Shown here: positions 1 to 64,000 of the stretch, piece by piece
How the letters are laid out: each line of letters starts with the position of its first letter
How positions within the stretch are numbered: the first letter of the stretch is position 1
From: Planctomycetota bacterium
Lineage (GTDB): Bacteria > Planctomycetota > B15-G4 > SIAN01
NCBI GenBank assembly: GCA_031409275.1
Contig: JANNXA010000045.1
Span: 4,396-68,395, forward strand
Direction of reading: 5' to 3'
DNA: 64,000 nucleotides
The notes under the pieces: generated by a model
Seen by the model: the letters and a program-made list of their open reading frames with translations, nothing else
Databases searched by the model: none
What the model was told of the DNA's origin: nothing
Program-made: the position numbers and the translations under genes

Positions 1-3000
1 ATCAGGAACTGCTGGTAGGCCGGATGACGGTGCGCCGCCTCATCGTGACCGAGCGTGCAGGCGATCACGCGACCTTGGCCGAAGGGATGGCGCCACGCCA
101 CCGGAAATGCCTCCTTGCTGCGACGCGAGCGGCCGCGCAGCAGCACCGTCGTCTTGAAGTCGACTTGCGGCTCGAAGCGGTACAGCTCGTCGGCGACGGT
201 GAAGGTGGCGGGAACGCTCGACAGAAGCGAATCGCCCGTTGCGACCACTTCCACGTCGAACTCGCCGTACGCCTCGTGGCCATGCGCGCCGCCGCCCACG
301 ACGCTGGCGTTCCACTCCGGCCAATCGGACCAGTTGAACCACGCGGCCGCATGCTGCACGAGGAGCGTGCCGCCCCGCTCGACGAACTGCAGCAGCGCGC
401 GCCGCAGCGCCGCATCGGGCAGCGGCTGGTTGTTGGCAAGGACGATCACCTTCGCATGGTTCAGCGCAGCCGCGAGCGCCTCGGGGAGCTCGCTGTAGGC
501 GACGCTGGTGATGCCGGCACCCGCGAGCGTCGCCACGTCGGTCTCACCCCAATGACGAGCGAAGTCGTGGCTCGAGCCGCCGCCGAAGAGGAAGACGTCG
601 TGGTCCGATGGCGGCGGAGGCGGCGGCGTCGTGGCCGCTTTCGGGGCCCCCTTCTTCTCGGCGGTGATCGCCAGCAGGGTGGGCGCAAAGTGGTTGTCGA
701 AGCTCTCCAGCACGATCGACGCGACCACCCCGGCTTTCGGTGGCACCAGCGCGTGGTAGCGCACCTGCCCCGCCGACCCGTCGGCGACCAGGCCTGGCAC
801 GAACTCCGAGCCCGGCACGTCGTTGCGCCCGATCCAGTCGGCGAACTCGACGCCGTTGCTCAGGATCGTCTCCGCGCTGGTGCCATCGGCGTAGCGCCAG
901 GTCACCTTCAGGATCGGCTCGATCTCGCGGAAGTAGGGCCAGCCCCACGCCGCGATCCCGCCCAGCACGTGCAGCGCCTCGAGCTCCATGCCCACCGCAA
1001 GCTCGACGCGCTGCGGCATCTTCTTGCTGTCCCAGTCGTCGACGAGACCGCCCTTCAGCACCAGCGCGTTGTGGCCGGAGACCGTCCGCGCCGGATCGAG
1101 CAGCTCGAACGCCACGCCCTTCACGTCGACGATGCCGTAGCGGCGCAGCCGCAGCGGATTGTGGTCGCGACGCGTGTCGTAGAGCCCTTCATGGCCGTTC
1201 GCCGATGCGACGGTGCGCAGGTCGAGGACGCGCCAGCCCGAAACGCCTCCGCCGAGGTAGGAGATGACGTCGCGCAGCGCCTTGCCGCCCAGCGCCTCGA
1301 ACCCCGCCGGCATCGGCGAGCGTCCGCTGTTGCGCAGTTTCGAGAGATCCGCGCGCGCGAACTCGCGATCGCCCTCGGGATTGCGCAGGACCACCGCCTC
1401 GGCGGTCTCGCGTACCAGCACGCCGGTCTCGATGCGGCCATCCTTCAAGTACGCCTGCCATTCGGTGAAGGAGCCCTCGATCACGCGGTTGGGATCGAGG
1501 ATCACCGGCAGCAGGTCCTTGGCGCCGTGGAGCCCCATTCCGGAAAGCTCGGGACCGACCTTGCCACCGGCGCCGTACGCCGTGTGGCACTTCGCGCAGT
1601 TGGCCGTGAAGACGAGCTTGCCGGCCGCTGCATCGCCCGGCTGGTCGACTTCGGGCAGCAGCTGCGCGATCAGCGCGTCGATGGTCGCGTTGGTCGCCGG
1701 CAGCGCCGCCGCCAGCACGCGCTCCGCGCGCTGCGCCGTCGCCGCGTCGGCGTGGCTGCGCAGCCGATGGAGCCGCTGCGGTCCCAGCTCTCGCGCCGAT
1801 GTCGGCTTCGCTTCGAGCTGATCGAGCAGCACGGCAGTGAAGCTCGGTCGCGCGATCAGGAGCTCGAAGATCCGCTCGCGCGGCTGCTCCGAGAGGGCGC
1901 CGTACGCGGCCACCAGCACCTTCGCCGCTGCCGGGTCGTCCGTCGTCGCGAGCGCTGCGATCGCCCCCATCTGCAGGTCGAGCGATGCGGTCGGCGCCAA
2001 CAGCGCGGCCGACGCCTCGATCGCCGCGGCGCGACGCGCAGGGATCGAGAGCAGCTTGGCCAGCGCATCGGCACGCGCGGGGGGCGCCATCGCCGCGTCC
2101 CGCAGCGCCGACTCGAGCCGAGCGCCAAGCGCCGCCATCGAATCGCCAAGGCGCGCCGGATCGCCGCTGCGAACCGCCAGCGGCAACGTGGCGAGCGCGA
2201 CTTCGACCTCGCCGCCGAGCAGCACGCGCAGCGCCTTCTCCTGGTCGGGTGCCAGTGCGAGGCGCGCATCCGCCGGCAGCGCCTTGGCCAGCTCCTGCAT
2301 CGCCGTCTTCGCCAGGCGCACATCACCGGCCACCGCCGCGATCGACGGCAGCAGCGCCGCCGCCGCCGCCGCACCGCCCGCGCGAACGTGCCGCGCCACC
2401 ACGTAGCCGACCAGGTCGGTCAGCGCGCCGCGCTCCTTCGCGCTCGCAACCGCCGCGATCGAAGCGGCCGCATTGCGTGCCGCCGCGCGGACCAGGGCCG
2501 TGCGCGACCAATCGTCCTTGAGCTGCGGCCAGACGGCCAGCAACGCCGACACGATCGGCTCAGAGCTCGGCATGTCGCCCAGCGCCGAGATCAGCAGCAG
2601 GCGCCACCGTTCGTCCGCAGTCGGCAGCAGCGCCGCGACGCGCTTGGCGATCGCGCCGCCTTCGCTCGATCGACCGTGGAGCGCCGCGAGGCGCGCCGCG
2701 CTCTTCCTCACGCCCGCATCGCGATCGGCGAACAAGGAGTCGAGCGTCGCGCCATCGACGCCGCCGGCGTGCTGCAACGCCCACGCAGCCGCCATGCGTC
2801 CGGGCCCCGTCTTGCCGTTGCGCGCGAGCGCGGCGAGTTCTGGTCGCTGCGCTGCCGCGTTTCGCTCGATCAGCAGCCGCAGCGCCGTCGCGCGCACCCA
2901 ACGGTTCGCATGGTCGAGCGCGGCGACCAGCTCCGCGCCGCTCGCCCCCTCGAGCTTCGGAACCTTGGCGACCTGCGCGTCCCGATGCTGCACACGCCAG

Positions 3001-4913
3001 ATGCGGCCGTACTGGTGGTCGCGATCGGGGCGCTTGGCGGCGTTGGTCGGGCCATGCGGCGGACCACGCGTGTCGTTGTGCACGACCGCCTGGTTGTAGA
3101 AGTCGAGCACGTAGGCGGCGCCGTCGGGCCCCTCGCGCAGATGGATCGGGCGGAACCAGAGGTCGCGCCCGGCGAGGAACTCCGCTTCGCGCGCCTTGCT
3201 GCCGCGGTAGGTGACGCCGCCCGCGGCGAGCACGTCGTGATGCACGAGGTTCACCGTCGGCTCGGTCACGAAGTGGGCGTTGCGCCACGGCTCCGGCCAG
3301 GCACCGCCGGTGTAGATCATGCAGCCCGCGGCGGCGGTGAAGCCGCCGACGAAGTCGATCTGGACGTAGGCCGGCACCGTCTCGTGCGTGAGCGGGAAGA
3401 CGCGGTCGTGGTCGGGCACGTCGGCAAAGCTCTCGACACCACCGACGCGGCCGCCGGCCAGCACCGCCTCGGGCAGGACGACGTGGCGCAGGTGCGCCCC
3501 GTTCGCCATGGTGAAGAAGAGTTCGTCGTCATCGCTCCAGTCGAGCCCCCACGTGTTCGAGCCGTAGGAGCTGACCATCTCGATGGCGCTGCCGTCCGGC
3601 ATGAAGCGGAACAGGCCATTGCCGATCGCGCCGTGGTCGACCCCGTCGAGTCCGACGATGTGGCGCGAGGCGCCGCCGCTGTAGCCCTGGGTCGCGTAGA
3701 TCCAGCCATCGAGGCCGAAGCGCAGGTTGCTGACGGTGGCGTGGGTGTCGCCGAAGCCGAATCCCTTGAAGAGGACCACCTTCTCGTCCGCCACGTCATC
3801 GCCATCGCGATCGCGCAGCCAGAGGATCTCCGGTGACGCGCTCACGATGACGCCGTCGCGCCACGGAACCACCGACGTCACCAGGTCGAGACCACCGAAG
3901 AAGGTCTTCTTCGAGTCGGCGCGCCCGTCGCCATCGGCGTCGACGAGGATCGCGATCTCGTCATGCGCGGGGACTCCGGAGAACTGCTCCTTCTCGGGGT
4001 AGCCCGGCGTCAGCGCGACGATGGCACGTCCGCGCGCATCCCATTCGATCGAGATCGGCTTCTCGATCAGCGGTTCGGCGGCCATCAGCGACAGGTCGAA
4101 CTCGGGGTGGAGCGCGAGTGCTTCGTGCGCGCGCGCGGGAGCGAGCGGCCCGCCCGGCGGATAGGCGAAGCTGGCGCGCTCGGCGTCGTTCAGGAGGAGG
4201 TCGACGTCGCGCCGCCCCGCCCACGCGATGCCGCGCAGCACGCTGCCGCGCCAGGCCGGGTTCGAGAAGCTCTCGTGGTAGTGGCCTTGCAGCGAGACGA
4301 ACGCGCGATGCGCTTTGCCTTCGAAGGTCCACGCCTGCGGCGCGATGTCGAAGACGGTGTGGAAGCTGTTCGCCAGCACCTTCACGCCGTCGGCGAAGTG
4401 AAGCTCGTAGTAGACCTCGTCGCGCAGGCGGAAGTTGCCGCAGCCCGCGCTGATCGGATGGTGGTGGTCGACGTAGTAGAGATCGATCTCGTCGGTGTGC
4501 CACTTCGAGTGGCCGTGCTCCCACGCACCGCCGATCACCGTCTTCCACCAATGCGGATCGTCGCCACAGACCGAGTCGTGCAGCGCCACGATGCCGCCGC
4601 CGCGCGCCACGAACGCGTCGAGCGCCGCGCGCTCCTCGCCGTGGATCGACCCGCCCTCCGCCGCGTACATCACCAGCACGTCGCTCTGCGCCAGTTCGTC
4701 AGCGGTCGGGAACCGCAGCGCCCCTTTGACGACGGCGCCGCGCTGCGTGAGCAGCGGCGTCCACTCCTCGACCCAGCGCGGATGGTCGTGCTCGCCGGGG
4801 CCGTGGGTCTTCTCGCCGCCGCGCAGGAAGAGGCGCAGCGGTGGCGCTTCCGCGACGGGGGATGCTGAGAACGGGGCCGACAGGCACAGGGCGAGCAGGG
4901 TGGCGGTTGTCAT
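1..4913 (-). CDS. Giant secreted PVC-type multidomain protein, 3' end truncated by the window. Order N to C: signal peptide, ThuA-like domain, putative membrane-bound dehydrogenase beta-propeller, HEAT repeats, cytochrome c CxxCH (CAKCH) domain, second ThuA-like domain.
   Basis: The + ORF 24..3836 is Arg-rich antisense; its codon-aligned reverse complement has about 90% GC3 and no stops from 4913 to position 1, so the track misses it for lack of an in-window stop. Start ATG at 4911-4913 gives MTTATLLALCLSAPFSA. Motifs read from sequence: GFGFGDTHATVSNLRFGLDGWIYATQGYSGG, ANCAKCHTAYGAGGKVGPELSG, PVAWRHPFGQGRVIACTLGHDE. Confidence 0.7.
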   Translation of the reverse strand, partial: MTTATLLALCLSAPFSASPVAEAPPLRLFLRGGEKTHGPGEHDHPRWVEEWTPLLTQRGAVVKGALRFPTADELAQSDVLVMYAAEGGSIHGEERAALDAFVARGGGIVALHDSVCGDDPHWWKTVIGGAWEHGHSKWHTDEIDLYYVDHHHPISAGCGNFRLRDEVYYELHFADGVKVLANSFHTVFDIAPQAWTFEGKAHRAFVSLQGHYHESFSNPAWRGSVLRGIAWAGRRDVDLLLNDAERASFAYPPGGPLAPARAHEALALHPEFDLSLMAAEPLIEKPISIEWDARGRAIVALTPGYPEKEQFSGVPAHDEIAILVDADGDGRADSKKTFFGGLDLVTSVVPWRDGVIVSASPEILWLRDRDGDDVADEKVVLFKGFGFGDTHATVSNLRFGLDGWIYATQGYSGGASRHIVGLDGVDHGAIGNGLFRFMPDGSAIEMVSSYGSNTWGLDWSDDDELFFTMANGAHLRHVVLPEAVLAGGRVGGVESFADVPDHDRVFPLTHETVPAYVQIDFVGGFTAAAGCMIYTGGAWPEPWRNAHFVTEPTVNLVHHDVLAAGGVTYRGSKAREAEFLAGRDLWFRPIHLREGPDGAAYVLDFYNQAVVHNDTRGPPHGPTNAAKRPDRDHQYGRIWRVQHRDAQVAKVPKLEGASGAELVAALDHANRWVRATALRLLIERNAAAQRPELAALARNGKTGPGRMAAAWALQHAGGVDGATLDSLFADRDAGVRKSAARLAALHGRSSEGGAIAKRVAALLPTADERWRLLLISALGDMPSSEPIVSALLAVWPQLKDDWSRTALVRAAARNAAASIAAVASAKERGALTDLVGYVVARHVRAGGAAAAAALLPSIAAVAGDVRLAKTAMQELAKALPADARLALAPDQEKALRVLLGGEVEVALATLPLAVRSGDPARLGDSMAALGARLESALRDAAMAPPARADALAKLLSIPARRAAAIEASAALLAPTASLDLQMGAIAALATTDDPAAAKVLVAAYGALSEQPRERIFELLIARPSFTAVLLDQLEAKPTSARELGPQRLHRLRSHADAATAQRAERVLAAALPATNATIDALIAQLLPEVDQPGDAAAGKLVFTANCAKCHTAYGAGGKVGPELSGMGLHGAKDLLPVILDPNRVIEGSFTEWQAYLKDGRIETGVLVRETAEAVVLRNPEGDREFARADLSKLRNSGRSPMPAGFEALGGKALRDVISYLGGGVSGWRVLDLRTVASANGHEGLYDTRRDHNPLRLRRYGIVDVKGVAFELLDPARTVSGHNALVLKGGLVDDWDSKKMPQRVELAVGMELEALHVLGGIAAWGWPYFREIEPILKVTWRYADGTSAETILSNGVEFADWIGRNDVPGSEFVPGLVADGSAGQVRYHALVPPKAGVVASIVLESFDNHFAPTLLAITAEKKGAPKAATTPPPPPPSDHDVFLFGGGSSHDFARHWGETDVATLAGAGITSVAYSELPEALAAALNHAKVIVLANNQPLPDAALRRALLQFVERGGTLLVQHAAAWFNWSDWPEWNASVVGGGAHGHEAYGEFDVEVVATGDSLLSSVPATFTVADELYRFEPQVDFKTTVLLRGRSRRSKEAFPVAWRHPFGQGRVIACTLGHDEAAHRHPAYQQFL

Positions 4914-5055
4914 CCCGGGAGAAATATCCGCCGCCGCGCCGGCGAGCCACCCGCCGGGCGACACTTTTTTTCCCGAGGCCGCCTCAACAGCGACATCGAT
5001 TCCAGTCGACCAGACCTCCACGCCGCGCAGAAACCCGCGGCGAGGAGGCGCTCTG

Positions 5056-6630
5056 ATGACGACTCGTGTGCTCGCCCCGGCTCCGAAGGGGTTCCACGGC
5101 GACCGCTATCTGCTGCGCCTCGTCGACCTGCTAGCGCCGCGCGCCGCGCTGTTCCTCGAAACGGGCGCCAACGTTGGATCGACGCTCGGCTACGTCGCGC
5201 GCCGCTTCCCGCAACTCGAGTGCTTCTCCTGCGAGCCGGACGCCGCCGCCGCCGAGGTCGCGGCCGCCCACGCATGCATCCGGCCGGGCGTGACGCTCGA
5301 GCGCACCACCTCGCAGGAGATGCTGCGCAAGCTCGATCAGCAGGACCCGGCTCGCTTCGCCCGTCCGTTGCTTGCCTGGCTCGATGCCCACGGTTACGGC
5401 TTCGCCTGGCCGTTGCGCGACGAAGTGCGCTTCCTCACGGAGAAGTTCGCGAGCGGCTTCCTCCTCGTCGACGACTTCCGCGTGCCGCACGACGAACGTT
5501 TCGGTTTCGACGCCTACGCCGACGAGGAGTGCTCGTTCGACTACGTGAAAGCGTCGATCGCGCCGAACGTGGCGTGGCGCCTCTACTACCCCGCCTACTC
5601 CGAGCACACGTCGCCCTGGCATCCGCTGCGCGGTTGGGGGCTGCTGCAGTTCGGGCCCGAGGCGGCGGCGCTCGATCGACTCGACGCGCTGCTCCCCGAC
5701 GTCTGCCTCCACGCCGAGAGCCACGCGCCGCCCGTGCGCGGCGTCGAGTTCCTGCGCCGCGAACTCGCGCGTCATCCCGCACGAGTGGAGTGCTGGAACG
5801 AACTGGGCGCGCGCCTGCTCGAGCAGAAGGATGGCGACGGCGCGCGCCGCGCGTTCGCCGAAGCGCTGCGCCTCGATCCGCGCCACGAAGGGGCGCGCGC
5901 GAGCTGGCGGCAACTCCTCGAAGCGGCGCAGCCGCCCGGCGCGAAACCGCTGCCGATCGCGCCAGGGGCATGGGGCCGCATGGTCCATCGCGATCCCTAC
6001 TCCGACCTGCGCGACCTCTGCACCCTCGCGCACCCCACCATCGTCGACGGCGGCGCCAACCGCGGCGACACCGTGGCGCGACTCCGGGCGCTCTTTCCGG
6101 GAGCGATGATCCACGCCTTCGAACCGATCCCCGCGCTCGCCGAGGCGGTCCGCACCCGCTTCGCGGCGGACGCCCAGCTGGTGGTGCACAAGTCGGCGCT
6201 CACGGCGAAGCCGGGCAGCGCTCGGCTGAAACGGATGCGTTCCGATCCGACCTCCTCGCTGCTGGCGCCGAGTCGTCTCGCGCAGCGCTATCAGGGTTCG
6301 CGCGTCGATGTGGTCGAGGAACTCGAGGTGCTCGGGCTGCCGCTCGCGGACGCGATCGCGGCGCCGATCGACCTGCTGAAGCTCGACCTCCAGGGCGGCG
6401 AGCTCGACGCGTTGCGCGGTCTCGGCGGCCGCCTGGGTGAAGTGCGCCTGATCCTCGCCGAAGTCGAGTTCGCGCCGCTCTACGACGGGCAGCCGCTCTT
6501 CGCCGATCTCGACCTGTTCCTGCGCAGCGCCGGTTTCCGGCTGTTCCACCTCTACGACCTTTGGAGCCACCCTGACGGTCAGGTGACCGCCGGCGACGCG
6601 CTCTACGTGAACGAGCGCTTCTACTCATGA
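5056..6630 (+). CDS. FkbM-family SAM-dependent methyltransferase with two FkbM-like halves and a central TPR-like segment.
   Basis: GGAGG Shine-Dalgarno at 5045-5049 before ATG 5056. The upstream part of track ORF 4495..6630 is S/T-rich overlap with the minus gene. C-terminal half (TIVDGGANRGDTVARL...LDLLKLDLQGGELDAL) matches the FkbM methyltransferase pattern. ATGA overlap with the next gene. Confidence 0.7.
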   Translation: MTTRVLAPAPKGFHGDRYLLRLVDLLAPRAALFLETGANVGSTLGYVARRFPQLECFSCEPDAAAAEVAAAHACIRPGVTLERTTSQEMLRKLDQQDPARFARPLLAWLDAHGYGFAWPLRDEVRFLTEKFASGFLLVDDFRVPHDERFGFDAYADEECSFDYVKASIAPNVAWRLYYPAYSEHTSPWHPLRGWGLLQFGPEAAALDRLDALLPDVCLHAESHAPPVRGVEFLRRELARHPARVECWNELGARLLEQKDGDGARRAFAEALRLDPRHEGARASWRQLLEAAQPPGAKPLPIAPGAWGRMVHRDPYSDLRDLCTLAHPTIVDGGANRGDTVARLRALFPGAMIHAFEPIPALAEAVRTRFAADAQLVVHKSALTAKPGSARLKRMRSDPTSSLLAPSRLAQRYQGSRVDVVEELEVLGLPLADAIAAPIDLLKLDLQGGELDALRGLGGRLGEVRLILAEVEFAPLYDGQPLFADLDLFLRSAGFRLFHLYDLWSHPDGQVTAGDALYVNERFYS

Positions 6631-7712
6631 CTCGCGCGCTGCTGGTCACTGGATCGAGCGGACTGATCGGCTCGGCGTCGGTCCGCCACTTCGCCGCGCT
6701 CGGCTGGCGCGTCGTCGGCGTCGACAACAACTCGCGGCAGGACTTCTTCGGGCCGGGCGGCGACACGCGACCGACGCTCGCGGCGCTGCAACGCGACGTC
6801 GAGTCGTTCGAGCACGTCGAGCTCGACGTGAGGAACCGCGCCGGCCTCGCGCGCCTGGTGCAGCGCGTGCGACCGCAAGCGATCGTCCACTGCGCGGCGC
6901 AACCCTCCCACGACCTCGCCCGCCACCGACCGTACGACGACTTCGAGACCAATGCGCTCGGCACCTTGAACCTGCTCGAAGCCGCGCGCGCCGGCTGTCC
7001 CGATTCGCCGTTCGTCTTCCTCTCGACCAACAAGGTCTACGGTGACGCGCCGAACGAACGGCCGCTGCTCGACTTGCCGACCCGCTTCGACTACGCGCGT
7101 CCCGAGGACCACCACGGCATCTCGGAGGAGTGCCGCATCGACCGCTCGATGCACAGCCTCTTTGGCGCCTCGAAAGCGGCGGCCGACCTGATGGTGCAGG
7201 AGTACGGCCGCTGCTTCGGAATGCCGACGGTGTGCTTCCGCGCCGGTTGCATGACCGGCCCGAGCCACGCGGGCGTCGAGCTGCACGGCTTCCTCTCCTA
7301 CCTCGTGAAGAGCGCCGTGCGCGGCCGCGAGTACACGATCATCGGCCACGGCGGCAAGCAGGTTCGCGACCAGATCCACGCCCACGATGTCGGCACCGCC
7401 ATCGAAGCGTGGCTCGAGAAGCCGAGCGCGGGGGCCGTCTACAACCTCGGCGGCGGCCGCGCGTGCCACGGCTCGGTGCTCGAGTGCCTCGACCTCGTCG
7501 ACTCGCTGCTCGGTCGGACGACCCCGCGGCGGCACGAGCCACGCGCGCGCGCCGGCGACCACCAGTGCTACTTGAGCGACACGCGCCGCTTCGAGGCCGA
7601 CCATCCGCGGTGGCGTCTCACGCGGACGCTCCCGCAGCTGATCGAGGAGATGGTGCGCGCCGAAGTCGACGCTGCTCAGCCGGCGCTGGCCGCCCTCGCC
7701 CCCTCGCGGTGA
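6627..7712 (+). CDS. NAD-dependent epimerase/dehydratase (SDR family, nucleotide-sugar epimerase such as CDP-paratose 2-epimerase-like).
   Basis: N-terminal Rossmann motif LLVTGSSGLIGSA and catalytic YxxxK region (LFGASKAAAD). Start overlaps upstream stop (ATGA); stop overlaps next start (TGATG). Confidence 0.8.
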   Translation: MTRALLVTGSSGLIGSASVRHFAALGWRVVGVDNNSRQDFFGPGGDTRPTLAALQRDVESFEHVELDVRNRAGLARLVQRVRPQAIVHCAAQPSHDLARHRPYDDFETNALGTLNLLEAARAGCPDSPFVFLSTNKVYGDAPNERPLLDLPTRFDYARPEDHHGISEECRIDRSMHSLFGASKAAADLMVQEYGRCFGMPTVCFRAGCMTGPSHAGVELHGFLSYLVKSAVRGREYTIIGHGGKQVRDQIHAHDVGTAIEAWLEKPSAGAVYNLGGGRACHGSVLECLDLVDSLLGRTTPRRHEPRARAGDHQCYLSDTRRFEADHPRWRLTRTLPQLIEEMVRAEVDAAQPALAALAPSR

Positions 7713-8653
7713 TGGGCATGCCGCTGCGTCTCGCCTTCTGCGACTTCTGGCCCCGCTTCGAACCGCCGCACTTCGCGGCGCGGCTGCCGGCGCTCACGGA
7801 ACTCGCCTCGCTCGAGATCGTCTCCGACCCGCGCGCGGCGCAGCTGCTGATCTTCTCGTGCTTCCCGGACGGGCAGCGCACGTCGCGACCGCGCGATCCG
7901 CGGCGCCTCGGCGCCAACGGCGTACGGCTCTTCTACACCGCCGAGAACGTGCCGCCCGACTTCGCGACCTGCGACTTCGCGCTGTCGTTCTGCCGCGACC
8001 TCGTCGACCCGCGCCATCTGCGTCTCCCGAACTACGTCGCGACGCAGGCGCAGCAGGGCTTCGCTGCGGATGCGCTGCACCACCCCCCCGCCGATCCGCT
8101 CGCGCTGTTGCGCGCCAAGACGCGCTTCTGCACCTATGTGCAGGGCAACCCGCTGCCGTTTCGCGAGGAGTTCGTGCGCGCGTTGTCGAGCTTTAGGAGG
8201 GTCGACTGCGCCGGCCGCTCGCTGAACAACACCGGCTTCATCGCCGATCGCCAACGCAAGCTCGCGCTCTTCCGCGAGAGCAAGTTCGCGGTCACCTTCG
8301 AGAACGAGGCGGCGCTCGGCTACGTGAGCGAGAAGCTCCCCGATGCGCTGCTGGCGGGATGCGTGCCGATCTACTGGGGCGATCCGACCGTCGCGCTCGA
8401 CTTCGATCCGCGCTGCTTCGTCCATCGCCGCGACTTCGCGACGCAGGAGGAGCTCGTCGCCGAAGTGGCGCGACTCGACCGCGACGACGATGCCTACCTC
8501 GCGCGCCTCTCCGCCCCTCGCCTTCCGGCCGGCCGGCCCGTCGACGGCGCCGACCCCGCGCAATTGCGCGCTTTCCTCGGGCGCGTCGTGGCGGCCGCCG
8601 CGCGCGTCGCCCCGCGCTCCGCCATCACGAACGAACGGGTCACACGCGGGTGA
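7712..8653 (+). CDS. GT10-family alpha-1,3/4-fucosyltransferase-like glycosyltransferase.
   Basis: The real start is the internal ATG at 7712 (MGMPLRLAFCDFWP); the first 194 aa of ORF 7130..8653 is out-of-frame overlap with the epimerase. Carries the alpha-1,3-FucT signature FENEAALGYVSEKL and CDFALSF. Confidence 0.75.
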   Translation: MGMPLRLAFCDFWPRFEPPHFAARLPALTELASLEIVSDPRAAQLLIFSCFPDGQRTSRPRDPRRLGANGVRLFYTAENVPPDFATCDFALSFCRDLVDPRHLRLPNYVATQAQQGFAADALHHPPADPLALLRAKTRFCTYVQGNPLPFREEFVRALSSFRRVDCAGRSLNNTGFIADRQRKLALFRESKFAVTFENEAALGYVSEKLPDALLAGCVPIYWGDPTVALDFDPRCFVHRRDFATQEELVAEVARLDRDDDAYLARLSAPRLPAGRPVDGADPAQLRAFLGRVVAAAARVAPRSAITNERVTRG

Positions 8654-8715
8654 ACGACGATCCGTAAGGTCGGCGCTGCTCCGACCTCCTCGAACGTGGG
8701 CCAGGAATCGAAACG

Positions 8716-9693
8716 ATGCGACTCGTGCTGCTGTTGGTGCTCGCCGCGCTGCTCCCCGGCTGCGTCTCGCTCGACAAATTGGAGATCGAGCAGCGGTTGC
8801 TGGCGATGGAGCGCCACGCACCGGTGCGCGCGCTGGGAGTGCAGCGCACGGTCGCCCCCGCGCTCCTCGATGGCGAACGCGTCGAGGCGGAGTTCCGCTG
8901 GTACCGAGCGGGCGCCATCGGACCCGATCGCCCGACGCTGCTGCTGATCCCCGGCACGCCGAGCTCGTTTGCGACCTGGAGCGACGTCGTCTTCGGGAGC
9001 GGCTCGATCGACGGTCTGGCGCGCGACCATGACGTCATCGTGCTCGACATCATCGGCCACGGGATCACCTCCACCACCGTCGAGCCCTACTCCTTCCAGC
9101 GTGCCGCGGATTGGATCGGTGCCTTCCTCGACACGCTCGACCTGCACCGGGTCACGATCGTCGGCAACAGCTACGGCGGCGAGTTCGCCTGGCGTGCGGC
9201 GCTCGACCATGCCGATCGCATCGAACGGGTCGTCCTGATGTCGAGTTCCGGCTTCGCGCGCCGCGACGGCGAGTGGCTGCCCGAGGAAGTGAAGATGCGT
9301 GAGCTGTCGCTGGCCAAGATCGGCTGGTGGTTCAATTCGCGCGAGCGGATCCTCGGCGCGCTGCAGCCCCACTTCGGAGCACCGGTCGGCGACGCGCACG
9401 TCGAGGAGGTCTTCCTCGTCTGCGAGAACCGCGACAACTGGGAATCGATGATCGACCTCGCCCGCGACGAGAACGGCACCCGCTCGGCCGAGCTCGCGGC
9501 GCTGCCGCAGCCGACGCTCCTGCTTTGGGGCGAGCGCGACGTCGCCTACCCAATCGAGCGCTTCGCCCGCGACTTCGAGCGAACGATCCCGCGCGCGCGG
9601 CTCGAGCGGGTGCCCGACTCCGGCCACTACCCGCAGGAAGAGAACCCTGCCTTCGTTGCGAACGCGCTGCGCGCCTTCGTGAAGGAGCGTTGA
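8716..9693 (+). CDS. Alpha/beta-hydrolase fold lipoprotein.
   Basis: Lipoprotein signal LLPGC, nucleophile elbow GNSYGG, hydrolase-fold length, high GC3. Confidence 0.75.
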   Translation: MRLVLLLVLAALLPGCVSLDKLEIEQRLLAMERHAPVRALGVQRTVAPALLDGERVEAEFRWYRAGAIGPDRPTLLLIPGTPSSFATWSDVVFGSGSIDGLARDHDVIVLDIIGHGITSTTVEPYSFQRAADWIGAFLDTLDLHRVTIVGNSYGGEFAWRAALDHADRIERVVLMSSSGFARRDGEWLPEEVKMRELSLAKIGWWFNSRERILGALQPHFGAPVGDAHVEEVFLVCENRDNWESMIDLARDENGTRSAELAALPQPTLLLWGERDVAYPIERFARDFERTIPRARLERVPDSGHYPQEENPAFVANALRAFVKER

Positions 9694-9694
9694 C

Positions 9695-10777
9695 GTGAAG
9701 CTCTTCGCCACGCTGATCGTTGGGCTTGTCGCCGCCGCCGCAACTCCGCTCGTCCCCGACGACGGAACCACCGCCGTCTCGACACCTCGCAAGGGATTCG
9801 ACGAACTCACCCGCGGCAACTTCGATCCGCGCTGGATCCTGCCCGACGAACTGCCGATCGCGCGCGACGAGGGCCGCGGCCCGGCGTGGGACCTCGACTC
9901 CAAGATGGCCGAGCTGGCCGCATTGCGCTTCGCCGCGGCACCCGCCGACCCGTCGGCGCCGCGCTCGCTCGGCGACGTCGTGCTGGCGGTTCGCGCGGCA
10001 CGCGGCGATGCGAAGTCCGTGATCGCCCGCGTGAAGCAGACGCAGCCGCAGCTCTTCGCCGCGCTCGAGCCTTGCCTCAACGAACTGCTGGACGACACGC
10101 GCCTGTACGCGCGCGATTGGGATCCGGAAGACGACGACGTGCGCGACGGCTTCCTCTTCGCGCGTCCGCTCGACCTCGCTTCGATGAAGCTCGATCCGTG
10201 GCGATCGATCGAGGGCAGCTCGCTGGTGCAGCAGGCGGTGACGCTGATCCATGCCGACTTCGAGGCGATCAAGGCGGCGGAGAATGACTATTCGCGCTAT
10301 CGCGAACGGCGCGGCGCGAACTACGAGGCGATCTACCCCGTCGCCGGCAGCGACGTGCGCGGCAGCGACGCCGACGGCCACCCCTTCGCGGCGCTCAAGC
10401 TCTACTTCGAATGCGACCTGCCGTTCCCCTTCAGCAGCTACGCCTGCGACCTGCGCATCTTGAACCGCACCGACGCACGCGGCGGCTTCGTCTGCGACAT
10501 CTACTCGACTAGCGACGACTTCCACTGGCTTGCCGGCAGCGACCTCTTCCTGCCGTTGCGTGCCAGCGATGAGAGCTGGGTCGCGACGCTCGTCGTGCGC
10601 CGCTTTGGCTTCGACCTCGACGGCGTCCCCGACGGCAACGACGCGCGCACCGCGGGCATCCGCTCGAGCCTCGGCGCGCTCAAGCTCGACGCGCAAGCGC
10701 GCTTCCGCGCGTACGCTGGGCCGCCGCGAACGGTGGAAGGGCGCACCCCCGACTTCGCAGTGACTGGCTTGCGCTGA
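9695..10777 (+). CDS. Secreted hypothetical protein.
   Basis: GTG start 2 nt after the upstream stop, N-terminal signal peptide (MKLFATLIVGLVAAAATP), coding-like GC3. No recognisable domain. Confidence 0.5.
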   Translation: MKLFATLIVGLVAAAATPLVPDDGTTAVSTPRKGFDELTRGNFDPRWILPDELPIARDEGRGPAWDLDSKMAELAALRFAAAPADPSAPRSLGDVVLAVRAARGDAKSVIARVKQTQPQLFAALEPCLNELLDDTRLYARDWDPEDDDVRDGFLFARPLDLASMKLDPWRSIEGSSLVQQAVTLIHADFEAIKAAENDYSRYRERRGANYEAIYPVAGSDVRGSDADGHPFAALKLYFECDLPFPFSSYACDLRILNRTDARGGFVCDIYSTSDDFHWLAGSDLFLPLRASDESWVATLVVRRFGFDLDGVPDGNDARTAGIRSSLGALKLDAQARFRAYAGPPRTVEGRTPDFAVTGLR

Positions 10778-10791
10778 CGAGGACCTCCCTC

Positions 10792-13590
10792 ATGTCCGAC
10801 GCTGACCCGGAACGCGAACGGCTGCGCGACCTCGTCGCCAAGGTGATCGAGGAGCATGAGCTCGACGGTCCGGCCGCGCTCGAGCGCGCTTGCCTCGCGA
10901 ATCCGACGCTTGCCGCGCAACTGCGCCAGCGCATGGATCGGCTGGCACGCATGGGGCTCGCCGGGCTCGGCACGAAGCCGATGGCGGACGCGATCCCCGA
11001 GCGCCTCGGCGAGTTCCGCCTGTTGCGGCGTCTTGGCGGCGGCGGCATGGGCGTCGTCTACCTCGCCGAGCAGGAGTCGTTGCACCGCCAGGTGGCGTTG
11101 AAGCTGATCCGGCCCGAGCTCCTCTACTTCTCCGGCTCGCGCGAACGATTCCGGCGCGAGGTCGAGGTGGTCGCGAAGCTGAACCACCCCGGCATCGTGC
11201 CGGTCTACTCGGTCGACGACGATGGCGACGTCCCCCACTTCGCGATGGAGTGGGTCGACGGCAAGAGCGTCGAGGAGCTGCTGCGCGAGCTGCGCGACCG
11301 CGACCTTTCCCGGATGTCGAGCGCCGAGTGGAGCGCGCTGATCGGGGAGTCGGCGGCGGCGGCGCCAGCGACCGGCGCGGGCGACCCGCGCACCTTCATC
11401 GAGCGCGTCCTCGAGCTGATCCGCGACGCGGCGCTCGCGCTGCAGCATGCGCACGAGCGCGGCGTACTCCATCGCGACTTGAAGCCTTCGAATCTGATGG
11501 TCGCGCGCGACGGCCGGGTGCGCCTCGTCGATTTCGGCCTCGCCAGCACCGAGGGGACCAGTCGCCTCACCAAGTCGGGCGCGCAGCTCGGCTCGCTGCC
11601 GTTCATGGCGCCCGAGCAGCTCGAACAAGGTGCTGACGCGGTGACGGCGCGCAGCGACCTCTATTCGCTTGGCGTCGTCCTGTACGAGCTGCTCGCCGGC
11701 CGCGCCGCCTTCGACTCCGGCAGCGACGTGGAGCTACGCCGCCAGATCCTCGCCAGCGACACCCCGCTGCTGCGTTCGCTGAACCGCGCCGTTTCGTGGG
11801 AAGTCGAGACGATCGCCCTCACCGCGATGGAGCGCGATCCGGCGCGCCGCTATGCCTCCGCTGCCGACTTCGCGCGCGACCTCGACCATGCGCTGCGACG
11901 CGAGCCGATCGCCGCGCGCCGCGCTCCGAGCTGGCTGCGCGTGCGCCGCTTCGCGCAGCGCCGACCCGCGCTCGCCGTCGGCGCCATCCTCGGGACGCTG
12001 CTGCTGCTCGGCACGCCGACGGTCTGGGCCATCCAGGAACGACGCCTCGGCGAGAAGCTCCAGGTGCGGCTCGTCGCCGAGACGAAAGCGAAGGCGGCCG
12101 CCAAGCGCAGCGCCGGTCGCGCGCGCGCCGCGGTGAACGACTTCCTCACCACCGTCGCCGACAAGACGCTGAACAACGTGCCCGGCACCGAGGAGAAACA
12201 GCGCAGCCTGCTCGGGCGCGCGCTCGAACTGTTCGAGGAGATCCTCGCCGAGAGTCCCGACGACCCCGACGTGCAGTACGACGTGGCGCGCACGTTCCTG
12301 CTCGCGGGCCATCGCTTCGGCCGGCTCGGCGACAAGGCGCGCGGCGAAGCGACCTTCGCCCGCAGCCTCGCGCTGCTCGATGCGGCGCGGCCCACCATGG
12401 GTGACCATCCCGCATGGCGCCGCGCGCGTGCCGAGGTGCTGATCGAGCAGGCTGTCGCGGCGCGCGATGGCGGCGCGGCACCCGACACGGTGATCGAGCC
12501 GATGCGCGAAGCGGCAGCGCTCCTGCGCGGATTGCTGGCGCTCGGCGACGACGCTGCGGCCATGAAGGTGCTGTTGATGGCGCAGAACCTCGCTGCCAAC
12601 GCGCACACCGAGCTCGGGCAACCGGAACTCGCGATCGAGAGCTTCATCGAGATGACGGTGCTGCAGGAGAAGCTGCGCGCCGCGGCCCCGAATGACCTCG
12701 AGCTCGCCGAGAACTGCGCCGCGCTGCGCGCCAACCTCGGCGCCGCGCGTCGCCACGCCGGTGACCTCGCGGCAGCCGAGATCGACATTCGCGCGGCGCT
12801 GGCCGAGTTCGACCGGCTGCTGAAGGTCATGCCGACGCGCACGGCGCTGCGCTTCTATTCCGCGGGACTGCGCTCGAACCTGGCCGTGGTCGAGGAGTTG
12901 ACCGGGCGCGCCGACGCGGCGGCCGATACGTTGCGCGAGGTGATCGCCCAGTTCGAGCGACTCGCCGCCGACTTCCCGCAGGTGCCGATCTACCGCCGCG
13001 AACTCGCGAGCGACTTGCTGCTGCTGGCGCGCTACCTGCCGGCGACGGCCGCCGAAGAGGCGATCACGCGGATCGAACAGGCGCAGGCGATCATCCCTTC
13101 GCTCGAGCCGGCGCTCGGCGAGCCGCGCCGCTGCGCGTGGATGGCGATCACGGCACAGCTTCGCCTCGGCGAGCGGCTCTACGCCGCCGGCGATCCCGGC
13201 GCGGGGCTCGAGGCGTTGACTGCGGCCCACGCCGCCGCCGGTCCGCATGCCGAGGAATCGAGCAAGTTCGACGACGCGCTGCTGTTGGCGCGCGCCGCCC
13301 ACGCTCTTGCGACCGTCGCCGCCGAGGAGTTCGCCGACGACGACCGCGCCCGCTTCGAACGCGAAGCGCTCGCGGCGCTGGAGCAGGCGTTCCAGAACGC
13401 CAAGACTCGCGAAGAGCGAGCCGAGGCGCGCGAGCTGCTGTTCGAGGCGATCGCGACCGTCGAAGCGCTGTCCGCCGCGCGCGCCATCGGAACCGAGGAG
13501 CTCGCGACGCTGGCGTCGCGCTGGCTCCAACTGCTCCCCGATGATGCCGAACTCGGCGCGCGCATCGCGCCGTGGCGAAGTCGCTCCTGA
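10792..13590 (+). CDS. Membrane-anchored Ser/Thr protein kinase with a C-terminal TPR-like helical domain.
   Basis: Hanks kinase motifs: GGGGMGVVYLA, VALK, HRDLKPSNLMV, DFGLA, APEQ. A transmembrane segment (ALAVGAILGTLLLLGTP) follows the kinase domain. Confidence 0.85.
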   Translation: MSDADPERERLRDLVAKVIEEHELDGPAALERACLANPTLAAQLRQRMDRLARMGLAGLGTKPMADAIPERLGEFRLLRRLGGGGMGVVYLAEQESLHRQVALKLIRPELLYFSGSRERFRREVEVVAKLNHPGIVPVYSVDDDGDVPHFAMEWVDGKSVEELLRELRDRDLSRMSSAEWSALIGESAAAAPATGAGDPRTFIERVLELIRDAALALQHAHERGVLHRDLKPSNLMVARDGRVRLVDFGLASTEGTSRLTKSGAQLGSLPFMAPEQLEQGADAVTARSDLYSLGVVLYELLAGRAAFDSGSDVELRRQILASDTPLLRSLNRAVSWEVETIALTAMERDPARRYASAADFARDLDHALRREPIAARRAPSWLRVRRFAQRRPALAVGAILGTLLLLGTPTVWAIQERRLGEKLQVRLVAETKAKAAAKRSAGRARAAVNDFLTTVADKTLNNVPGTEEKQRSLLGRALELFEEILAESPDDPDVQYDVARTFLLAGHRFGRLGDKARGEATFARSLALLDAARPTMGDHPAWRRARAEVLIEQAVAARDGGAAPDTVIEPMREAAALLRGLLALGDDAAAMKVLLMAQNLAANAHTELGQPELAIESFIEMTVLQEKLRAAAPNDLELAENCAALRANLGAARRHAGDLAAAEIDIRAALAEFDRLLKVMPTRTALRFYSAGLRSNLAVVEELTGRADAAADTLREVIAQFERLAADFPQVPIYRRELASDLLLLARYLPATAAEEAITRIEQAQAIIPSLEPALGEPRRCAWMAITAQLRLGERLYAAGDPGAGLEALTAAHAAAGPHAEESSKFDDALLLARAAHALATVAAEEFADDDRARFEREALAALEQAFQNAKTREERAEARELLFEAIATVEALSAARAIGTEELATLASRWLQLLPDDAELGARIAPWRSRS

Positions 13591-13617
13591 CGGAGCGCTC
13601 GCACCCCGTTCGTCGGC

Positions 13618-15468
13618 TCAGCGACCGCCGTCGCCATCGTCCGCGGGGGCGGGCGTGCCCGCGTTCGGGGGACGTCGCGTCCGCTCGCCTTGACGCCACT
13701 TGGGCTGCGGCTCATCGGCGCGGTTGTAGGACTCGAAGTAGATGCACGCCATCTCGTCGGTGATCTGCGGACCGCCTCGCACGTTCGCCGCCGGGTCGGG
13801 GTTGCGCGGATTGGCGGCGCTGTTGTCGAAGAGGTGACGGCAGCGCAGCGTCGACCCCGCGGCGATCGCCATCGGGGTCGCGAACTCGTAGACGAACTGC
13901 CAGTCGGGATCCCAACGCTCGAGCGTCAGCGGCCGCGTCACGCTGCCGTCAGGAGCGATCAGCTCGACCTCGACCGATTTGCCGCGCAGATGCATGTGAG
14001 GAATGAGCCGCCGAAGCGTGGTGTCGAACTGGAGGTGGTGTTCGTAGACGACCTCGTGCGCTGGATCCCCGGCGGGAATCCGCAGCGGCACGGTGCGACT
14101 GAGGATGCGCCCGCTGATGCGCTGCGCGGGCGGCTCCTTGGAGAACTTGAAGCCGATGCGCGTGCGCTCGCGCATCGCGGTTCCGTTGGGCGTGTAGTGG
14201 AAGTCGAAGCGAATCGTCGCCCCTTTCCGGAGCTGGAGCGCGAACCCTTCGGGGAAGAAGCTTGGCCCGGACCCCGGCAGATAGAAGGCGAGGAACTCCT
14301 GCCCGCGACCGTCGGGCTGCACCTGGCGCACGCCGATGTGGTGGCAGATCTCGGGGTGCTGGCAGAGGATCTGCACGGCGGAAACCCAGATGTCTTCCGT
14401 CAAACCGCTCGGTGCATCGAGCGTCATGTAATCGACGATGCCGGTCGGAGGGACCACCACGGCCTTGGGCGACTCGACGATCAAGTCGGGCTCGCCGATC
14501 TGCCAGCCGCTCGGCGCGACATGGGGCGTCTGGTGGAAGTCGGGACCGCCGACGGGACAGCCCTCCTGCAGCCAGCGCCGCAGGTCAAGCTTCTCGTCGT
14601 CACGCAACCGCAGGTCGTCCTTCCATGGACCGGAGTCGGCGGTCGCGACCCACGGCGGCATCAGGTCGGCGCGCAGCACCGAGCGGATCATTTCCGCCGC
14701 GCCAGCGAAGTCCTCCGGAACCGAGAGCGCGAACGGCGCCGCGCCGCCCTCGCAGTGGCAGCGCTCGCAACGCGTCGAGGCGATGGTCGCGATGCGCGAG
14801 CTCCAGGTGACCGCGGCCGGCTCCGAAGGCGTGTCCGCGCTCGACGACGCTAGTTCGAGCGGCGTGCCGGGAGCGGGACGCGCCGGCTCGTCGATCCGCT
14901 CGCCGGCCAGCAGGGCTCGCAGCGACTCGCTCGCCGCGTCCACCGGACCGCGGAAACGCAGCCGTCGCGCCGCATCGATCACGAACAGCTCGCCACTGGT
15001 GCGCGCACGCAACGCACGGCCGGATCGTCCCGAAGGATCGATGAAGTAGCGGCCGGCAAATCCGTGGCGTTCACGATCGACACGGGCCGCAACTTCGTTC
15101 GCGCCTCGACTCGGGTCGACGAACACGAACGCCACTCCTTGTCGAGCGAAGCTTGTTTCGAGCGCCGCGAGCGGCGCGCCTTGGGTCGGTGCGTCGGGGT
15201 CGTCGGCGACACGCAGCACGACCACGACAGCCGTCGCCAGCGCCAGGTCCGAGAGGCGACCGGGTTTGCCGTCGAGGTCGTTGAAGTTGAAGTCCGCCAC
15301 GAGCTCGCCGATCCCATCGCCGCTCCGATCGGCAGGCGCCGCAGAGAGCACCGCGCGATCGTCCTGCACCGGTGCCGCGCGGAGCGTCAGGCTCAGCACG
15401 GCCACGAGCGCTCCGAGTCGCCACGCGGCGTGGGTGCATTGCCGACGAAAGTTGTTCTCGACGTTCAT
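13618..15468 (-). CDS. Secreted fusion protein: thioredoxin-like domain lacking CxxC, PSCyt1-type planctomycete cytochrome c motif, and a copper type II ascorbate-dependent (PHM/DBH-like) monooxygenase-like domain.
   Basis: Start moved to internal ATG 15468 (MNVENNF...signal peptide) with a GAGGG Shine-Dalgarno. Motifs CERCHCEGG...MPPW (PSCyt1), then HHIGV, FHYTPNG, HMHLRGKS and DEMACIYFESY (PHM-like copper sites). Confidence 0.65.
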   Translation of the reverse strand: MNVENNFRRQCTHAAWRLGALVAVLSLTLRAAPVQDDRAVLSAAPADRSGDGIGELVADFNFNDLDGKPGRLSDLALATAVVVVLRVADDPDAPTQGAPLAALETSFARQGVAFVFVDPSRGANEVAARVDRERHGFAGRYFIDPSGRSGRALRARTSGELFVIDAARRLRFRGPVDAASESLRALLAGERIDEPARPAPGTPLELASSSADTPSEPAAVTWSSRIATIASTRCERCHCEGGAAPFALSVPEDFAGAAEMIRSVLRADLMPPWVATADSGPWKDDLRLRDDEKLDLRRWLQEGCPVGGPDFHQTPHVAPSGWQIGEPDLIVESPKAVVVPPTGIVDYMTLDAPSGLTEDIWVSAVQILCQHPEICHHIGVRQVQPDGRGQEFLAFYLPGSGPSFFPEGFALQLRKGATIRFDFHYTPNGTAMRERTRIGFKFSKEPPAQRISGRILSRTVPLRIPAGDPAHEVVYEHHLQFDTTLRRLIPHMHLRGKSVEVELIAPDGSVTRPLTLERWDPDWQFVYEFATPMAIAAGSTLRCRHLFDNSAANPRNPDPAANVRGGPQITDEMACIYFESYNRADEPQPKWRQGERTRRPPNAGTPAPADDGDGGR

Positions 15469-15628
15469 GGCCGACCCACCGGGGTTTCCCTCAGAGACGA
15501 AGATAGCTCCGGCGGCCGCGCCAATGGGACGCCGCCCCGCAGCGACACCTCGCGAATCACATTCGGATCGTTCATCATCCGGCCCCGGTTCATCGACAGT
15601 CAGACTGCAGGCGGTGGAAACCAGCGAG

Positions 15629-17278
15629 ATGACGAGCCGATTCGTATCACTGCTGCTCAGCGCGATGCCCCAGGACGGCGAGCCTGAGGCCGACCCACCG
15701 GAAGCGACGGTCGCGCCGCCACGGCTCGAAGTCGGCCCACCGCCGTTCGTCTTCACCGAGGTCGCCAAGGACAGCGGAATCGACTTTGCGACCCAATGCG
15801 GCGAGATCGGCAAGCCGCGGCTGATCGATCAGATCGGCACCGGCGCTGCATGGTTCGACTTCGACCGCGACGGGCGTGTCGACCTCTATGTCGCGAACGG
15901 CTCCACCCTCGCCGCGTGGCAGGGAAAGGAGCCGAATCTGCGCCGGCCGCGGCTCTACCGCAACCTCGGAGGCGGCCAGTTCGCTGACGTGACGCAGGCC
16001 GCGGGACTCGACAGCGACCATTGGGGCGCGGGGCCTGCGGTCGGCGACATCGACAACGACGGCGACCTCGACCTCTACGTCGCCTGCGTCGGGTCGAACT
16101 TGCTCTATCGCAATCGCGGCGATGGCACGTTCGCAGAGGAGGCGCAAGGCAAGCCGGTCGAGTTCCCTGGCGTGACCCCCGGTGCGTGCTTCGGCGACCT
16201 CGATCTGGATGGCGACCTGGATCTCTACGTCTCCGCCTACCTCGAATTCGACGTCGCCCAACCACCGCGCGCGTACGGCCGCAAAGTGCGCAACCTCGAC
16301 GTCTCGCTGGCCCCCAACGACCACCAGGGCGCCGCCGATCGCTTCTTCCTGAACGACGGGAGCGGCACCTTCACGGACGCCACCCGCAAGTCCGGCTTCC
16401 TGGCGAACGAGCAAGAGCATGGGTTCAGCATCGCCATGCTCGACATGACCGGCGACGACCTGATCGACATCTTCGTCGCCAACGACCGCACTCCCAACCT
16501 CTTCTATCGAAGCAAGGCGCCGGGGATCGTCGAGGAGGTCGCGGACGAGTGCGGCATCGCCATCTCGCCGGTCGGCAAGCCGCAGGCGTGCATGGGCGTC
16601 GCGGTCGCGGACCTGAACGACGACCTGCTCCCCGACTTGATGGTGACCAACTTCCAGGGCGAGTACAACGCGGCCTACGTCTCGCTAGGTGACGGCACCT
16701 GGGAGGATCGCTTCCGCCAATTCGAGCGGGCCGGTTCGAGCCGCATCTTCGTCGGCTGGGGCGTCGGCTTCGCGGACCTCGACCGCGATGGCGCCGAGGA
16801 GTGCCTGATCATCAACGGACACGTCAATCCGCAGCTGGAGACGGAAGTCCCGAAGGTCTACGACTACGCCCAGCAGCCGCTCCTCTATCGACTCGTTCCC
16901 AACGAGGACGGCACGCGGACCTGGACCGAAGTGGCACAGCGTTGCGGCGTCCTCGGCGAGCACCGCCCCGGACGCGGCCTCGCCTTCGCCGACTATGACG
17001 ACGACGGAGACCTCGACTTCACGATCACCGACGTCGACGGCCCCGTCCGCCTCTTTCGCAACGACACTCCCAACCGCGGCCACTTCCTGCGGGTGGCGGT
17101 CGAAGGCGGCGACGGCATCAACCGCGATGGCTACGGCGCACGCATCACGATCGAAGCGGGTGGACAGCGGCAATCGCGCTGGGTGTTGGGCGCCGGCTCC
17201 TACCTCTGCCACCACGACCCGCGCCCCCATTTCGGGTTGGGCGCCGCCACGCGGATCGATCGCCTGATCGTGCACTGA
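15629..17278 (+). CDS. CRTAC1-family protein (FG-GAP repeats plus C-terminal ASPIC/UnbV domain).
   Basis: Start at ATG 15629 (MTSRFVSLLLSAMP); upstream part of the track ORF is out of frame. Repeated DxDxDGxxD FG-GAP calcium motifs (DFDRDGRVDLYV, DIDNDGDLDLYV, DLDLDGDLDLYV) and a C-terminal ASPIC-like region. Confidence 0.8.
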   Translation: MTSRFVSLLLSAMPQDGEPEADPPEATVAPPRLEVGPPPFVFTEVAKDSGIDFATQCGEIGKPRLIDQIGTGAAWFDFDRDGRVDLYVANGSTLAAWQGKEPNLRRPRLYRNLGGGQFADVTQAAGLDSDHWGAGPAVGDIDNDGDLDLYVACVGSNLLYRNRGDGTFAEEAQGKPVEFPGVTPGACFGDLDLDGDLDLYVSAYLEFDVAQPPRAYGRKVRNLDVSLAPNDHQGAADRFFLNDGSGTFTDATRKSGFLANEQEHGFSIAMLDMTGDDLIDIFVANDRTPNLFYRSKAPGIVEEVADECGIAISPVGKPQACMGVAVADLNDDLLPDLMVTNFQGEYNAAYVSLGDGTWEDRFRQFERAGSSRIFVGWGVGFADLDRDGAEECLIINGHVNPQLETEVPKVYDYAQQPLLYRLVPNEDGTRTWTEVAQRCGVLGEHRPGRGLAFADYDDDGDLDFTITDVDGPVRLFRNDTPNRGHFLRVAVEGGDGINRDGYGARITIEAGGQRQSRWVLGAGSYLCHHDPRPHFGLGAATRIDRLIVH

Positions 17279-17635
17279 CCGGGCGGACGCGAGGAGCGCA
17301 TCGAAGGGCCGCTACCCGTCGATCGCACGGTGATCGTGCGCGCTGGCGCCGGACTCGTGGCCGAGATCGTCGATGGCATGCGCAAGGAAATCGCGCCGCC
17401 CGCCAGCCGGTGAGGAGAGCGGGCCGATCGAATCGTGAGCTACGCTTAGTGTCGTGGAACAGAAGTTTGCTTCCACGAAACCGGGCGCTCTTCGCGCCTG
17501 CTTCGTCTCGCCTCCTCACCAACTGCCAGGGAAGTTGCTTCGTCGGCACTCCTCGCTTGACCCAAACATCGCCTCGGTCCGTGTTCGCGAACTTCTGTTC
17601 CAGGACACTTGCGCCCCTTGCCTTCGGAGACGTCG

Positions 17636-18541
17636 ATGAGCTCCTGCTGCCGCTCGCTCCTCGTTGCTGCCGGGCTCGCCGCGATGATCGCGCCCGCCCA
17701 TCACGTTCCGGCACAGGACGCGGCGCCCGCCGTCCGTGACGCGCGCGCCGCCGAGGCTCTCGGCTGGCGGCTCTCCACGCAGGCGTGGACCTTCCGCGAT
17801 CGCACGGCATTCGAGGTGGTCGACATCGCCGCGAAACTCGGACTCCACTTCGTCGAGTTCTTCCCCGGCCAATCGCTCTCACCCGATCAGCCCGACGTGA
17901 AGCTCGACCCCGACATGGGCGCGCCGGCGCTCGCGGCGTTCCAAGCCAAGCTGAAGGCGTCCGGCGTGAAGGCGGCGAGCTTCGGCGTCATTGGATTCAG
18001 CAAGGATGAGGCGATCGGCCGCAGGCTCTTCGAGTTCGGCAAGGCGCTTGGCCTCGAGAACTTCTCCGCCGAGCCCGACCCCGACGCCTTCGACCTGCTG
18101 GAGAAGCTCGCCGACGAATACGAGATCAAGGTCGCGCTGCACAACCATCCGCAGCCGTCGCGCTACTGGAATCCTGACGTCGTGCTGCAGTCGGTGAAGG
18201 GGCGCAGCGCGCGACTCGGCTCCTGCAGCGACACCGGCCACTGGACGCGTTCGGCGCTGAAGCCGGTCGACTGCCTGAAGCAGCTCGAGGGGCGCGTGAT
18301 CGAACTGCACTTCAAGGACCTCGACGCGTTCGGCAAGCACGAAGCGCAGGACGTCCCGTGGGGCAGCGGCAAGAGCGACGCGATCGGCATCCTGCGCGAG
18401 TTGAAGCGCCAGGGTTTCCAAGGGCTGATCCACGTCGAGTACGAGACGGGGACGGGCCGCGAGCTCGAAGCGAACGTGGCCCGCTGCATCGCCTTCTTCG
18501 ACGCGAGCGCGCGCACACTGCTCGCGGAAGCGGGCCGCTGA
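17636..18541 (+). CDS. Sugar-phosphate isomerase/epimerase (xylose isomerase-like TIM barrel), secreted.
   Basis: GGAGACG Shine-Dalgarno before ATG 17636, signal peptide MSSCCRSLLVAAGLAAMIAPA, TIM-barrel isomerase-like sequence (VALHNHP..., ELHFKD...). Confidence 0.7.
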   Translation: MSSCCRSLLVAAGLAAMIAPAHHVPAQDAAPAVRDARAAEALGWRLSTQAWTFRDRTAFEVVDIAAKLGLHFVEFFPGQSLSPDQPDVKLDPDMGAPALAAFQAKLKASGVKAASFGVIGFSKDEAIGRRLFEFGKALGLENFSAEPDPDAFDLLEKLADEYEIKVALHNHPQPSRYWNPDVVLQSVKGRSARLGSCSDTGHWTRSALKPVDCLKQLEGRVIELHFKDLDAFGKHEAQDVPWGSGKSDAIGILRELKRQGFQGLIHVEYETGTGRELEANVARCIAFFDASARTLLAEAGR

Positions 18542-18549
18542 CGCCGACC

Positions 18550-19362
18550 GTGGAGCCGAGCGTCGAGCGCCTGGTCGCGGGCCCCTTCGCCCGCGCCGAC
18601 CTCGACACGCGGTTCGATCCGGCGCCGCGGCCGAGCAACCCGGCGCTCGACGCATGGATCGAGCTGCGTTGGCCGCAACTCTGCGCAGCGGCGCAGCGTG
18701 ACGGCCGCGAGCTCTTCGACGGCGCGCTGCTGCGATTCGTCGGCGCGCGCGTCCACCACGGCGCGGCGGCGGCAGCGCCGTCACGGCGACGCCTCGATCT
18801 GCTCCTCGGTCCGGGTCGCTACCGCGATTTCGCGGCGACCAACCTCGACCCGGAGATGCTGCCAGCCGATCGCGGCGGCGTGCACCCGTGGTCCTGCTTC
18901 GGCAACGCGCTGGGCAGTTCGGCGCTCGTCGCCACCGCCGACGGCCAGCTCGTGCTCGGCCGGCGCAGCGACCGGGTCTTCGGCTACCCCGGCTGGCTGC
19001 ACGCCTTCGGCGGGATGCTCGAAGCCAGCGATGGAAGCGCCGATCGAATCGACCCATTCCGCGCCATCGAGCGCGAGCTGCGCGAGGAGCTCGGGATCGA
19101 GGTCGCGGAGCTGCGCACGCTCACGCTGCACGCCATCGTCCGTGAGCCGCGGCTGCACCAGCCCGAACTGCTGTTCCACGCCGAGATCGCGCTCTCGTTC
19201 GCCGAGCTCGAAGCGCGTTGGCGCCGCGCCGAATCGCGCGCCGAGCACGCGGCGCTGGTCGCGCTGCCATCGTCGCCCGGCGCGGCTCTTGCAGCGCTGG
19301 CAGCGCTGCCGCGCGTGAGTCCGATCGCGCGCGCCTGCCTCGACGAGGCGCTCGCCCGCTGA
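18550..19362 (+). CDS. NUDIX-family hydrolase.
   Basis: Nudix box G-x5-E-x7-REL-x-EE-x-G (GGMLEASDGS...FRAIERELREELGIEV). Start assigned to the first GTG after the upstream stop; the ATG of track ORF 18358 lies inside the preceding gene. Confidence 0.55.
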   Translation: MEPSVERLVAGPFARADLDTRFDPAPRPSNPALDAWIELRWPQLCAAAQRDGRELFDGALLRFVGARVHHGAAAAAPSRRRLDLLLGPGRYRDFAATNLDPEMLPADRGGVHPWSCFGNALGSSALVATADGQLVLGRRSDRVFGYPGWLHAFGGMLEASDGSADRIDPFRAIERELREELGIEVAELRTLTLHAIVREPRLHQPELLFHAEIALSFAELEARWRRAESRAEHAALVALPSSPGAALAALAALPRVSPIARACLDEALAR

Positions 19363-19527
19363 TCTCTCAGAGCGCCTAACAGAATGTCCGCTGCGTTCGA
19401 CCGGCTGCGGCCACCCATGACTTCGTCGACCTCCATCGGCGACTCTTCAGAGTCGCCTGCTTCGGTCTGCTCGCCCTGGGCGGCCTCGCTCGGTCTCGGC
19501 GCGACGCGTCCATTCTGTCAGGCGCTC

Positions 19528-20301
19528 TCAGCGACCGCCGGCGGGCGGCGGTGCGGGCGCGGGCGGCGGTGCGACGCGGAAGAAGAGGACGTGCTGCCAC
19601 GGCAGTTCGTCGTATTCGCGCACCAGCTCGAAGCCGTTGTGGAGCAGCTCCTTCTTCACCTGCACCTTGGTCATCTTGTGCTCGAGCTTGATCGGTACTT
19701 CCGGGTCCTCGAGACGGAACTCGACCAGCACGATCTGACCGTCGGGCTTGAGCGCGCGCTTCAATCCCGCGAGCACTTCCGCGGGCCACGTGAGCTCGTG
19801 GTAGACGTCGACGAGGAACGCCAGGTCGATCGACGCGTCCGGCAACTTCGGATCCTGCTCGGTGCACAACACCGGAACGACGACCTCGCCCACGTCATGG
19901 CGCTTCGCCTCGATCGCCAGCAGTTCGAGCATCTGCGGCTGCAGATCGACCGCGTAGACCCGCCCCTTGGCCCCGACCCGCTTCGCGAGCGGGAAGGTGT
20001 AGAAGCCATTGCCGCAGCCGAAGTCGGCGACGCTCGCCCCCTCCTTCAATTCGAGCGCTGCCAGCAACTTGCTGCAGCCCTCCTCTTTCTCGCGCGTGAT
20101 GCGCATCAGCCACGGGCCGCCCTCGTAGCTCATGAACGGCGCGATCGGTCGCCCCATGTAGCTCTTGGGTCGCTCGGTCACCGCCGGCGGAGCCACCGGC
20201 GGCGCAACCGGCGGCGACTCCTGCGCGGCACGCGCGACCGCGATCAGCGCGATCGTGGCCAACAGCAGGCGGGCGCTGCGCGTTGTCGAGGCGTGCGTCA
20301 T
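19528..20301 (-). CDS. Secreted class I SAM-dependent methyltransferase.
   Basis: Signal peptide and Pro-rich linker, then methyltransferase motif I (VADFGCGNGFYTF) and post-I acidic residue (VYAVDLQ). Confidence 0.8.
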   Translation of the reverse strand: MTHASTTRSARLLLATIALIAVARAAQESPPVAPPVAPPAVTERPKSYMGRPIAPFMSYEGGPWLMRITREKEEGCSKLLAALELKEGASVADFGCGNGFYTFPLAKRVGAKGRVYAVDLQPQMLELLAIEAKRHDVGEVVVPVLCTEQDPKLPDASIDLAFLVDVYHELTWPAEVLAGLKRALKPDGQIVLVEFRLEDPEVPIKLEHKMTKVQVKKELLHNGFELVREYDELPWQHVLFFRVAPPPAPAPPPAGGR

Positions 20302-21113
20302 CGACGACCTCCACTCATCTTCCCCGTCGAGCGACGCAAGGTGGTCGCGCGCCGGTTCCGAAACAGGAGCGAGGCGAGGTCGCTCACGATCGATCCGAGC
20401 GCGGCCGCGAGATCGAACGGCTTCGCCAGGCCCAAAACCGACTCGATCGGAAACGGGCCGGGCGCCACGCGTGCTTCACGAACGTCGCGTGCCTGCGCGC
20501 GCAGGATGAGTTCCCGCCCGCCATCGCGTAGGAAGGCGAGCACCTGCGCAAGTTCGTCAGGATCGAACCACAGCCCGTGTTTCACGCAGACGTCGACGAC
20601 GATTCCCGAGACGCCGCCCCAATTGCGCCGCAACATGCGTTCGCCGCAGTCGGGACACGGCAGGTAGCGAACCTCCGCCTCGAGTCGCACTGCACGCGTC
20701 CGCGGCGTCCCGCGCATCGCGACGCTCGCCGCGCCCGCCGCCTCGGAGCGGTTGCAGAAGTGGTCGAAGACGGCCGGGGAGAGCCAGACGCCCTGGCAGC
20801 CGGCGCACTCGATCAGCGTGCCGCCGCCCTGCCCGAGGCCGAGGTCGCGTCGCCGCAGCGTCCCGTCGCACCGCGGGCAGCCGCGCTGCGACGGCAACGG
20901 CGTGATCGACTGCTCCGGGACGGCGCCGCCGCACCCCGCGCAATAGCGGGCGAGTCGCGCCATGCGCGCGCCGCAGCCGGTGCAGACGCGGTCGAGTTCG
21001 CGCGGATGCGGGACGATCGGCGCCGCGCAGTGGTCGCATCGCTTCGCGGCGGCCGCGACCGGTGCCCCGCACGCCGAGCAGTGGAGCACCGTCACCTCGA
21101 GCCTTCGCCCCAT
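20298..21113 (-). CDS. Zinc-ribbon protein with two zf-TFIIB-like CxxC modules.
   Basis: Only the C-terminal 272 aa of track ORF 20298..22529 is credible; the rest is antisense to the sulfatase gene. GGGAGGGG Shine-Dalgarno 6 nt before ATG 21113. Repeated CPRCDGTL...CAGCQGVWL and CPDCGERM...VCVKHGLWFDPDEL modules. Confidence 0.55.
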   Translation of the reverse strand: MGRRLEVTVLHCSACGAPVAAAAKRCDHCAAPIVPHPRELDRVCTGCGARMARLARYCAGCGGAVPEQSITPLPSQRGCPRCDGTLRRRDLGLGQGGGTLIECAGCQGVWLSPAVFDHFCNRSEAAGAASVAMRGTPRTRAVRLEAEVRYLPCPDCGERMLRRNWGGVSGIVVDVCVKHGLWFDPDELAQVLAFLRDGGRELILRAQARDVREARVAPGPFPIESVLGLAKPFDLAAALGSIVSDLASLLFRNRRATTLRRSTGKMSGGRR

Positions 21114-21155
21114 CACGCCCCTCCCAAGGTGGCGGCGCATCGTATCGTGCATGCC

Positions 21156-23093
21156 ATGTCGCCTCGCCGCCCGCTCCCCCTTCTCGCTGCGACTCGCACG
21201 GCCGCATTCTCGGCCGCGGCGCTGCTCGCGCTTGTGGCTTGCAGCGATTCGCCCGGCGCGCCCGCGGCCGGCGCCTTCGCGCCGTCGACCGCTCCCGCGC
21301 GGTCCGCCAACGTCGCCGAACCTTGGCGACCCAACGTGCTGGTGGTCACGCTCGACACGACGCGCGCCGACGCGCTCGGCTGCTACGGAGCAAAGCACGG
21401 CCTGACGCCGACGCTCGACGCGCTGGCCGCGCGCGGCATTCGATTCGACGCCGCGCGCGCACCCACGCCGGTCACGATGCCGTCGCACGCGACGATCTTC
21501 ACCGGCAACTACCCGTTCCAGCATGGCGTCCGCGACAACGGGACCTTCGTGCTCGGCGACGAAGCCTTCACGCTGGCCGAGCGGCTGCGCGCGGCGGGCT
21601 ACGCCACCGCCGCGATCCCCGCCGCGTTCGTGGTCGACTCCTCGTTCGGCCTCGCGCAAGGCTTCGAGACCTACGACGAGCTCTCCTCCACCCGCACGGC
21701 CACCGGCGGTGAAGGCGAAGAGCGGACCGCCGCCGTCGTCGTCGCGCGCGCGAAGGCGTTCCTCGCCGCGCACGATCGCAAGCGCCCCTTCTTCCTCTGG
21801 ACCCACTTCTTCGACGCCCACTTCCCCTATGCGCCGCCGGCCGCGCTGCTGGCCGCCCATCCCTTCGCCGACGACCCGTCGAAGAGGGGGAACGCACGCG
21901 CGAAGCAGCGCCACCTCTACCAGCTCGAGCTCGCCCACATCGACACGCAGCTCGCCGAGCTGCTCGCCGCGCTGCAGCCCTTCGGCGGCGCCGAAGAGAC
22001 GTTGATCGTCGTGGTCGGCGACCACGGCGAGGGGCTCGGCGACCATGGCGAGGCGTCGCACGCCACCTTCGTCTACGACTCGACGCTCCGCATCCCGCTC
22101 TGGTTCGCGCACGCCCGGCTGCCGCACGGCCGCGTCGTCGAGGACGCCGTTTCGGCGGTCGACGTGACGCCGACGTTGCTCGCGCTGCTGGGTCTGCCTG
22201 CGGATGGAACCTACGGCGCGTCGCTGGTTCCTTCCTTCACCGGCGAACCGATCGCCACCGCGCGGGCGCTCTACTTCGAGAACTGCTCGACCTGGTTCAC
22301 GTCCGGTTGGGCGCCGCTGTACGGCGTCATCGCCGGCCGCTGGAAAACGATCGTCGGACCGCAGACGCGCTTGTTCGACCTCGTCGCGGATCCAGGCGAG
22401 AAGGTCGACCTCGCCGACGCTCATCCCGAGATCGTCGAGCAGGCGCGCGCGCAGCTCGCCGACTACGCCGAGCAGACGCTCGCCTCCGCGCGCCATGAAC
22501 CCGATCCCGCCGAACTCGAGGCGCTGCAACGACTCGGCTACGTCCAGAGCAGCGAATCAGCGCGCCGCGGCGGCAGCGTGCCGCCGGGCTGGCAACCCGA
22601 CGAGGCGCTCACTCCGGAGCAAGGGCTCGCCAACCAGAAGCGCTTCTCGCAGGCCAACCAGCTGTGGCAGCAGGGGAAACGCGACACCGCCATCGAGCAG
22701 CTGCTCGAGCTGGCGCGCGAGGAACCGGCGAACGCCCACTACGCGGAGATCGCCGCCGCGCTGCTCTTCGAACTCGGACGCGCCCGCGAAGCGCTGCCGC
22801 TCGTCGAGCGCGCCGTGCGGCTCGCCGAGAACATCGGCAACCGGACCACGCTCGCCGCCTGCCTCATGGCCATCGGACGACGCGACGATTCGCTGGAGGC
22901 GCTTCGCGTGACCGTCGAACGCTTCCCGCGCGTGGCCGCCGCCCGCTTCAGTTACGCGCGCGCGCTGCTCGACGGCGGGCGCCGCGACGAGGCGCTCGTG
23001 GCTCTCGCGCCGCTCGAGACGCAGCTTCCGCCCGACTCTCCGCTCCGCGCCCAACTGCAGGAGCTCCTCGCGCGGGCGCGCGGCGGCCGTTGA
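21156..23093 (+). CDS. Sulfatase-like (alkaline-phosphatase superfamily) lipoprotein with C-terminal TPR repeats and a non-canonical active-site motif.
   Basis: Start ATG 21156 with lipobox LVAC. Sulfatase-like N-terminal region (NVLVVTLDTTRADALGCYG) and TPR repeats after residue about 470. At the position of C/S-x-P-x-R the sequence reads T-M-P-S-H. Confidence 0.8.
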   Translation: MSPRRPLPLLAATRTAAFSAAALLALVACSDSPGAPAAGAFAPSTAPARSANVAEPWRPNVLVVTLDTTRADALGCYGAKHGLTPTLDALAARGIRFDAARAPTPVTMPSHATIFTGNYPFQHGVRDNGTFVLGDEAFTLAERLRAAGYATAAIPAAFVVDSSFGLAQGFETYDELSSTRTATGGEGEERTAAVVVARAKAFLAAHDRKRPFFLWTHFFDAHFPYAPPAALLAAHPFADDPSKRGNARAKQRHLYQLELAHIDTQLAELLAALQPFGGAEETLIVVVGDHGEGLGDHGEASHATFVYDSTLRIPLWFAHARLPHGRVVEDAVSAVDVTPTLLALLGLPADGTYGASLVPSFTGEPIATARALYFENCSTWFTSGWAPLYGVIAGRWKTIVGPQTRLFDLVADPGEKVDLADAHPEIVEQARAQLADYAEQTLASARHEPDPAELEALQRLGYVQSSESARRGGSVPPGWQPDEALTPEQGLANQKRFSQANQLWQQGKRDTAIEQLLELAREEPANAHYAEIAAALLFELGRAREALPLVERAVRLAENIGNRTTLAACLMAIGRRDDSLEALRVTVERFPRVAAARFSYARALLDGGRRDEALVALAPLETQLPPDSPLRAQLQELLARARGGR

Positions 23094-23114
23094 GCCGGCC
23101 GCGCGCCGTCTCAC

Positions 23115-24035
23115 TCACGTGGCGAGCAGATCGAGGACCGCCTTGGGCACTTCGTAGCTCGAAGCTCCGAAGTCGTGGAGCCGATAGCGGGTGATGCGCG
23201 TCGAATCACCGCGCTTGGGCGTCTTCACCACCGTGAGGATCGTGAGCGTGTCGATGCGCGCGTCGGTCAGCGTCAGCTCGACCGTGACCGTCACGTCGGC
23301 GTTGCCACCGCCGGCGCGTCCCACCTGCGCTGACATCTTGCGCAGCCGATCGACGCCGGCGAATTCGTCCGCGAGCTTCTGCTCGAGCGTGCCTCGCCAC
23401 GTCGCCCTGCCGTCGACTTCGACCTGCTCGATCGACGTGAAGCCGCCGGCCTGCAGACGTGCCAGCAGCTCGTGCGGCGGGCGCGTGGAGGCGAGCTGCA
23501 TCAGGTTGCGCTTGAGCATCATCCCGCTCATCGGCGTGCCGCCGCCCATCATCGCGCCGCCCGCCGTTCCGCGCGGCGCGCTCGGCGCCTCGTCATCACC
23601 CCCGCTCGCTCGCGGAACCAGTGCCTCGCTGTCGTCGAAGCGCTCCCACAGCGCGGTGGCGCTCTCGCCGCGCCGATAGACCAGCTGATCGTCGAGGCAA
23701 AATCCGGTGAGGCCGCCGTTCTTCAGCTCCGTTGGCGCGCCCGCTTGCCAGCGCCCTTCGAACCTGGTGGCCTCGCGAGCGCCGATGCGCCGCTTCTCGC
23801 CCTCGACCGGAGCGCCGCCACCCTTGTTCTCGTTGGCGCAGCTGAAGGCGTAGTTCTTCGCTGCGAGAGTGGCCTGGAATGCCGCCAGCAGTTCGGGGCT
23901 CAACGCGACCGGGGCGCGAATCGCGGCCGGCACAGCGGGAGCCTCCTGGCTTTGCGGTGCCTCCTGCGACGCGGCTCGCGCCAGGTTCGCCGCGGCGATC
24001 GTCAACCACCCCACCGTCGTCAGCCATCGCTTCAT
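23115..24035 (-). CDS. Secreted hypothetical protein (possibly a LolA-like beta fold).
   Basis: GGAGGA Shine-Dalgarno 6 nt before ATG 24035, signal peptide MKRWLTTVGWLTIAAANLARA, coding-like GC3. No confident domain. Confidence 0.5.
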   Translation of the reverse strand: MKRWLTTVGWLTIAAANLARAASQEAPQSQEAPAVPAAIRAPVALSPELLAAFQATLAAKNYAFSCANENKGGGAPVEGEKRRIGAREATRFEGRWQAGAPTELKNGGLTGFCLDDQLVYRRGESATALWERFDDSEALVPRASGGDDEAPSAPRGTAGGAMMGGGTPMSGMMLKRNLMQLASTRPPHELLARLQAGGFTSIEQVEVDGRATWRGTLEQKLADEFAGVDRLRKMSAQVGRAGGGNADVTVTVELTLTDARIDTLTILTVVKTPKRGDSTRITRYRLHDFGASSYEVPKAVLDLLAT

Positions 24036-24054
24036 CGTCATTCCTCCGTCAGGT

Positions 24055-25356
24055 TCAGCCCACGATGCCGCCGGCCGTCGCTCGCCGCGCCACCGGTCGC
24101 CGTGCCGCGCAGGTCGCGCGCCATCCGGCCTCACGCACCACCGCCAGCGGATCGATCGCGCCACCGGCGCGTCGACGCGCCTGCGCGAGGATCGGCCGAA
24201 CATCGGTCTCGAATGCCTCCTTCAGCGTCTGCAGCGCCATCAGCGCGTCGTTCTGCGCCTGGCACTGCGCGAGCTTCGCGCGATCGACCAGCCACGCCTT
24301 CACGAACCCGCGCTGCAGTTCCACCGCGCTGACGATCAACGACTCGATCGGATCGGTGACGTTGTGCGACTGGTCGAGCAGGTAGGCCGGCGCGAAGCCC
24401 GGCACCTGCTCCACCGCCGCGCTCACCAGTTCGTGGAAGATCAGGAAGAGCTGGAACGGCTTGATCGATCCGGCGTCGAGGTCGTCGTCGCCGTACTTGC
24501 TGTCGTTGAAGTGGAAGCCGCCGAGCTTCCCGAACTGCACCAGGCGCGCGACGATCAGCTCGATGTTCACGTTCGGAGCGTGGTGGCCGAGATCGACCAG
24601 GCAACTGCATTGCGAGCCGATCGCCTGCGCGGCCGCGTAGCTCGTGCCCCAATCCTGGTTCACGGTCGAATAGAAGGCGGGCTCGCACAGCTTGTGCTCG
24701 AGGTACATGCGCCAGTCGGCCGGCAGCGAAGCCGCGATCGCGCGCAGGCTCTCGACGTAGCGGTCGAACGCGCGGCGCAGGTGGAGCTGGCCCGGGAAGT
24801 TGCCGCCGTCGCCGATCCAGACGGTGAGCGCCTTGCTGCCAAGCGCCCGCCCGAGGTCGATGCACTCGACATTCTGAGCGATCGCCTGCGCGCGCACCTC
24901 GGCGTCGACATGGGTCAGGCTGCCGAACTTGTAGGAACGCTGGCCGGGCGTGTGATCCTCGAACGTGTTCGAGTTCATCGCGTCGAAGGTGAGCTCGAGT
25001 TGCGCGGCGTGTCGACGCAGCGCCGCCGGATCGGCCGGCCGATCCCACGGCACATGCAGCGAAACCGACGGTGTCGCGCGCGTCAGTTGATGGACGACCG
25101 CGCAATCTTCGAGCTTCTCGAAGATGTCGCGCGGCTCGCCGGGTTGCGGGAAGCGTCCGAAACGGGTGCCGCCCGTGCCCACTCCCCACGACGGCAAGGC
25201 CACCGCGAAGCGCTGCGCCTGCGCCGTGAGCAACTCGATGTCGACGCCGCGGCGCGCGAGACGAGCTCCGAGCTCGGCGTAATCGCGCTCGAGGTCCTCG
25301 GCCAGAGCTGCGTTGGCCGACTCGATCCGTTCGACCTCGATGCCCGCGCGCGCCAT
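24055..25356 (-). CDS. L-rhamnose isomerase-type sugar isomerase (xylose-isomerase-like TIM barrel, Pseudomonas stutzeri type).
   Basis: Start ATG 25356 (MARAGIEVERI) with a GGGAG Shine-Dalgarno; upstream part of ORF 24055..26442 is Arg-rich noise. Sequence matches TIM-barrel rhamnose-isomerase hallmarks (LHVPWD, WIGDGGNFPGQ, YLEHK, LVDLGHH, FHFNDSKYGDDDLD). Confidence 0.75.
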   Translation of the reverse strand: MARAGIEVERIESANAALAEDLERDYAELGARLARRGVDIELLTAQAQRFAVALPSWGVGTGGTRFGRFPQPGEPRDIFEKLEDCAVVHQLTRATPSVSLHVPWDRPADPAALRRHAAQLELTFDAMNSNTFEDHTPGQRSYKFGSLTHVDAEVRAQAIAQNVECIDLGRALGSKALTVWIGDGGNFPGQLHLRRAFDRYVESLRAIAASLPADWRMYLEHKLCEPAFYSTVNQDWGTSYAAAQAIGSQCSCLVDLGHHAPNVNIELIVARLVQFGKLGGFHFNDSKYGDDDLDAGSIKPFQLFLIFHELVSAAVEQVPGFAPAYLLDQSHNVTDPIESLIVSAVELQRGFVKAWLVDRAKLAQCQAQNDALMALQTLKEAFETDVRPILAQARRRAGGAIDPLAVVREAGWRATCAARRPVARRATAGGIVG

Positions 25357-25464
25357 CGCCTCGCTCCCGCGCCCCTGCTCTCCGCGGTCGGCTCGACCGC
25401 CCTGGAACCGGTGTGAGCGTAGCGGCCGCTTGCGTCCGTGCGGTGGTTCTCCGACGATCGAGCC

Positions 25465-26688
25465 ATGCCCGCGAGAAAACTGCCGACTGCCAAGCGCCCC
25501 CCGCTGCCAGCGTTCGCCGCGCTGCTGCTGCTGGCGAGCGGCGATGAACGGGCGACCACCCAGAAGCTCCTCGCCGACGGGCGCTACGCCGAAGCGCGCG
25601 TGGCGCTCGAGCGCGCGGTGGCGGCGGCGCCGGAGGACGTCGAACTGCGCTGCCTGCTCGCCTTCGCGCAAGTGAGCCTCGGCGACGCCGACGCCGCGCT
25701 GGCCAGCGCCGCCGCCGCCGAAGCGCGCGCACCGCAGCTGGCGGCCCCCTGCTACCACCGCGGCCGCGCGCAGTTGCAGAAGCTCGACTTCGCCGCGGCC
25801 GACGCCGCGTTCGACGCGGCGCGCGCGCGGGATCCTGCGTTCTTCGCGGAATGGCGCTCCCACTTCCAGGCGCTCGCGGCGCTGGGTCGCGGCGACGAGG
25901 TACGCGCACGCGAGCTCTACGCTCAATCGCCCGAAGCGCGCGCCCCCTGGGCCGACCCGGCGTTCCTCTTCGAGCGCATGGGCATGCTCCATCCGATCGT
26001 GCCCGAACCGGCGCCGGCGCGCGGCTGGTATCGCCGCGCCGCCGACCTCTACTTCCACGGCACGCTCGACGCGCCGCGCCCCCCGCCGGAAGCGATCGAG
26101 CTGGCGCCGCCGGTGCGCGGCGAGTGGCGCGTCGTCCAGGGCAACTTCGGTGACGAATCGCACTTCGGCATCGCCGGCTCGTTCTGCTTCGACCTGATGA
26201 AAGTCGAACGCGGCCAGCTGCAGCCGTCGCCAACGAGCGATCGCGAGAGCCACTACACGTGGGACGCGCCGCTCTTCGCTCCTGCCGCGGGGCGCATCGT
26301 CCGGGCGGTCGGCGACCTCGAAGATCAACGAGCGCACGCCGGCGACCTGACGCCGCTCGCCGCGTTGGCGATCAAAACGCAGCCGCTTGGCAACCACCTC
26401 GTGATCGAACTGGGGCCGGACCGATTCCTGCTGCTCGCGCACCTCAAGCGCGGCTCATTGAGCGTGAAGGTCGGCGAGCGTGTGACCACCGGCGCACGCC
26501 TCGCCACGATCGGTCAAAGCGGCGTGAGCTACGCGCCCCACCTGCACACGACGCTCTGGCGCTCGTTCGACCCGCCGATCGGAGTGCCGTGGCGATTCGC
26601 TGGCGCCGCGCGGCGCACGCTCGAAGGGATGCTCGAGCGCGGTGCCGCGTTCACGCCGGTCGTCGGTGAAGCGATCGTTTTTCCGTAG
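25465..26688 (+). CDS. M23-family (LytM-type) metallopeptidase with N-terminal TPR repeats and signal peptide.
   Basis: M23 motifs HLVIEL...LLAHLKRGS...G.SG....PHLH, preceded by TPR-like repeats. Start placed at ATG 25465, which directly precedes the signal peptide (ALLLLASG); ATG 25438 is an alternative. Confidence 0.7.
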   Translation: MPARKLPTAKRPPLPAFAALLLLASGDERATTQKLLADGRYAEARVALERAVAAAPEDVELRCLLAFAQVSLGDADAALASAAAAEARAPQLAAPCYHRGRAQLQKLDFAAADAAFDAARARDPAFFAEWRSHFQALAALGRGDEVRARELYAQSPEARAPWADPAFLFERMGMLHPIVPEPAPARGWYRRAADLYFHGTLDAPRPPPEAIELAPPVRGEWRVVQGNFGDESHFGIAGSFCFDLMKVERGQLQPSPTSDRESHYTWDAPLFAPAAGRIVRAVGDLEDQRAHAGDLTPLAALAIKTQPLGNHLVIELGPDRFLLLAHLKRGSLSVKVGERVTTGARLATIGQSGVSYAPHLHTTLWRSFDPPIGVPWRFAGAARRTLEGMLERGAAFTPVVGEAIVFP

Positions 26689-26842
26689 CCTCATCCGTCG
26701 AATGGACGCGAGGTCCAATCCTCGGACTCGGCGACCGTTCGCTCGACGTTCGCGCCATCCGCGGGTACGGCACTGCCGTTGCACGGCACCGGCGTCGTGG
26801 AAACTCGCGCTCGCCTCGGGCGCTCCGCGCAGGAGATCGCTG

Positions 26843-28564
26843 ATGTCGTTCCGCTCGCTGCTCCAGTCGAGTTCGATGGCCCTGCTCCTGCTGCCGCTGG
26901 CCGCCGCGTGCGGAGGCGGGGGCGGCGGCGGCGGCTCGACGACGTCGACGTCGGTCGAGCTGCTCGTCGGCGACGCGCCAATCGACGACCTCTCCTCCTT
27001 CGAGCTGACGCTCACCGGCCTTTTCCTCACCGAGTTCGGCGGCGGCGAGACGGGCAACCTCCTCACCGGAGCACGCACCGTCGATCTGCTGGCGCTCGTC
27101 ACGCGCAGCGCACTGCTCGAGGTGCACTCGGCACCAGCTGGAACCTACGACAGCGCGCGCTTCGCCTTCGACGACACGGCGATCGTGGCGCGTGACCTCG
27201 CGGGCGCGCCGGTGGTCGTCACGGCCACCGCGGCCGGCGCTGCGGCGAACTTCTCGACGCCGCTCGTCATCGGCGCCGGCGAGCGGGCGCGCGTCCACTT
27301 CGAGCTGCCGCTCGCTGGGACCCTCACCGACGACCTCGCCCACCCGGGCCAGAAGATCTACGCGCCGGCGCTGCTGGTCACCGACCGCAAGGGCGATGAC
27401 GAGCCGCTCGACGAACTACACGGCGTCATCGCTCGCGAGTTCCCCGACGATTCGCGCCTGCGGATCGCGTTGCAGGATCGCGATACAGGTGCAAGCCACG
27501 GCGAGCTCACCCTCCGCCTTTCACCGTCGACGCTGCTGCTCGACGACGACGGTGAACCGTTTGCCACCGAGCGCGCCTTCTTCGCCTTCGCGCACAGCGG
27601 CGACCGCATCGAGGCGAGCGGTGTGCTGGCCGCCGACGGCTCCTTCGACGCCGACCTCGTCCATGTCGAACGCACGCGCGGAAACGGAAACGACGACGTC
27701 GCCCGCATCCACGGCACGATCACCGACCTCGACCTCGCAGGCGACACCTTCACGCTGCGGATCCGCAACGTCGCCTTCGGCAAGAGCATCGTCGACCCGA
27801 TCCTCGCAGGCCTCGGCGATCCGTCCGAGATCGAGATCTCCTACGTGGGCGCCGCGATCCAGCTGCGCGGAGACGATGCGCGCGGCGGTGACGAGAACGA
27901 CCTCGCCATCGGGCAGGGCGTGAAGGTCGATTTCGAGACGTTCGTCTCCGAGCCCTTCGCGGCGCACGAGGTCGAGATCGAGGACGAGGAGGTCGAGTAC
28001 GAAGGGACGATCGTGGACGCCAGCGGCCTGCCGGGAAGCTGCATCCTCCATCTCGAGCCGCACGATCCGGCCGTCGTGGCCGGTCTGGTGGACTCCTCGA
28101 CGACCGACGTCGAGGTCGTCCTCGACGGCAGCGAGCGTCTCTGGCTCGACCTGCGCGGCGAGCCTGACGTCGACGTCGGACTGCTCGCCGACGAACTGCG
28201 CGTCAAGGTGCGCGGCGAGCGGTCGGGCAGCTCGTCGAACCCCACCATCGCCGCATCGTCGATCCGCGTCGAACCGGGCGAACTGCGGGGCACGGTCACG
28301 GCGGTGAACCAGTCGATCGGCACCTTCGTGGTCGACATCGACTCGCTCGACGATCCGTTCGGCGGCAGCGCGCTCCCGGATCCGGTCACGTTCCGCCTCG
28401 ACGCCGACGCGTTCTTCACCGGCGACGCCGACGACGCCAGCGGCTTCTTCGCGCTCTTCGCCAACCTCGGCTCGGGCGACTCGCTCGAAGTGCGCGTCAG
28501 CGGACTCTCCGACGGGGTCGGCGGCGCGCTGACCTGGTCGGTCGAGGCGAGCGTGACCGATTGA
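26843..28564 (+). CDS. Lipoprotein of unknown function with a poly-Gly linker and repeated beta-sandwich-like modules.
   Basis: AGGAG Shine-Dalgarno 7 nt before ATG 26843, lipobox LAAAC followed by GGGGGGGGST. The upstream 67 codons of the track ORF are Arg/Ser-rich junk. Confidence 0.6.
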   Translation: MSFRSLLQSSSMALLLLPLAAACGGGGGGGGSTTSTSVELLVGDAPIDDLSSFELTLTGLFLTEFGGGETGNLLTGARTVDLLALVTRSALLEVHSAPAGTYDSARFAFDDTAIVARDLAGAPVVVTATAAGAAANFSTPLVIGAGERARVHFELPLAGTLTDDLAHPGQKIYAPALLVTDRKGDDEPLDELHGVIAREFPDDSRLRIALQDRDTGASHGELTLRLSPSTLLLDDDGEPFATERAFFAFAHSGDRIEASGVLAADGSFDADLVHVERTRGNGNDDVARIHGTITDLDLAGDTFTLRIRNVAFGKSIVDPILAGLGDPSEIEISYVGAAIQLRGDDARGGDENDLAIGQGVKVDFETFVSEPFAAHEVEIEDEEVEYEGTIVDASGLPGSCILHLEPHDPAVVAGLVDSSTTDVEVVLDGSERLWLDLRGEPDVDVGLLADELRVKVRGERSGSSSNPTIAASSIRVEPGELRGTVTAVNQSIGTFVVDIDSLDDPFGGSALPDPVTFRLDADAFFTGDADDASGFFALFANLGSGDSLEVRVSGLSDGVGGALTWSVEASVTD

Positions 28565-28571
28565 GCTGCGG

Positions 28572-31500
28572 ATGAATCGCCGCGACGACGACCTCTCGAT
28601 GGCCCGCCCCGCGCATGGCGACGGCGAGGTGGCGCGCGTGCGGCTGCCCGATGGCCGTCTCGCCGTGCGCAAGCGCTTCGCGAGCGCAGCGCAGCCCGAG
28701 TTTCGCGCCGAAGTGGGCGCCCTGCTCGAAGTGGCAGCGCCGGAGATCACCCGACTGCTCGACGCCGGAGTCGATGACGACGGCCGTGCCTGGTTGGTGC
28801 GTGAATGGGTCGAAGGCTCCTCGCTGCGCGAGGCGTTGCCCGTATCGACCGCAGCGCGCTCGCGTGTGCTGCAAGACGTGCTGGCGGGCCTCTCCGCCCT
28901 CCATCGCGCGGGACTGATCCACGCCGATCTCAAACCGGAGAACGTGCTGCTCTGCGACGATGGCAGCGCGAAGCTGTGCGACTTCGGGCTGGCGACCGCA
29001 ACGCAACTGCAAGGCGCTCTCGCCGCCGGCTCGAGCTACTACCTGCCGCCCGAACGACTCCTCGGCTGGCCGCTCGACGCGCGCGCCGATCTCTTCTCGT
29101 TCGGGCTGCTGCTCTACGAATTGCTGGGAGGCGCGCTGCCAAGCGACGCGGCCGCGTTCTACGCCCGTTTCCCGCGCGAACCGCTGCTGCCGCTGCTGCC
29201 GACCGATCTCGCGAAGCACGGCGTCACGCCGGCGACGATCCGTGTGATCGAGCGACTCACCGCGATCGATCCGTGGCAGCGACCGGCCGATGTCGCGCAG
29301 ACGCAGGCGCTGCTCGCCGCGGTCGGACTCTTGCCAACGGAAGCGACTCGTCGCCCCCGTCCGCGCCTGCGATCGGACTTCTTCCTCGCCCCGGCGATGG
29401 CGCACGCCTCGACGCTGCTGGCCGCGGAGAGTCCGGCGCGCTGCCTCTACCTCTTGCCGCGGCGCGAGGACGGCCCCGCCTTCGAACGCGCGCTCGCGCT
29501 GGCGGCGGCGATCCATGGCGTGGCGCGCGACCTGCCCGACGCGCCGGCGCGCTCGCGCCAACGCCGCCTCAAGATCGGACGCGCCGACGCGGCCACTCTG
29601 CGCTCTTGCGGCGCGCGCATCGCCACCGGGGCCTCGTTGATGGGACTGTGGTGGAGCGAGCGGCCGCGCGCGGAGTGGTCCGAGCTGCCGCCGTGGATCA
29701 CTCTGGTGCCGTTCGCATCTCCCGATCCGGCGCGGCTTGCCGCCGAACTCGCCGGCCACGTCGGCTTGCGCGACGCCCTGCCCTTGCCACTGCTGCGCCT
29801 CGCGGAAGCGCTGATCGACGAGCTCGGCCCCGACCCTGCCGCGATCGACGCGACCCTCGACGCTCTCGTGGCGCAAGGACGGCTGATGGACGATGGCGGC
29901 GGCGTCCACGCCCCGCCGCTCGCGACCCGTTGGGAGGGGTTGCCGCGTCCGGCGCTCCCCGACGTGCCGCTCGAACCGGCGCTCGCGAACCTGGTGCGCG
30001 CGCTCGAGATCGCGGACGAACCGCTGCCCGCCGCCACCTTCGAGCGCCTCGCGCAGGCGCTCGAGTGCGCGCCCGCGCGAGCGCGAGCGCAGCTCGAGCA
30101 GCTGCGACTCGCCGTTGCCGCGCCGGCGGGTTGGAGCGCCGTGCCGGGGCGCCTGCCCCCCGCCACGCCGAGCCAACGACAACAAGCGGGTGCTGCGCTG
30201 CTGGCGGCATCACCGCTCGAAGGGCCGCGACCGCGACTTCGACTGCTGGCAGCCTTCGCCGCGCAGGCGCATCGCGAGGCGGCGCAGCTGCTGGTCGACC
30301 ACTGGCGCGAGCTCGCCGACGGCCGCGTCGACGCGTTGCTGCCCGAGCTTGAGCTCCTCCTCGCGACCTCGGAATGCGACAGCGCCACCCGCCATGCGAT
30401 CGGCGAGTTGCTGCTGGCCGCAGGCCGCGGCGCGCGCGCCGCCACGCTCTTCGAGTCGGTCGCCGAGGAGGGTGGTGCACCGCTCGAACTGCAGTTGCGC
30501 GCGCTGCGCCGGGCCGGTGACGTCGCGCTGCTGCGCGGGAACTACGACGACGCTCGCCGCGCCTTCGAGCGTGGCTGCGCCCGTGGCAAACGCACTTCGG
30601 AGGAGCACTACTTCATCCGGGGTCTCGCCGACGCGCGCTTGCGAAGCGGCGATGCCGCGGGCGCGCTCGCGCTGCTCGAACCGCTCTTCCCGCGCGGAGC
30701 CGCGCCGACGCGCGAGCGCCTCGAAGCGGAGCCGCTGCGTGCGCTCGCGCTGTTGCGCCACGGCGACCTCGCGGCCGCCGAAGACGTACTGAAGCGCGCC
30801 ATCGCGGCCACCCGACCGCTCGGCCATCCGGGCCTGCTGGCCGTCCTGTTGACCAATCTGTCGTTGGCGCAGTGGCGCAGCGGGCGCCCGCTGGTCGCCA
30901 TCGAGACCGCGCGCGAGGCGTTGTCGATCCAGGAAGAGCGCGGCCAGGCGCACGAGATCGCGGCGCTGCACCTGAACCTCGGCACCATCCTGCTCGACCT
31001 GCTGCGTTTCGACGAGGCGCGGCACCACTTCGAAGCGGCGCTCGAACTGCGCCGGGCGCTGAGCGAAGCGCGCGGCATCGCGCTGGCGCAAGCCGGAATC
31101 GCGCTGGTGGCGGTCGAACAAGGACATCTGGCCGCCGCCGCGACCGGCTTCGCGGCCGCGCGACCGATCCTCGCCGCGGTCGGGCAACCGCGCGAGCAGC
31201 TGCGCTGCGAACTCGGCCACTGCAAGGAGCGCTTTCGTTCCGGCCATTGGAGCGGTTTGACGCTTGCGCTGCGCAGCCTGGTAGCGCGCGCCGAGGCCGG
31301 CGGCCACCTCGACGTCGCCATCGACGGCGCGCATCTGCTGCTCGAGCGGGCGCTCGCGAGTCCGGGCAACTCTGCCATCGAACGCGCGGCCGAGAACTTC
31401 GCCCTGCTCGAGCGGTTGGTGGGCACGTCGCGCGACGCGGCTGCGACCACCGCGCTGCAGATGCGCCGCGCCCAGTTGAAGCGCGCGGTGGGCGACGTGG

Positions 31501-33455
31501 ATGGCGCGCTGAGCGTGCTGAACTCGGCGTTGCCGCGGCTCGCCGGCACCCCGCTCGCCATCGATGCGTCGCTGGAGGAGGTCGTGCTGCATGGACCGCC
31601 CTGCGAGATCTCGCGCATCGAAGCCGCCGAACGCGCCGCGCGCGTCACCAACCACCGCCGCGGCCTCGTGGCCGCGCTCGCCTTCCGGCGCGCGTGGCAC
31701 GTCGGGCGTGGCGATCGCCACGGCGCGGCGGCGACCTTGCGCGCGCTGCAGGAGACGTTGCGCGATGCGACCGGCAGCGATTCGCCCCGCACCCAGCTGC
31801 GCGCGGCGATCGGCATGATGGCGCCGCGCGGCGACGCGGTGCGTCTGGCCGCGAACGGGCGCCACGAACCGAAAGAAGAGATGACGGCTCACCTCCAGCT
31901 GTTGCGCACGTTCCTCTCGATCAACAAGCGCCTCGCCGGCGAGGCCGACGTCGCGCGACTGCTCGACTACCTGGTCGAGACGGCGTTGTCGCTGACCGGC
32001 GCCGAGCGCGGCTTCATCGCGCTCGAAAGCGCCGGGGCGACGCGCTTCGAAGTCGGCAAGAGCGCGCGCGGCGGCGACCTTGGCGCGCCCGAGAAGGAGC
32101 TCTCGTTCAGCTTCCTGCGCCAGTGCCTCGAGAAGGGGCGCACGCTGGTCACCTCGAACGCCGGCCTCGACCCCCGTTTTCGCGAGCAGGCGAGCGTGAG
32201 CGCGCTCGACCTCCGCTCGATCGTCTGCGTGCCGATCCGCGTCGACGACGGAACGCAGGCGGCGCTCTACGTCGATCACCCCGTGCGCGAAGGCGCGTTC
32301 GGTGAGCGCGAGATCGAGCTGTGCGAGGCGCTCGCCGACCAGGCCGGGATCGCGCTGCGCAACCTCCACGCACGCCAGCGCATCGAGACGTTGAACGGCC
32401 AGCTCGCGACGCGGGTCGAAGTCCAGCAGAGCGCGCTCGAGATCGCGACTCGGCGCCTCGATCGCGCCGGCGGGGAGCCATTGGCCGCCGGCGGCGATCA
32501 GCGCTGGATCGGCGAATCGACCACGTTCGTCGCCACCGGCCGCCTGCTCGAACGCTACGCCCAGACCGACCTTTCGGTGCTGGTGCGCGGCGAGAGCGGG
32601 ACGGGCAAGGAGGGGGCGGCGCGTCGCCTCCACGACCTCTCGCCACGGCGCGATCGTCCGTTCGTCAGCGAGAGCTGCACGGCGATCCCGGAGACGCTGC
32701 TCGAAGCGGAGTTCTTCGGGGTCAAGAAAGGCGCGTTCACTGGCGCCGACGCCGATCGCCCCGGGCTCTTCGAGCTGGCGCGCGGCGGCACGCTCTTCCT
32801 CGATGAGATCGGCGAGATGCCGTTGGCCCTGCAGGCGAAGCTGCTGCGCGCGCTCGAGGAACGGGCCGTGCGGCCGTTGGGAGCGCGCGAGGCGGTGGCG
32901 GTTGACCTGCGCCTCGTCACGGCGACGAACCGCGATCTGCGAACGCTCGCGCGCGAAGGGAAGTTCCGCGAGGACCTCTACTTCCGCATCGCTGCCGCCG
33001 AGCTCGAGATGCCGCCACTGCGCGCGCGCAAGGGCGACGTCGTGCCGCTGGCGCAGAGCTTCCTCGAACAGCTGAATCGCGCGCACGCGACCACCCGCCG
33101 CTTCACGCGCGCCGCGCTCGTCGAGCTCGACCGCTATTCATGGCCCGGCAACATCCGCCAGTTGAAGAACGAGGTGCAACGCGCCTTCGCCATCGCGGAG
33201 GACGACGACCTCGACTGGCAGGCGCCACAAGGAGGCGTCGAACGCGCCAGCGGTTCGATGCGGTTCCCGGAGCCGCTGCCGACGCTCGCCGAACTGGAGA
33301 AGCTCGCCATCACGGAGGCGCTGACGCGCCATGACGGCGACAAGGAGGCGGCCGCCCGCGCCATCGGCATCTCGCGCGCGTCGATCTACGACAAGGTGCG
33401 CCGCTACGACCTCGGTCCAGCTTCTGGACGTCGCAGTGCGAAGGATCCGGCGTAG
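28572..33455 (+). CDS. Fusion of Ser/Thr protein kinase, TPR/helical region, GAF domain and sigma-54-dependent AAA+ activator with C-terminal Fis-type HTH (1627 aa).
   Basis: Kinase motifs HADLKPENVLL, DFGLA, PPE. GAF region about 1150-1330. Sigma-54 activator Walker A GESGTGKE, GAFTGA motif, arginine fingers. C-terminal HTH (DKEAAARAIGISRASIYDKVRR). Confidence 0.85.
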   Translation: MNRRDDDLSMARPAHGDGEVARVRLPDGRLAVRKRFASAAQPEFRAEVGALLEVAAPEITRLLDAGVDDDGRAWLVREWVEGSSLREALPVSTAARSRVLQDVLAGLSALHRAGLIHADLKPENVLLCDDGSAKLCDFGLATATQLQGALAAGSSYYLPPERLLGWPLDARADLFSFGLLLYELLGGALPSDAAAFYARFPREPLLPLLPTDLAKHGVTPATIRVIERLTAIDPWQRPADVAQTQALLAAVGLLPTEATRRPRPRLRSDFFLAPAMAHASTLLAAESPARCLYLLPRREDGPAFERALALAAAIHGVARDLPDAPARSRQRRLKIGRADAATLRSCGARIATGASLMGLWWSERPRAEWSELPPWITLVPFASPDPARLAAELAGHVGLRDALPLPLLRLAEALIDELGPDPAAIDATLDALVAQGRLMDDGGGVHAPPLATRWEGLPRPALPDVPLEPALANLVRALEIADEPLPAATFERLAQALECAPARARAQLEQLRLAVAAPAGWSAVPGRLPPATPSQRQQAGAALLAASPLEGPRPRLRLLAAFAAQAHREAAQLLVDHWRELADGRVDALLPELELLLATSECDSATRHAIGELLLAAGRGARAATLFESVAEEGGAPLELQLRALRRAGDVALLRGNYDDARRAFERGCARGKRTSEEHYFIRGLADARLRSGDAAGALALLEPLFPRGAAPTRERLEAEPLRALALLRHGDLAAAEDVLKRAIAATRPLGHPGLLAVLLTNLSLAQWRSGRPLVAIETAREALSIQEERGQAHEIAALHLNLGTILLDLLRFDEARHHFEAALELRRALSEARGIALAQAGIALVAVEQGHLAAAATGFAAARPILAAVGQPREQLRCELGHCKERFRSGHWSGLTLALRSLVARAEAGGHLDVAIDGAHLLLERALASPGNSAIERAAENFALLERLVGTSRDAAATTALQMRRAQLKRAVGDVDGALSVLNSALPRLAGTPLAIDASLEEVVLHGPPCEISRIEAAERAARVTNHRRGLVAALAFRRAWHVGRGDRHGAAATLRALQETLRDATGSDSPRTQLRAAIGMMAPRGDAVRLAANGRHEPKEEMTAHLQLLRTFLSINKRLAGEADVARLLDYLVETALSLTGAERGFIALESAGATRFEVGKSARGGDLGAPEKELSFSFLRQCLEKGRTLVTSNAGLDPRFREQASVSALDLRSIVCVPIRVDDGTQAALYVDHPVREGAFGEREIELCEALADQAGIALRNLHARQRIETLNGQLATRVEVQQSALEIATRRLDRAGGEPLAAGGDQRWIGESTTFVATGRLLERYAQTDLSVLVRGESGTGKEGAARRLHDLSPRRDRPFVSESCTAIPETLLEAEFFGVKKGAFTGADADRPGLFELARGGTLFLDEIGEMPLALQAKLLRALEERAVRPLGAREAVAVDLRLVTATNRDLRTLAREGKFREDLYFRIAAAELEMPPLRARKGDVVPLAQSFLEQLNRAHATTRRFTRAALVELDRYSWPGNIRQLKNEVQRAFAIAEDDDLDWQAPQGGVERASGSMRFPEPLPTLAELEKLAITEALTRHDGDKEAAARAIGISRASIYDKVRRYDLGPASGRRSAKDPA

Positions 33456-33568
33456 GCGCTCCAAGGCTGCGGGAGCTCCCGGAGGAATCGATTGCTATCC
33501 GCACATGGGCGATGGCGCGTCGCTTGCACGGCATTGGCGCTCCCCCGCTTCGATGGAATCCTCCCGCC

Positions 33569-35359
33569 ATGCGACTTCGCAACCTGCGCCGAGTTCTTGC
33601 ACTGCTTGCAGCGTGGCCCGCCGTCACGTTCGCGCAAGGCAGCCCTGGCTCCGCGCGAATCGTCGTCCTCGACGAGCGGACGCTGACGCTGCAGTCGTTT
33701 CGCGAGGACACGCTCGCGCTCACGGGCCGGCCGGGACCCGATCGCTGCAAGCTGAGGCCGCTGACGCTGGTGTCGCGAGACGGAGCCGACCTCCTCGATC
33801 TCACGCTGCCGCAGCAGAGCGACGAGCTCGGCGTCACGTCGATCGCGCTCCCCGATGGTGGCTGGCTGCTCCGCTACCGCGACCCGAAGAACCTCCGCGG
33901 CGGCGTGCTGTGGGTCAGCGCGGCGGGCCGCTGCAACGTGCTGCTCGAGCAGCCGCTGGTCAACGGACAGGATCGATTGCTGGCGAACATCGCGGTGTCG
34001 CCGTTCGAAGCGCGCGCCGCCGTCATCGAGAACGAGAACCTGACCGGGCGCGGCGACGTCTGGTTGCTGCGCTTCGATGGCTCCGACTTCGCGTCGAGCG
34101 GCACGCCGGCGTACTGCGTCACTTCCTCGCTGGCCGGCCCCGACGCCGAACCCGACTCGATGGTGTTCGCCAAGGGCGCGCTGTTCTTCGCCGAGAGCGA
34201 TCGATTCCTGCGCCGCGCACCCAGCGATGGCAGCGGCGCCGCGCTCTCACTCAAGCTGCCGAAGTCGGCGGGTCTCGTGCCCGCCGAGATCAGCAACGAG
34301 ATCGCCGTCAGCCGCGATGGCTCGACGCTGGCGTTCCAGGCCGGACTGAGCGAGGCGTCGTGGGACCTCTACGTCGCGACCGCGGCTGGAGTCGTCACGA
34401 ACCTGTCGAAGGCGCCAAGCCAGTTCAACATCGCCGGCCACACCACCAGCGAATCGACCGGTCCGCTGATGGCGCTGTCGGACGATGGCGCGACGCTCCT
34501 CTACGCCGACGACGTCCCCGACCTCGAGCTCTTCAGCCGCCCCACCGACGGCAGCGCCGCGCCGATCCAGTTCACGACCGACCGCGAGTTCGAGCATTCG
34601 CTCGCCGATGGGAGCACGGTCATCGCGATGTTCGGCGGACCGCTCTTCTCGTTCGGCGAAGCGGGCTTCCATCGCGATTTCTATCGAGCGACCTTCAGCG
34701 GCGGGACGGCGGCCGTGAGCAACCTCACGGCGACCTCGGGTGCCACGACGGCCCCCTTCCCGAAAGGCGCCCTGCTGCAGCCGACGATCGCGGCGCGCAC
34801 GAGCGGCAGCGGTCTGGTGATGGTCGATCTGCTGGGACTCGGCGCCGGCAATCCGAGCTTCGATGTCTGGACGCTCGACGCGGCCGGCAGCGCTCCGTTG
34901 CTGAACGGCCTGAAGCTCGCGCCGAGATTCCTGCGCGGAGGACCGGCGGCGGCACCCGTACTGCTGGCGGCGGTGACGACGGCTGGCGGCGATCAGATCT
35001 GGCGCCTGCCCGACACGCCGGCGGGAGCGGCGCAGTTCGTCGTCGACGCGCCCGGGCTCTCGTTGCGCGGGGTCGCGCTTCGTGACGATGGCAGCGAGAT
35101 CGCGTTCGTCGTTTCCGGCGGCGCCGGACTCGAGCAGGTGGCGGCCGTCGACCTGGCGAGCGGCCGGCTGCGCCTGCTGACGCCGCAGCCCGGCTTCGCG
35201 GGCGCTTCGGCGGCCTACTCGCCGACCGGACGGGTGCTCTTCACCTTCTCGACGATCACGTCAGCGCCACTCTTCGCGTTCGCCGAGTCCCCCGCCGGCA
35301 GCGGCATCGCCCGCAAGCTGGCCGGGGCGGGCACGGCGCCGCGCTTCCTGACGCGCTGA
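33569..35359 (+). CDS. Secreted hypothetical protein, probably a beta-propeller.
   Basis: Start ATG 33569 gives signal peptide MRLRNLRRVLALLAAWPAVTFAQG. Repetitive Gly/Ser/Asp-rich segments, high GC3, no stops in frame. Confidence 0.55.
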   Translation: MRLRNLRRVLALLAAWPAVTFAQGSPGSARIVVLDERTLTLQSFREDTLALTGRPGPDRCKLRPLTLVSRDGADLLDLTLPQQSDELGVTSIALPDGGWLLRYRDPKNLRGGVLWVSAAGRCNVLLEQPLVNGQDRLLANIAVSPFEARAAVIENENLTGRGDVWLLRFDGSDFASSGTPAYCVTSSLAGPDAEPDSMVFAKGALFFAESDRFLRRAPSDGSGAALSLKLPKSAGLVPAEISNEIAVSRDGSTLAFQAGLSEASWDLYVATAAGVVTNLSKAPSQFNIAGHTTSESTGPLMALSDDGATLLYADDVPDLELFSRPTDGSAAPIQFTTDREFEHSLADGSTVIAMFGGPLFSFGEAGFHRDFYRATFSGGTAAVSNLTATSGATTAPFPKGALLQPTIAARTSGSGLVMVDLLGLGAGNPSFDVWTLDAAGSAPLLNGLKLAPRFLRGGPAAAPVLLAAVTTAGGDQIWRLPDTPAGAAQFVVDAPGLSLRGVALRDDGSEIAFVVSGGAGLEQVAAVDLASGRLRLLTPQPGFAGASAAYSPTGRVLFTFSTITSAPLFAFAESPAGSGIARKLAGAGTAPRFLTR

Positions 35360-35405
35360 GACGCGCGCCAGGAAGGGGCTGGCGAAGGGCGTCGCGGCGT
35401 ACCGT

Positions 35406-36977
35406 CTACGACTGGTCGAGCGTGTAGCTCACCGCCTCGATGCCCGGACGCCCCGCCATCTGGCTCTGCTCCCACTTGATGAAGTCGGAGCGCACGCCCA
35501 TGACGTTGCTGTAGCGGATCGTGTAGTGCGTCCAGTCCTTCGCCATCAGCTCGTCGGACAGCTCGCGCTCGTGCTCCAGCAGCCCCGCCTTGCGCTTGTC
35601 CCAGGTCGCCTTGTCCATCGCCTCGACTTCGCGGACGAGCTCCTGGTAGATCGGTGCGCATGGCCAGTCGGTCCGCGCATTGACCCACCACGTGCACAGC
35701 TTCCCGAGCTTCTCGAGGAAGAGGTCGTGCTCGGGGCTGAAGTTGAGGCAGCTGCCGTCGAAGTAGTTGCCTAGCCCCTTCATCTTCGATTCATCGATCA
35801 GCGGCTTGGCGATGTCGTAGCCGACCGTTCCCTTGAACGGGAAGAAGATGGCCCAGCGGAAGCGGCCGAGCTTCACCTTCGCGCACAGCTCGAACGTGTC
35901 GAGGATCTCGGCGCGCCCTTCGTGAGGCAGACCGAACATGATGAAGGCGGAGGTGTGCAGGTCGTACTTGTGCGCGTTCGCGAAGCTGTCCTCGATCTGC
36001 TGGTTCGTCATGTAGCGGTGCAGGACGTCGCGGCGGATGCGATCGTTGCCCGACTCGAGCCCGAACTTCACGATCATGCAGCCCGCTTCCTTCAGGTAGC
36101 GCGCCGAGGCGTCATCGAAGCAGTTGACGTGGCCGTTGACGACGAACGGGAGGCCGACGTTCGCTTCCTGGTAGGCCTTGCAGAACTTCTTCACGTACGG
36201 CTTGTTCAGCGTGAAGAGGTCGTCGTCGAAGATGAACGTCTTGATCTGCGGGTAGCGCCCGCGCAGATCCTTCAGCTCGGCGATCTGGCGCTCGATCGGG
36301 AAGCTGCGCAGGAACTCCTTCGGCCCCTTCGCCGCGCCGTCGGCGACGTACTGGTCGACGATCTCGAGGTTGAAGCAATAGGTGCACTTGTAGGGGCAGC
36401 CGCGCGAAGTGAGGATCCCCATCCACCCCTTCGTCGCCGCCAGCACCTTCGGCATGTCGAAGACTTCGTAGTCGAGCGCCGGCAGCGTGTCGAGGCCCGG
36501 GAATGGCGCAACCGGCTTGATCTTCTTCTCGCCGCCGACCCAGCTTCGGATGCCGTTCACCTCGGTCGGGTCGCCGCCCTTCACGAGCGCGTCCATCACG
36601 TCGACGAGCGCATAGTCGCCCTCGCCGATGCAGACGTAGTCCCACAGCTTCGACTCGTGCACTTCGTCCGGCACCATCGTGCAGTGGACGCCGCCGATGA
36701 TCTGCTTCAACTCGGGGAACGCGGCGCGGATCGCCTTGCCCGCCTCGATGCACCAGTCGTACTGCATCGAGAGCGCGGAGAAGCCGATCAGGCCGGGCTT
36801 GGTCTCGCGCACGTAGTCGACGACCTGCGCCATCGTCGGCACCGGCTCGAGCTTCTCGCAAACGTGCCAGAGGTCCATCTCGTGGCCGCGCGACTTCACG
36901 ACGCCCGCGAGCGAAGCGATGCCGTGGTTGCTGCCAGCCGGCGCGTCGAGGCTCGGGTAGAGCAGAAGGATCTTCAT
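35406..36977 (-). CDS. B12-binding-domain radical SAM enzyme (class B).
   Basis: Start at ATG 36977 (MKILLLYPSLDAPAGSNHG, cobalamin-binding domain). Radical SAM cluster motif SRGCPYKCTYCFN, then a TIM-barrel region. Confidence 0.85.
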   Translation of the reverse strand: MKILLLYPSLDAPAGSNHGIASLAGVVKSRGHEMDLWHVCEKLEPVPTMAQVVDYVRETKPGLIGFSALSMQYDWCIEAGKAIRAAFPELKQIIGGVHCTMVPDEVHESKLWDYVCIGEGDYALVDVMDALVKGGDPTEVNGIRSWVGGEKKIKPVAPFPGLDTLPALDYEVFDMPKVLAATKGWMGILTSRGCPYKCTYCFNLEIVDQYVADGAAKGPKEFLRSFPIERQIAELKDLRGRYPQIKTFIFDDDLFTLNKPYVKKFCKAYQEANVGLPFVVNGHVNCFDDASARYLKEAGCMIVKFGLESGNDRIRRDVLHRYMTNQQIEDSFANAHKYDLHTSAFIMFGLPHEGRAEILDTFELCAKVKLGRFRWAIFFPFKGTVGYDIAKPLIDESKMKGLGNYFDGSCLNFSPEHDLFLEKLGKLCTWWVNARTDWPCAPIYQELVREVEAMDKATWDKRKAGLLEHERELSDELMAKDWTHYTIRYSNVMGVRSDFIKWEQSQMAGRPGIEAVSYTLDQS

Positions 36978-37253
36978 CCGGCGTGCGCTCCGGGAACAAG
37001 TCAGAGCAGCGAAGCCCCCGCGAACCAACGCGGCGACGCCTCCGGAAAACGGCTCTCCAGAGGGCTCCTCCCTCGAAACAGGACCAAACTCATACAGATT
37101 CGAGCAGTCGATGCAACGCGCGCATTCGCACGGAGTTGTGGCGGGCGCGGTCGCTTCGGAACCAACTTCTCACCGCGCCCAGGCGTTTCGGCTCCGGATG
37201 GAGCGCCTTGTGACGATTCCTAGGTAGCCACCCCAACGTCGGAGTCCGCCGCC

Positions 37254-37640
37254 ATGCACCCCCCTCGACCCAAGCGAGCCACTCGATCGCGCCGCAGCGG
37301 CTTTGCGCTCGTCGAGTTGATGGTGACTTCGATCGTGCTGATGACCGGATGCGTCGCCCTGGTGCTCTCCACCAGCACCACCGGCCTCGCGACCTTCAAG
37401 GCCGAGCAGGCCAGCGTCACCAAGAACACGCTCGACTGGCTGCTCGAAAGTCTCGCCGACGTGGAGTTCGACGACCTGCTGTCGTGGAACGGGGTCAGCT
37501 TCGACCGCGGCGACCACACCGCCCGTGTCAACGCAACCACGGTGTCGCTCGGACTGATCAGCCTCGAGATGACGGTCACCGACGACCGCACCGGCAGCGT
37601 CCTGGGGCGCATCGCGACGCTGCGCTCGGGAGGCTACTGA
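37254..37640 (+). CDS. Prepilin-type N-terminal cleavage/methylation-domain pseudopilin (T2SS or type IV pilus minor pilin-like).
   Basis: GGAG Shine-Dalgarno 9 nt upstream of ATG 37254. Basic leader then G-F-A-L-V-E-L-M-V class III signal-peptide motif with a hydrophobic helix. Confidence 0.7.
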   Translation: MHPPRPKRATRSRRSGFALVELMVTSIVLMTGCVALVLSTSTTGLATFKAEQASVTKNTLDWLLESLADVEFDDLLSWNGVSFDRGDHTARVNATTVSLGLISLEMTVTDDRTGSVLGRIATLRSGGY

Positions 37641-37641
37641 G

Positions 37642-38229
37642 ATGGCGACCCCACGACGCAAGACGCGCGGCACCACGCTGCTCGAGACCTCGATCACGGC
37701 GACGCTCCTCGTCGGGGTGGTCGGCACCGCGCTCTCCCTGACGCGCGAATCGCAGGGCGTCATGCTCGATTGCATGCGCGCACTCGCCGAGCGGACCGAG
37801 TCGAGCAACGCGTTCGACGAGCTCGCCGAGTCGATCGCGCAGGCGAATGGCGCGACCCTCCAGATCGACACCCGTCCGGTGGACGGCGACCTCCTGCTGC
37901 TCCAGGTGCCGGTCAACCTCGTCGGCAGCGCCGCGACGTGGGGCGCGACCTCTCTCGACCGCGTCACGTCCACGCAATGGGCCGGCGCCTTCGACGAGTA
38001 CCGGCTGATCGCGTCGCAGAACCACCGCACGAAGTTCCGCCTCACCCGCCGACCGGTCGACGCGAACGGCCAGCCACTGGCCGCGGCGGTCGACATCGCC
38101 GACGGGATCGATGGCGTCGACTCGGCGGGCCACAAGGGATTCACCGTCTTCCGTGACGCGAGCCTCGTTCGCGTCACCCTGCGCGTCGGACATGCCGTCG
38201 ACGTCACCGTCCGTCTGCGCAATCCGTGA
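37642..38229 (+). CDS. Second pseudopilin-like protein (GspJ/PilW-like).
   Basis: Start 1 nt after the upstream stop. N-terminal G-T-T-L-L-E-T-S-I-T prepilin-like motif and a hydrophobic segment. Confidence 0.6.
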   Translation: MATPRRKTRGTTLLETSITATLLVGVVGTALSLTRESQGVMLDCMRALAERTESSNAFDELAESIAQANGATLQIDTRPVDGDLLLLQVPVNLVGSAATWGATSLDRVTSTQWAGAFDEYRLIASQNHRTKFRLTRRPVDANGQPLAAAVDIADGIDGVDSAGHKGFTVFRDASLVRVTLRVGHAVDVTVRLRNP

Positions 38230-38237
38230 GAACTCCC

Positions 38238-40151
38238 ATGAACCGCATGCCCATCGCTTCGAACGTCCAAGGAATGCGCACGCGAAGCCGCGAAGCGGGC
38301 TCCACGCTCGTCGTCGCGCTCGCATCGACCATGCTCGCCGCGGGCATCGCCTACGCCGGCCTGTCGATCGCCACGACCGGCCAGGCCGACTCGGCGCGCC
38401 AGGAACTCAAGCTGCGCGCGAAGGCGCTGGCCGATGCCGGGGTGCATCGCGCCGTGACCTTCCTGAACCAGACCACGCACCTGAGCCCGTTCGATCCATT
38501 CGCCGCGGTCGACGCGCTCCTGTTCGACGGTGGCGGAGCGCCGATCGACTACGCGCTGGCGGAGGACGAGCCGCTCACCGTCGGCGGTCGCACCTACGGC
38601 AGCTACTCGGTCCACGCGTCGGCGATCCAGAACGGGCTCGTGCGCGACGTCACCGTGACCGCGACCGGCTACGTCCCGAACCGCCAGGCGGCCCAGTTCC
38701 GCAAGACCGTGCAGGCGGTCGTGCGACTCGAACAGCGCCCCGCCGAAGTCTTCGACTACAGCTACTTCATCAACAACTGGGGCTGGTTCTACGGCAGCAC
38801 GATCAACGGCTACGGCAACGTGCGCTCGAACGGACAGTTCGACGCCGCCAACTACTCGCCAGGCGTCTTCGGTGCGCCGCGCTACGAGCAGATGGACCTG
38901 ACCAACCCGTCGCTGCCCGACCTCGTCGGCTACCAGGACGACAACCACGACGGCATCGTCGACGGCACCGACGGCGGGATCTTCGCCGGCTGGGACATCA
39001 AGGACTCGACCCACGTGCGCGGCCTCGGCGGCGACACGGCGAACCAGCACGACTACGTCGCGCAGGTGCCGATGCCCAACTTGAGCGACCTCGCCGTCTA
39101 CGAGTCGATGGCGCTGTCCGCGGGCGCAAGCCTGTCGATCAGCGGCGGCGCCGGCTTCCCTGCGACCCCGGTCACCGACGCGGTGCTCGGGGACGGCGTC
39201 GGCGAGAAGCAGAACCTGGTGCTGATCGGCACCGTCGACAAGCCGATCCTGCTGAACGGTCCGGTCGTCGTCCGCGGCGACGTCATCCTGTCGGGCGTGG
39301 TGAGCGGCCAAGGGTCGATCTACGCCGGCGGCAACGTCTACGTCGCGAAGAACATCACCTACCTCGATCCGCCGACGACCTCGAAGCCGGCGACCAACAG
39401 CGAAGCGGACACCGAAGCGTGGATCGCGGCGAATCACTCGAAGGACTTCCTCGGCCTCTTCGCCCGCGAGCATGTCGTCATGGGCGACTACACGAACTGG
39501 ATCTGGCGCTACTACGTCAACTGGTGGATGAACGACTCGATGAACGCCAGCGTCGAAGACGCGGGTCTCGACCAGATCCCGGGCACGCGGGCCGGTCGCG
39601 ACGGGATCATGAACACCGCCGACGATGACATCCTCGAAGGCGATGGCGTCTTCACCGTCGACCGCTACACGCAGGCGCACGCGAACCTCGGCCAGATCCC
39701 CGCGGGCAAGAGCGTCGGCGACGTGATCCCCGGCTCGGGCGAGGACATCGATGGCGACGGCAGCTTCGACGCGACCGCAACGCTCTCCGAGTTCGACCTG
39801 CCCGCCGCGCTGAACAGCGGCCAATGGGCCGGCAACGTGCCGCCTGGCACCGCGAACTTCAGCGAGATCTCGACGCTCGAACTCACCGACGTGAACGCCG
39901 CGATCTACACGAACCACGCCGCCGCGATGGTGACGCTGGCCTGGGGACGCGACTTCAACCTGCTCGGCGCAATCGTCTCGCGCAACGAGTCGATGATCTA
40001 CGGCACCAACAGCATGAACCTCACCCACGATCGCCGGCTCACCGCGGGCGGCGCGTACGGCAGTCTGCTGCCGCGCGAAGTCGTCGCGGCGCGAATCCTC
40101 ACCTGGCGCACGCTCGAGCAGGACGTGCACTTCCTCGGAGCCACACCGTGA
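38238..40151 (+). CDS. Large GspK/PilX-like pseudopilin-family protein (about 640 aa).
   Basis: N-terminal GSTLVVALASTMLAAGIAYAGL helix lacks Glu5, as in GspK. Long Gly/Asn/Asp-rich extracellular region. Start uncertain among GTG 38226, ATG 38238 and ATG 38274. Confidence 0.6.
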   Translation: MNRMPIASNVQGMRTRSREAGSTLVVALASTMLAAGIAYAGLSIATTGQADSARQELKLRAKALADAGVHRAVTFLNQTTHLSPFDPFAAVDALLFDGGGAPIDYALAEDEPLTVGGRTYGSYSVHASAIQNGLVRDVTVTATGYVPNRQAAQFRKTVQAVVRLEQRPAEVFDYSYFINNWGWFYGSTINGYGNVRSNGQFDAANYSPGVFGAPRYEQMDLTNPSLPDLVGYQDDNHDGIVDGTDGGIFAGWDIKDSTHVRGLGGDTANQHDYVAQVPMPNLSDLAVYESMALSAGASLSISGGAGFPATPVTDAVLGDGVGEKQNLVLIGTVDKPILLNGPVVVRGDVILSGVVSGQGSIYAGGNVYVAKNITYLDPPTTSKPATNSEADTEAWIAANHSKDFLGLFAREHVVMGDYTNWIWRYYVNWWMNDSMNASVEDAGLDQIPGTRAGRDGIMNTADDDILEGDGVFTVDRYTQAHANLGQIPAGKSVGDVIPGSGEDIDGDGSFDATATLSEFDLPAALNSGQWAGNVPPGTANFSEISTLELTDVNAAIYTNHAAAMVTLAWGRDFNLLGAIVSRNESMIYGTNSMNLTHDRRLTAGGAYGSLLPREVVAARILTWRTLEQDVHFLGATP

Positions 40152-40666
40152 ACGGGACTGCAACACCGTGGCCACGCGCCGCGCTCGGCGCGTTGCTGGC
40201 GCTCGGCATCGCGCTCCCCGGTGAGGCAGGCGCGCAGAGCTCGGCGCCGTCGACCTCGGGTCGGCCAGCCGAAGCGACGCTGCGACTGCGCGGCAGGAAG
40301 CTCGACACGCGCGCGAGCCTCTACCCCGGCTCGGCCGATCTCGCCGCGAGCGGCTGGGACCACCGCGATCGCGAGCTGCGTCAGCTCGGCCTCGAGACGG
40401 TCGAGGCGAGCATGCCTGAGATCTTCGACCCGGAAGTGCTGCGAGCCCGGGCGCTCGCACTGCATGGCGGCGCCGAAGTGGAGAGCGCCACCGTGGCGCG
40501 CACGCCGCTCGAGCCGCGCTCGTTCGCGACCGCTTCGGAGCTCGACGCCCCGGCGCCCGCACGATTCGGAGTGGTCACCGGCGGGCTCGTCGCTTTCGCC
40601 GGCGCGCTGCTGCTGCTGGCGGCGCGCCGCAAGCGACGGCTCGCGCGATCGAGCGAGCAACCGTAG
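40148..40666 (+). CDS. Small secreted protein with an N-terminal signal-like segment and a C-terminal Gly-Gly, hydrophobic helix, basic tail (sortase-type sorting-signal-like).
   Basis: GTG 40148 overlaps the upstream stop (GTGA), so it is translationally coupled to the pseudopilin operon. C-terminus reads FGVVTGGLVAFAGALLLLAARRKRRLARSSEQP. Confidence 0.45.
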   Translation: MNGTATPWPRAALGALLALGIALPGEAGAQSSAPSTSGRPAEATLRLRGRKLDTRASLYPGSADLAASGWDHRDRELRQLGLETVEASMPEIFDPEVLRARALALHGGAEVESATVARTPLEPRSFATASELDAPAPARFGVVTGGLVAFAGALLLLAARRKRRLARSSEQP

Positions 40667-40674
40667 GAGCCGGC

Positions 40675-41310
40675 TCAGCCGCGGCGCTTCTTCAGCGGCT
40701 TTCCGTCGGCGCTGGTCGGCGGCGCGTCCTTCGCCGTGCCGCCATGCTTCTTGCCTTCGAGCGGCGGGATGCGGCCGTCGGCGAGCGCCTGCGCGAGGTA
40801 CTCGACTTCGCCCTGAATCGTGGTGTCGGCGGTCTTCGGACTCTCCTTGGGATTCAGGCAGAAGAGGTCCCACGCCTCACCCCGCTCGCCATGCTGGCGC
40901 ACGTTCCAATCGCCCGACTTCTTGTCGCGCGACAGAGGGAAGAGGACGCAGCGCCACGGCTTGTACTGGAAGCGGTCGCCTTCCTCGGCCCCGACCTTGT
41001 GGAGCACGCAACCGTCGTTGAAGAAGATGCACCAGCCTTTGCTGACCTTCAGCGTCGGCAGCCCCTCCTTCTCCTGATCGGAGAGCCAGCCGCTCTTCTC
41101 CGCCAGCGCGCGCGCCTCTGGTCGCAGGTGCGGCATGAACTTCGGCAGGTGCTTCGCGATCCGCTGCTGCTCGTGCGGCTCGACCGCCGGTCGGCCGTTC
41201 ATGCAGCAGATCCCGCCACACGTCGGATAGACGCAGTCGAAGTGGGCGGTCTTCAGGTTCGCGATCGGCGGCGCCACGGCGAGGGGCACGGCGACTTTCT
41301 TCTTGCTCAC
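40675..41310 (-). CDS. YkgJ-family cysteine-cluster (putative Zn/Fe-chelating) protein.
   Basis: Carries the CxxCxxCC motif as CVYPTCGGICCMNG. ATGA overlap with the upstream GNAT gene. Confidence 0.7.
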   Translation of the reverse strand: MSKKKVAVPLAVAPPIANLKTAHFDCVYPTCGGICCMNGRPAVEPHEQQRIAKHLPKFMPHLRPEARALAEKSGWLSDQEKEGLPTLKVSKGWCIFFNDGCVLHKVGAEEGDRFQYKPWRCVLFPLSRDKKSGDWNVRQHGERGEAWDLFCLNPKESPKTADTTIQGEVEYLAQALADGRIPPLEGKKHGGTAKDAPPTSADGKPLKKRRG

Positions 41311-41906
41311 GAGCGCTCCTTGCGCGAAATCTCGGGTCCGCGCGCGGGCGACAACGGCCGTCCATCGACGCGGCGGGCGTAGACGACCTTGTCGTCGCCG
41401 AGGCGGTAGTAGTCGGGGATGCGAGCGATCTCGACGTAGTTCGCCCGTTCATAGAAGCGGCGCGTCGGCAGATAGGACTCCTTGCCGCCCGTTTCGATGA
41501 GGATCATGCGACCGCCGGCAACCCGCACGGCATCTTCGGCCGCGCGCAACAGCTGTTGACCGATGCCAACCCCGTGCAGCGTCGGATCGACGGCGATCCA
41601 GTAGAGATCGAAGATGCCGTCGGTGAGCGGCGTGAGGCCCCAGCACACGTAGCCGACCGCACGCGCCGCATCGCGTTCGCCAAGTTCGGCGACGCGGAAG
41701 CAATAGTCGTCGGGAAGCGCGGCGGCACCCGATCGCGCCTTGGCGATCCCCTCGTCGATCAGCTCCATCGCGACCGCCAGCTCGTTGTCGGGGAACGAAC
41801 CGGTGGCGCGCAGGATCGCTTCGAGCGGCGCGCGATCGCTGGAATGCAGCTCACGCAACCGGACCGGGCCGGGCAAGCGCGAGGAGGCGGGCGACGAGCT
41901 GCTCAT
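41307..41906 (-). CDS. GNAT-family N-acetyltransferase.
   Basis: GNAT fold motifs VRLRELHSSDRAPLEAIL and acetyl-CoA site VAVDPTLHGVGIGQQLL. The ATG at 41906 overlaps the upstream ATP-grasp gene by 56 nt; a TTG near 41861 is an alternative start. Confidence 0.7.
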   Translation of the reverse strand: MSSSSPASSRLPGPVRLRELHSSDRAPLEAILRATGSFPDNELAVAMELIDEGIAKARSGAAALPDDYCFRVAELGERDAARAVGYVCWGLTPLTDGIFDLYWIAVDPTLHGVGIGQQLLRAAEDAVRVAGGRMILIETGGKESYLPTRRFYERANYVEIARIPDYYRLGDDKVVYARRVDGRPLSPARGPEISRKERS

Positions 41907-42876
41907 AGGTAGCCCCGGTGCGACCCCACGCGCGGGCGAAGCCGGCGTCGGGCGATAGGTCGGGATTGGGATTCGCTTCGAGGACGATCGGCGCGTCGGA
42001 GCCGTCGAGCCGCAAATCGATGCGGCCGTAACCCGTGAGCGACAGCGCATGCCACGCCGCGAGCGCGGCGCCCTGCACCCGCGCCGCGACCGCGGGCGCA
42101 AGCACGGCGTCGACGACGTTCGTGCCGTTCCAGTCGGGGCTGCCCTCGACCCACTTCGACTCGAAGGTGACCAGGCGCGGCCGTCCGGATGGGAACTTGG
42201 CGAAGTCGATCTCGGCCACCGGCAGCACTTGCGGCGCGTCGGCCGTCCCGACCAGCGCGACGTTCAGCTCGCGACCGGCGACGAAGCGCTCGACGAGGGC
42301 GGGCTGCCGATAGGTCTCGACGACGTAGCGCGCACGCGCGCGCGCCGCTGCGACGTCGTCGACCACGCTCGCCGCGGTGATGCCGTGGCTCGCATCTTCG
42401 CGCGCCGGCTTCACGATCCACGGGAACGGCGCACGCGCCGCCAGCGCCGCCAGCAACGCATCGTCGCGAGGATCGCCGCGCTCGAACACGACCCCGTCGG
42501 CGACCGGAACGCCGCCCGCCGCGAGCAACGCCTTCGCCAGTGGCTTGCGCAAACTGAGCGCGCACGCAAGCGAGCGATTCCCGGTGAACGGCAACCCGGT
42601 CAGTTCGAGCAGCGCGGCGACCGCCGGTTCGAGCGCCGCGTCGCCGCGGTAGGACTCGACGAGATTGAAGACGACGTCGGGATGCGCGCGCTGCAGCGCG
42701 GCCAGCAAATCGGCCGGCTGATCGGGCGCCGGTTGCAGCCGCGCTTCGTGGCCCAGCGTGGCGAGCGCCGCCGCGACGGCTCGCGCACAGCTCTGCACGG
42801 AGACGACCGCGAGCGCATCCTGAGCGGATCCGTGGGCGAGCGCCTCCTCGGCGTTGTGCAGCACGACGACACGCAT
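41851..42876 (-). CDS. ATP-grasp enzyme of the D-alanine-D-alanine ligase family (Ddl-like amino-acid ligase).
   Basis: 341 aa with ATP-grasp features (PWIVKPAREDASHGI, VERFVAGRELNVALVG, C-terminal Mg/ATP site EANPNPDLSPD). Confidence 0.75.
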   Translation of the reverse strand: MRVVVLHNAEEALAHGSAQDALAVVSVQSCARAVAAALATLGHEARLQPAPDQPADLLAALQRAHPDVVFNLVESYRGDAALEPAVAALLELTGLPFTGNRSLACALSLRKPLAKALLAAGGVPVADGVVFERGDPRDDALLAALAARAPFPWIVKPAREDASHGITAASVVDDVAAARARARYVVETYRQPALVERFVAGRELNVALVGTADAPQVLPVAEIDFAKFPSGRPRLVTFESKWVEGSPDWNGTNVVDAVLAPAVAARVQGAALAAWHALSLTGYGRIDLRLDGSDAPIVLEANPNPDLSPDAGFARAWGRTGATYEQLVARLLALARPGPVA

Positions 42877-42884
42877 CGCGGCGA

Positions 42885-43877
42885 TCAGCTCCGCGGCAGG
42901 CGGGAGAGCGCCTGGTCGAGGATGCGACCGATCAACCCGTCATGGTCGAGGCCGACGCGCTCCGACATCACGCAGAGGTCGCTCCAACCCGGGTTGACGC
43001 CCGGCAGCGGATTGAGCTCGATGAAACGAGGCACGCCATCGGCTCCGAGCCGCACATCGACGCGACCGACGTCGCGACACTGCAGCGCGCGATAGGCGGC
43101 CAGCGCGGTGCGTTCGACCGCGGCCGTCAGCTCCGGCGCGCGGCGCGGCGGGACGTGGTATTCGACCTGCTCGTCCCAGACGCGCTTCACCTCGACCGAG
43201 TAGACGAAGTCCGCGGTGACGCCGCCCTTCGGGCAGATCTCCATCGTCGCGAGCACGTGCGCGCGCTCGCCCTGACCGAGGATGCCGACGGTGAACTCCG
43301 GCCCGGTGAGGAACTCCTCGATGAGCGCGGGCTGCTCGTAGCCGGTCAACAGGCGCTCGACTTCACGGCGCAGCGCAGCGTCGTCGTTGCTCTTGCTGGT
43401 CTTGCGCACGCCCATGCTCGAGCCTTCGAACAGCGGCTTGGCGATGCATGGAAACGGCAGTTCGAGAGTCGCGAGCTGCTCGACCGTCGAGACCACCACT
43501 CCGCGCGCGACGGCGACGCCGGCGGCAGCGGCGATGGTCTTGGCCAGCGCCTTGTCGAGGCTGAGCGCGAGCGTCAACGGATCGCTGTGGGTGCAGGGAA
43601 CGCCGACCATCTCGCAGGCGGCCGGCACGTGCGCCTCGCGCGAACGGGTGCCGTGGCCTTCGGCGACGTTGAAGACGAGCTCGGGCGGCCGCTCCAGCAG
43701 CGCGGCGAGGAAGCGCTTGCCGCCGCCCATGCGCCGCGGACGGTGGCCGCGCCGACTCAACGCCGCCTCGATGGCGGCGATCGTGCGATCCGAGTCGTAC
43801 TCCTCGAGCCGATCGTCCGGTGCGCCAGCGGCCGCCGTGAAGTCGCTCTTCAGGTCGAATGCGATGCCGATGTCCAC
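42885..43877 (-). CDS. Second ATP-grasp enzyme of the D-alanine-D-alanine ligase family.
   Basis: GTG start 43877 with an AAGGG Shine-Dalgarno 7 nt upstream; the upstream 470 codons of ORF 42885..45293 are Arg-rich antisense of kamA. ATP-grasp motifs (FPCIAKPLFEGSSMGV, IEEFLTGPEFTVGILG, ELNPLPGVNPGWSD). Confidence 0.75.
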   Translation of the reverse strand: MDIGIAFDLKSDFTAAAGAPDDRLEEYDSDRTIAAIEAALSRRGHRPRRMGGGKRFLAALLERPPELVFNVAEGHGTRSREAHVPAACEMVGVPCTHSDPLTLALSLDKALAKTIAAAAGVAVARGVVVSTVEQLATLELPFPCIAKPLFEGSSMGVRKTSKSNDDAALRREVERLLTGYEQPALIEEFLTGPEFTVGILGQGERAHVLATMEICPKGGVTADFVYSVEVKRVWDEQVEYHVPPRRAPELTAAVERTALAAYRALQCRDVGRVDVRLGADGVPRFIELNPLPGVNPGWSDLCVMSERVGLDHDGLIGRILDQALSRLPRS

Positions 43878-43906
43878 GACCGCCCTTTCGTCCGCTCGCG
43901 CTTCGT

Positions 43907-45379
43907 TCAGGTCGAGTCGCGACGACTGCGGCCGCGGTGCGCCCACTTGCTCTTGCCGACCACGGTCTCGGTGGCCGGTGGCGCCGGCGCGGCTCCGTCC
44001 GCAGCGCTCGACGCCGACGCTGCGACGACCGGCGCTTTGCTCCGACCGCCGCTCTTCTCGCGACCATGGCTGCCATTGCGGCCGTTGCTCGAATGGCCGT
44101 TCTGCTCGGCCGCGTCGGCCGCCGACACCGCGAGTGCCGGCCGCGCGTGGCTGCTGCTCAGCGCGATCGGACCAGCGGCCGGCGTCGCGTTGGCCGAGGC
44201 CACGAGACGGCGGTGCAGGATCTCCTCCTCCGGCAGCTGCTCGAAGTACTCGAAGATGCGCCCCTGGAAGTTGCGCAGGATCGCGCGCTGCTTCTTCGGG
44301 TCGTAGTGGAGCAGGTAGTTGGGATTGACCGGCACCTTGCCGCCGCCGCCGGGCGCGTCGATGACGTACTGCGGCACGGCGAGTCCGGAGGTGTGGCCGC
44401 GCAGCCCCTCCATGATCTCGAGTCCCTTGGCGATGGTCGTGCGCATGTGTTCGCTGCCGCGCACCGGATCGCAGTGGTACACGTAGTAGGGGCGCACGCG
44501 CATCTTCATCAGGCCGTGCATCAACCCCTTCATGGTCTCGACGCTGTCGTTGACGCCCTTCAGCAGCACCGCCTGGTTGTTCAGCGGGATGCCGGCACGC
44601 GAGAGCATGTCGCACGCGCGCGCCGCTTCGGGCGTGCACTCGCGCGGGTGGTTGAAGTGCACGTTCACCCAGAGCGGGTGGTACTTCTGCAGCATGTCGC
44701 ACAACTCGGCATCGACTCGCTGCGGCAGCGAGACGGGCACGCGGGTGCCGATGCGGATGATCTCGAGATGCGGGATGGCCCGCAGCTTGGAGAGGATCGA
44801 TTCGAGCTTGCCGGTCGAGCAGGTGAGCGGGTCGCCACCCGACACGACCACGTCGCGCACGGTCTTGGTCTTCGCGATGTAGTCGACCATGCGGTCGATC
44901 TCCATCTCCGGCACGGCGTCCTCGTACATGATCCGCTTGCGCGTGCAGTAGCGGCAGTAGACCGCGCACGAGTTGCTGATCACCATCAGCACGCGATCGG
45001 GATAGCGATGCGTGATGCCGGGGACGGGCGAGTAGGCCTCTTCGCCGAGCGGATCCTCGTCGCCGACGTCGCGGTAGGTGTACTCCTCCGCGATCGGCAC
45101 CGCCTGCCGCAGGATCGGATCGTCCGGATCGTCGGCATCGATCAGCGCCAGGTAGTACGGCGGGATGCCCATGCGGAAGTCGCGCAGCACCTCGCGGCGC
45201 ACCTCGCGCTCGCCTTCGGGGATCGGCAGCAGCTTGATCAGCTGTTCGAGGTCCGTGACGCGATTGCGGAACTGCCACTTCCAGTCGTTCCACTCCGCGT
45301 CGGAGACGTTCGGGTAGTAGTGGGCGCGACCCGTGCGTCGCGCAGCCACTGCGGCAGCGAGCCCGCTGCTCTGGATCAC
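43907..45379 (-). CDS. kamA: Lysine 2,3-aminomutase (radical SAM, KamA family).
   Basis: KamA N-terminal WNDWKWQFRN and the radical SAM CxxxCxxC motif CAVYCRYCTRKR. GTG start 45379 with a GGGAGA Shine-Dalgarno 8 nt upstream. 490 aa with a low-complexity C-terminal tail. Confidence 0.85.
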   Translation of the reverse strand: MIQSSGLAAAVAARRTGRAHYYPNVSDAEWNDWKWQFRNRVTDLEQLIKLLPIPEGEREVRREVLRDFRMGIPPYYLALIDADDPDDPILRQAVPIAEEYTYRDVGDEDPLGEEAYSPVPGITHRYPDRVLMVISNSCAVYCRYCTRKRIMYEDAVPEMEIDRMVDYIAKTKTVRDVVVSGGDPLTCSTGKLESILSKLRAIPHLEIIRIGTRVPVSLPQRVDAELCDMLQKYHPLWVNVHFNHPRECTPEAARACDMLSRAGIPLNNQAVLLKGVNDSVETMKGLMHGLMKMRVRPYYVYHCDPVRGSEHMRTTIAKGLEIMEGLRGHTSGLAVPQYVIDAPGGGGKVPVNPNYLLHYDPKKQRAILRNFQGRIFEYFEQLPEEEILHRRLVASANATPAAGPIALSSSHARPALAVSAADAAEQNGHSSNGRNGSHGREKSGGRSKAPVVAASASSAADGAAPAPPATETVVGKSKWAHRGRSRRDST

Positions 45380-46123
45380 CTGGAATCTCCCTGGAATCGC
45401 GCGGAGCGGACGATGCGATGAAGCATCGACTCGCGTGTCAGAGGTGAGCGCGCGACGCCGGCCATGTTGGAACGGCGGATGCAGCGTGACGCGTCGAGAC
45501 GACGCGTCGCCATCCGCGACTGCTTCGCGAACGTTGGAATCGGAAGGGGGCGAACCGAGCGCGAGCCGGAACGGATGCGAAGGGGAGCGACGGTCGCGAC
45601 GAGCGCGCCGAGCCGACCGCAGCCGGCGACGGCGCGCGTCGTACCTGGAGGTTCGCTCTCGACCGATGCTTCGTCCGCATCGACCCCGAGCGCTCGGATG
45701 CGACCGGCGCTCCGCGAGCCTCGTCCACTCTCCCCGACCACGAGGAGCATCACGTTCGTCCGCGAGGTCTTCCGCAGCGGCCAGCAGCCGCCAAAGCGTT
45801 CCCCTCGATCAACGGCGGGACGTCGCAGTTGCGATTGGCCGACCCGACCCATCGCAAGCTTGTCGAACGAGTCCCGTCCCTCGCCTCGACGGCGACTCGT
45901 CGAACGAGCGCGCTGGGTCAAGCTCAGGAAGAACGGGCGGAACCATACGGACGTCAGGAGGGGGCTGACAAGCGGCAAGCCGGCTCCAAGTACAAGGTGT
46001 TGAGAACCTCGCCGCCACGTTTCGCCGAAAGGGCCGCTTGGATGCGCGCTTGAACGGTGCACCGCCGACGTTGAAGCTCACCTGCGAGCCGGACCACGCT
46101 CCATCCACGGATCGCCCCACTTC

Positions 46124-48154
46124 ATGAAACCCCTCGCCGCCGCCTGTCGCACCGCCCGTTTCGGAGCCCTCGCGGCGGGCGCCGTGGTCGGAGTCGCCGG
46201 CTGGCAATGGCCGACGCTCTTCGGCTCCGCCGGGGAGCGGCTGGGAACGGGGCTGCTGCTCGTGGTGGTGCCCACCGTCGTCGCCGCGCACGTCGCGCTG
46301 CCGCTGGCCCAGCGCCTCGCGAGCGCGGTCGCCGCCGCGCTCTGGAGCGGCGTGCTGGTCGCCGTCGTGGCGGCGCTCTACCTGCCGACGGTCACCCCGC
46401 TCGCCGTCGCCATCGCTGCCGCCGTCGGCGCGCTCGTGGGTGGACTGATTGGCCGCAGCAACTGGTTCGAGCGGCGCGCCGCCACCGTCGTCGCCGTGGT
46501 CGCGCTGGCGGCCGCCAGCAGCGTCGGCGTCGTGCGCCGCCCCCTGCCAGCCGAACCCGCGTCGCCCCACCCGAACACCTTCGTCTTCGGCCTCGACGCC
46601 GGCACCTGGACGATCCTCGACGAACTGATGGCGAACGGCGACCTCCCCAACCTGCGCCGACTGCGCGAAGAGGGAGTGAGCGGCACGCTGCGCTCCGAAA
46701 TCGAGTCCTCATCGCCGCGCGTCTGGACCACGATCGCCACCGGCAAGACCCCTTCGAAGCACGGTGTCGTCGACTTCTTCTGCACGCAGAACGACAACCT
46801 GACGACGCGCCGTGTCTGGGAGATCTTGCAGGCGCAGGGCTACAGCGTCGGGTTGTTCCAGTGGCTGGTGACCTGGCCGCCCGACCCCTTCGATCCCTTC
46901 GTGGTGCCCGCATGGATGGCGCGCGGTCCGGAGACGCATCCGGCGGAGCTCTCGTTCATCAAGGAACTCGAGCTCGCGTTCCAGACCGGCGAGTTCGACC
47001 AATGGCGCGCGCAACGCGAATGGCCCACGCTGCTCACGCGACTGCGCGACTGGGGAGTCGGATACCTGCGCCACGGACTGCGCATGCCGACGCTGTGCGC
47101 CGCCCTGTCGCAAGCGTGGACGGCCGCGACGAGTCCGAGCTGGGAACTCCAGTACGGCGCCAAGCGGACGCTTCAGCTGCTGCTGAACGGCGACGTCTAC
47201 CGTGAGCTCTACCGCCGCCACCAGCCCGACTTCTCCGCCTTCATCTGCTACGGGACCGACAACCTCGCCCACAAGTTCTGGCAGTACCACTACCCCGACG
47301 ACTTCGCGATCCCGCACGGCGCCGCCGCCCCCTTCGCCAACCTGCTGACCGACTACTACCGCGCCGCCGATGCGCTGCTCGGCGAGGTGCTCGCGCTGCT
47401 GCCCGCGGACACGACGGTGGCCGTCGTCTCCGACCACGGCTTCACGTCGATCGGCGAAGGCGGCGAGTCGCACCAACGGGAGCTGCGTCCGAAGATGAGC
47501 CGGCTCGCCTCGCTGCTCGAGCTGACCGAACGCGACGTCCTCTGGTCGGCCGTCGCGACTCGCGGCTACTTCCGGCCCGTCGCAGGCGCCATCGGCGCCG
47601 ACGCTGCCGCACGGAGGATCCTCGACTTCCTCGGCGGCTGCGAGGTCGTCGGCGGTCCGAAGCTCTTCGTGCCGAAGGTGCTCGACTCCGGCCAGATCGA
47701 GGTCGCGATCAACCTCGACGTGAAGTTCGAGCGCGACACCGAATTCGCCACGCCGAAAGGGCCGATGCTCCTCACCGACCTCGTCGACGTCGAGGATCGC
47801 ACCGGCAACCACTCGATCGACGGGATCGTGCTGTTGCGCGGTCCGGCGTTTCGCCGCGGCGCGCGGATCGAGACCGCTCACCTCGCCGATGTGACGCCGA
47901 CGCTGCTCCACTTGAATGGGTTCGCCGTCGGCGCCGACATGGACGGCCGCGTGCTCGAAGAGGCGTTCACCGATGCGTTCCGTGAAGAGCACTCGATCGA
48001 GCGCATCGAGAGCTGGGACGATCTCGTGAATGTCACGCGCGCAGCGGCCGGACCAGGCGACGAGCGCGGGTGGCGCAAGTACGCCAGCGAACTCGGCTAT
48101 GTCGATGGCGGCGACAAGGCGACGCCCGCCGGAGCACCGAAGGAGCGGGAGTAG
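46124..48154 (+). CDS. Membrane-anchored alkaline-phosphatase-superfamily enzyme (type I phosphodiesterase/nucleotide pyrophosphatase family).
   Basis: Three to four N-terminal TM helices, then FGLDAGTW (metal-site Thr nucleophile region) and VVSDHG motifs. Confidence 0.75.
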   Translation: MKPLAAACRTARFGALAAGAVVGVAGWQWPTLFGSAGERLGTGLLLVVVPTVVAAHVALPLAQRLASAVAAALWSGVLVAVVAALYLPTVTPLAVAIAAAVGALVGGLIGRSNWFERRAATVVAVVALAAASSVGVVRRPLPAEPASPHPNTFVFGLDAGTWTILDELMANGDLPNLRRLREEGVSGTLRSEIESSSPRVWTTIATGKTPSKHGVVDFFCTQNDNLTTRRVWEILQAQGYSVGLFQWLVTWPPDPFDPFVVPAWMARGPETHPAELSFIKELELAFQTGEFDQWRAQREWPTLLTRLRDWGVGYLRHGLRMPTLCAALSQAWTAATSPSWELQYGAKRTLQLLLNGDVYRELYRRHQPDFSAFICYGTDNLAHKFWQYHYPDDFAIPHGAAAPFANLLTDYYRAADALLGEVLALLPADTTVAVVSDHGFTSIGEGGESHQRELRPKMSRLASLLELTERDVLWSAVATRGYFRPVAGAIGADAAARRILDFLGGCEVVGGPKLFVPKVLDSGQIEVAINLDVKFERDTEFATPKGPMLLTDLVDVEDRTGNHSIDGIVLLRGPAFRRGARIETAHLADVTPTLLHLNGFAVGADMDGRVLEEAFTDAFREEHSIERIESWDDLVNVTRAAAGPGDERGWRKYASELGYVDGGDKATPAGAPKERE

Positions 48155-48190
48155 TCGTCGTCGATCGGCGCCGCGGCGCGCTCGCGCCGC

Positions 48191-49978
48191 TCAGCGCCAC
48201 CGCATCGCGTAGGGCAGCGTGCACAGCAGCTGCCAACGCCCGCTGCCGGCAGGCGGCTCGGCGAGGAACGGCGCGAGCGCCTGTTCGAGGCCAGCGCCGC
48301 CGACCTCCCGCGCCAGCAGCGCCAACGGCGCCTTCACGCTCGCGAGACTCCCGAACTGCTCCTTCAACTGCTCGAAGAAGTCGGGCGCCTCGGGCAGCTC
48401 GCGCCGCGGCGTGCTCTTCGGGTCGAGTCGACCGCCGAGGAAGCACGCCATGGTGATCGCCTCGCGCAGCCCGCCGAAGCCGTCGATCAGCCCGATCTCC
48501 TTGGCTTCGCGACCGCTCCAGACGCGGCCGCGCGCGTTGAGTTCGAGCGCGACCGGGTCGAGCTTGCGACCCGCCGCGGCCTTGGCCACGAACTCCCCGT
48601 AGAGCTTCTGCATCGACGCTTCGAGCTTCCCGCGCAGCATCGGCGGCAGGCCGTCGCGCATGGTGGAGAGCTCTTCGGCGTGCGGGCCGTAGCCGACGAC
48701 CTCGACGTTGATGCCGACCTTCTCCCACGCTTGCGCGAGATTCGGCACCGCGGCGACCACGCCGATCGAGCCGGTCACCGTCGAGGGCTGCGCGAGGATG
48801 CGGTCGCACCCCATGGCGATCCAGTAACCGCCCGACGCCGCGACTCCGCCCATCGATGCGACGACGGGCTTCGCCTCGCGGCAGCGCTGCACGGCGCGCC
48901 AGATCAAGTCGCTGGCGAGCGCGCTGCCGCCCGGACTGTTGATGCGGAGGACGACTGCCTTCACCTGCTCGTCGGTGCGCGCGGTATCGAGTGCCTCGAC
49001 GATGGTGTCGGCCCCCATCGTCTGACCGCCCAACCCGGCGCTGCTCTTGCCGCTCATGATCGCGCCGGTGGCGTAGACGATGGCGATGCGCGAGCCGTCG
49101 GGAAGTTCCTCGTCCTTCGGCTCGAGCAGCTCCTTCAGCTTGGTGAAGACCGTGAAGGGGTTGTCGAACTCGCTGAGGTCGAGCCCCTCTTCGCTGCCGT
49201 AGTCCTCCACCTTCGTGGGCGCGCTGCCGAGCAGCGTGGCCACCTTGGCGTCGAACTCATCCTCGTAGCCCACCGCGTCGATCAGGCCGAGCTCGAGCGC
49301 CCGCGCCGGAGCGAGCAGGACCTCTTCGAAGCCCGCTTCGACCTGCGCCGGCGCGACGTTGCGATTCTTGGCGATGGTGGCGACCATCGTCTCGTAACGC
49401 TCTTTGAGGAGTGCGCGCAACGAGGTGCGCTGGCCATCGCTCATCGAGTCGCGCGCCATGTCTTCGTAGGCGGTCTTGAACTCGCCGACGTGGAGCACGT
49501 CGTAGCGCACGCCCACCTTCGCGAGCAGCTCCTTCATGTAGAGGATCTCGGCCGCGGGCGCTTCGAGCGCGAGCTCGCCCTGCGGCGGGAGCATCAGCAG
49601 GTCGGCGACCGACGCGAACCAGAGCGCGCTGTCATCGAGCGACTCCGCGAAGCAGACGATCTTCTTGCCAGCGGCGCGCGCCGCCTGCAGTTCGCGAAGG
49701 ACGTCCTGCGCGCGGGCGCCGTCGAGGCCATGGAACGGCGAAAGTCGGATCGCCGCCACGGCCGGGTCGTTGGCCAGCGCGCGCAGCCGCTCGAGCTCCG
49801 CCAGGAAGTTGCGGCCGCGCGGACCGAAGGGAGCGGAGGCGATCGGGTCTTCGTCGCCGAGTTCGCTCAGGTCGACCGTCACCAGTTGCGGTGCGTCAGC
49901 AGCCGGCTTCGACTCGTCGAGGCGGCCAAAGACGGGCAACAGCGTGCCAAGCAGGCACGCACCGAGCGTCGTGGACAT
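48191..49978 (-). CDS. sppA: Signal peptide peptidase SppA (protease IV, 67K type).
   Basis: Start ATG 49978 (MSTTLGACLLGTLLPVFG). Two ClpP/crotonase-like halves with catalytic-site context ASMGGVAASGGYWIA. Confidence 0.85.
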   Translation of the reverse strand: MSTTLGACLLGTLLPVFGRLDESKPAADAPQLVTVDLSELGDEDPIASAPFGPRGRNFLAELERLRALANDPAVAAIRLSPFHGLDGARAQDVLRELQAARAAGKKIVCFAESLDDSALWFASVADLLMLPPQGELALEAPAAEILYMKELLAKVGVRYDVLHVGEFKTAYEDMARDSMSDGQRTSLRALLKERYETMVATIAKNRNVAPAQVEAGFEEVLLAPARALELGLIDAVGYEDEFDAKVATLLGSAPTKVEDYGSEEGLDLSEFDNPFTVFTKLKELLEPKDEELPDGSRIAIVYATGAIMSGKSSAGLGGQTMGADTIVEALDTARTDEQVKAVVLRINSPGGSALASDLIWRAVQRCREAKPVVASMGGVAASGGYWIAMGCDRILAQPSTVTGSIGVVAAVPNLAQAWEKVGINVEVVGYGPHAEELSTMRDGLPPMLRGKLEASMQKLYGEFVAKAAAGRKLDPVALELNARGRVWSGREAKEIGLIDGFGGLREAITMACFLGGRLDPKSTPRRELPEAPDFFEQLKEQFGSLASVKAPLALLAREVGGAGLEQALAPFLAEPPAGSGRWQLLCTLPYAMRWR

Positions 49979-50170
49979 CGCGGCTCTCCAGGAGAACAGG
50001 GCGAAGCGTGGCGTTTGCGGCGAGCGGCACGGCAAAGCGGGGGCCGCGCGATCACGCGGCGAGATCGACTCGACGGGACAGGCAGGACCACCGCGAGCGC
50101 ACGATGCGGCGCGCGGGGTCGAAACGGGGCCGGTGGCGAGGACCCGTGAGGCGCCGTGGCGCCTCGTTCG

Positions 50171-50245
50171 TGGAGCGGGTGATGAGGATTGAACTCACGA
50201 CAACCACGTTGGCAACGTGGTGCTCTACCACTGAGCTACACCCGC
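50171..50245 (-). tRNA. tRNA-Gly (anticodon GCC), CCA encoded.
   Basis: Minus-strand sequence GCGGGTGTAGCTCAGTGGTAGAGCACCACGTTGCCAACGTGGTTGTCGTGAGTTCAATCCTCATCACCCGCTCCA folds as a canonical cloverleaf (7-bp acceptor, D, anticodon loop TTGCCAA, T arm GTTCAATCC). Confidence 0.85.
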
Positions 50246-50406
50246 AACGAGGGCGGGGAAGATAGAGCCGCCTGCGAACGATGTCAAACCGCTGCCGGCG
50301 TCAGGAAAAGAATCATCGGAACGATTCGAGCGAAGCGATCGGCCGCGGCTGCACGCGGCGATCGGCAGGTCGCTCCCCTTGGCAGACGACCGTCCGGTCG
50401 GCGTCC

Positions 50407-51216
50407 TCAATCGCGTGGCGGGAGCCCAAGGTACGGCCGCCCGGCACCGTACCTGCGCGCGCCGGCGCGCGCGCGGGCCAACCAGCGCTGTGCCGCCGCG
50501 ATCGCCGAGAGCCACGGCTCCCCGCCCGCAACTCCCGCTGAGATCGCCGACGCCAGCGCGCAGCCGGTGCCGCGCGGCGAGACGCCGCGCTGTCGCGGCT
50601 GAACGAATTCGTGGCTGCCGAAGCGGCCGCACAAGAAGTCGACGACCGCGCCGCGCGAAGCGAGGTGACCGCCCTTCAGCAACACGGCCGCCGGCCCGAG
50701 TTCGAGCAGCGCTCGTGCCGCCGCCATCGGCTGGCGCACGATCGCCGCGTGCGTCCAGCCCAGCAGCTCCGCCGCTTCGAGCGCATTGGGCGTCAGCAAC
50801 GTCGCCTTCGCCACGATGCTTCGCCGATAGAGCGCAAGCGCGCTCGCCGGCAGCGTCCGCTCGCCGCGGGTCGGCGCGAAGACGGGATCGACCACGAAGG
50901 GGACTTTCGGACAGGCGGCTGCCAGCTCGCCGATCCGCTCGATCCACGCGCGATTCGCCACCATGCCCACCTGCACGACGGCGATCCGCGCGTCGCGGCG
51001 CAACGCCGCCAGCGGCCGCGCCATCGTGTGCACGGAGGTCGGGGTCACCGCCGACAATCCGACCGCCGTCTGCAGCGTCACGCAGGTCGCCAGCGCCGCC
51101 GCGTGGCTCCCGAAGATCGCGTGCACCTTGAGGTCGAGTTCGAGCCCGGCACCGCCGCTTGGGTCGGAGCCGGCAAGGAGCAGCGTGAGCGCGGCACGCC
51201 GGCGCGCAGCGCTCAC
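50407..51216 (-). CDS. thiD: Hydroxymethylpyrimidine/phosphomethylpyrimidine kinase (ThiD).
   Basis: N-terminal LLLAGSDPSGGAGLELDLK ribokinase/pyridoxal-kinase fold and C-terminal GTGCALASAI. 4-nt overlap with the upstream gene. Confidence 0.8.
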   Translation of the reverse strand: MSAARRRAALTLLLAGSDPSGGAGLELDLKVHAIFGSHAAALATCVTLQTAVGLSAVTPTSVHTMARPLAALRRDARIAVVQVGMVANRAWIERIGELAAACPKVPFVVDPVFAPTRGERTLPASALALYRRSIVAKATLLTPNALEAAELLGWTHAAIVRQPMAAARALLELGPAAVLLKGGHLASRGAVVDFLCGRFGSHEFVQPRQRGVSPRGTGCALASAISAGVAGGEPWLSAIAAAQRWLARARAGARRYGAGRPYLGLPPRD

Positions 51217-52034
51217 GGCCGTTCACCGCGCAGGTGTCGCGCCGCGGCCAGTAGCGGTCCCGGTCCCTGGAAGGGCTCGGCGCGCAGCACCAACGTGCAT
51301 TCGCCGGACAAGGCGCCGATCACGGCTTTCAGATCGACCTCGCCGGCTCCTGCCGGCAAGCCGCAGTATCCCGCCACGGCGTCCGTCGCATCGAGCCCGA
51401 CGCAGCGTCCCGCGAGTTGATCGAGCCAGCGCGGCGCCGCCGGACCGCCAGCGTGCCCGAACGCCGCCGCTCGACCGCTGTCGTGCCACCAAGCCACCTG
51501 ACGACGACGCGCAAGATCGGCAAGGACGGCAGCCACCGCTTCCGGCGTCCACCACTCGCTGCGTGTCCGCGGCAACGCGAGTGCGATGCCCTGATCGGCA
51601 CGTGGCTGCGTGGCTTCGTGGAGCGCACGGCAGAGTCGCTCCAGGCGCCGATCGCGCTCGGTCGGCGACACCGCCTCTTTGCCGCTGCCGTCACTCGCTT
51701 CCGGCAGCTCGACGATGGTCCAGCGCGCTCGCATGGCTGAGGCGAGGTCGAGCGAACCTTGGAGATCTCCGACGGCGGCCGCCAGCACGACCGGGTCGGC
51801 CGCGACCAACGAGCGCGGGACGCCGACCGACGCCCCACCGCAGAGGAAGGGATGACGGATCGCCGGGCAGCGCACGCCCGAAAGGTCGCGCCGCATCCGC
51901 TCGGCAGCAGGAGCCGCCACCGTCCCACCGGGAACCCACGCCCGGACGCGCAGCGCCTCGAGCCACCCCGCGACCTCTTCGAGCGGGGGCAGTTGGCCCG
52001 ACGTCGCATCCACTGCCAGTGCCAACTCGCGCAT
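51213..52034 (-). CDS. Hypothetical TIM-barrel protein (sugar-phosphate isomerase/epimerase-like).
   Basis: ATGA coupling to thiD, high GC3. Weak similarity of WWHDSGRAAAFGHAG to xylose-isomerase-like TIM barrels. Confidence 0.45.
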   Translation of the reverse strand: MRELALAVDATSGQLPPLEEVAGWLEALRVRAWVPGGTVAAPAAERMRRDLSGVRCPAIRHPFLCGGASVGVPRSLVAADPVVLAAAVGDLQGSLDLASAMRARWTIVELPEASDGSGKEAVSPTERDRRLERLCRALHEATQPRADQGIALALPRTRSEWWTPEAVAAVLADLARRRQVAWWHDSGRAAAFGHAGGPAAPRWLDQLAGRCVGLDATDAVAGYCGLPAGAGEVDLKAVIGALSGECTLVLRAEPFQGPGPLLAAARHLRGERP

Positions 52035-52236
52035 GCTCGCCGCCTCCTCGACGGTGCGGCCGCGAAACGGCCGACCACTCCGGCACCACTACCCCATTCC
52101 CCGGGCGGCGGCAGACAATTATCTAACAGCGCCCAAGATGCCCCGGTACCAGCCGAGTACGTCTGGCTCCATGCGGAATGAAGCACCAGCGAACCTCGCT
52201 GCCCCGCGGGGTTCGTCTCCAACAAGAGGAATGAGC

Positions 52237-54789
52237 ATGAGACATTTGGCCTGGACCTCCTGGAAGACGGCAGCATTGCTTGCCGTCATGACCAGCGGCG
52301 CCGTCGCGCAGAGCGCGCCGATGCCCGCGTCGACGCCAGGCGGTGAAGCCACCGCGCCGGCCGCCGATCGCCCCTACCTCGGCGTCTTCATCGAAGGCGC
52401 GGCCGATGGTGGCGGCGTGAAGCTCGCCGAGATCGTCGAAGGCAGCCCGGCCGCGAAGGCAGGGCTCCAGGCGGGCGACGTGATCGTCGCGTTGGGCGAC
52501 CGCACGATCGGCTCCGAAGAAGAGCTGCGCGATGCCATCACCTCGATGGGCGTCGGCGCCAAGACCAAGATCACCTTCCTGCGTGACGGCGAGAAGCGAC
52601 GCACCAGCGCACGGCTCGCGGCCGCGCCGGCGGAGATGGAAGGCGAGGAAGGTGAGGAAGGCGAGAACGAGGGTTCCGGCGACGAGCGCAACGCGACGAT
52701 CGAGTTCAACCAAGTCACCGACGCCTCCGATTTCGGCGGCATGGTCGAACTCGCCCCGATGTCGGACGACAACGCCGGCTGGATGGGCGTGCAGCTGCAG
52801 GCGAACGACGAGGGCGAGGTCTCCATCCTCGCGGTCGTTCCCGGCTCCCCCGCCGAAGCGGTCGGCCTTCAGGCCGGCGATATCTTCGAGCGCTTCGACA
52901 CCGATGAAGTCGACTCGGTCGAAGGTCTGGTCGAACAGGTCCGCGAGCACCAGGCCGGCGACGTCGTCAAGCTGCGCGTGCGGCGCGGCGACAAGGTCCT
53001 GAAGCCCAAGCTCACGCTCGGCAAGCGCGACGCAAATCTCGCGGTGCCCGGCATGAGCAGTGGGATGGCCTCGATCGAACTCGTGCCGGCGGCGACCCCA
53101 GCCGCCCCGTCTGCCAACGCCGGACCGACTCCGCCCGGCCGTCTGCACGCGCGAATCGCCGCTGCGCGCGGTGCCGCTGCCGCCGGCAACGCCGCCCCTT
53201 CGGCTGAGAGCGCGGAAATGCAGAACACGATCCGCGCGCTGAAGCAGCAGGTCGACGAGCTGCGTTCACGTTGCGAAGAGCAGCAGCGGATGCTGGAGCG
53301 CGTCCGCGAGGCGCTCGGTGGCGGCAGTGGCGGCGGTGGCCGTCGCGAGCCGCAGCCCGATTCGATGCCGATGCCGGCACCGATGCCCGGCGGCTCGCTC
53401 TCCTTCGCTCCCGGTGGCGAAGCGGGCTCCCTCGCGATCGGCGGTGGCGACGTCAGCTTCACGCTGAGCCCGCTCAGCTCCGGCACCTTCGCCGTCGACA
53501 CGGCACGTGACACCACCGAGGAGACGGTCCGCGCGTTGAGTGAATCGGCCGACCAGACGGTCCGCGCCATCACGCTCGAAGGGCAGAACCTCACGTTGCA
53601 ACTGCAAGGGGCCAACGACGGTGCCGCCCTCTGGACCATGGACGGCGATGCCGTCGCCACGATCCAGGGCATGGCCAGCTGCACCGCCGGTGGCGACGAC
53701 TGCTGCGCGAGCGGCGAGTCCAACGCCGATTCATGCTGCGCGAGCGGCGAGTCGGACGACGGCTCGTGCTGCGCGAGCGGCGAGTCCAAAGCGGACTCTT
53801 GCTGCGCGAGCGACGGATCCGATTCCGAAGCTTGCGCCGCGACGACCTGCGATGAGGCGGGGGCGGACGGTGCGCTGATGTTCACCTTCTCCGACGCGAC
53901 TGGAAACGTGACCGCCGGTAGCGCCGAGGGGATCGCGCTGTTCGGCGGCGACGAGGGCGGTCGCATCCGCCTCGTGACGACGAATGGCGGCGACGGCGGC
54001 TCGTGGACGACCGCCACGCCAACCAAGCCTGCCAAGGCGCAGAAGGTGAAGTCGGTCAAGGGGATGAAGATCGAGCCGGCCAAAGAGGCGACGTGGATCG
54101 TCACGGAGAAGGCTCACCAGGGCCGACTGCTCGACGATGGCCGCTGCGAAGATTGCCAGGCTCCCTGCTGCCAGCAGCCGCGCGGCAAGATGCCCGCCGA
54201 GTTTGGTCGTCGCCCCGAAGCGGCGCCCCGCGGCGCGGCCGGCCGCGCGCTGCCCCCGATGGTCGCTCCTCGCGCCCCGCGTGCTCCGCGTGCCGCCGTC
54301 GCTTCCCGGGCCGCACGTGCGCCGCGCGCTGCCCAGGCGCCCCGCGCACCGCGGCTGCGCGTGGAGACGCGCGAGGTCGAGGAATCGGAATCGTGCGCGT
54401 GCGAGTGCCCGGCCATGAAGGCGCATGGCCAAGGACACGGACAGGGACACGGCGCCGCGATGCCGAAGCTGCTGCGCCTGCATTCCATCGCGCCGCACCA
54501 CGGCAAGGCGCTGCTGCGCTTGCACACGAGCCAGGGTGACAGCGAGATCGAATCGGGCGAATTCGAGTTGGCGTTCAGCCCCGACTCGAACGACGAGGTC
54601 ACGCAGTTCGAAGGCATGCGCCTCGAGGTCGACGGATCCGAGGACGGAGCGCTCTTCTTCGAGATGCCGTGCGAGATCGAGTGCACGCTCGACGGCGATG
54701 ACTCGGAATGCAACGTCGACTGCGACGAAGAGTGCGAAGTTCAATGCGAAGTGCAGTGCGCGGTCGATTGCGACGACAGCGGGAAGTGA
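52237..54789 (+). CDS. Secreted double-PDZ protein with coiled coil, four CC-ASGES tandem repeats, an APRAPR basic repeat, an HGQGHGQGHG tract and a Cys/Asp/Glu-rich C-terminus.
   Basis: AAGAGGA Shine-Dalgarno 6 nt before ATG 52237 (ATG 52231 is also possible). Signal peptide, two PDZ domains (GLQAGDVIVALGD and GLQAGDIFERFD), then CCASGESNADSCCASGESDDGSCCASGESKADSCCASDGSDSEAC and a C-terminal CEIECTLDGDDSECNVDCDEECEVQCEVQCAVDCDD. Confidence 0.7.
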   Translation: MRHLAWTSWKTAALLAVMTSGAVAQSAPMPASTPGGEATAPAADRPYLGVFIEGAADGGGVKLAEIVEGSPAAKAGLQAGDVIVALGDRTIGSEEELRDAITSMGVGAKTKITFLRDGEKRRTSARLAAAPAEMEGEEGEEGENEGSGDERNATIEFNQVTDASDFGGMVELAPMSDDNAGWMGVQLQANDEGEVSILAVVPGSPAEAVGLQAGDIFERFDTDEVDSVEGLVEQVREHQAGDVVKLRVRRGDKVLKPKLTLGKRDANLAVPGMSSGMASIELVPAATPAAPSANAGPTPPGRLHARIAAARGAAAAGNAAPSAESAEMQNTIRALKQQVDELRSRCEEQQRMLERVREALGGGSGGGGRREPQPDSMPMPAPMPGGSLSFAPGGEAGSLAIGGGDVSFTLSPLSSGTFAVDTARDTTEETVRALSESADQTVRAITLEGQNLTLQLQGANDGAALWTMDGDAVATIQGMASCTAGGDDCCASGESNADSCCASGESDDGSCCASGESKADSCCASDGSDSEACAATTCDEAGADGALMFTFSDATGNVTAGSAEGIALFGGDEGGRIRLVTTNGGDGGSWTTATPTKPAKAQKVKSVKGMKIEPAKEATWIVTEKAHQGRLLDDGRCEDCQAPCCQQPRGKMPAEFGRRPEAAPRGAAGRALPPMVAPRAPRAPRAAVASRAARAPRAAQAPRAPRLRVETREVEESESCACECPAMKAHGQGHGQGHGAAMPKLLRLHSIAPHHGKALLRLHTSQGDSEIESGEFELAFSPDSNDEVTQFEGMRLEVDGSEDGALFFEMPCEIECTLDGDDSECNVDCDEECEVQCEVQCAVDCDDSGK
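53701..53832 (+). repeat. Four tandem copies of a 33-bp unit (tgctgcgcgagcggcgagtcNNNNNNNNNNNNN) encoding CCASGES-x4 modules inside the PDZ/Cys-rich gene.
   Basis: Direct reading: units at 53701, 53734, 53767 and 53800. The first 20 nt are nearly identical and the last 13 are variable. Confidence 0.8.
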
Positions 54790-54887
54790 TCCCGCGCCGC
54801 TGACCGCACGCAAAAGAGAGGTCCGATCGGGGCGCCGGTGAGCCGCAAGGCTTGCCGGCGCCTCGCCCTCTTCAGGCGACCTCCGCG

Positions 54888-56333
54888 CTACACCTTCAAG
54901 TCTTCGAGGCCCGCACGCCCGGTGCGGCGCAACGGCGCGAGCGCAGGCTCGACCTGCTCGGCAAGGAACTCGGTCGCCTGCTCGCGCGCGCGTCCGACCA
55001 ATGCTGCGCCCCCGGCGATCGCGGGCAACTGCTCTTTCACGGCGCCAAACGCTGGATCGACCGCAAGTCGCGCGAACAGATCGTTGTCCGCCGCGCCGCC
55101 CTTCATGCGCTCCGCCGCGGCACGCGCATGGATGCGGATCTGCTCGTGCAGCAACTGGCGATCGCCGCCCGCCTGCACCGCCCGCATCAGGATCTCCTCG
55201 GTCGCCATGAACGGCAGCTCGCGCTGCAAGTGCGCTGCGATGCGCGCCTCGTTCACGATGATCCCTCGGAAGATGCTGTGGTAGATCCGCAGCACCGCAT
55301 CCGCCGCGAGGAACGACTCGGCCAGCACGATGCGTCGATTGGCCGAATCATCGAGCGTGCGTTCGAGCCACTGCTGGCCGGCCGTCTCTGCCGCGTTCGC
55401 CGGCAGGTGGATCAAGTAGCGCGCCAGCGACACCATCCGCTCGGCGCGCATCGGATTGCGCTTGTAGGCCATCGCCGACGAGCCGATCTGCTTCTCCTCG
55501 AACGGCTCCTCGATCTCCTGCTCGTGCGCGAGGAGACGCAGGTCGTTGCCCGCCTTCGCCGCCGATTGGCCGATTCCCGAGAGGATCGTCAACAGCCGAT
55601 AGTCGAGCTTGCGCGGATAGGTCTGTCCGCACACCGCGACCGTGGTCGCGAAACCGAGCCGCTTCGCGAATCGGCGATCGAGCTCCTTGACCTTGGCGTG
55701 GTCGCCGTGGAACAGCGTCAGGAAGGAGGCCTGAGTGCCGGTCGTCCCTTTCAGGCCGCGCGCGGGCAGCTCGTCGAGCAGTCGGTTCAGCTCGGCGAGA
55801 TCGAAGAGCAGATCCTGCAGCCACAGGCACGCCCGCTTGCCGACCGTGGTCGGTTGCGCCGGCTGGAAGTGCGTGTAGCCGAGCGTCGGAATCGACTGCG
55901 TCCGGGCCACGAAGGCGGCGAGCTGCTCCATCACCTGGACGAGCGAGTCGCGCAGCAACAGCAGCGCGCGCTTCATCACCACGAGGTCGGCGTTGTCGGT
56001 CACCGTGCACGACGTCGCGCCGAGATGGAGGAACGGCTGGGCCGGCGGATGCAGCTCGGCGAATGCGTGCAGGTGCGCCATCACATCGTGGCGCAACTCC
56101 TGTTCGAGCGCCGCCGCGCGGGCGAGGTCGATCTCGTCGATGCGCTTCTCGAGCGCGTCGATGTCGCGCCCCGGCAGGTCGAGGCCGAGCTCGAGCTGCG
56201 TGCGCGCCAGCGCGATCCAGATCTCGCGCCACAGTCGTGCCCGCGCGCGATCGGAGAAGAGCTCCTGCATCGCTTTGCTGGTGTAGCGCGACGACAACGG
56301 GCTGCGCCACAACGCACCGGCCGGCTCCGCCAT
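54888..56333 (-). CDS. purB: Adenylosuccinate lyase (PurB).
   Basis: PurB signature GSSAMAYKRNP and N-terminal SPLSSRYTSKAMQELFS. Start placed at the third ATG (56333, MAEP) with a GGGAG Shine-Dalgarno 10 nt upstream. Confidence 0.85.
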   Translation of the reverse strand: MAEPAGALWRSPLSSRYTSKAMQELFSDRARARLWREIWIALARTQLELGLDLPGRDIDALEKRIDEIDLARAAALEQELRHDVMAHLHAFAELHPPAQPFLHLGATSCTVTDNADLVVMKRALLLLRDSLVQVMEQLAAFVARTQSIPTLGYTHFQPAQPTTVGKRACLWLQDLLFDLAELNRLLDELPARGLKGTTGTQASFLTLFHGDHAKVKELDRRFAKRLGFATTVAVCGQTYPRKLDYRLLTILSGIGQSAAKAGNDLRLLAHEQEIEEPFEEKQIGSSAMAYKRNPMRAERMVSLARYLIHLPANAAETAGQQWLERTLDDSANRRIVLAESFLAADAVLRIYHSIFRGIIVNEARIAAHLQRELPFMATEEILMRAVQAGGDRQLLHEQIRIHARAAAERMKGGAADNDLFARLAVDPAFGAVKEQLPAIAGGAALVGRAREQATEFLAEQVEPALAPLRRTGRAGLEDLKV

Positions 56334-56381
56334 ACCCCGATCGCTCCCGCCCATCGCCATGCTCCTACGCGCCGCAGCGTC

Positions 56382-56858
56382 TCAGCGCAGCGGCCCCCAC
56401 GTGCGAGCGGCATTCAACGCCGCGGCGCACAGGCCAATCGACACGAAGCGCGCCACCGCCGGCCAGAAACGGCCGGGTCCGCGCACCCCCCACCACAAGC
56501 TCAGCACGCCGACGCCGCCGAGCAGATCGACGCAGACGTCGAACGCGTCGGGTGTTCGGCCGGGAGTCCATGACTGATGCCACTCGTCGACGATCCCGTA
56601 GGTCACCGTCAGCACCAGCACGCCGATCAGCGCGTCGCGTGACCAGCCGCCCGCGCGCCGGCAGCTCTCGGCCAGCAGCAGCGCCAGCGCACCGAACAGG
56701 AAGAAGTGCAGCGAATTGGAGACGAAGCCCCAGAACTGCCCGCCGATGCCCGGGAAGCTCTGCGACGAGAGCCACCAGATCCAACCAGCGTGGATCGGGA
56801 CGGCAACGGCCGCGACGATTCGAATCGCGCGGTCAGCGCCGCTTGACGAGCCGGACAC
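56382..56858 (-). CDS. VanZ-like membrane protein.
   Basis: Four hydrophobic helices and the VanZ motif IVDEWHQSWTPGRT. Confidence 0.7.
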   Translation of the reverse strand: MSGSSSGADRAIRIVAAVAVPIHAGWIWWLSSQSFPGIGGQFWGFVSNSLHFFLFGALALLLAESCRRAGGWSRDALIGVLVLTVTYGIVDEWHQSWTPGRTPDAFDVCVDLLGGVGVLSLWWGVRGPGRFWPAVARFVSIGLCAAALNAARTWGPLR

Positions 56859-57267
56859 GCGTGCCGCCCCCTTCGCGCGCTTCGAAGCGCACTTCGTCCA
56901 TGGTGGCGTGGATCAGGAACAGGCCGCGCCCCGATTCGGCGTCCTCGTCCGGGAGGTGTGCCTCCGTACGCGAGTGGCCGGCGCGCGGCCGGAACGTGCC
57001 GCGATCGAGCACGTCGAAGACGAGGCGATCCTCGTGGATGGCGACCTTGAGCTCGATCGCCTGCTGCTGCGCCGCGGCGCCGCCGTGAAAGCAGGCGTTC
57101 ATCACGACCTCGTCAAGACCGAGCAGGACCGCCTCGACCTTGTCGTCCGTGAATCCGTGGTCATGGAGCAGGGAACGGATCTGGCCGCGCACCAGTCGGA
57201 CCGCCGCCTCGACCGGTCCGATCCGGAAGTCGATGGCAAGGAGTGCGGGCGCGTCAGGCGAATCCAC
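56833..57267 (-). CDS. Anti-sigma regulatory factor (RsbW/SpoIIAB-like Ser kinase, HATPase_c fold).
   Basis: N-box-like GLDEVVMNACFHG and G-box ESGRGLFLIHATMDEV in a 144-aa protein. Confidence 0.65.
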   Translation of the reverse strand: MDSPDAPALLAIDFRIGPVEAAVRLVRGQIRSLLHDHGFTDDKVEAVLLGLDEVVMNACFHGGAAAQQQAIELKVAIHEDRLVFDVLDRGTFRPRAGHSRTEAHLPDEDAESGRGLFLIHATMDEVRFEAREGGGTRVRLVKRR

Positions 57268-57317
57268 ACCGGGACGTTAGAGCCTGCCACCAAGAGGGAC
57301 AAGGCGCGCCATGACCG

Positions 57318-58211
57318 TCACCGATCGAGGCCCGCTCCCGCGAAGACCAGAGAGAGGTCGAGTGCCGGCGCCGAGTGGGTCAGCGCGCCGATCGACAGCC
57401 GCTCGACGCCTGCCTCGGCGTAGGCGCGGACGTTTCCCAGATGGAGGCCGCCCGACGCCTCGAGGCCGACCTGAGCGCGCGTGAAACGGCGGCGAATGCG
57501 CCGCACCGCCTCGGCGACCTCTGCGGGCGAAAAGTTATCGAGCAGGATCAAGTCGGCACCGGCAGCTGCCGCACGCTCCGCCTCGTCGCAATCGAACACC
57601 TCGACCTGCACCTTCATCCCGGCCGGCGCGTGGTGGCGTGCGGCCGCGATCGACTCCTCGAGCGGTCGCCGTCCCGCCGGCCATGGCCTCGCATAGGCGA
57701 GGTGGTTGCTCTTGATCAGGACCTGGTCCCACAGCCCATGGCGATGGTTGATACCGCCTCCAGCCGCGACCGCCCGCTTCGCGAACCAACGCAATCCCGG
57801 CAAGGTCTTGCGCGTGTCGAGGATCGCGGCACCCGTGCCAGCGACGGCGGCCACGTAGCGCGCGGTCTGCGTCGCGATGCCTGAGAGGTGCTGCAACAGG
57901 TTCAACAGCGTGCGCTCCGCGGCCAGCAGCGCGCGCGCGTTGGCGGCCAGCGTGCCGACCGCCTGACCGGCGACGATCGCGCTGCCATCGGCGAGTGGCG
58001 CATCGAGACGCGCGTTTGGATCGAGCAGTCGCACCACCCGCTCGGCGAGATCGACGCCGCAGATGACGCCTGGCGCCTTGGCGGTCAGCGTCGCTTCGAT
58101 CGAAGCTTCGCGCGGCACGAAGCAGTCGGCCGTGACGTCACCGGAACCGAGATCCTCGGCGAGGAAGCGGCGCAGGATCGAATCGAGATCGGCGGGCGGT
58201 GGGAGGCTCAT
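57318..58211 (-). CDS. nadC: Nicotinate-nucleotide pyrophosphorylase [carboxylating] (quinolinate phosphoribosyltransferase).
   Basis: NadC-like over the full length (ILDTRKTLPGLR, QVLIKSNHL, ADLILLDNFSP, EASGGL). Confidence 0.85.
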   Translation of the reverse strand: MSLPPPADLDSILRRFLAEDLGSGDVTADCFVPREASIEATLTAKAPGVICGVDLAERVVRLLDPNARLDAPLADGSAIVAGQAVGTLAANARALLAAERTLLNLLQHLSGIATQTARYVAAVAGTGAAILDTRKTLPGLRWFAKRAVAAGGGINHRHGLWDQVLIKSNHLAYARPWPAGRRPLEESIAAARHHAPAGMKVQVEVFDCDEAERAAAAGADLILLDNFSPAEVAEAVRRIRRRFTRAQVGLEASGGLHLGNVRAYAEAGVERLSIGALTHSAPALDLSLVFAGAGLDR

Positions 58212-58217
58212 TGGGGC

Positions 58218-58568
58218 TCAGCGCGCGAAGGTGACGAGCCCCTCCAATGCCGTCGCCACGCGCGGGCCGATGCCGTCGACGCGAGCGCACAGCTCCGCGA
58301 AATCGGCGAACGGGCCGCCCGCAGCACGCGCGTCGACGATGCGACGTGCCAGCACGGGGCCGATGCCAGGAAGGCGTTCGAGCGCTCCGACATCGTCATG
58401 ATTCAAGTCGACGATCGCGGCCGCCGCCACTGCGGAGTAGCTCGCCGTGATCTGATGCGTCTGCAACCGGGCAAGTCCGACCGCCGCCAGCAGCAGACCG
58501 ACGACGGCGAATCCGGTTCGTCCACGTGACGCGACGGCGGCGTCGGTCGGGTCGCCGGCCACGTTCAT
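58218..58568 (-). CDS. comEA: ComEA-family helix-hairpin-helix DNA-binding protein.
   Basis: N-terminal TM helix, then HhH motifs (LNHDDVGALERLPGIGPVLARRIV and GPFADFAELCARVDGIGPRVATAL). Confidence 0.7.
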   Translation of the reverse strand: MNVAGDPTDAAVASRGRTGFAVVGLLLAAVGLARLQTHQITASYSAVAAAAIVDLNHDDVGALERLPGIGPVLARRIVDARAAGGPFADFAELCARVDGIGPRVATALEGLVTFAR

Positions 58569-59509
58569 CGAGCCGCAGTGGTCTGGGTGCTGCGCAACGC
58601 GCTCGCACGCTGGCGATTGCGGGTGAAGTAGAGGCGGACGACTTCGTCGACGATGGCGTGGAGAGCGCCGCGATCCTGGAGCGGCCGCGGCGAGTCGTCT
58701 CCGTCTCCAAGGCGCGCCGTCAGCGTCGTGCCGTCGAGTTCGAGCGCGACCAGCGTCTCGTCATGGAAGAGGAAGCGCGTCGAACTACCGGCCACCGCGA
58801 CCTCGATCTCATCGCTGATGCGCAGGATCTTGCGCTTGAGCTCTCCGGCGAGGTCGACGTCTGGATCGACCGCCGCGACTGCTGCCGGAGGGCGGGTCGC
58901 CAACGCGCGAGCAGGGGTGCCGTTCGAGTACGCCGGCTCGTTCCCGTGCGTCGCGTTGCCGTTGACGCCGTTGACCCCGGCCTTGCCGCGGCGCGCACGA
59001 CGTTCGATGAGCGGATCGACGGGCGAGTCCGAAGCCGGAGGAGCGTCGCGACGCGGCTCCCCTCCGGCGCGGACCACCACCAAGCGGTGCTTGCCCTCCT
59101 CGGAAAGGAGTCGCGCTTCGAAGAGTTCGATCGACATCGTCGAAAGCTCTTCGCGCGCGCCGAGCAGCGCATCGGTGAAGCGCGACGCCACGAGCAGCAC
59201 CCGCGGGGGTCGCTCGAACGTCACGCCTGCCGGCTGGAACAGACGCTCCAACAGGCTCCGCATCCGACGCACTTCAGCGGCAACGAACCACGCCCGACCG
59301 AGCAGTGCCGCGTCTCCTGCGCTCCCCTCCCCGAGAGCGATGACGGGGCGTGCGCTGGCGTCCTGCAACCACAGGTCGACGAAAAGCTCCGGGGTGAGCC
59401 GGAACCCTTGGTCGAGCAGACGCATTCCCCGCTCGAGATCTTGCGGCCTCTCCGCGAGCGCCCGCATCAACGCGGACATCTCCGGGGCCTGCGACTCGGT
59501 TTGGAGCAT
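58565..59509 (-). CDS. Hypothetical protein (two globular parts split by a Pro/Ala/Asn-Gly low-complexity linker).
   Basis: 4-nt overlap with comEA, coding-like GC3. No motif I can name. Confidence 0.45.
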   Translation of the reverse strand: MLQTESQAPEMSALMRALAERPQDLERGMRLLDQGFRLTPELFVDLWLQDASARPVIALGEGSAGDAALLGRAWFVAAEVRRMRSLLERLFQPAGVTFERPPRVLLVASRFTDALLGAREELSTMSIELFEARLLSEEGKHRLVVVRAGGEPRRDAPPASDSPVDPLIERRARRGKAGVNGVNGNATHGNEPAYSNGTPARALATRPPAAVAAVDPDVDLAGELKRKILRISDEIEVAVAGSSTRFLFHDETLVALELDGTTLTARLGDGDDSPRPLQDRGALHAIVDEVVRLYFTRNRQRASALRSTQTTAAR

Positions 59510-59865
59510 GGTCGCGGCCCCTCCCCCTCAAGGACGGCGCACAGCAGTTCCACGGATGCGAGACCGATGCGCGCCTGCACCGCCACTTTCCACGGATGCG
59601 GCAGATTGTACGACTCGCGATCGCCACCACAATCCCTCGTGTTACAGAGACTTCCCTACTACCACCAGTGACAGTCCCCCGCACACCGACGACGATTCGC
59701 GAGCAGCTCTACTCCAACCGGAGCGCTCTAAGCTCCCCCCAGCGTCAGTCCACGAGCGGCGAGCTTGGACGGTGGAGCGAACGGCATGGCGCGACGTCAG
59801 CGACAACGACAGACGCACTCCTCCACGTCGGGTGACGCGCGCGTCGCCCCGGTCGGGAACTGCTG

Positions 59866-60885
59866 GTGAGCCTGCGACCGACCTCCCCACTCCGAGTCGA
59901 GCGGCGCCTCCTCGATAGCGCGCTGCTTCGTGGCAATCGGCAGGGCGACCCGCACCAGCGGGAGCTGCTCGTGGTCGTGCCGCCGGGCTACGACGACGAC
60001 GCTCGCCGCTACCCCGTGCTCTACGTGCTGGCGGGATTCACAGGGTTCGGCGCGACGCTGCTGGCGCGGGCGTGTTGGGAGGAGGCGATCGACCAGCGAC
60101 TCGCGCGCCTCTTCCTGCATGGCTGTCCGCCGGCGCTCGTCGTGCTGCCCGACTGCTGCACCCGTCTTGGCGGCTCGCAGTACGTCGACTCGAGCGCACT
60201 CGGCCGCTACGCCTCCCACCTCATCGACGAGGTGATCCCGACGGTCGACGCGCAATTCAAGACCGTGCCGACCGCCGCCGGCCGCGCGGTCGTCGGCAAG
60301 TCGAGCGGCGGCTTCGGAGCGCTCCACCTCGTCCTCACCCATCCCGGCGTGTTCGCCGCCGCGGCCTCGCATAGCGGCGACCTCGGGTTCGAGCAGTGCT
60401 ACCCCCACGACTTTCCGGCGTGCGCCAATGCCGTGGCCCGCGCCGGCGGCATCGAGCCGTTCCTCGCCTCGTTCTTCGCGAAGCGCAAGCGCGGCAGCGA
60501 GGAGTTCGCCGCGATCAGCACGCTGGCGATGGCGGCGGCCTATTCACCGCGCGCCGACCTCGCCGACGGCTTCGAATTGCCCTTCGACATCACCACTTGC
60601 GAGTTGCGATCCGACGTCTTCGACCGCTGGCTCGCGTTCGATCCGGTGCGCCGCGTCGCGGCGGGTGCCGCCTCGCTGCGCTCGCTGCGCGCGCTGTTCG
60701 TCGACTGCGGCAACCGCGACGAGTACCACCTCCACTTCGGCGCGCGCCGCTTCGCGCGCGAGTGCGCCACGCACGGCGTCGCATTGCGACACGAGGAGTT
60801 CGACGACGGTCATCGCGGGACGAGCTGGCGCTACGACACCTCGTTGCCGTTCCTGCTGCAGTCGTTGGCGCAGGCAACCGCATGA
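59866..60885 (+). CDS. Putative esterase (esterase D/enterochelin-esterase-like alpha/beta hydrolase).
   Basis: Nucleophile elbow VVGKSSGGFGAL and PVLYVLAGFTG in PF00756-like context. GTG start at 59866. Confidence 0.7.
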   Translation: MSLRPTSPLRVERRLLDSALLRGNRQGDPHQRELLVVVPPGYDDDARRYPVLYVLAGFTGFGATLLARACWEEAIDQRLARLFLHGCPPALVVLPDCCTRLGGSQYVDSSALGRYASHLIDEVIPTVDAQFKTVPTAAGRAVVGKSSGGFGALHLVLTHPGVFAAAASHSGDLGFEQCYPHDFPACANAVARAGGIEPFLASFFAKRKRGSEEFAAISTLAMAAAYSPRADLADGFELPFDITTCELRSDVFDRWLAFDPVRRVAAGAASLRSLRALFVDCGNRDEYHLHFGARRFARECATHGVALRHEEFDDGHRGTSWRYDTSLPFLLQSLAQATA

Positions 60886-62811
60886 AGCGCGCCGCTCCGG
60901 CGCGCGCTGCCGCACTCTTGGTCGGAGTGGTCGCGCTCGGACTGCTCGCGACGCAGCTGCTGGTGCGCTGGCGCGCGGACGGCGTCGCGGCGGGTGACCG
61001 CTCGCCGCTCGATCTGCTGGCCAGCGCTTCCGCGCTCGACCGACTCGAGTGGCTCCTCCTGGCGCTGCTGGCGGTGGCGCGTCTGGCGCGTGCCGCGCTC
61101 CCGCGTCGTCGCCTCCTCGAGCCGGCGCTCGACCTGCCGCTGCTCGCGCTGTTGGCCGGCAGCGCCGGAGGATCGCTCTCCCCGCTCGATCCGGCGCTCC
61201 CGCTCACCTATCTGGCGGCGCTCGCGCTTCTGCGCAGCTCCGAGAGCGGCACCGCGACCCCGCGGCGGCTCGCGTGCGAGCTCCTGCTCGGGGCGACCGC
61301 CGGCCATTGGCTGGTGCAGCGACATGAGCGAGCGCTGCTCGACCACGACCTCGCCACCGTCGAACGGAGCGCGGCGCTGGCGGCTGCAGCGATTGCCGAC
61401 GACGGCCGGCGCGCGCTCGCCACCGTGGCCGACAGCCTCGCGGCCCTCGATCCGCGCGAGGAGCTCGCTCCGTTGCAGGCTTCGCTCGTCGATCGCGACC
61501 TCGCGCTGCAGCAATTCCTCGCGGTGCTCGGCAGCGACGCGCCGCTCGACGAGGAGAGGCTCGCCACCGCCCGCATTGCGCTCCAGCTCGCCGAGGAGCA
61601 GGCGACCGATCGCTGGTTCGTCGGCCGCGAGGCGTTGCGCTCGGCCACGGACGATCCTCGGCAACGCAGCGCGATCGAGTCGCTCGATCTGCTGCGAGAG
61701 AGCGGCGCCAACTTGCGCGACGAGCTGCAGAAGCGCGCCGAGGAGCTCGAGCGCTCGCTGCTGCTGCTGACGCAACGCGCGGCGGCCCACGCAACCTTCC
61801 TGCGCGATTCGCTCTGGCGGCGTGCGGCGCTGCTCGCCGCGCTGCTCGCATGCGCCGGCGTGATCGTGCTCTTGCGCGAACGGATGGAGGGAGCGGTCCG
61901 CGACGCCGAGGAGCGACGGGCGCAGCGCGAGATCCAGCTCGCCGCGCAGGAGAAGGAGCACTGGATCGCGGTCACCGCCGGTCTCACCCATGGGCTCGGC
62001 AATGACATCGTCGCGTACGACGCGTGGCTCTGCGAGGCGAGTCGCCTGCTCGCGCCGCCCGCCGCCGCGCCGCCACGCGCCCGCGACCTGATCGCCGCGG
62101 TCGCTGCGAGCAACCGCGGCCGCCTCGCCTTCCTGCAGTTCCTCGACGCGCTCGCTCATCAACGGCAGTCGGCCGCGGGCGACGCTCCCCCGCTGCCGTT
62201 CACGCCGATCGCGTTGGCGCCGCTGCTGAACGAGACGCGGCGCAAGGTCGCCGAGGTGGAGAGCGCCGACCTGCCCCCCGCCGGCAGCGACCCCGTGGTC
62301 GATCGCCGCCGCCGCCAGCTCACCGAGCTGCCGCTCGAGATCGAGGTCGCCACGCCGCGCGCCGCGACGCTGTTGCGCGGCCAACGCGGCGCCGTCGAGT
62401 TCTTCGCCTACGAGCTGGTCAAGAACGCGCTGCGCAGCGCCACCGGTCGCGAACCGCTGCGGGCGCGACTCGACTGGCGCGCGGGCGTGTTGACGCTCGC
62501 GCTCGAAAACGATGTCGAGGTCGACGCGCTCGACGGCACCTGTCCGCGTTGCGGAACCGCGGGCAAGTTGCGTCGAATCCGGCGACGCCGCGACGCGGCA
62601 CCGAGCTGCGCCGGCTGTTTCGCGGCCGCCTTCGCGGAACTGCTGGAGCAGAGCTTCGCGCCCGGCAAAGGGGCGGGCACCGGGCTCGGCCTCTTCCTGA
62701 TCCGCTACTTTCTGCGCACCTTCTGGAACGGCACGCTCACCGCGGAAGTGGTCAGCTCCGATCCAGCGCGCGTGGCCTTCACCCTGACGCTCCCCGACCC
62801 CGATCCCCCCG

Positions 62812-64000
<1,189 letters not shown>

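Follow-up and report, generated by a model that had tools for sequence, protein, structure and literature searches.

A lysine 2,3-aminomutase and Ddl-like ATP-grasp ligases recur together in diverse bacteria and may form a beta-lysine-based pathway

Results

A five-gene operon with a long leader

In the window (by which we mean the whole stretch of 64,000 nucleotides that was analysed, from a Planctomycetota bacterium), positions 40675-45379 hold five co-directional genes on the minus strand, which encode a lysine 2,3-aminomutase (KamA), two ATP-grasp ligases (AG1 and AG2), a GNAT acetyltransferase, and a Cys-rich protein. In the direction of transcription, the features are:

45942..45971, minus strand: sigma-70-like promoter TTGTCA-N18-TATGGT, the sole such site in 40300-46300 (0.2 expected)
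45380..45941, minus strand: long 5' leader, from an alignment of 7 related leaders
43907..45379, minus strand: lysine 2,3-aminomutase of the KamA/AblA type, 490 aa, GTG start (Radical_SAM and LAM_C)
42885..43877, minus strand: AG1, Ddl-family ATP-grasp ligase, 330 aa, GTG start (Dala_Dala_lig_C)
41851..42876, minus strand: AG2, second Ddl-family ATP-grasp ligase, 341 aa, ATG start (Dala_Dala_lig_C)
41307..41906, minus strand: GNAT N-acetyltransferase, 199 aa, ATG start (Acetyltransf_1/7)
40675..41310, minus strand: Cys-rich protein of the DUF3109/Rv0495c family, 211 aa, GTG start (PF11307)

A preliminary description of this locus had proposed a five-gene operon of tightly spaced or overlapping genes, and the open reading frames and their junctions (+29, +8, -56, and -4 nt, from KamA to DUF3109) bear this out. 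Its 56-nt overlap between AG2 and GNAT also holds, provided that GNAT starts at ATG 41906; this start is compatible with a solved ortholog (see below), whose alignment begins at residue 4. There is no space for a precursor peptide at the junctions. The GTG start of KamA is backed by the leader's Shine-Dalgarno sequence, a GGAG box at 45390-45387 that is kept in 6 related loci.

The 744-bp non-coding leader of the preliminary description is correct in length (45380-46123), but on its other side lies a divergent phosphodiesterase gene, and related loci keep the ATG of this gene too. The CTTG and CTAT cores of the promoter are kept in related loci as well. Given a promoter at 45942-45971, the 5' UTR of the operon would be about 555 nt. 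Within it are a conserved hairpin, CUCCUC-N6-GGGGAG, at 45747-45730 and, 96 nt downstream of that, a CCUCC box at 45654-45647. When we ran RNAalifold on the conserved segment of the leader, only this first hairpin was supported, and there was no covariation. A search of the leader against Rfam gave no match at E <= 1. Similarly, at the gathering score, 35 related loci contained no riboswitch, and the Na+ and c-di-AMP types in particular were absent. The minus strand of the window's leader has no sigma-54 promoter.

We considered some neighboring genes as additional members of the operon and rejected them. The synteny of a B12-radical-SAM gene is limited to close relatives, and the phosphodiesterase and SppA genes are lineage-specific.

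The aminomutase is of the lysine type

KamA passes the cut-off of the broad family model (TIGR00238, 358 bits vs. 199). Among equivalog models, the best-scoring is AblA (TIGR03820) with 486 bits, yet this is under the trusted cut-off of 525; the score for EpmB (TIGR03821) is just 266 bits, under its cut-off of 369. Compared to a lysine 2,3-aminomutase of solved structure (PDB 2A5H, E = 2e-138), the CxxxCxxC motif, Asp293, Asp330, and Lys337 are all kept, and all 78 of the cassette-linked matches to KamA have D-D-K at the latter three positions. Asp293 and Asp330 are known to bind the epsilon-ammonium group of lysine (Ruzicka & Frey) and are Lys and Asn in glutamate 2,3-aminomutase; Lys337 is the residue that binds PLP. 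Taking the scores and the residues together, KamA is very likely a lysine-type 2,3-aminomutase that is nearer to AblA than to EpmB. Glutamate or arginine aminomutase identity is ruled out by D293/D330 and the order of the scores. Residues 381-490 form a low-complexity C-terminal tail. KamA is about 77% identical across the Planctomycetota.

The ligases are unlikely to be D-alanine-D-alanine ligases

AG1 and AG2 are 35% identical to each other. Both retain the ATP-grasp catalytic residues (K97, K144, E187, K215, R255, D257, E270, and N272). The triad that recognizes D-alanine (E15-S150-Y216) is altered: it is E-S-R in AG1, with the arginine in 102 of 103 sequences, and A-A/G-W in AG2, with the tryptophan in all 78. 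(The triad is numbered as in E. coli DdlB, whose sequence was verified over residues 63-304.) Where the D-Ala pocket of Ddl has neutral residues, AG1 has acidic ones, many and invariant (in EEYD, His63 to Glu, and GSG to HSD), as well as arginines (in RSREA and Tyr216 to Arg). The family of AG1 proteins that is coupled to KamA has the invariant motifs EEYDS, RSREAHVP, THSDP, and K-R. From sequence alone, we infer that the acidic residues and arginines of AG1 could accommodate a donor with two basic groups (beta-lysine would be one) and an acceptor that is polar or bears a carboxylate. A structural model of AG1 has a confident Ddl fold and is nearest to small-molecule ligases. PylC is not the closest neighbor of the ligase, by either structure or sequence.

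The preliminary description would have been refuted if the ligases were bona fide Ddl or associated with MurF and were not conserved beside kamA, or if the aminomutase grouped with EpmB. Neither is the case: the ligases fail the cut-off of the NCBIfam model for Ddl (NF002378; 148 bits for AG1 and 126 for AG2 vs. 243), the aminomutase prefers AblA by the scores given above, and AG1 comes immediately downstream of KamA in 60 of the 72 informative loci. Considering the Ddl scores, the altered triad, the conservation beside kamA, and the fusions to KamA (see below), we are confident that neither AG1 nor AG2 is a true Ddl.

The acetyltransferase and the Cys-rich protein

The GNAT, which is separated from KamA by the two ligase genes, has the acetyl-CoA loop HGVGIG. 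It does not match the AblB model (TIGR03827) at E <= 0.01. Its NCBIfam matches, none of which comes near its cut-off, are to RimI (35 bits vs. 86) and to two further GNAT models (21 and 16 bits). It has an ortholog of solved structure from Desulfovibrio alaskensis G20 (PDB 2R7H, E = 5e-31), which remains uncharacterised. The depositors named that protein a "putative D-alanine N-acetyltransferase."

The last protein of the operon had been described as a CxxCxxCC protein of the YkgJ family (PF03692), and this claim fails. The protein does not match PF03692 (YkgJ/UPF0153) even at E <= 10. Instead, it belongs to PF11307 (DUF3109, now Rv0495c; 49.4 bits vs. a gathering score of 33.5, E = 6e-13), and its motif is C-x4-C-x3-CC. 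Its conserved residues are C26, C31, C35, C36, C94, C101, C121, C151, and H104. Further along, the pattern C-x-F...C-x-L-H...KP-x-x-C-x-x-FP resembles that of PF03692, and a distant kinship is possible but has not been shown. There is no solved homolog in the PDB, and the model that AF2 built from one sequence was too poor to use (pLDDT 38). Rv0495c from M. tuberculosis, the sole member for which we found a study, affects redox balance, with no biochemical function given in the relevant passages (bioRxiv 10.1101/2023.08.22.554105). The claim that this gene is part of the set is partly right: it is in the operon here, but it is next after GNAT in only 21 of 61 loci, of the Planctomycetota and Sandaracinus types. 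It is a lineage-restricted accessory that lies outside the core of the cassette.

The gene set is conserved across phyla

KamA and the ligase occur together far more often than chance would allow. KamA is not adjacent to AG1 in 12 of 72 loci. The second ligase is present in 63 of 73 loci, as is the GNAT, and the order KamA-AG1-AG2-GNAT is kept across loci that range from 36 to 73% GC. Besides Planctomycetota, the same gene set is found in at least five bacterial phyla; the sources of the cassette include Planctomycetota, Myxococcota, Dehalococcoides, Dehalococcoidia, Desulfovibrio, Woeseia, and a metagenome-assembled genome from the Actinomycetota. Many of the loci are from freshwater or groundwater. 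In some genomes, KamA and AG1, or AG1 and AG2, are fused into a single protein, and in fusions P0370, P0375, and P0376, AG2 is C-terminal to AG1. Dehalococcoides mccartyi, whose genome is just 1.4 Mb, has a minimal KamA-AG1 pair and no GNAT. This organism is known to lack peptidoglycan. We also observed zur-znuABC downstream of the pair in Dehalococcoides. Conversely, loci of the Sandaracinus type encode AG1-AG2-GNAT-DUF3109 without an adjoining KamA.

Some loci contain other genes. In 5 loci, the cassette is followed by a fusion of a GNAT with a deacetylase that is similar to acetylpolyamine amidohydrolases. A zinc peptidase is present in some loci, and one fusion is followed by an S66 peptidase (LD-carboxypeptidase family). 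In one locus only (L110), an MFS transporter lies between a KamA-AG1 fusion and AG2. These accessory genes are of a small-molecule type. The regulators that we saw are an XRE-cupin protein and, together with a corresponding promoter, a sigma-54 activator. A regular-expression scan of 109 loci found one gene for a LysW-like carrier, upstream of a KamA-AG1 fusion. The window and the other loci that we inspected lack mur, ddl, and fts genes near the cassette, and neither the window nor the 108 loci examined for it has a gene for EF-P.

Discussion

A proposed pathway

We propose that the operon encodes a dedicated pathway for a small molecule derived from beta-lysine, and that its product is an acetylated di- or tri-(pseudo)peptide that is built by ATP-grasp enzymes. 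We lean towards this reading with a probability of roughly 0.6, and the product is inferred: none has been observed. Counting in its favor are the lysine-type aminomutase, the conserved gene order, the fusions, the minimal pair in Dehalococcoides mccartyi, the residues of the ligases and the modelled fold of AG1, the accessory genes and regulators of some loci, and junctions too tight for a precursor peptide. The first step, the conversion of L-lysine to beta-lysine by KamA, is well supported. The remaining steps are inferred. AG1 would spend ATP on joining beta-lysine to a second partner through an amide bond; AG2, which is paralogous but differs in its specificity pocket, would append a further amide-linked unit; and the GNAT would acetylate one of the product's free amino groups. 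The DUF3109 protein would be a lineage-specific helper, for which we do not propose a role. The acetylated beta-lysine peptide or amine conjugate that the preliminary description suggested is supported, though only by inference.

In bacteria and archaea, beta-lysine is known as a precursor of an osmolyte (AblAB), as an intermediate of fermentation, as a modifier of EF-P, and as a building block for nonribosomal peptide synthetases. The product of the cassette might be a compatible solute, a polyamine-like polycation, or an exported metabolite. The preliminary description included an osmolyte among its options, but this has no direct support, because many of the loci are from freshwater or groundwater and because we found no riboswitch for Na+ or anything else. 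Nor is the cassette tied to osmoadaptation by any transporter or riboswitch related to salt.

Because none of the papers that we found names the product of this recurring gene set, it is probably an undescribed small molecule based on beta-lysine. The preliminary description had claimed that the product class it suggested was not assigned to these genes, and we found no description of the cassette in the literature that we searched; this did not include the amidoligase survey of Iyer et al. 2009, which might cover it.

A bolder reading is that KamA with an AG1-type ligase is a widespread route, so far unrecognised, to beta-lysine amides of a new class. It would yield either a polyamine-like conjugate or a dipeptide or isopeptide with a beta-lysyl group, which AG2 lengthens and acetylation masks, and this product would be a core physiological metabolite of Planctomycetota, Dehalococcoidia, Desulfovibrio, Myxococcota, and others. 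We could argue for or against this reading, including its product, with equal conviction. If it is true, then the AG1 family would be the first Ddl-fold enzyme that is dedicated to a beta-amino acid.

Alternative explanations

One alternative is the plain AblAB route to N-epsilon-acetyl-beta-lysine, with the ligases being unrelated Ddl paralogs for the cell wall that lie in between. KamA's best model is AblA, there is a GNAT in the same operon, and operons of the AblAB type have been described in bacteria (PMC3543383; PMC9337991). But the cassette is not a plain AblAB pathway, because its GNAT is not of the AblB type. Also, the ligases fail the tests for Ddl, many phyla keep both of them between KamA and GNAT, fusions of KamA to AG1 exist, and the pair in Dehalococcoides has no GNAT and occurs without murein. 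We consider this explanation very unlikely. It seems just as improbable that the ligases have a role in the cell envelope, where an unusual peptide with beta-lysine would go into peptidoglycan or some other polymer of the wall. The Ddl fold, the S66 gene after one fusion, and the name given to 2R7H could be taken to point this way, but no mur, ddl, or fts genes are nearby in the window or the inspected loci and, again, Dehalococcoides has no peptidoglycan.

Two other alternatives are less remote, but we still doubt them. The cassette could make a secreted bioactive oligomer of beta-lysine or a metallophore, similar to the chain of streptothricin but assembled by ATP-grasp enzymes, with the GNAT and the deacetylase serving for self-protection and activation. 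Resistance to streptothricin arises when a GNAT acetylates beta-lysine on its beta-amino group, and we count this in favor, along with the MFS transporter inside the cassette of L110, the GNAT-deacetylase fusions, and zur-znuABC in Dehalococcoides. On the other hand, the cassette is conserved widely and with high similarity (as for KamA across the Planctomycetota), it is kept in a streamlined genome, and apart from the one transporter it has no hallmarks of a biosynthetic cluster. The cassette might instead modify proteins: beta-lysine from KamA would be put onto a protein by the ligases, by analogy to the beta-lysylation of EF-P, to tailing by RimK or TTL, or to a LysW-like carrier, and the GNAT would acetylate the protein or the adduct. 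The LysW-like gene hints at carrier-bound chemistry, at least in its lineage, which counts against our main reading. Among named families, the GNAT is nearest to RimI, a protein acetyltransferase; this too counts against a small-molecule pathway, though the score is far under the cut-off. The Sandaracinus-type loci and the 12 loci without KamA beside AG1 also count against our main reading.

Significance and comparison with known systems

If a ligase-based beta-lysine pathway is present in many phyla, then it would make a new class of metabolite. It would give a function to about 640 representative clusters that are mis-annotated as "D-alanine--D-alanine ligase," including some from organisms that have no peptidoglycan, and it would explain the orphan structure 2R7H. 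The bacteria with the cassette include Dehalococcoides, which is used in bioremediation, and Desulfovibrio, which is genetically tractable.

The small-molecule pathway that we favor has parallels in several known systems. As in the AblA/AblB pathway, a KamA/AblA-type aminomutase comes first, beta-lysine is the committed precursor, and a GNAT is in the same operon; unlike that pathway, the cassette has two Ddl-family ligases in between, which are sometimes fused to the aminomutase, its GNAT is from another family, and its minimal unit is KamA plus a ligase rather than KamA plus a GNAT. AG1 and AG2 share their fold and ATP-grasp catalytic residues with the Ddl/VanA family, but they are only about 25-30% identical to it, they score about half of the family's cut-off, their E15-S150-Y216 triad is altered, and they lack a murein context, even occurring in an organism that has no murein. 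In EpmB/EpmA, a KamA-family aminomutase also feeds beta-lysine to an ATP-dependent ligation, but EpmA is a paralog of LysRS rather than an ATP-grasp enzyme, the aminomutase of the cassette is not EpmB-type, and it is not linked to efp. Ngg, with its GNAT and ATP-grasp domains, makes N-acetylglutaminylglutamine amide (NAGGN), a small acetylated dipeptide solute. The likeness, N-acetylation plus a peptide bond formed by ATP-grasp, is in logic only, without a sequence comparison, and Ngg is from a different ATP-grasp clade, uses alpha-amino acids, and has no aminomutase. In the synthesis of pyrrolysine, PylB is a radical-SAM mutase that rearranges lysine, and the ATP-grasp ligase PylC then joins the resulting diamino acid to an amine. 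This logic of a mutase and then a ligase is the nearest mechanistic precedent for the cassette.

The operon and its gene calls

Five ORFs, all on the minus strand, lie at 40675-45379 of the window, which is about 70% GC and whose nearest relatives are Planctomycetota MAGs.

43907-45379, minus: KamA, the lysine 2,3-aminomutase; 490 aa, GTG start, Pfam Radical_SAM and LAM_C
42885-43877, minus: AG1, a Ddl-family ATP-grasp ligase; 330 aa, GTG start, Pfam Dala_Dala_lig_C
41851-42876, minus: AG2, the second such ligase; 341 aa, ATG start, Pfam Dala_Dala_lig_C
41307-41906, minus: GNAT; 199 aa, ATG start, Pfam Acetyltransf_1/7
40675-41310, minus: Cys-rich protein; 211 aa, GTG start, Pfam DUF3109 (PF11307)

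From KamA to the Cys-rich gene, the junctions are +29, +8, -56, and -4 nt, so there is no room for an additional small gene. The preliminary description had assigned the last protein to PF03692 (YkgJ), and this label was wrong: Pfam gives DUF3109, without any match to PF03692 up to E ≤ 10. Eight cysteines and one histidine are conserved in this protein, which lacks a solved homolog. The one studied member of the family that we found, Rv0495c, has a known redox phenotype.

KamA forms beta-lysine

When compared to NCBIfam, KamA scored 486 bits for AblA, 453 for glutamate 2,3-aminomutase, 399 for arginine 2,3-aminomutase, and 266 for EpmB, and only the general KamA-family model passed its cut-off. 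KamA aligns with the structure of lysine 2,3-aminomutase from Clostridium (2A5H; E = 2e-138) and retains the CxxxCxxC cluster, the PLP-binding lysine, and both aspartates that hold the epsilon-ammonium group of lysine. Furthermore, Asp293, Asp330, and Lys337 of 2A5H (D-D-K) are present in all 78 of the 78 cassette-linked KamA homologs that cover those positions. KamA therefore acts on lysine and makes beta-lysine. We consider this step to be shown by the scores and the residues, which do not address stereochemistry.

The two ligases

AG1 and AG2 share 35% sequence identity, and each matches Ddl/VanA at about 25-30%. Against the Ddl model they reach 148 and 126 bits, respectively, roughly half of the 243-bit cut-off. 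Our alignment to E. coli DdlB included 103 AG1-type and 78 AG2-type sequences, all taken from the fetched loci. Because K97, K144, E187, K215, R255, D257, E270, and N272 (DdlB numbering) are kept in both families, AG1 and AG2 should both be active ATP-dependent ligases, which is a likely inference from sequence alone. The two families diverge from DdlB at positions that set substrate specificity: Tyr216 of DdlB is replaced by Arg in 102 of 103 AG1-type proteins and by Trp in 78 of 78 AG2-type proteins; AG1 retains Glu15 as part of an invariant EEYD motif, and AG2 has Ala there; and His63 is Glu in both. RSREAHVP and THSDP are also invariant in AG1. AlphaFold models AG1 with confidence (pLDDT 92, pTM 0.91), and a family profile matches only Ddl/Van structures in the PDB, followed by far weaker matches to L-amino-acid ligase and cyanophycin synthetase. 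We also noticed an AG1-type ligase (P0486, 980 aa) behind about 590 residues that, by eye and without a Pfam check, resemble leucine-rich repeats; this protein might be of eukaryotic origin.

A conserved cassette with fusions

We collected 18 loci from a species-level genome scan, 80 more from a metagenome scan, and ten from look-ups of individual proteins. In tblastn searches with the five proteins, the order KamA-AG1-AG2-GNAT (the cassette) recurs repeatedly, in loci that span 36 to 73% GC. Counting only loci with sufficient flank, KamA is directly upstream of AG1 in 60/72, a second ATP-grasp gene comes after AG1 in 63/73, GNAT follows in 63/73, and DUF3109 follows in 21/61. The carriers include many Planctomycetota, Sandaracinus amylolyticus, Dehalococcoides mccartyi and other Dehalococcoidia, Desulfovibrio mangrovi, D. 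psychrotolerans, an Oleidesulfovibrio G20-like strain, Woeseia, and an Actinomycetota MAG. Sandaracinus-type loci have AG1-AG2-GNAT-DUF3109 with KamA not adjacent, and the D. mccartyi locus has an overlapping KamA-AG1 pair alone, followed by zur-znuABC. D. mccartyi has no peptidoglycan, so its AG1 cannot be a murein Ddl. In a D. mccartyi-like locus (L106, 6710-12036), genes for a Fur-family regulator and znuABC-like proteins come after KamA-AG1 in the same orientation; this may be coincidental, or it may reflect a connection with metal homeostasis.

When we searched 1.84 billion representatives exhaustively with HMMER, 637 clusters matched at E ≤ 1e-30. Among the best matches are KamA-AG1 fusions (P0422, P0440, P0473, and P0498; 739-784 aa) with both halves intact and D-D-K present. 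There are also AG1-AG2 fusions (P0370, P0375, and P0376), whose halves are arranged as the separate genes are. Combined with the gene order, the fusions argue strongly that AG1 acts on the product of KamA and that AG2 works with AG1. We take the functional coupling of KamA, AG1, AG2, and GNAT to be shown.

GNAT and accessory genes

GNAT has no AblB match in NCBIfam. It is a clear ortholog of PDB 2R7H (E = 5e-31, full length), a Desulfovibrio G20 protein that its depositors named "putative D-alanine N-acetyltransferase"; we found no publication on 2R7H in the literature that we searched. In five unrelated loci (L107, at 8629-10386, and L099, L038, L039, and L017), the cassette is directly followed by a 585-aa fusion of a GNAT with a histone-deacetylase/acetylpolyamine-amidohydrolase-like domain. 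Judging from gene content, a reversible acetylation cycle might act on the product. Occasional members of the cassette are an XRE-cupin regulator, a Peptidase_Mx zinc peptidase, and an S66 peptidase. In another locus (L110, 7001-11666), an MFS transporter overlaps the end of a KamA-AG1 fusion and is followed by an AG2-type ligase, a hint that this lineage may export or import the product. These accessory genes are typical of small-molecule metabolism.

Leader and regulation

The preliminary description's 744-bp gap is real and reaches the divergent phosphodiesterase gene (46124-48154).

45971-45942, minus: sigma-70-like promoter TTGTCA-N18-TATGGT, the only one of the region, within the gap
45380-45941, minus: 5' leader of kamA, with a hairpin (45747-45730) and a CCUCC box (45654-45647)

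The promoter is conserved among relatives, and from its position the 5' UTR would be some 555 nt long. A GGAG box precedes the GTG start of KamA and is kept in six related loci. The hairpin (AUG-CUCCUC-N6-GGGGAG) is shared with the six closest relatives (L001-L003, L023, L026, and L027). The GA(A/G)CCUCC box lies 96 nt downstream of it in the window and three relatives and 93 and 72 nt downstream in two others; it was not found in L027. Conservation of both elements is limited to these six relatives. The two anti-Shine-Dalgarno-like boxes could conceivably sequester the GGAG of kamA, as inferred from sequence alone. There is no covariation that would prove a structured RNA, and no Rfam family matched the leader or 35 related loci.

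In the G20-like locus and in D. mangrovi, a sigma-54 activator precedes the cassette, and the D. mangrovi cassette has the promoter TGGCAT-N5-GTTGC. We infer that such an activator drives the Desulfovibrio cassettes, but the kamA leader of the window revealed no sigma-54 promoter. Separately, the window encodes a 1627-aa regulator (28572-33455, plus) with Ser/Thr kinase, TPR, GAF, sigma-54 activator AAA+, and HTH_8 domains.

Neighboring genes

35406-37028, minus: B12-binding radical-SAM protein, 540 aa, 83-92% identical in relatives
37254-40151, plus: pseudopilin-like block, between the B12-radical-SAM gene and the operon
46124-48154, plus: membrane-anchored type I phosphodiesterase/nucleotide pyrophosphatase, divergent from the operon
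48191-50035, minus: SppA-type S49 peptidase, next after the phosphodiesterase gene

In L023, L027, and L028, the B12-radical-SAM gene comes directly after the DUF3109 gene, and it may be a lineage-specific sixth member of the operon. The pseudopilin-like block comprises a protein with an N-terminal methylation motif (37254-37640) and ORFs of 195 and 641 aa without Pfam matches; it was probably inserted in the window's lineage, and in L001 too. Synteny of the phosphodiesterase (L001-L003, L023, and L026) and of the peptidase (L001-L003 and L026) is limited to close relatives, so these two genes probably do not belong to the system.

What the cassette might do

The observation in the preliminary description and its main idea, an undescribed beta-lysine-based pathway, both held and are considerably strengthened: this is very likely a conserved, multi-phylum beta-lysine ligase cassette. 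We found no description of its product in the literature that we searched, and its amide partners, acetylation site, and physiological role are only inferred.

Alternatively, KamA and the ligases might modify EF-P or another protein, which we think is unlikely. KamA is not of the EpmB type, no locus that we examined contains efp, EpmAB is reported in Planctomycetota and Chloroflexota, and the nearest fold is Ddl, not RimK. Ligation to a LysW-like carrier protein remains possible at low probability. The support for it is one locus (L109), where the ORF at 6164-6364, upstream of a KamA-AG1 fusion, encodes a LysW-like zinc ribbon of 66 aa whose tail is acidic (…DDYKDDNEEEEDFN); downstream of the fusion, at 9199-11253, are a peptidase of the S66 (LD-carboxypeptidase) family and an ORF of 374 aa resembling another ATP-grasp. 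Such an ORF was seen in L109 alone. We cannot rule out that the product is a secreted bioactive compound or binds metal, given the MFS transporter within a cassette and zur-znuABC behind the Dehalococcoides pair.

As for known systems, the gene context and Dehalococcoides both contradict a role in murein, and the plain AblAB reading fails on the family of the GNAT, on the fusions, and on the Dehalococcoides pair.

Follow-up and report, generated by a model that had tools for sequence, protein, structure and literature searches.

The window analyzed here, a 64,000-nucleotide stretch of DNA from an uncultured member of the Planctomycetota, carries at positions 52237–54789 of its plus strand, to which the coordinates of all features below refer, a complete gene of 850 codons plus stop. 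The gene encodes a real protein, predicted to be exported, that has not been described before, and no account of a double-PDZ family with a cysteine-rich tail was found in the literature. The translated 850-residue protein exactly matches the one described in the original prediction, its homologues start at the same MRHLAW, and GC3 is 0.83. The DNA of the gene is identical across three assemblies, with two independent Logan assemblies (L001 and L002) giving exact matches; the 33-bp repeat in the gene is therefore not a product of misassembly, an eventuality that had been raised together with the prediction. The overall composition is very acidic, with 133 Asp and Glu residues versus 77 Lys and Arg.

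The gene is single-copy and lies in a housekeeping neighborhood that is conserved across the clade. Here and at seven orthologous loci, thiD and a TIM-barrel gene invariably border one of its sides, and purB-VanZ-HATPase_c_2-nadC the other, the HATPase_c_2 gene belonging to the convergent purB operon. Neither the window nor the seven orthologous loci contain genes for metal homeostasis or efflux, or Dsb/thiol-reductase genes. A functional linkage to the neighbors was rejected, since these housekeeping genes are encoded by the opposite strand, and a RiPP precursor was rejected in view of the 850 residues with folded PDZ domains and the distance to the nearest radical-SAM genes, which are 7 kb (43910–45379) and 15 kb (35409–37028) away.

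Upstream of the gene, the divergent intergenic region contains a promoter-like element, ATCTAAC-N15-CCGGTA (52121–52148), a block whose conservation is seen when the upstream regions of five orthologues are aligned. Each orthologous locus has a single copy of the pattern TTYTAAC-N15-CCGGTA, in every case upstream of the PDZ gene, and the window has one as well, with one mismatch, versus zero occurrences expected. The element may resemble ECF-sigma promoters (AAC ... CGT). Rfam gave no match to the element and returned only a tRNA and one chance hit for the window and the upstream region, and a scan for sigma-70 promoters and terminators found nothing.

The first 24 residues (52237–52308) constitute a predicted Sec-type signal peptide with a basic n-region, a predicted hydrophobic helix at residues 9–19, and Ala22-Val23-Ala24 preceding the predicted cleavage site (AVA/QS); Gln25, the predicted new N-terminus after cleavage, is invariant in the family. 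These features suggest export by the Sec pathway. A lipoprotein was rejected because there is no conserved lipobox cysteine, and Tat export because the twin-arginine motif is absent.

Two PDZ domains follow, both predicted with pLDDT >90. PDZ domain 1 (residues 45–130, 52369–52626; Pfam PDZ_2 at residues 46–124) has an intact carboxylate-binding loop, YLGV, and an invariant GEKRRTSARL motif, and its invariant columns are Leu48, Gly49, Lys120, Arg121, Thr123, Ser124, Ala125 and Leu127. An acidic, disordered linker (residues 131–177, 52627–52767; pLDDT <50, net charge about −12) leads to PDZ domain 2 (residues 178–265, 52768–53031), the second Pfam/NCBIfam PDZ stretch, with the loop WMGV and invariant Gly184 and Val185. 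Pfam detects PDZ_2 in the two stretches with E = 6e-29, and Foldseek matches PDZ domain 1 to the PDZ tandem of DegQ and DegP (E = 2e-12 to both); the YLGV and WMGV loops are conserved, and both domains are of the HtrA type. Foldseek also matches 9hmf_D, a periplasmic scaffold of the Campylobacter flagellar motor that contains a PDZ domain. Besides the two PDZ domains, Pfam and NCBIfam gave no confident domain, and no protease family reached its cut-off. The S1C protease domain of HtrA/DegP/DegQ (PF13365, PF00089) and the site-2 metalloprotease of RseP (PF02163) were not matched, there are no transmembrane segments past the signal peptide, and TIGR02037 (93.6 bits, cut-off 416) and TIGR00054 (RseP; 41.7 bits, cut-off 147.55) cover the PDZ part only, in the case of TIGR02037 at profile positions 258–341. 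Both PDZ domains resemble those of DegP, DegQ and RseP in sequence, predicted fold and conserved x-Φ-G-Φ loops, and the periplasmic location is shared; however, the protein has no trypsin-like or M50 protease domain, and its PDZ domains are N-terminal, with a coiled coil and a disordered tail behind them. A protease is present in 88% of classified microbial PDZ proteins, protease-less ones being a minority (PMC6411480).

The coiled coil (residues 323–359, 53203–53313) is predicted as a single helix of 37 residues with pLDDT ~90, and has a clean a/d heptad register in 17/17 family members. Two of its core residues are invariant, Cys346 (53272–53274) in position a of a heptad and Gln349 in the d position that follows. 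CpoB (YbgF) likewise has a periplasmic coiled coil, and its trimerization profile TolA_bind_tri (PF16331) matches the protein below the gathering threshold (20.4 versus 30.1 bits), as it does in 7 of 17 members (best E 7e-5); unlike CpoB, the protein lacks a TPR domain, and its core residues mix dimer-like and tetramer-like patterns. The order of parts given in the original prediction, i.e., a signal peptide, two PDZ domains without a protease, and then a coiled coil, agrees with these results.

The half that follows the coiled coil comprises about 480 residues, is unstructured in AlphaFold (pLDDT <50 for residues 470–850), and holds 26 of the 27 cysteines. Its first cysteine cluster (residues 482–538, 53680–53850) has 11 cysteines including four CC doublets, which are encoded by the 33-bp repeat (53701–53832; 3.4 copies at 53701–53812 in Tandem Repeats Finder). 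The in-frame units are CCASGESNADS, CCASGESDDGS, CCASGESKADS and CCASDGSDSEA, and the first 18 nt of the unit are identical in three copies. The four tandem modules that had been predicted are present, as three CCASGES units and one CCASDGS unit. The suggested variation in copy number was not seen in the three available assemblies, all of which are identical. Between species the cluster does differ in size, the equivalent acidic CC clusters of homologues having one to four doublets. A metagenome scan for a 20-mer taken from the CC repeat returned 15 single matches, all due to chance; no relative is encoded by any of them.

The second cluster, RCEDCQAPCC (residues 636–645), is followed by PAEFG (residues 653–657; together 54142–54207). 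A CxxC/CC cluster aligns with RCEDCQAPCC in 11 of 13 members, and the motif PAEFG[RK] is found in the query, P0002–P0007, P0010 and P0011. A basic Ala-Pro-Arg repeat with net positive blocks comes next (residues 663–709, 54223–54363; periods 9 and 36 at 54262–54363 in Tandem Repeats Finder), and at its position homologues carry AKP/K-rich repeats, of the AKPAKP type in P0006 and P0010. The motif CACECPAM (residues 720–727) adjoins a His-rich tract that includes HGQGHGQGHG (residues 730–739; 6-bp HGQ repeat at 54433–54452) and extends to residue 763 (54394–54525 for both); its nine His and Met per 40 residues were equalled in 3/300 shuffles. The acidic C-terminal tail (residues 764–850, 54526–54786; pLDDT ~35) has eight cysteines between residues 812 and 845 with CxxxC spacing, and a 12-bp CEVQ repeat at 54733–54760. 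Cysteine and Val/Ile alternate in it with acidic or polar residues. The original prediction described this Cys/His/acidic low-complexity half correctly, except that the "eight or more CxC/CxxxC pairs" assigned to the tail are six CxxxC pairs and no CxC, the whole protein having eight CxxxC pairs.

About 17 full-length homologues were found, all in uncultured Planctomycetota, one of them from the water of Lake Baikal, a habitat that is not metal-rich. Their automatic names (RseP, PulC, S1-C protease) are misleading, and two positional orthologues carry three and six PDZ domains. When 1.84 billion proteins were searched exhaustively with a profile, the post-PDZ half was not found outside the family, and a scan of genome contigs with generic back-translated PDZ motifs returned 80 loci, all of which encode DegP-like or other PDZ proteins and none a family member. 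Every member has no cysteine in the PDZ half, one in the coiled coil, and 15–31 in the C-terminal half. In the 574-position post-PDZ profile, only Gly739, Cys812 and Cys825 are invariant beyond the coiled coil, with Cys837 conserved in at least 90%. Composition is conserved rather than sequence, even in the positional orthologues P0017, where CxxxC accounts for 6/12 cysteine gaps, and P0021. The acidic, basic, acidic order of blocks is retained in the family, and several orthologues terminate in long Asp/Glu runs with few cysteines.

The spacing of the cysteines in the 17 members is far from random. There are 67 CC doublets versus 15.5 expected (4.3-fold), 67 CxxxC versus 13.3 and 32 CxxC versus 14, and in each case 0/500 shuffles reach the observed number; CxC, the metallothionein-type spacing, is not enriched (9 versus 14.7 expected). 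Within three positions of a cysteine, Glu (2.2-fold), Ser (1.6-fold) and Asp (1.4-fold) are enriched, and hydrophobic and basic residues are depleted. The mature protein has an odd number of cysteines in 8/17 members, and even numbers are thus not favored. No folded domain rich in disulfides can be detected: Pfam and NCBIfam give only PDZ and weak coiled-coil matches in all 17 members, a PDB sequence search with the C-terminal half gives 0 matches, and the pLDDT of residues 470–850 is low. Attachment of c-type haem was rejected, as CxxCH is found in one homologue only.

A significant His/Met-rich tract is present in 11/17 members, always at a relative position of 0.72–0.89, as exemplified by HGQGHGQGHG in the query, MHGMHGMQGMMGM in P0007 and GHAGMGMGGHAGMGM in P0016, and His and Met replace one another in aligned columns around the invariant Gly739. 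The tract is absent in the four closest relatives and in P0012. In orthologue P0014, a C-x3-C-x12-C-x3-C segment is predicted as two β-hairpins (strands at 765–796, pLDDT 66–79) with the cysteine pairs flanking the turns, which recalls zinc ribbons and the twin-Cx3C motif of small Tim proteins; in the query tail, with a pLDDT of ~35, the hairpins are not confidently predicted. The hairpins of small Tims are helical, and the knuckles of zinc ribbons are of the CxxC type, whereas the P0014 module is predicted to consist of β-hairpins with CxxxC pairs.

Several known metal-binding systems share some of these properties. In Hpn (EEGCC) and HspA (GSCC), Zn(II) and Ni(II) are anchored at a Cys-Cys doublet (PMC10221980), and the [DE/G]CC motifs of the query (DDCCASGES) resemble these sites. 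The tails of Hpn, HspA and SlyD are disordered and rich in Gly, acidic residues and His, with CC doublets, and in SlyD and HspA the tail is joined to a protein-binding module; with its four CC doublets in a D/G/S/E context and its predicted disorder, the query shows the motif that characterizes these tails, which form a motif class and not a homologous family. The tail of E. coli SlyD is Cys/His-rich. However, these tails are cytoplasmic and 30–60 residues long, whereas the present one is exported, spans about 480 residues with four cysteine clusters and mainly CxxxC spacing, and shows no sequence homology to them.

Among periplasmic proteins, thiolate- and Met/His-based copper proteins include Csp1, CopG (CxCC), CueP and PcoE (PMC7558416). 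The sponges PcoE and SilE are periplasmic, intrinsically disordered and bind metal at multiple sites, as predicted here for a family with His/Met tracts in 11/17 members, and the disordered Met/His region of PcoB offers a further comparison (PMC12509749). PcoE and SilE are, however, small, lack cysteine, are metal-induced and belong to plasmid- or island-borne copper/silver resistance operons, whereas the present gene belongs to the syntenic core, its product does not match their family, and neither the window nor the seven orthologous loci have a metal-resistance gene. In the exported Csp1, the thiolates of cysteines at CxxxC/CxxC spacing store many Cu(I) ions (PMC7558416). CxxxC spacing is the only feature that it shares with the present family, since Csp1 is a rigid, Tat-exported four-helix bundle, whereas the query has a Sec-type signal, no Pfam match to Csp and no predicted helix in any cysteine cluster. 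Bacterial metallothioneins (SmtA/BmtA) have a CxC-rich Cys9His2 zinc-cluster domain of ~55 residues, to which there is no Pfam match at E ≤ 1 and from which the unenriched CxC sets the family apart.

The best reading, with a probability of roughly 40%, is that the protein is a PDZ-anchored, oligomeric periplasmic protein that binds or buffers metal, probably Cu(I) or Zn(II). The two HtrA-type PDZ heads with their intact carboxylate-binding loops would most likely dock on the C-terminal tail of a partner protein, and the five-heptad parallel coiled coil, with the invariant Cys (a) and Gln (d) in its core, would assemble the oligomer. The third part, i.e., the largely unstructured half with four cysteine clusters surrounded by Asp, Glu, Ser and Gly, a Pro-rich basic spacer and a His-rich tract (His/Met-rich in orthologues), would most likely bind thiophilic metal ions of the periplasm reversibly and with high capacity, with Cu(I) and/or Zn(II) as the best guesses. 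Such a protein would be a PDZ-tethered metal buffer or chaperone, akin to the SlyD/Hpn/HspA tails or the PcoE/SilE sponges, but thiolate-based.

Metal binding, the function put forward in the original prediction, is the best-supported reading because the cysteines are confined to the predicted-disordered half and are, besides one Gly, its sole invariant residues, because the CC doublets have a Gly/acidic context like the metal anchors of Hpn and HspA, because the His/Met tracts keep their relative position from member to member, and because there is neither an even-number bias nor a detectable disulfide-rich domain. Three points limit it: the neighbors are housekeeping and not metal-homeostasis genes, CxC is unenriched, and the 26 cysteines of an exported protein would fit disulfide cross-linking just as well. 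The Lake Baikal member and the missing His/Met tract of the four closest relatives and P0012 also count against it, and the analogies are weak as evidence since the sequence is of low complexity. Cysteines in the periplasm are usually oxidized, and free thiolates would therefore require protection or a reductant; no candidate for either was identified in the window and the seven orthologous loci. A bolder version, which we offer only tentatively, is that the family may represent a new class of Sec-exported, PDZ-tethered, coiled-coil-oligomerized, metallothionein-like periplasmic metal stores or chaperones, with 15–31 cysteines kept reduced and binding Cu(I) and/or Zn(II), as core housekeeping components of an uncultured, partly freshwater clade of Planctomycetota. 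The invariant cysteine layer of the coiled coil could possibly provide an extra inter-chain thiolate metal site.

That an exported protein has 26 cysteines behind an oligomerizing helix with a cysteine at a core a position is also what would be expected of a disulfide-cross-linked envelope scaffold or tether, the main rival explanation, which we consider somewhat less probable than metal binding. The parallel coiled-coil oligomer would be covalently stapled at Cys346, the in-register CC doublets and CxxxC runs of adjacent chains would form inter-chain cystine ladders, and the PDZ heads would grip the C-termini of other envelope proteins, or their own in orthologues with hydrophobic ends, resulting in a covalent periplasmic network. 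A single-copy gene in a housekeeping locus conserved clade-wide fits a structural core component over an accessory resistance factor, the Pro-rich APR/AKP repeats look like periplasm-spanning spacers, and the Foldseek match 9hmf_D is itself a scaffold. The second-clade orthologues have the C-termini IRVF, INFY, INLL or LPAI, which are plausible PDZ ligands, the C-terminal residues 852–856 of P0014 are modeled by AlphaFold as a β-strand (DSSP), although with a pLDDT of only ~43, and the alternation of Cys and Val with acidic residues in the query tail is a β-strand pattern. Precedents are the Cys-rich envelope proteins of Chlamydiae, relatives of Planctomycetota, and the cystine knot that a CC doublet makes in collagen III, and Cys- and Pro-rich envelopes are known in planctomycetes themselves. 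However, apart from Cys346, Cys812 and Cys825 neither the positions nor the numbers of the cysteines are conserved, odd counts are as frequent as even ones, and the neighbors of the cysteines are acidic, unlike the Pro, Gly and hydrophobic residues of typical structural cystine proteins. Moreover, Pfam and NCBIfam detect no membrane, lipid or peptidoglycan anchor domain, no fold is predicted in the cysteine half, and the recurring His/Met tract is left unexplained.

An envelope-stress or redox adaptor or sensor, the other function suggested originally, is unlikely. Its tail would be oxidized, or compacted by bound metal, and in this way report the redox state or metal load of the periplasm, and its PDZ domains would recruit or activate a separate protease or signaling partner, for which domains of the HtrA/DegS/RseP type, an invariant core cysteine that could act as redox switch, and the conserved upstream AAC-N16-CGGTA, presumably reminiscent of ECF-sigma promoters, would be suitable. 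In DegS and RseP the PDZ domains act within their own polypeptides. The present protein, however, lacks a protease, transmembrane, kinase or anti-sigma domain, no sigma/anti-sigma gene is adjacent to it, the HATPase_c_2 gene being part of the convergent purB operon, and a tail of about 480 residues in which as many as 31 cysteines are found points to capacity and not to a switch, such that the sensor function finds no support. Still less probable is a charge-block disordered protein whose main ligands would be hard cations (Ca2+, Mg2+, Fe) or anionic or cationic polymers, with polyacidic and polybasic blocks driving binding or self-association and the cysteines being secondary. The extreme overall charge, the conserved block order and the orthologues that end in Asp/Glu runs fit this explanation, but the most conserved residues of the tail are cysteines and their spacing is strongly non-random, which would be unexpected if they were incidental. 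Finally, an artefact, i.e., one of the many long spurious ORFs that occur in all frames of GC-rich DNA, or a repeat collapsed or expanded by misassembly, is refuted by PDZ domains at E = 6e-29, 17 full-length homologues with conserved synteny, a GC3 of 0.83 and identical DNA in three assemblies, and has a negligible probability.

High-capacity metal binding by cysteines is well known in the cytoplasm, e.g., in metallothioneins, Csp3 and the SlyD and Hpn tails, but is rare in the oxidizing periplasm, where the known sponges use Met and His. If a PDZ-anchored thiolate store is indeed what these bacteria export, the family would bear on how exported thiols are kept reduced, how metals are buffered and passed to periplasmic enzymes, and what PDZ proteins without a protease do. 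If instead the cross-linked scaffold is correct, the envelope of planctomycetes, of which little is understood, would gain a candidate for one of its covalent building blocks. Under either reading, the family provides a clean case of a long disordered region in which composition is conserved and sequence is not.

The gene at window 52237-54789 (+) translates into the same 850-residue protein that the original prediction had described, and the G+C content is approximately 70% across the whole window. A longer in-frame alternative begins at 52033; the start at 52237 is nevertheless preferred, since all homologues begin at the equivalent of MRHLAW in the family alignment and an invariant AGAGG Shine-Dalgarno sequence lies just before the corresponding ATG in the orthologous upstream regions. 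Tandem Repeats Finder assigns 3.4 copies of a 33-bp tandem repeat to positions 53701-53812, and the units read in frame as CCASGESNADS, CCASGESDDGS, CCASGESKADS and CCASDGSDSEA, which bears out the proposal that a DNA repeat underlies the four CCASGES-type modules. Further repeats encode the APR and HGQ tracts, the latter a hexanucleotide repeat, and a 12-bp unit encodes CEVQ. The DNA of the gene is identical in two independent Logan assemblies, which differ from the window by one base across 10.5 kb; the 33-bp repeat is therefore no product of misassembly, a possibility that had been raised with the prediction, and an artefactual reading of the gene is excluded. No copy-number variants of the repeat were seen among the window and the two Logan assemblies.

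The N-terminal half carries two PDZ domains (PDZ_2, E = 6e-29), and Pfam gives no other match above threshold. The NCBIfam models for DegP, DegQ, DegS, RseP, Ctp and MamE match through their PDZ parts only, with scores far under the cut-offs, and the protein thus lacks a protease domain, as had been anticipated. In an AlphaFold2 model built on the 17-sequence family alignment, PDZ1 (residues 45-130) and PDZ2 (residues 178-265) have pLDDT values above 90, and a Foldseek search places the tandem next to those of DegQ, DegP and RseP. Both carboxylate-binding loops, YLGV and WMGV, are conserved in the family, and the PDZ domains therefore probably still bind C-terminal peptides. The tandem is followed by a single long helix (residues 323-359, pLDDT ~90) with a clean heptad register in 17/17 members; an a position is always occupied by Cys346 and the d position that follows by Gln349. 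The CpoB trimerisation domain gives a sub-threshold match in 7 of the 17, and the core residues do not specify an oligomeric state.

Homologues were sought, as the original prediction had proposed; among 5.8 billion protein clusters were the exact sequence and about 17 full-length relatives (757-922 aa), every one with two PDZ domains and none with a curated name; some automatic names are misleading. The N-terminal halves align well and the C-terminal halves poorly, with the order of blocks retained. When 1.84 billion representatives were searched exhaustively with an HMMER profile of the post-PDZ region, only 18 matched. The 11 at E ≤ 1e-30 are all family members, the others being family fragments or chance coiled-coil matches, and the coiled coil and Cys-rich half are thus limited to this family. 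The purB gene of the window has ~23 clusters at ≥75% identity before values fall to ≤68%; as judged from sequence comparison, the host is shown to belong to an uncultured Planctomycetota lineage. One member derives from a Lake Baikal sequencing run.

Synteny is kept in every locus examined: thiD and a 273-aa TIM-barrel-like gene run divergently from the PDZ gene on one flank, and a purB-VanZ-HATPase_c_2-nadC group converges on it from the other. In two further cases the slot is filled by a more divergent Planctomycetota protein: P0021 with three PDZ domains (locus L103, 8001-10598; purB side) and P0017 with six (locus L104, 8001-11342; thiD side). Coiled coils are present in both, as are acidic Cys clusters in which CxxxC predominates, yet the two escape detection by the post-PDZ profile; they seem to be positional orthologues with tails too diverged for an HMM to detect, and the tail is hence conserved in composition and motif grammar rather than in sequence. 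The 273-aa gene (window 51213-52034, -) is always paired with thiD and has no Pfam match, and its L104 orthologue shows a faint match to the xylose-isomerase-like TIM barrel (AP_endonuc_2). A single tRNA gene (50174-50245, -; Rfam, 70 bits) lies between an sppA-like gene and thiD. Upstream, at 41854-48154, are D-Ala-D-Ala-ligase-like, lysine-2,3-aminomutase-like radical-SAM and type I phosphodiesterase genes, a group that is also syntenic in the P0016 locus (L102, 11-5988), and 28572-33455 (+) encodes a 1627-aa regulator with Ser/Thr protein kinase, TPR, GAF, sigma-54 interaction AAA+ and HTH_8 domains.

A survey of microbial PDZ proteins finds a protease alongside PDZ in 88% of classified members and an expansion of PDZ proteins in Planctomycetes; the present architecture is not described there (PMC6411480). 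Membership of HtrA, RseP, metallothionein, Csp and PcoE/SilE was rejected, as a defining feature looked for in each case was lacking: the HtrA and RseP families have only PDZ homology in common with the protein, and the likeness to the other three is at the level of motif or function. By analogy, we rate the protein as a putative PDZ scaffold with a low-complexity Cys/His tail of the metal-binding type. Our data establish a new, lineage-restricted and previously undescribed family of PDZ proteins that are predicted to be exported.

For the C-terminal half, the HMM and structure predictions that had been suggested gave no Pfam domain beyond PDZ, a weak β-region at residues 441-468, and pLDDT values below 50 almost throughout residues 470-850. 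This half is a series of compositional blocks: Cys cluster 1 with four CC doublets (residues 482-538), a Gly/Asp-rich and then a Lys-rich stretch, Cys cluster 2 (RCEDCQAPCC, residues 636-645) with a short PAEFG motif, a basic APR repeat (residues 663-709), CACECPAM with a His-rich tract (residues 720-763), and a strongly acidic tail (residues 764-850) whose sequence switches between Cys or Val/Ile and an acidic or polar residue. The tail holds eight CxxxC-spaced cysteines that form six CxxxC pairs; the Cys pairing expected there is thus present, but the count of eight or more CxC/CxxxC pairs was overstated, CxC being absent.

Across the family, all cysteines lie in or after the coiled coil, except that five members have a few in the signal peptide or an N-terminal extension. 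Beyond the coiled coil, only three positions of the post-PDZ alignment are invariant, namely two tail cysteines and a Gly within the His/Met tract; a third Cys is conserved at ≥90%. The spacing of successive cysteines is strongly non-random, with 67 CC gaps against 15.5 expected, 67 CxxxC against 13.3 and 32 CxxC against 14, counts reached in 0 of 500 shuffles; in the same test CxC is not enriched. Glu, Ser and Asp are enriched around the cysteines, and hydrophobic and basic residues, His and Met are depleted. A significant His/Met-rich 40-residue window, always at 72-89% of the length, occurs in 11 of the 17 members tested and is missing in the four closest relatives and P0012. These statistics establish that the long tail is under selection for Cys clusters in an acidic, flexible context.

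In P0014, an orthologue from the second clade, AlphaFold predicts two β-hairpins (pLDDT 66-79) in the conserved segment WKCDGPCELKVGPNGAEFHCEGSCEIS (residues 765-796), where each CxxxC pair of WKCDGPCEL...FHCEGSCEIS flanks a hairpin turn. The model suggests that this segment may form a small zinc-ribbon-like or disulfide-stapled module within an otherwise disordered tail; its equivalent at window 54667-54725 is diverged and modeled with low confidence. The C-termini of second-clade members (P0008, P0009, P0012-P0016 and P0018) are mostly hydrophobic (IRVF, INFY, INLL, LPAI, VNV; EIN in P0009) and look, from their sequences, like PDZ ligands, unlike the G-G-x-K/R ends of the clade studied here. 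The P0014 C-terminus (residues 852-856) is modeled as a strand with a pLDDT of only ~43.

Reversible metal binding by the Cys-rich tail ranks first among the functional readings, at a probability of about 40%. The combination of a protein-binding head and a disordered metal tail has a parallel in SlyD. CC doublets in a Gly/acidic context match the motif that anchors Zn(II) and Ni(II) in Hpn and HspA (PMC10221980), the His/Met interchange in the family is typical of periplasmic Cu(I) ligands, and periplasmic thiolate-based copper proteins have precedent in Csp1, CopG and CueP (PMC7558416), all of which favor metal binding. Against it stand the unenriched CxC spacing, the lack of neighbouring genes for metals or thiol redox at all loci examined, an ordinary freshwater lake as one source habitat, and the general expectation that exported cysteines are oxidised. 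The metal-binding part of the original prediction remains a plausible hypothesis and the leading one.

The main rival, a disulfide-cross-linked envelope scaffold, is possible at somewhat lower odds. A parallel oligomer would align identical CC and CxxxC motifs of adjacent chains in register, the PDZ gene behaves like a core gene, precedents for Pro-rich spacers and for PDZ scaffolds are known from the periplasm, and the hydrophobic ends of second-clade orthologues could serve as PDZ ligands. A classical disulfide-knotted module is disfavored, as there is no positional conservation, predicted fold or bias towards even Cys numbers (odd in the mature protein in 8 of 17 members). A sensor or adaptor role, the former part of the original prediction, is unsupported and improbable, and a purely electrostatic role of the tail is slightly less probable still.

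The divergent intergenic region upstream of the PDZ gene (202 nt) contains a block conserved in five orthologues, at window 52115-52170 (core 52121-52148; TTTTTTCTAAC...CCGGTAGAAG plus TCCGGCCCC), with counterparts in orthologous loci L083 (9847-9874), L085 (647-674), L101 (2923-2950) and L102 (7845-7872). Each orthologous locus has a single TTYTAAC-N15-CCGGTA match, which lies upstream of the PDZ gene and nowhere else, and the window has one such site, with one mismatch, where chance would predict none; the intergenic region has no match in Rfam. The AAC-N16-CGGTA layout of the pattern recalls that of ECF-sigma promoters, and if this promoter-like element is real, the PDZ gene would belong to an envelope-stress-type regulon. 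Overall, this is a genuinely undescribed family with an unusual thiol-rich design that is predicted to be exported.
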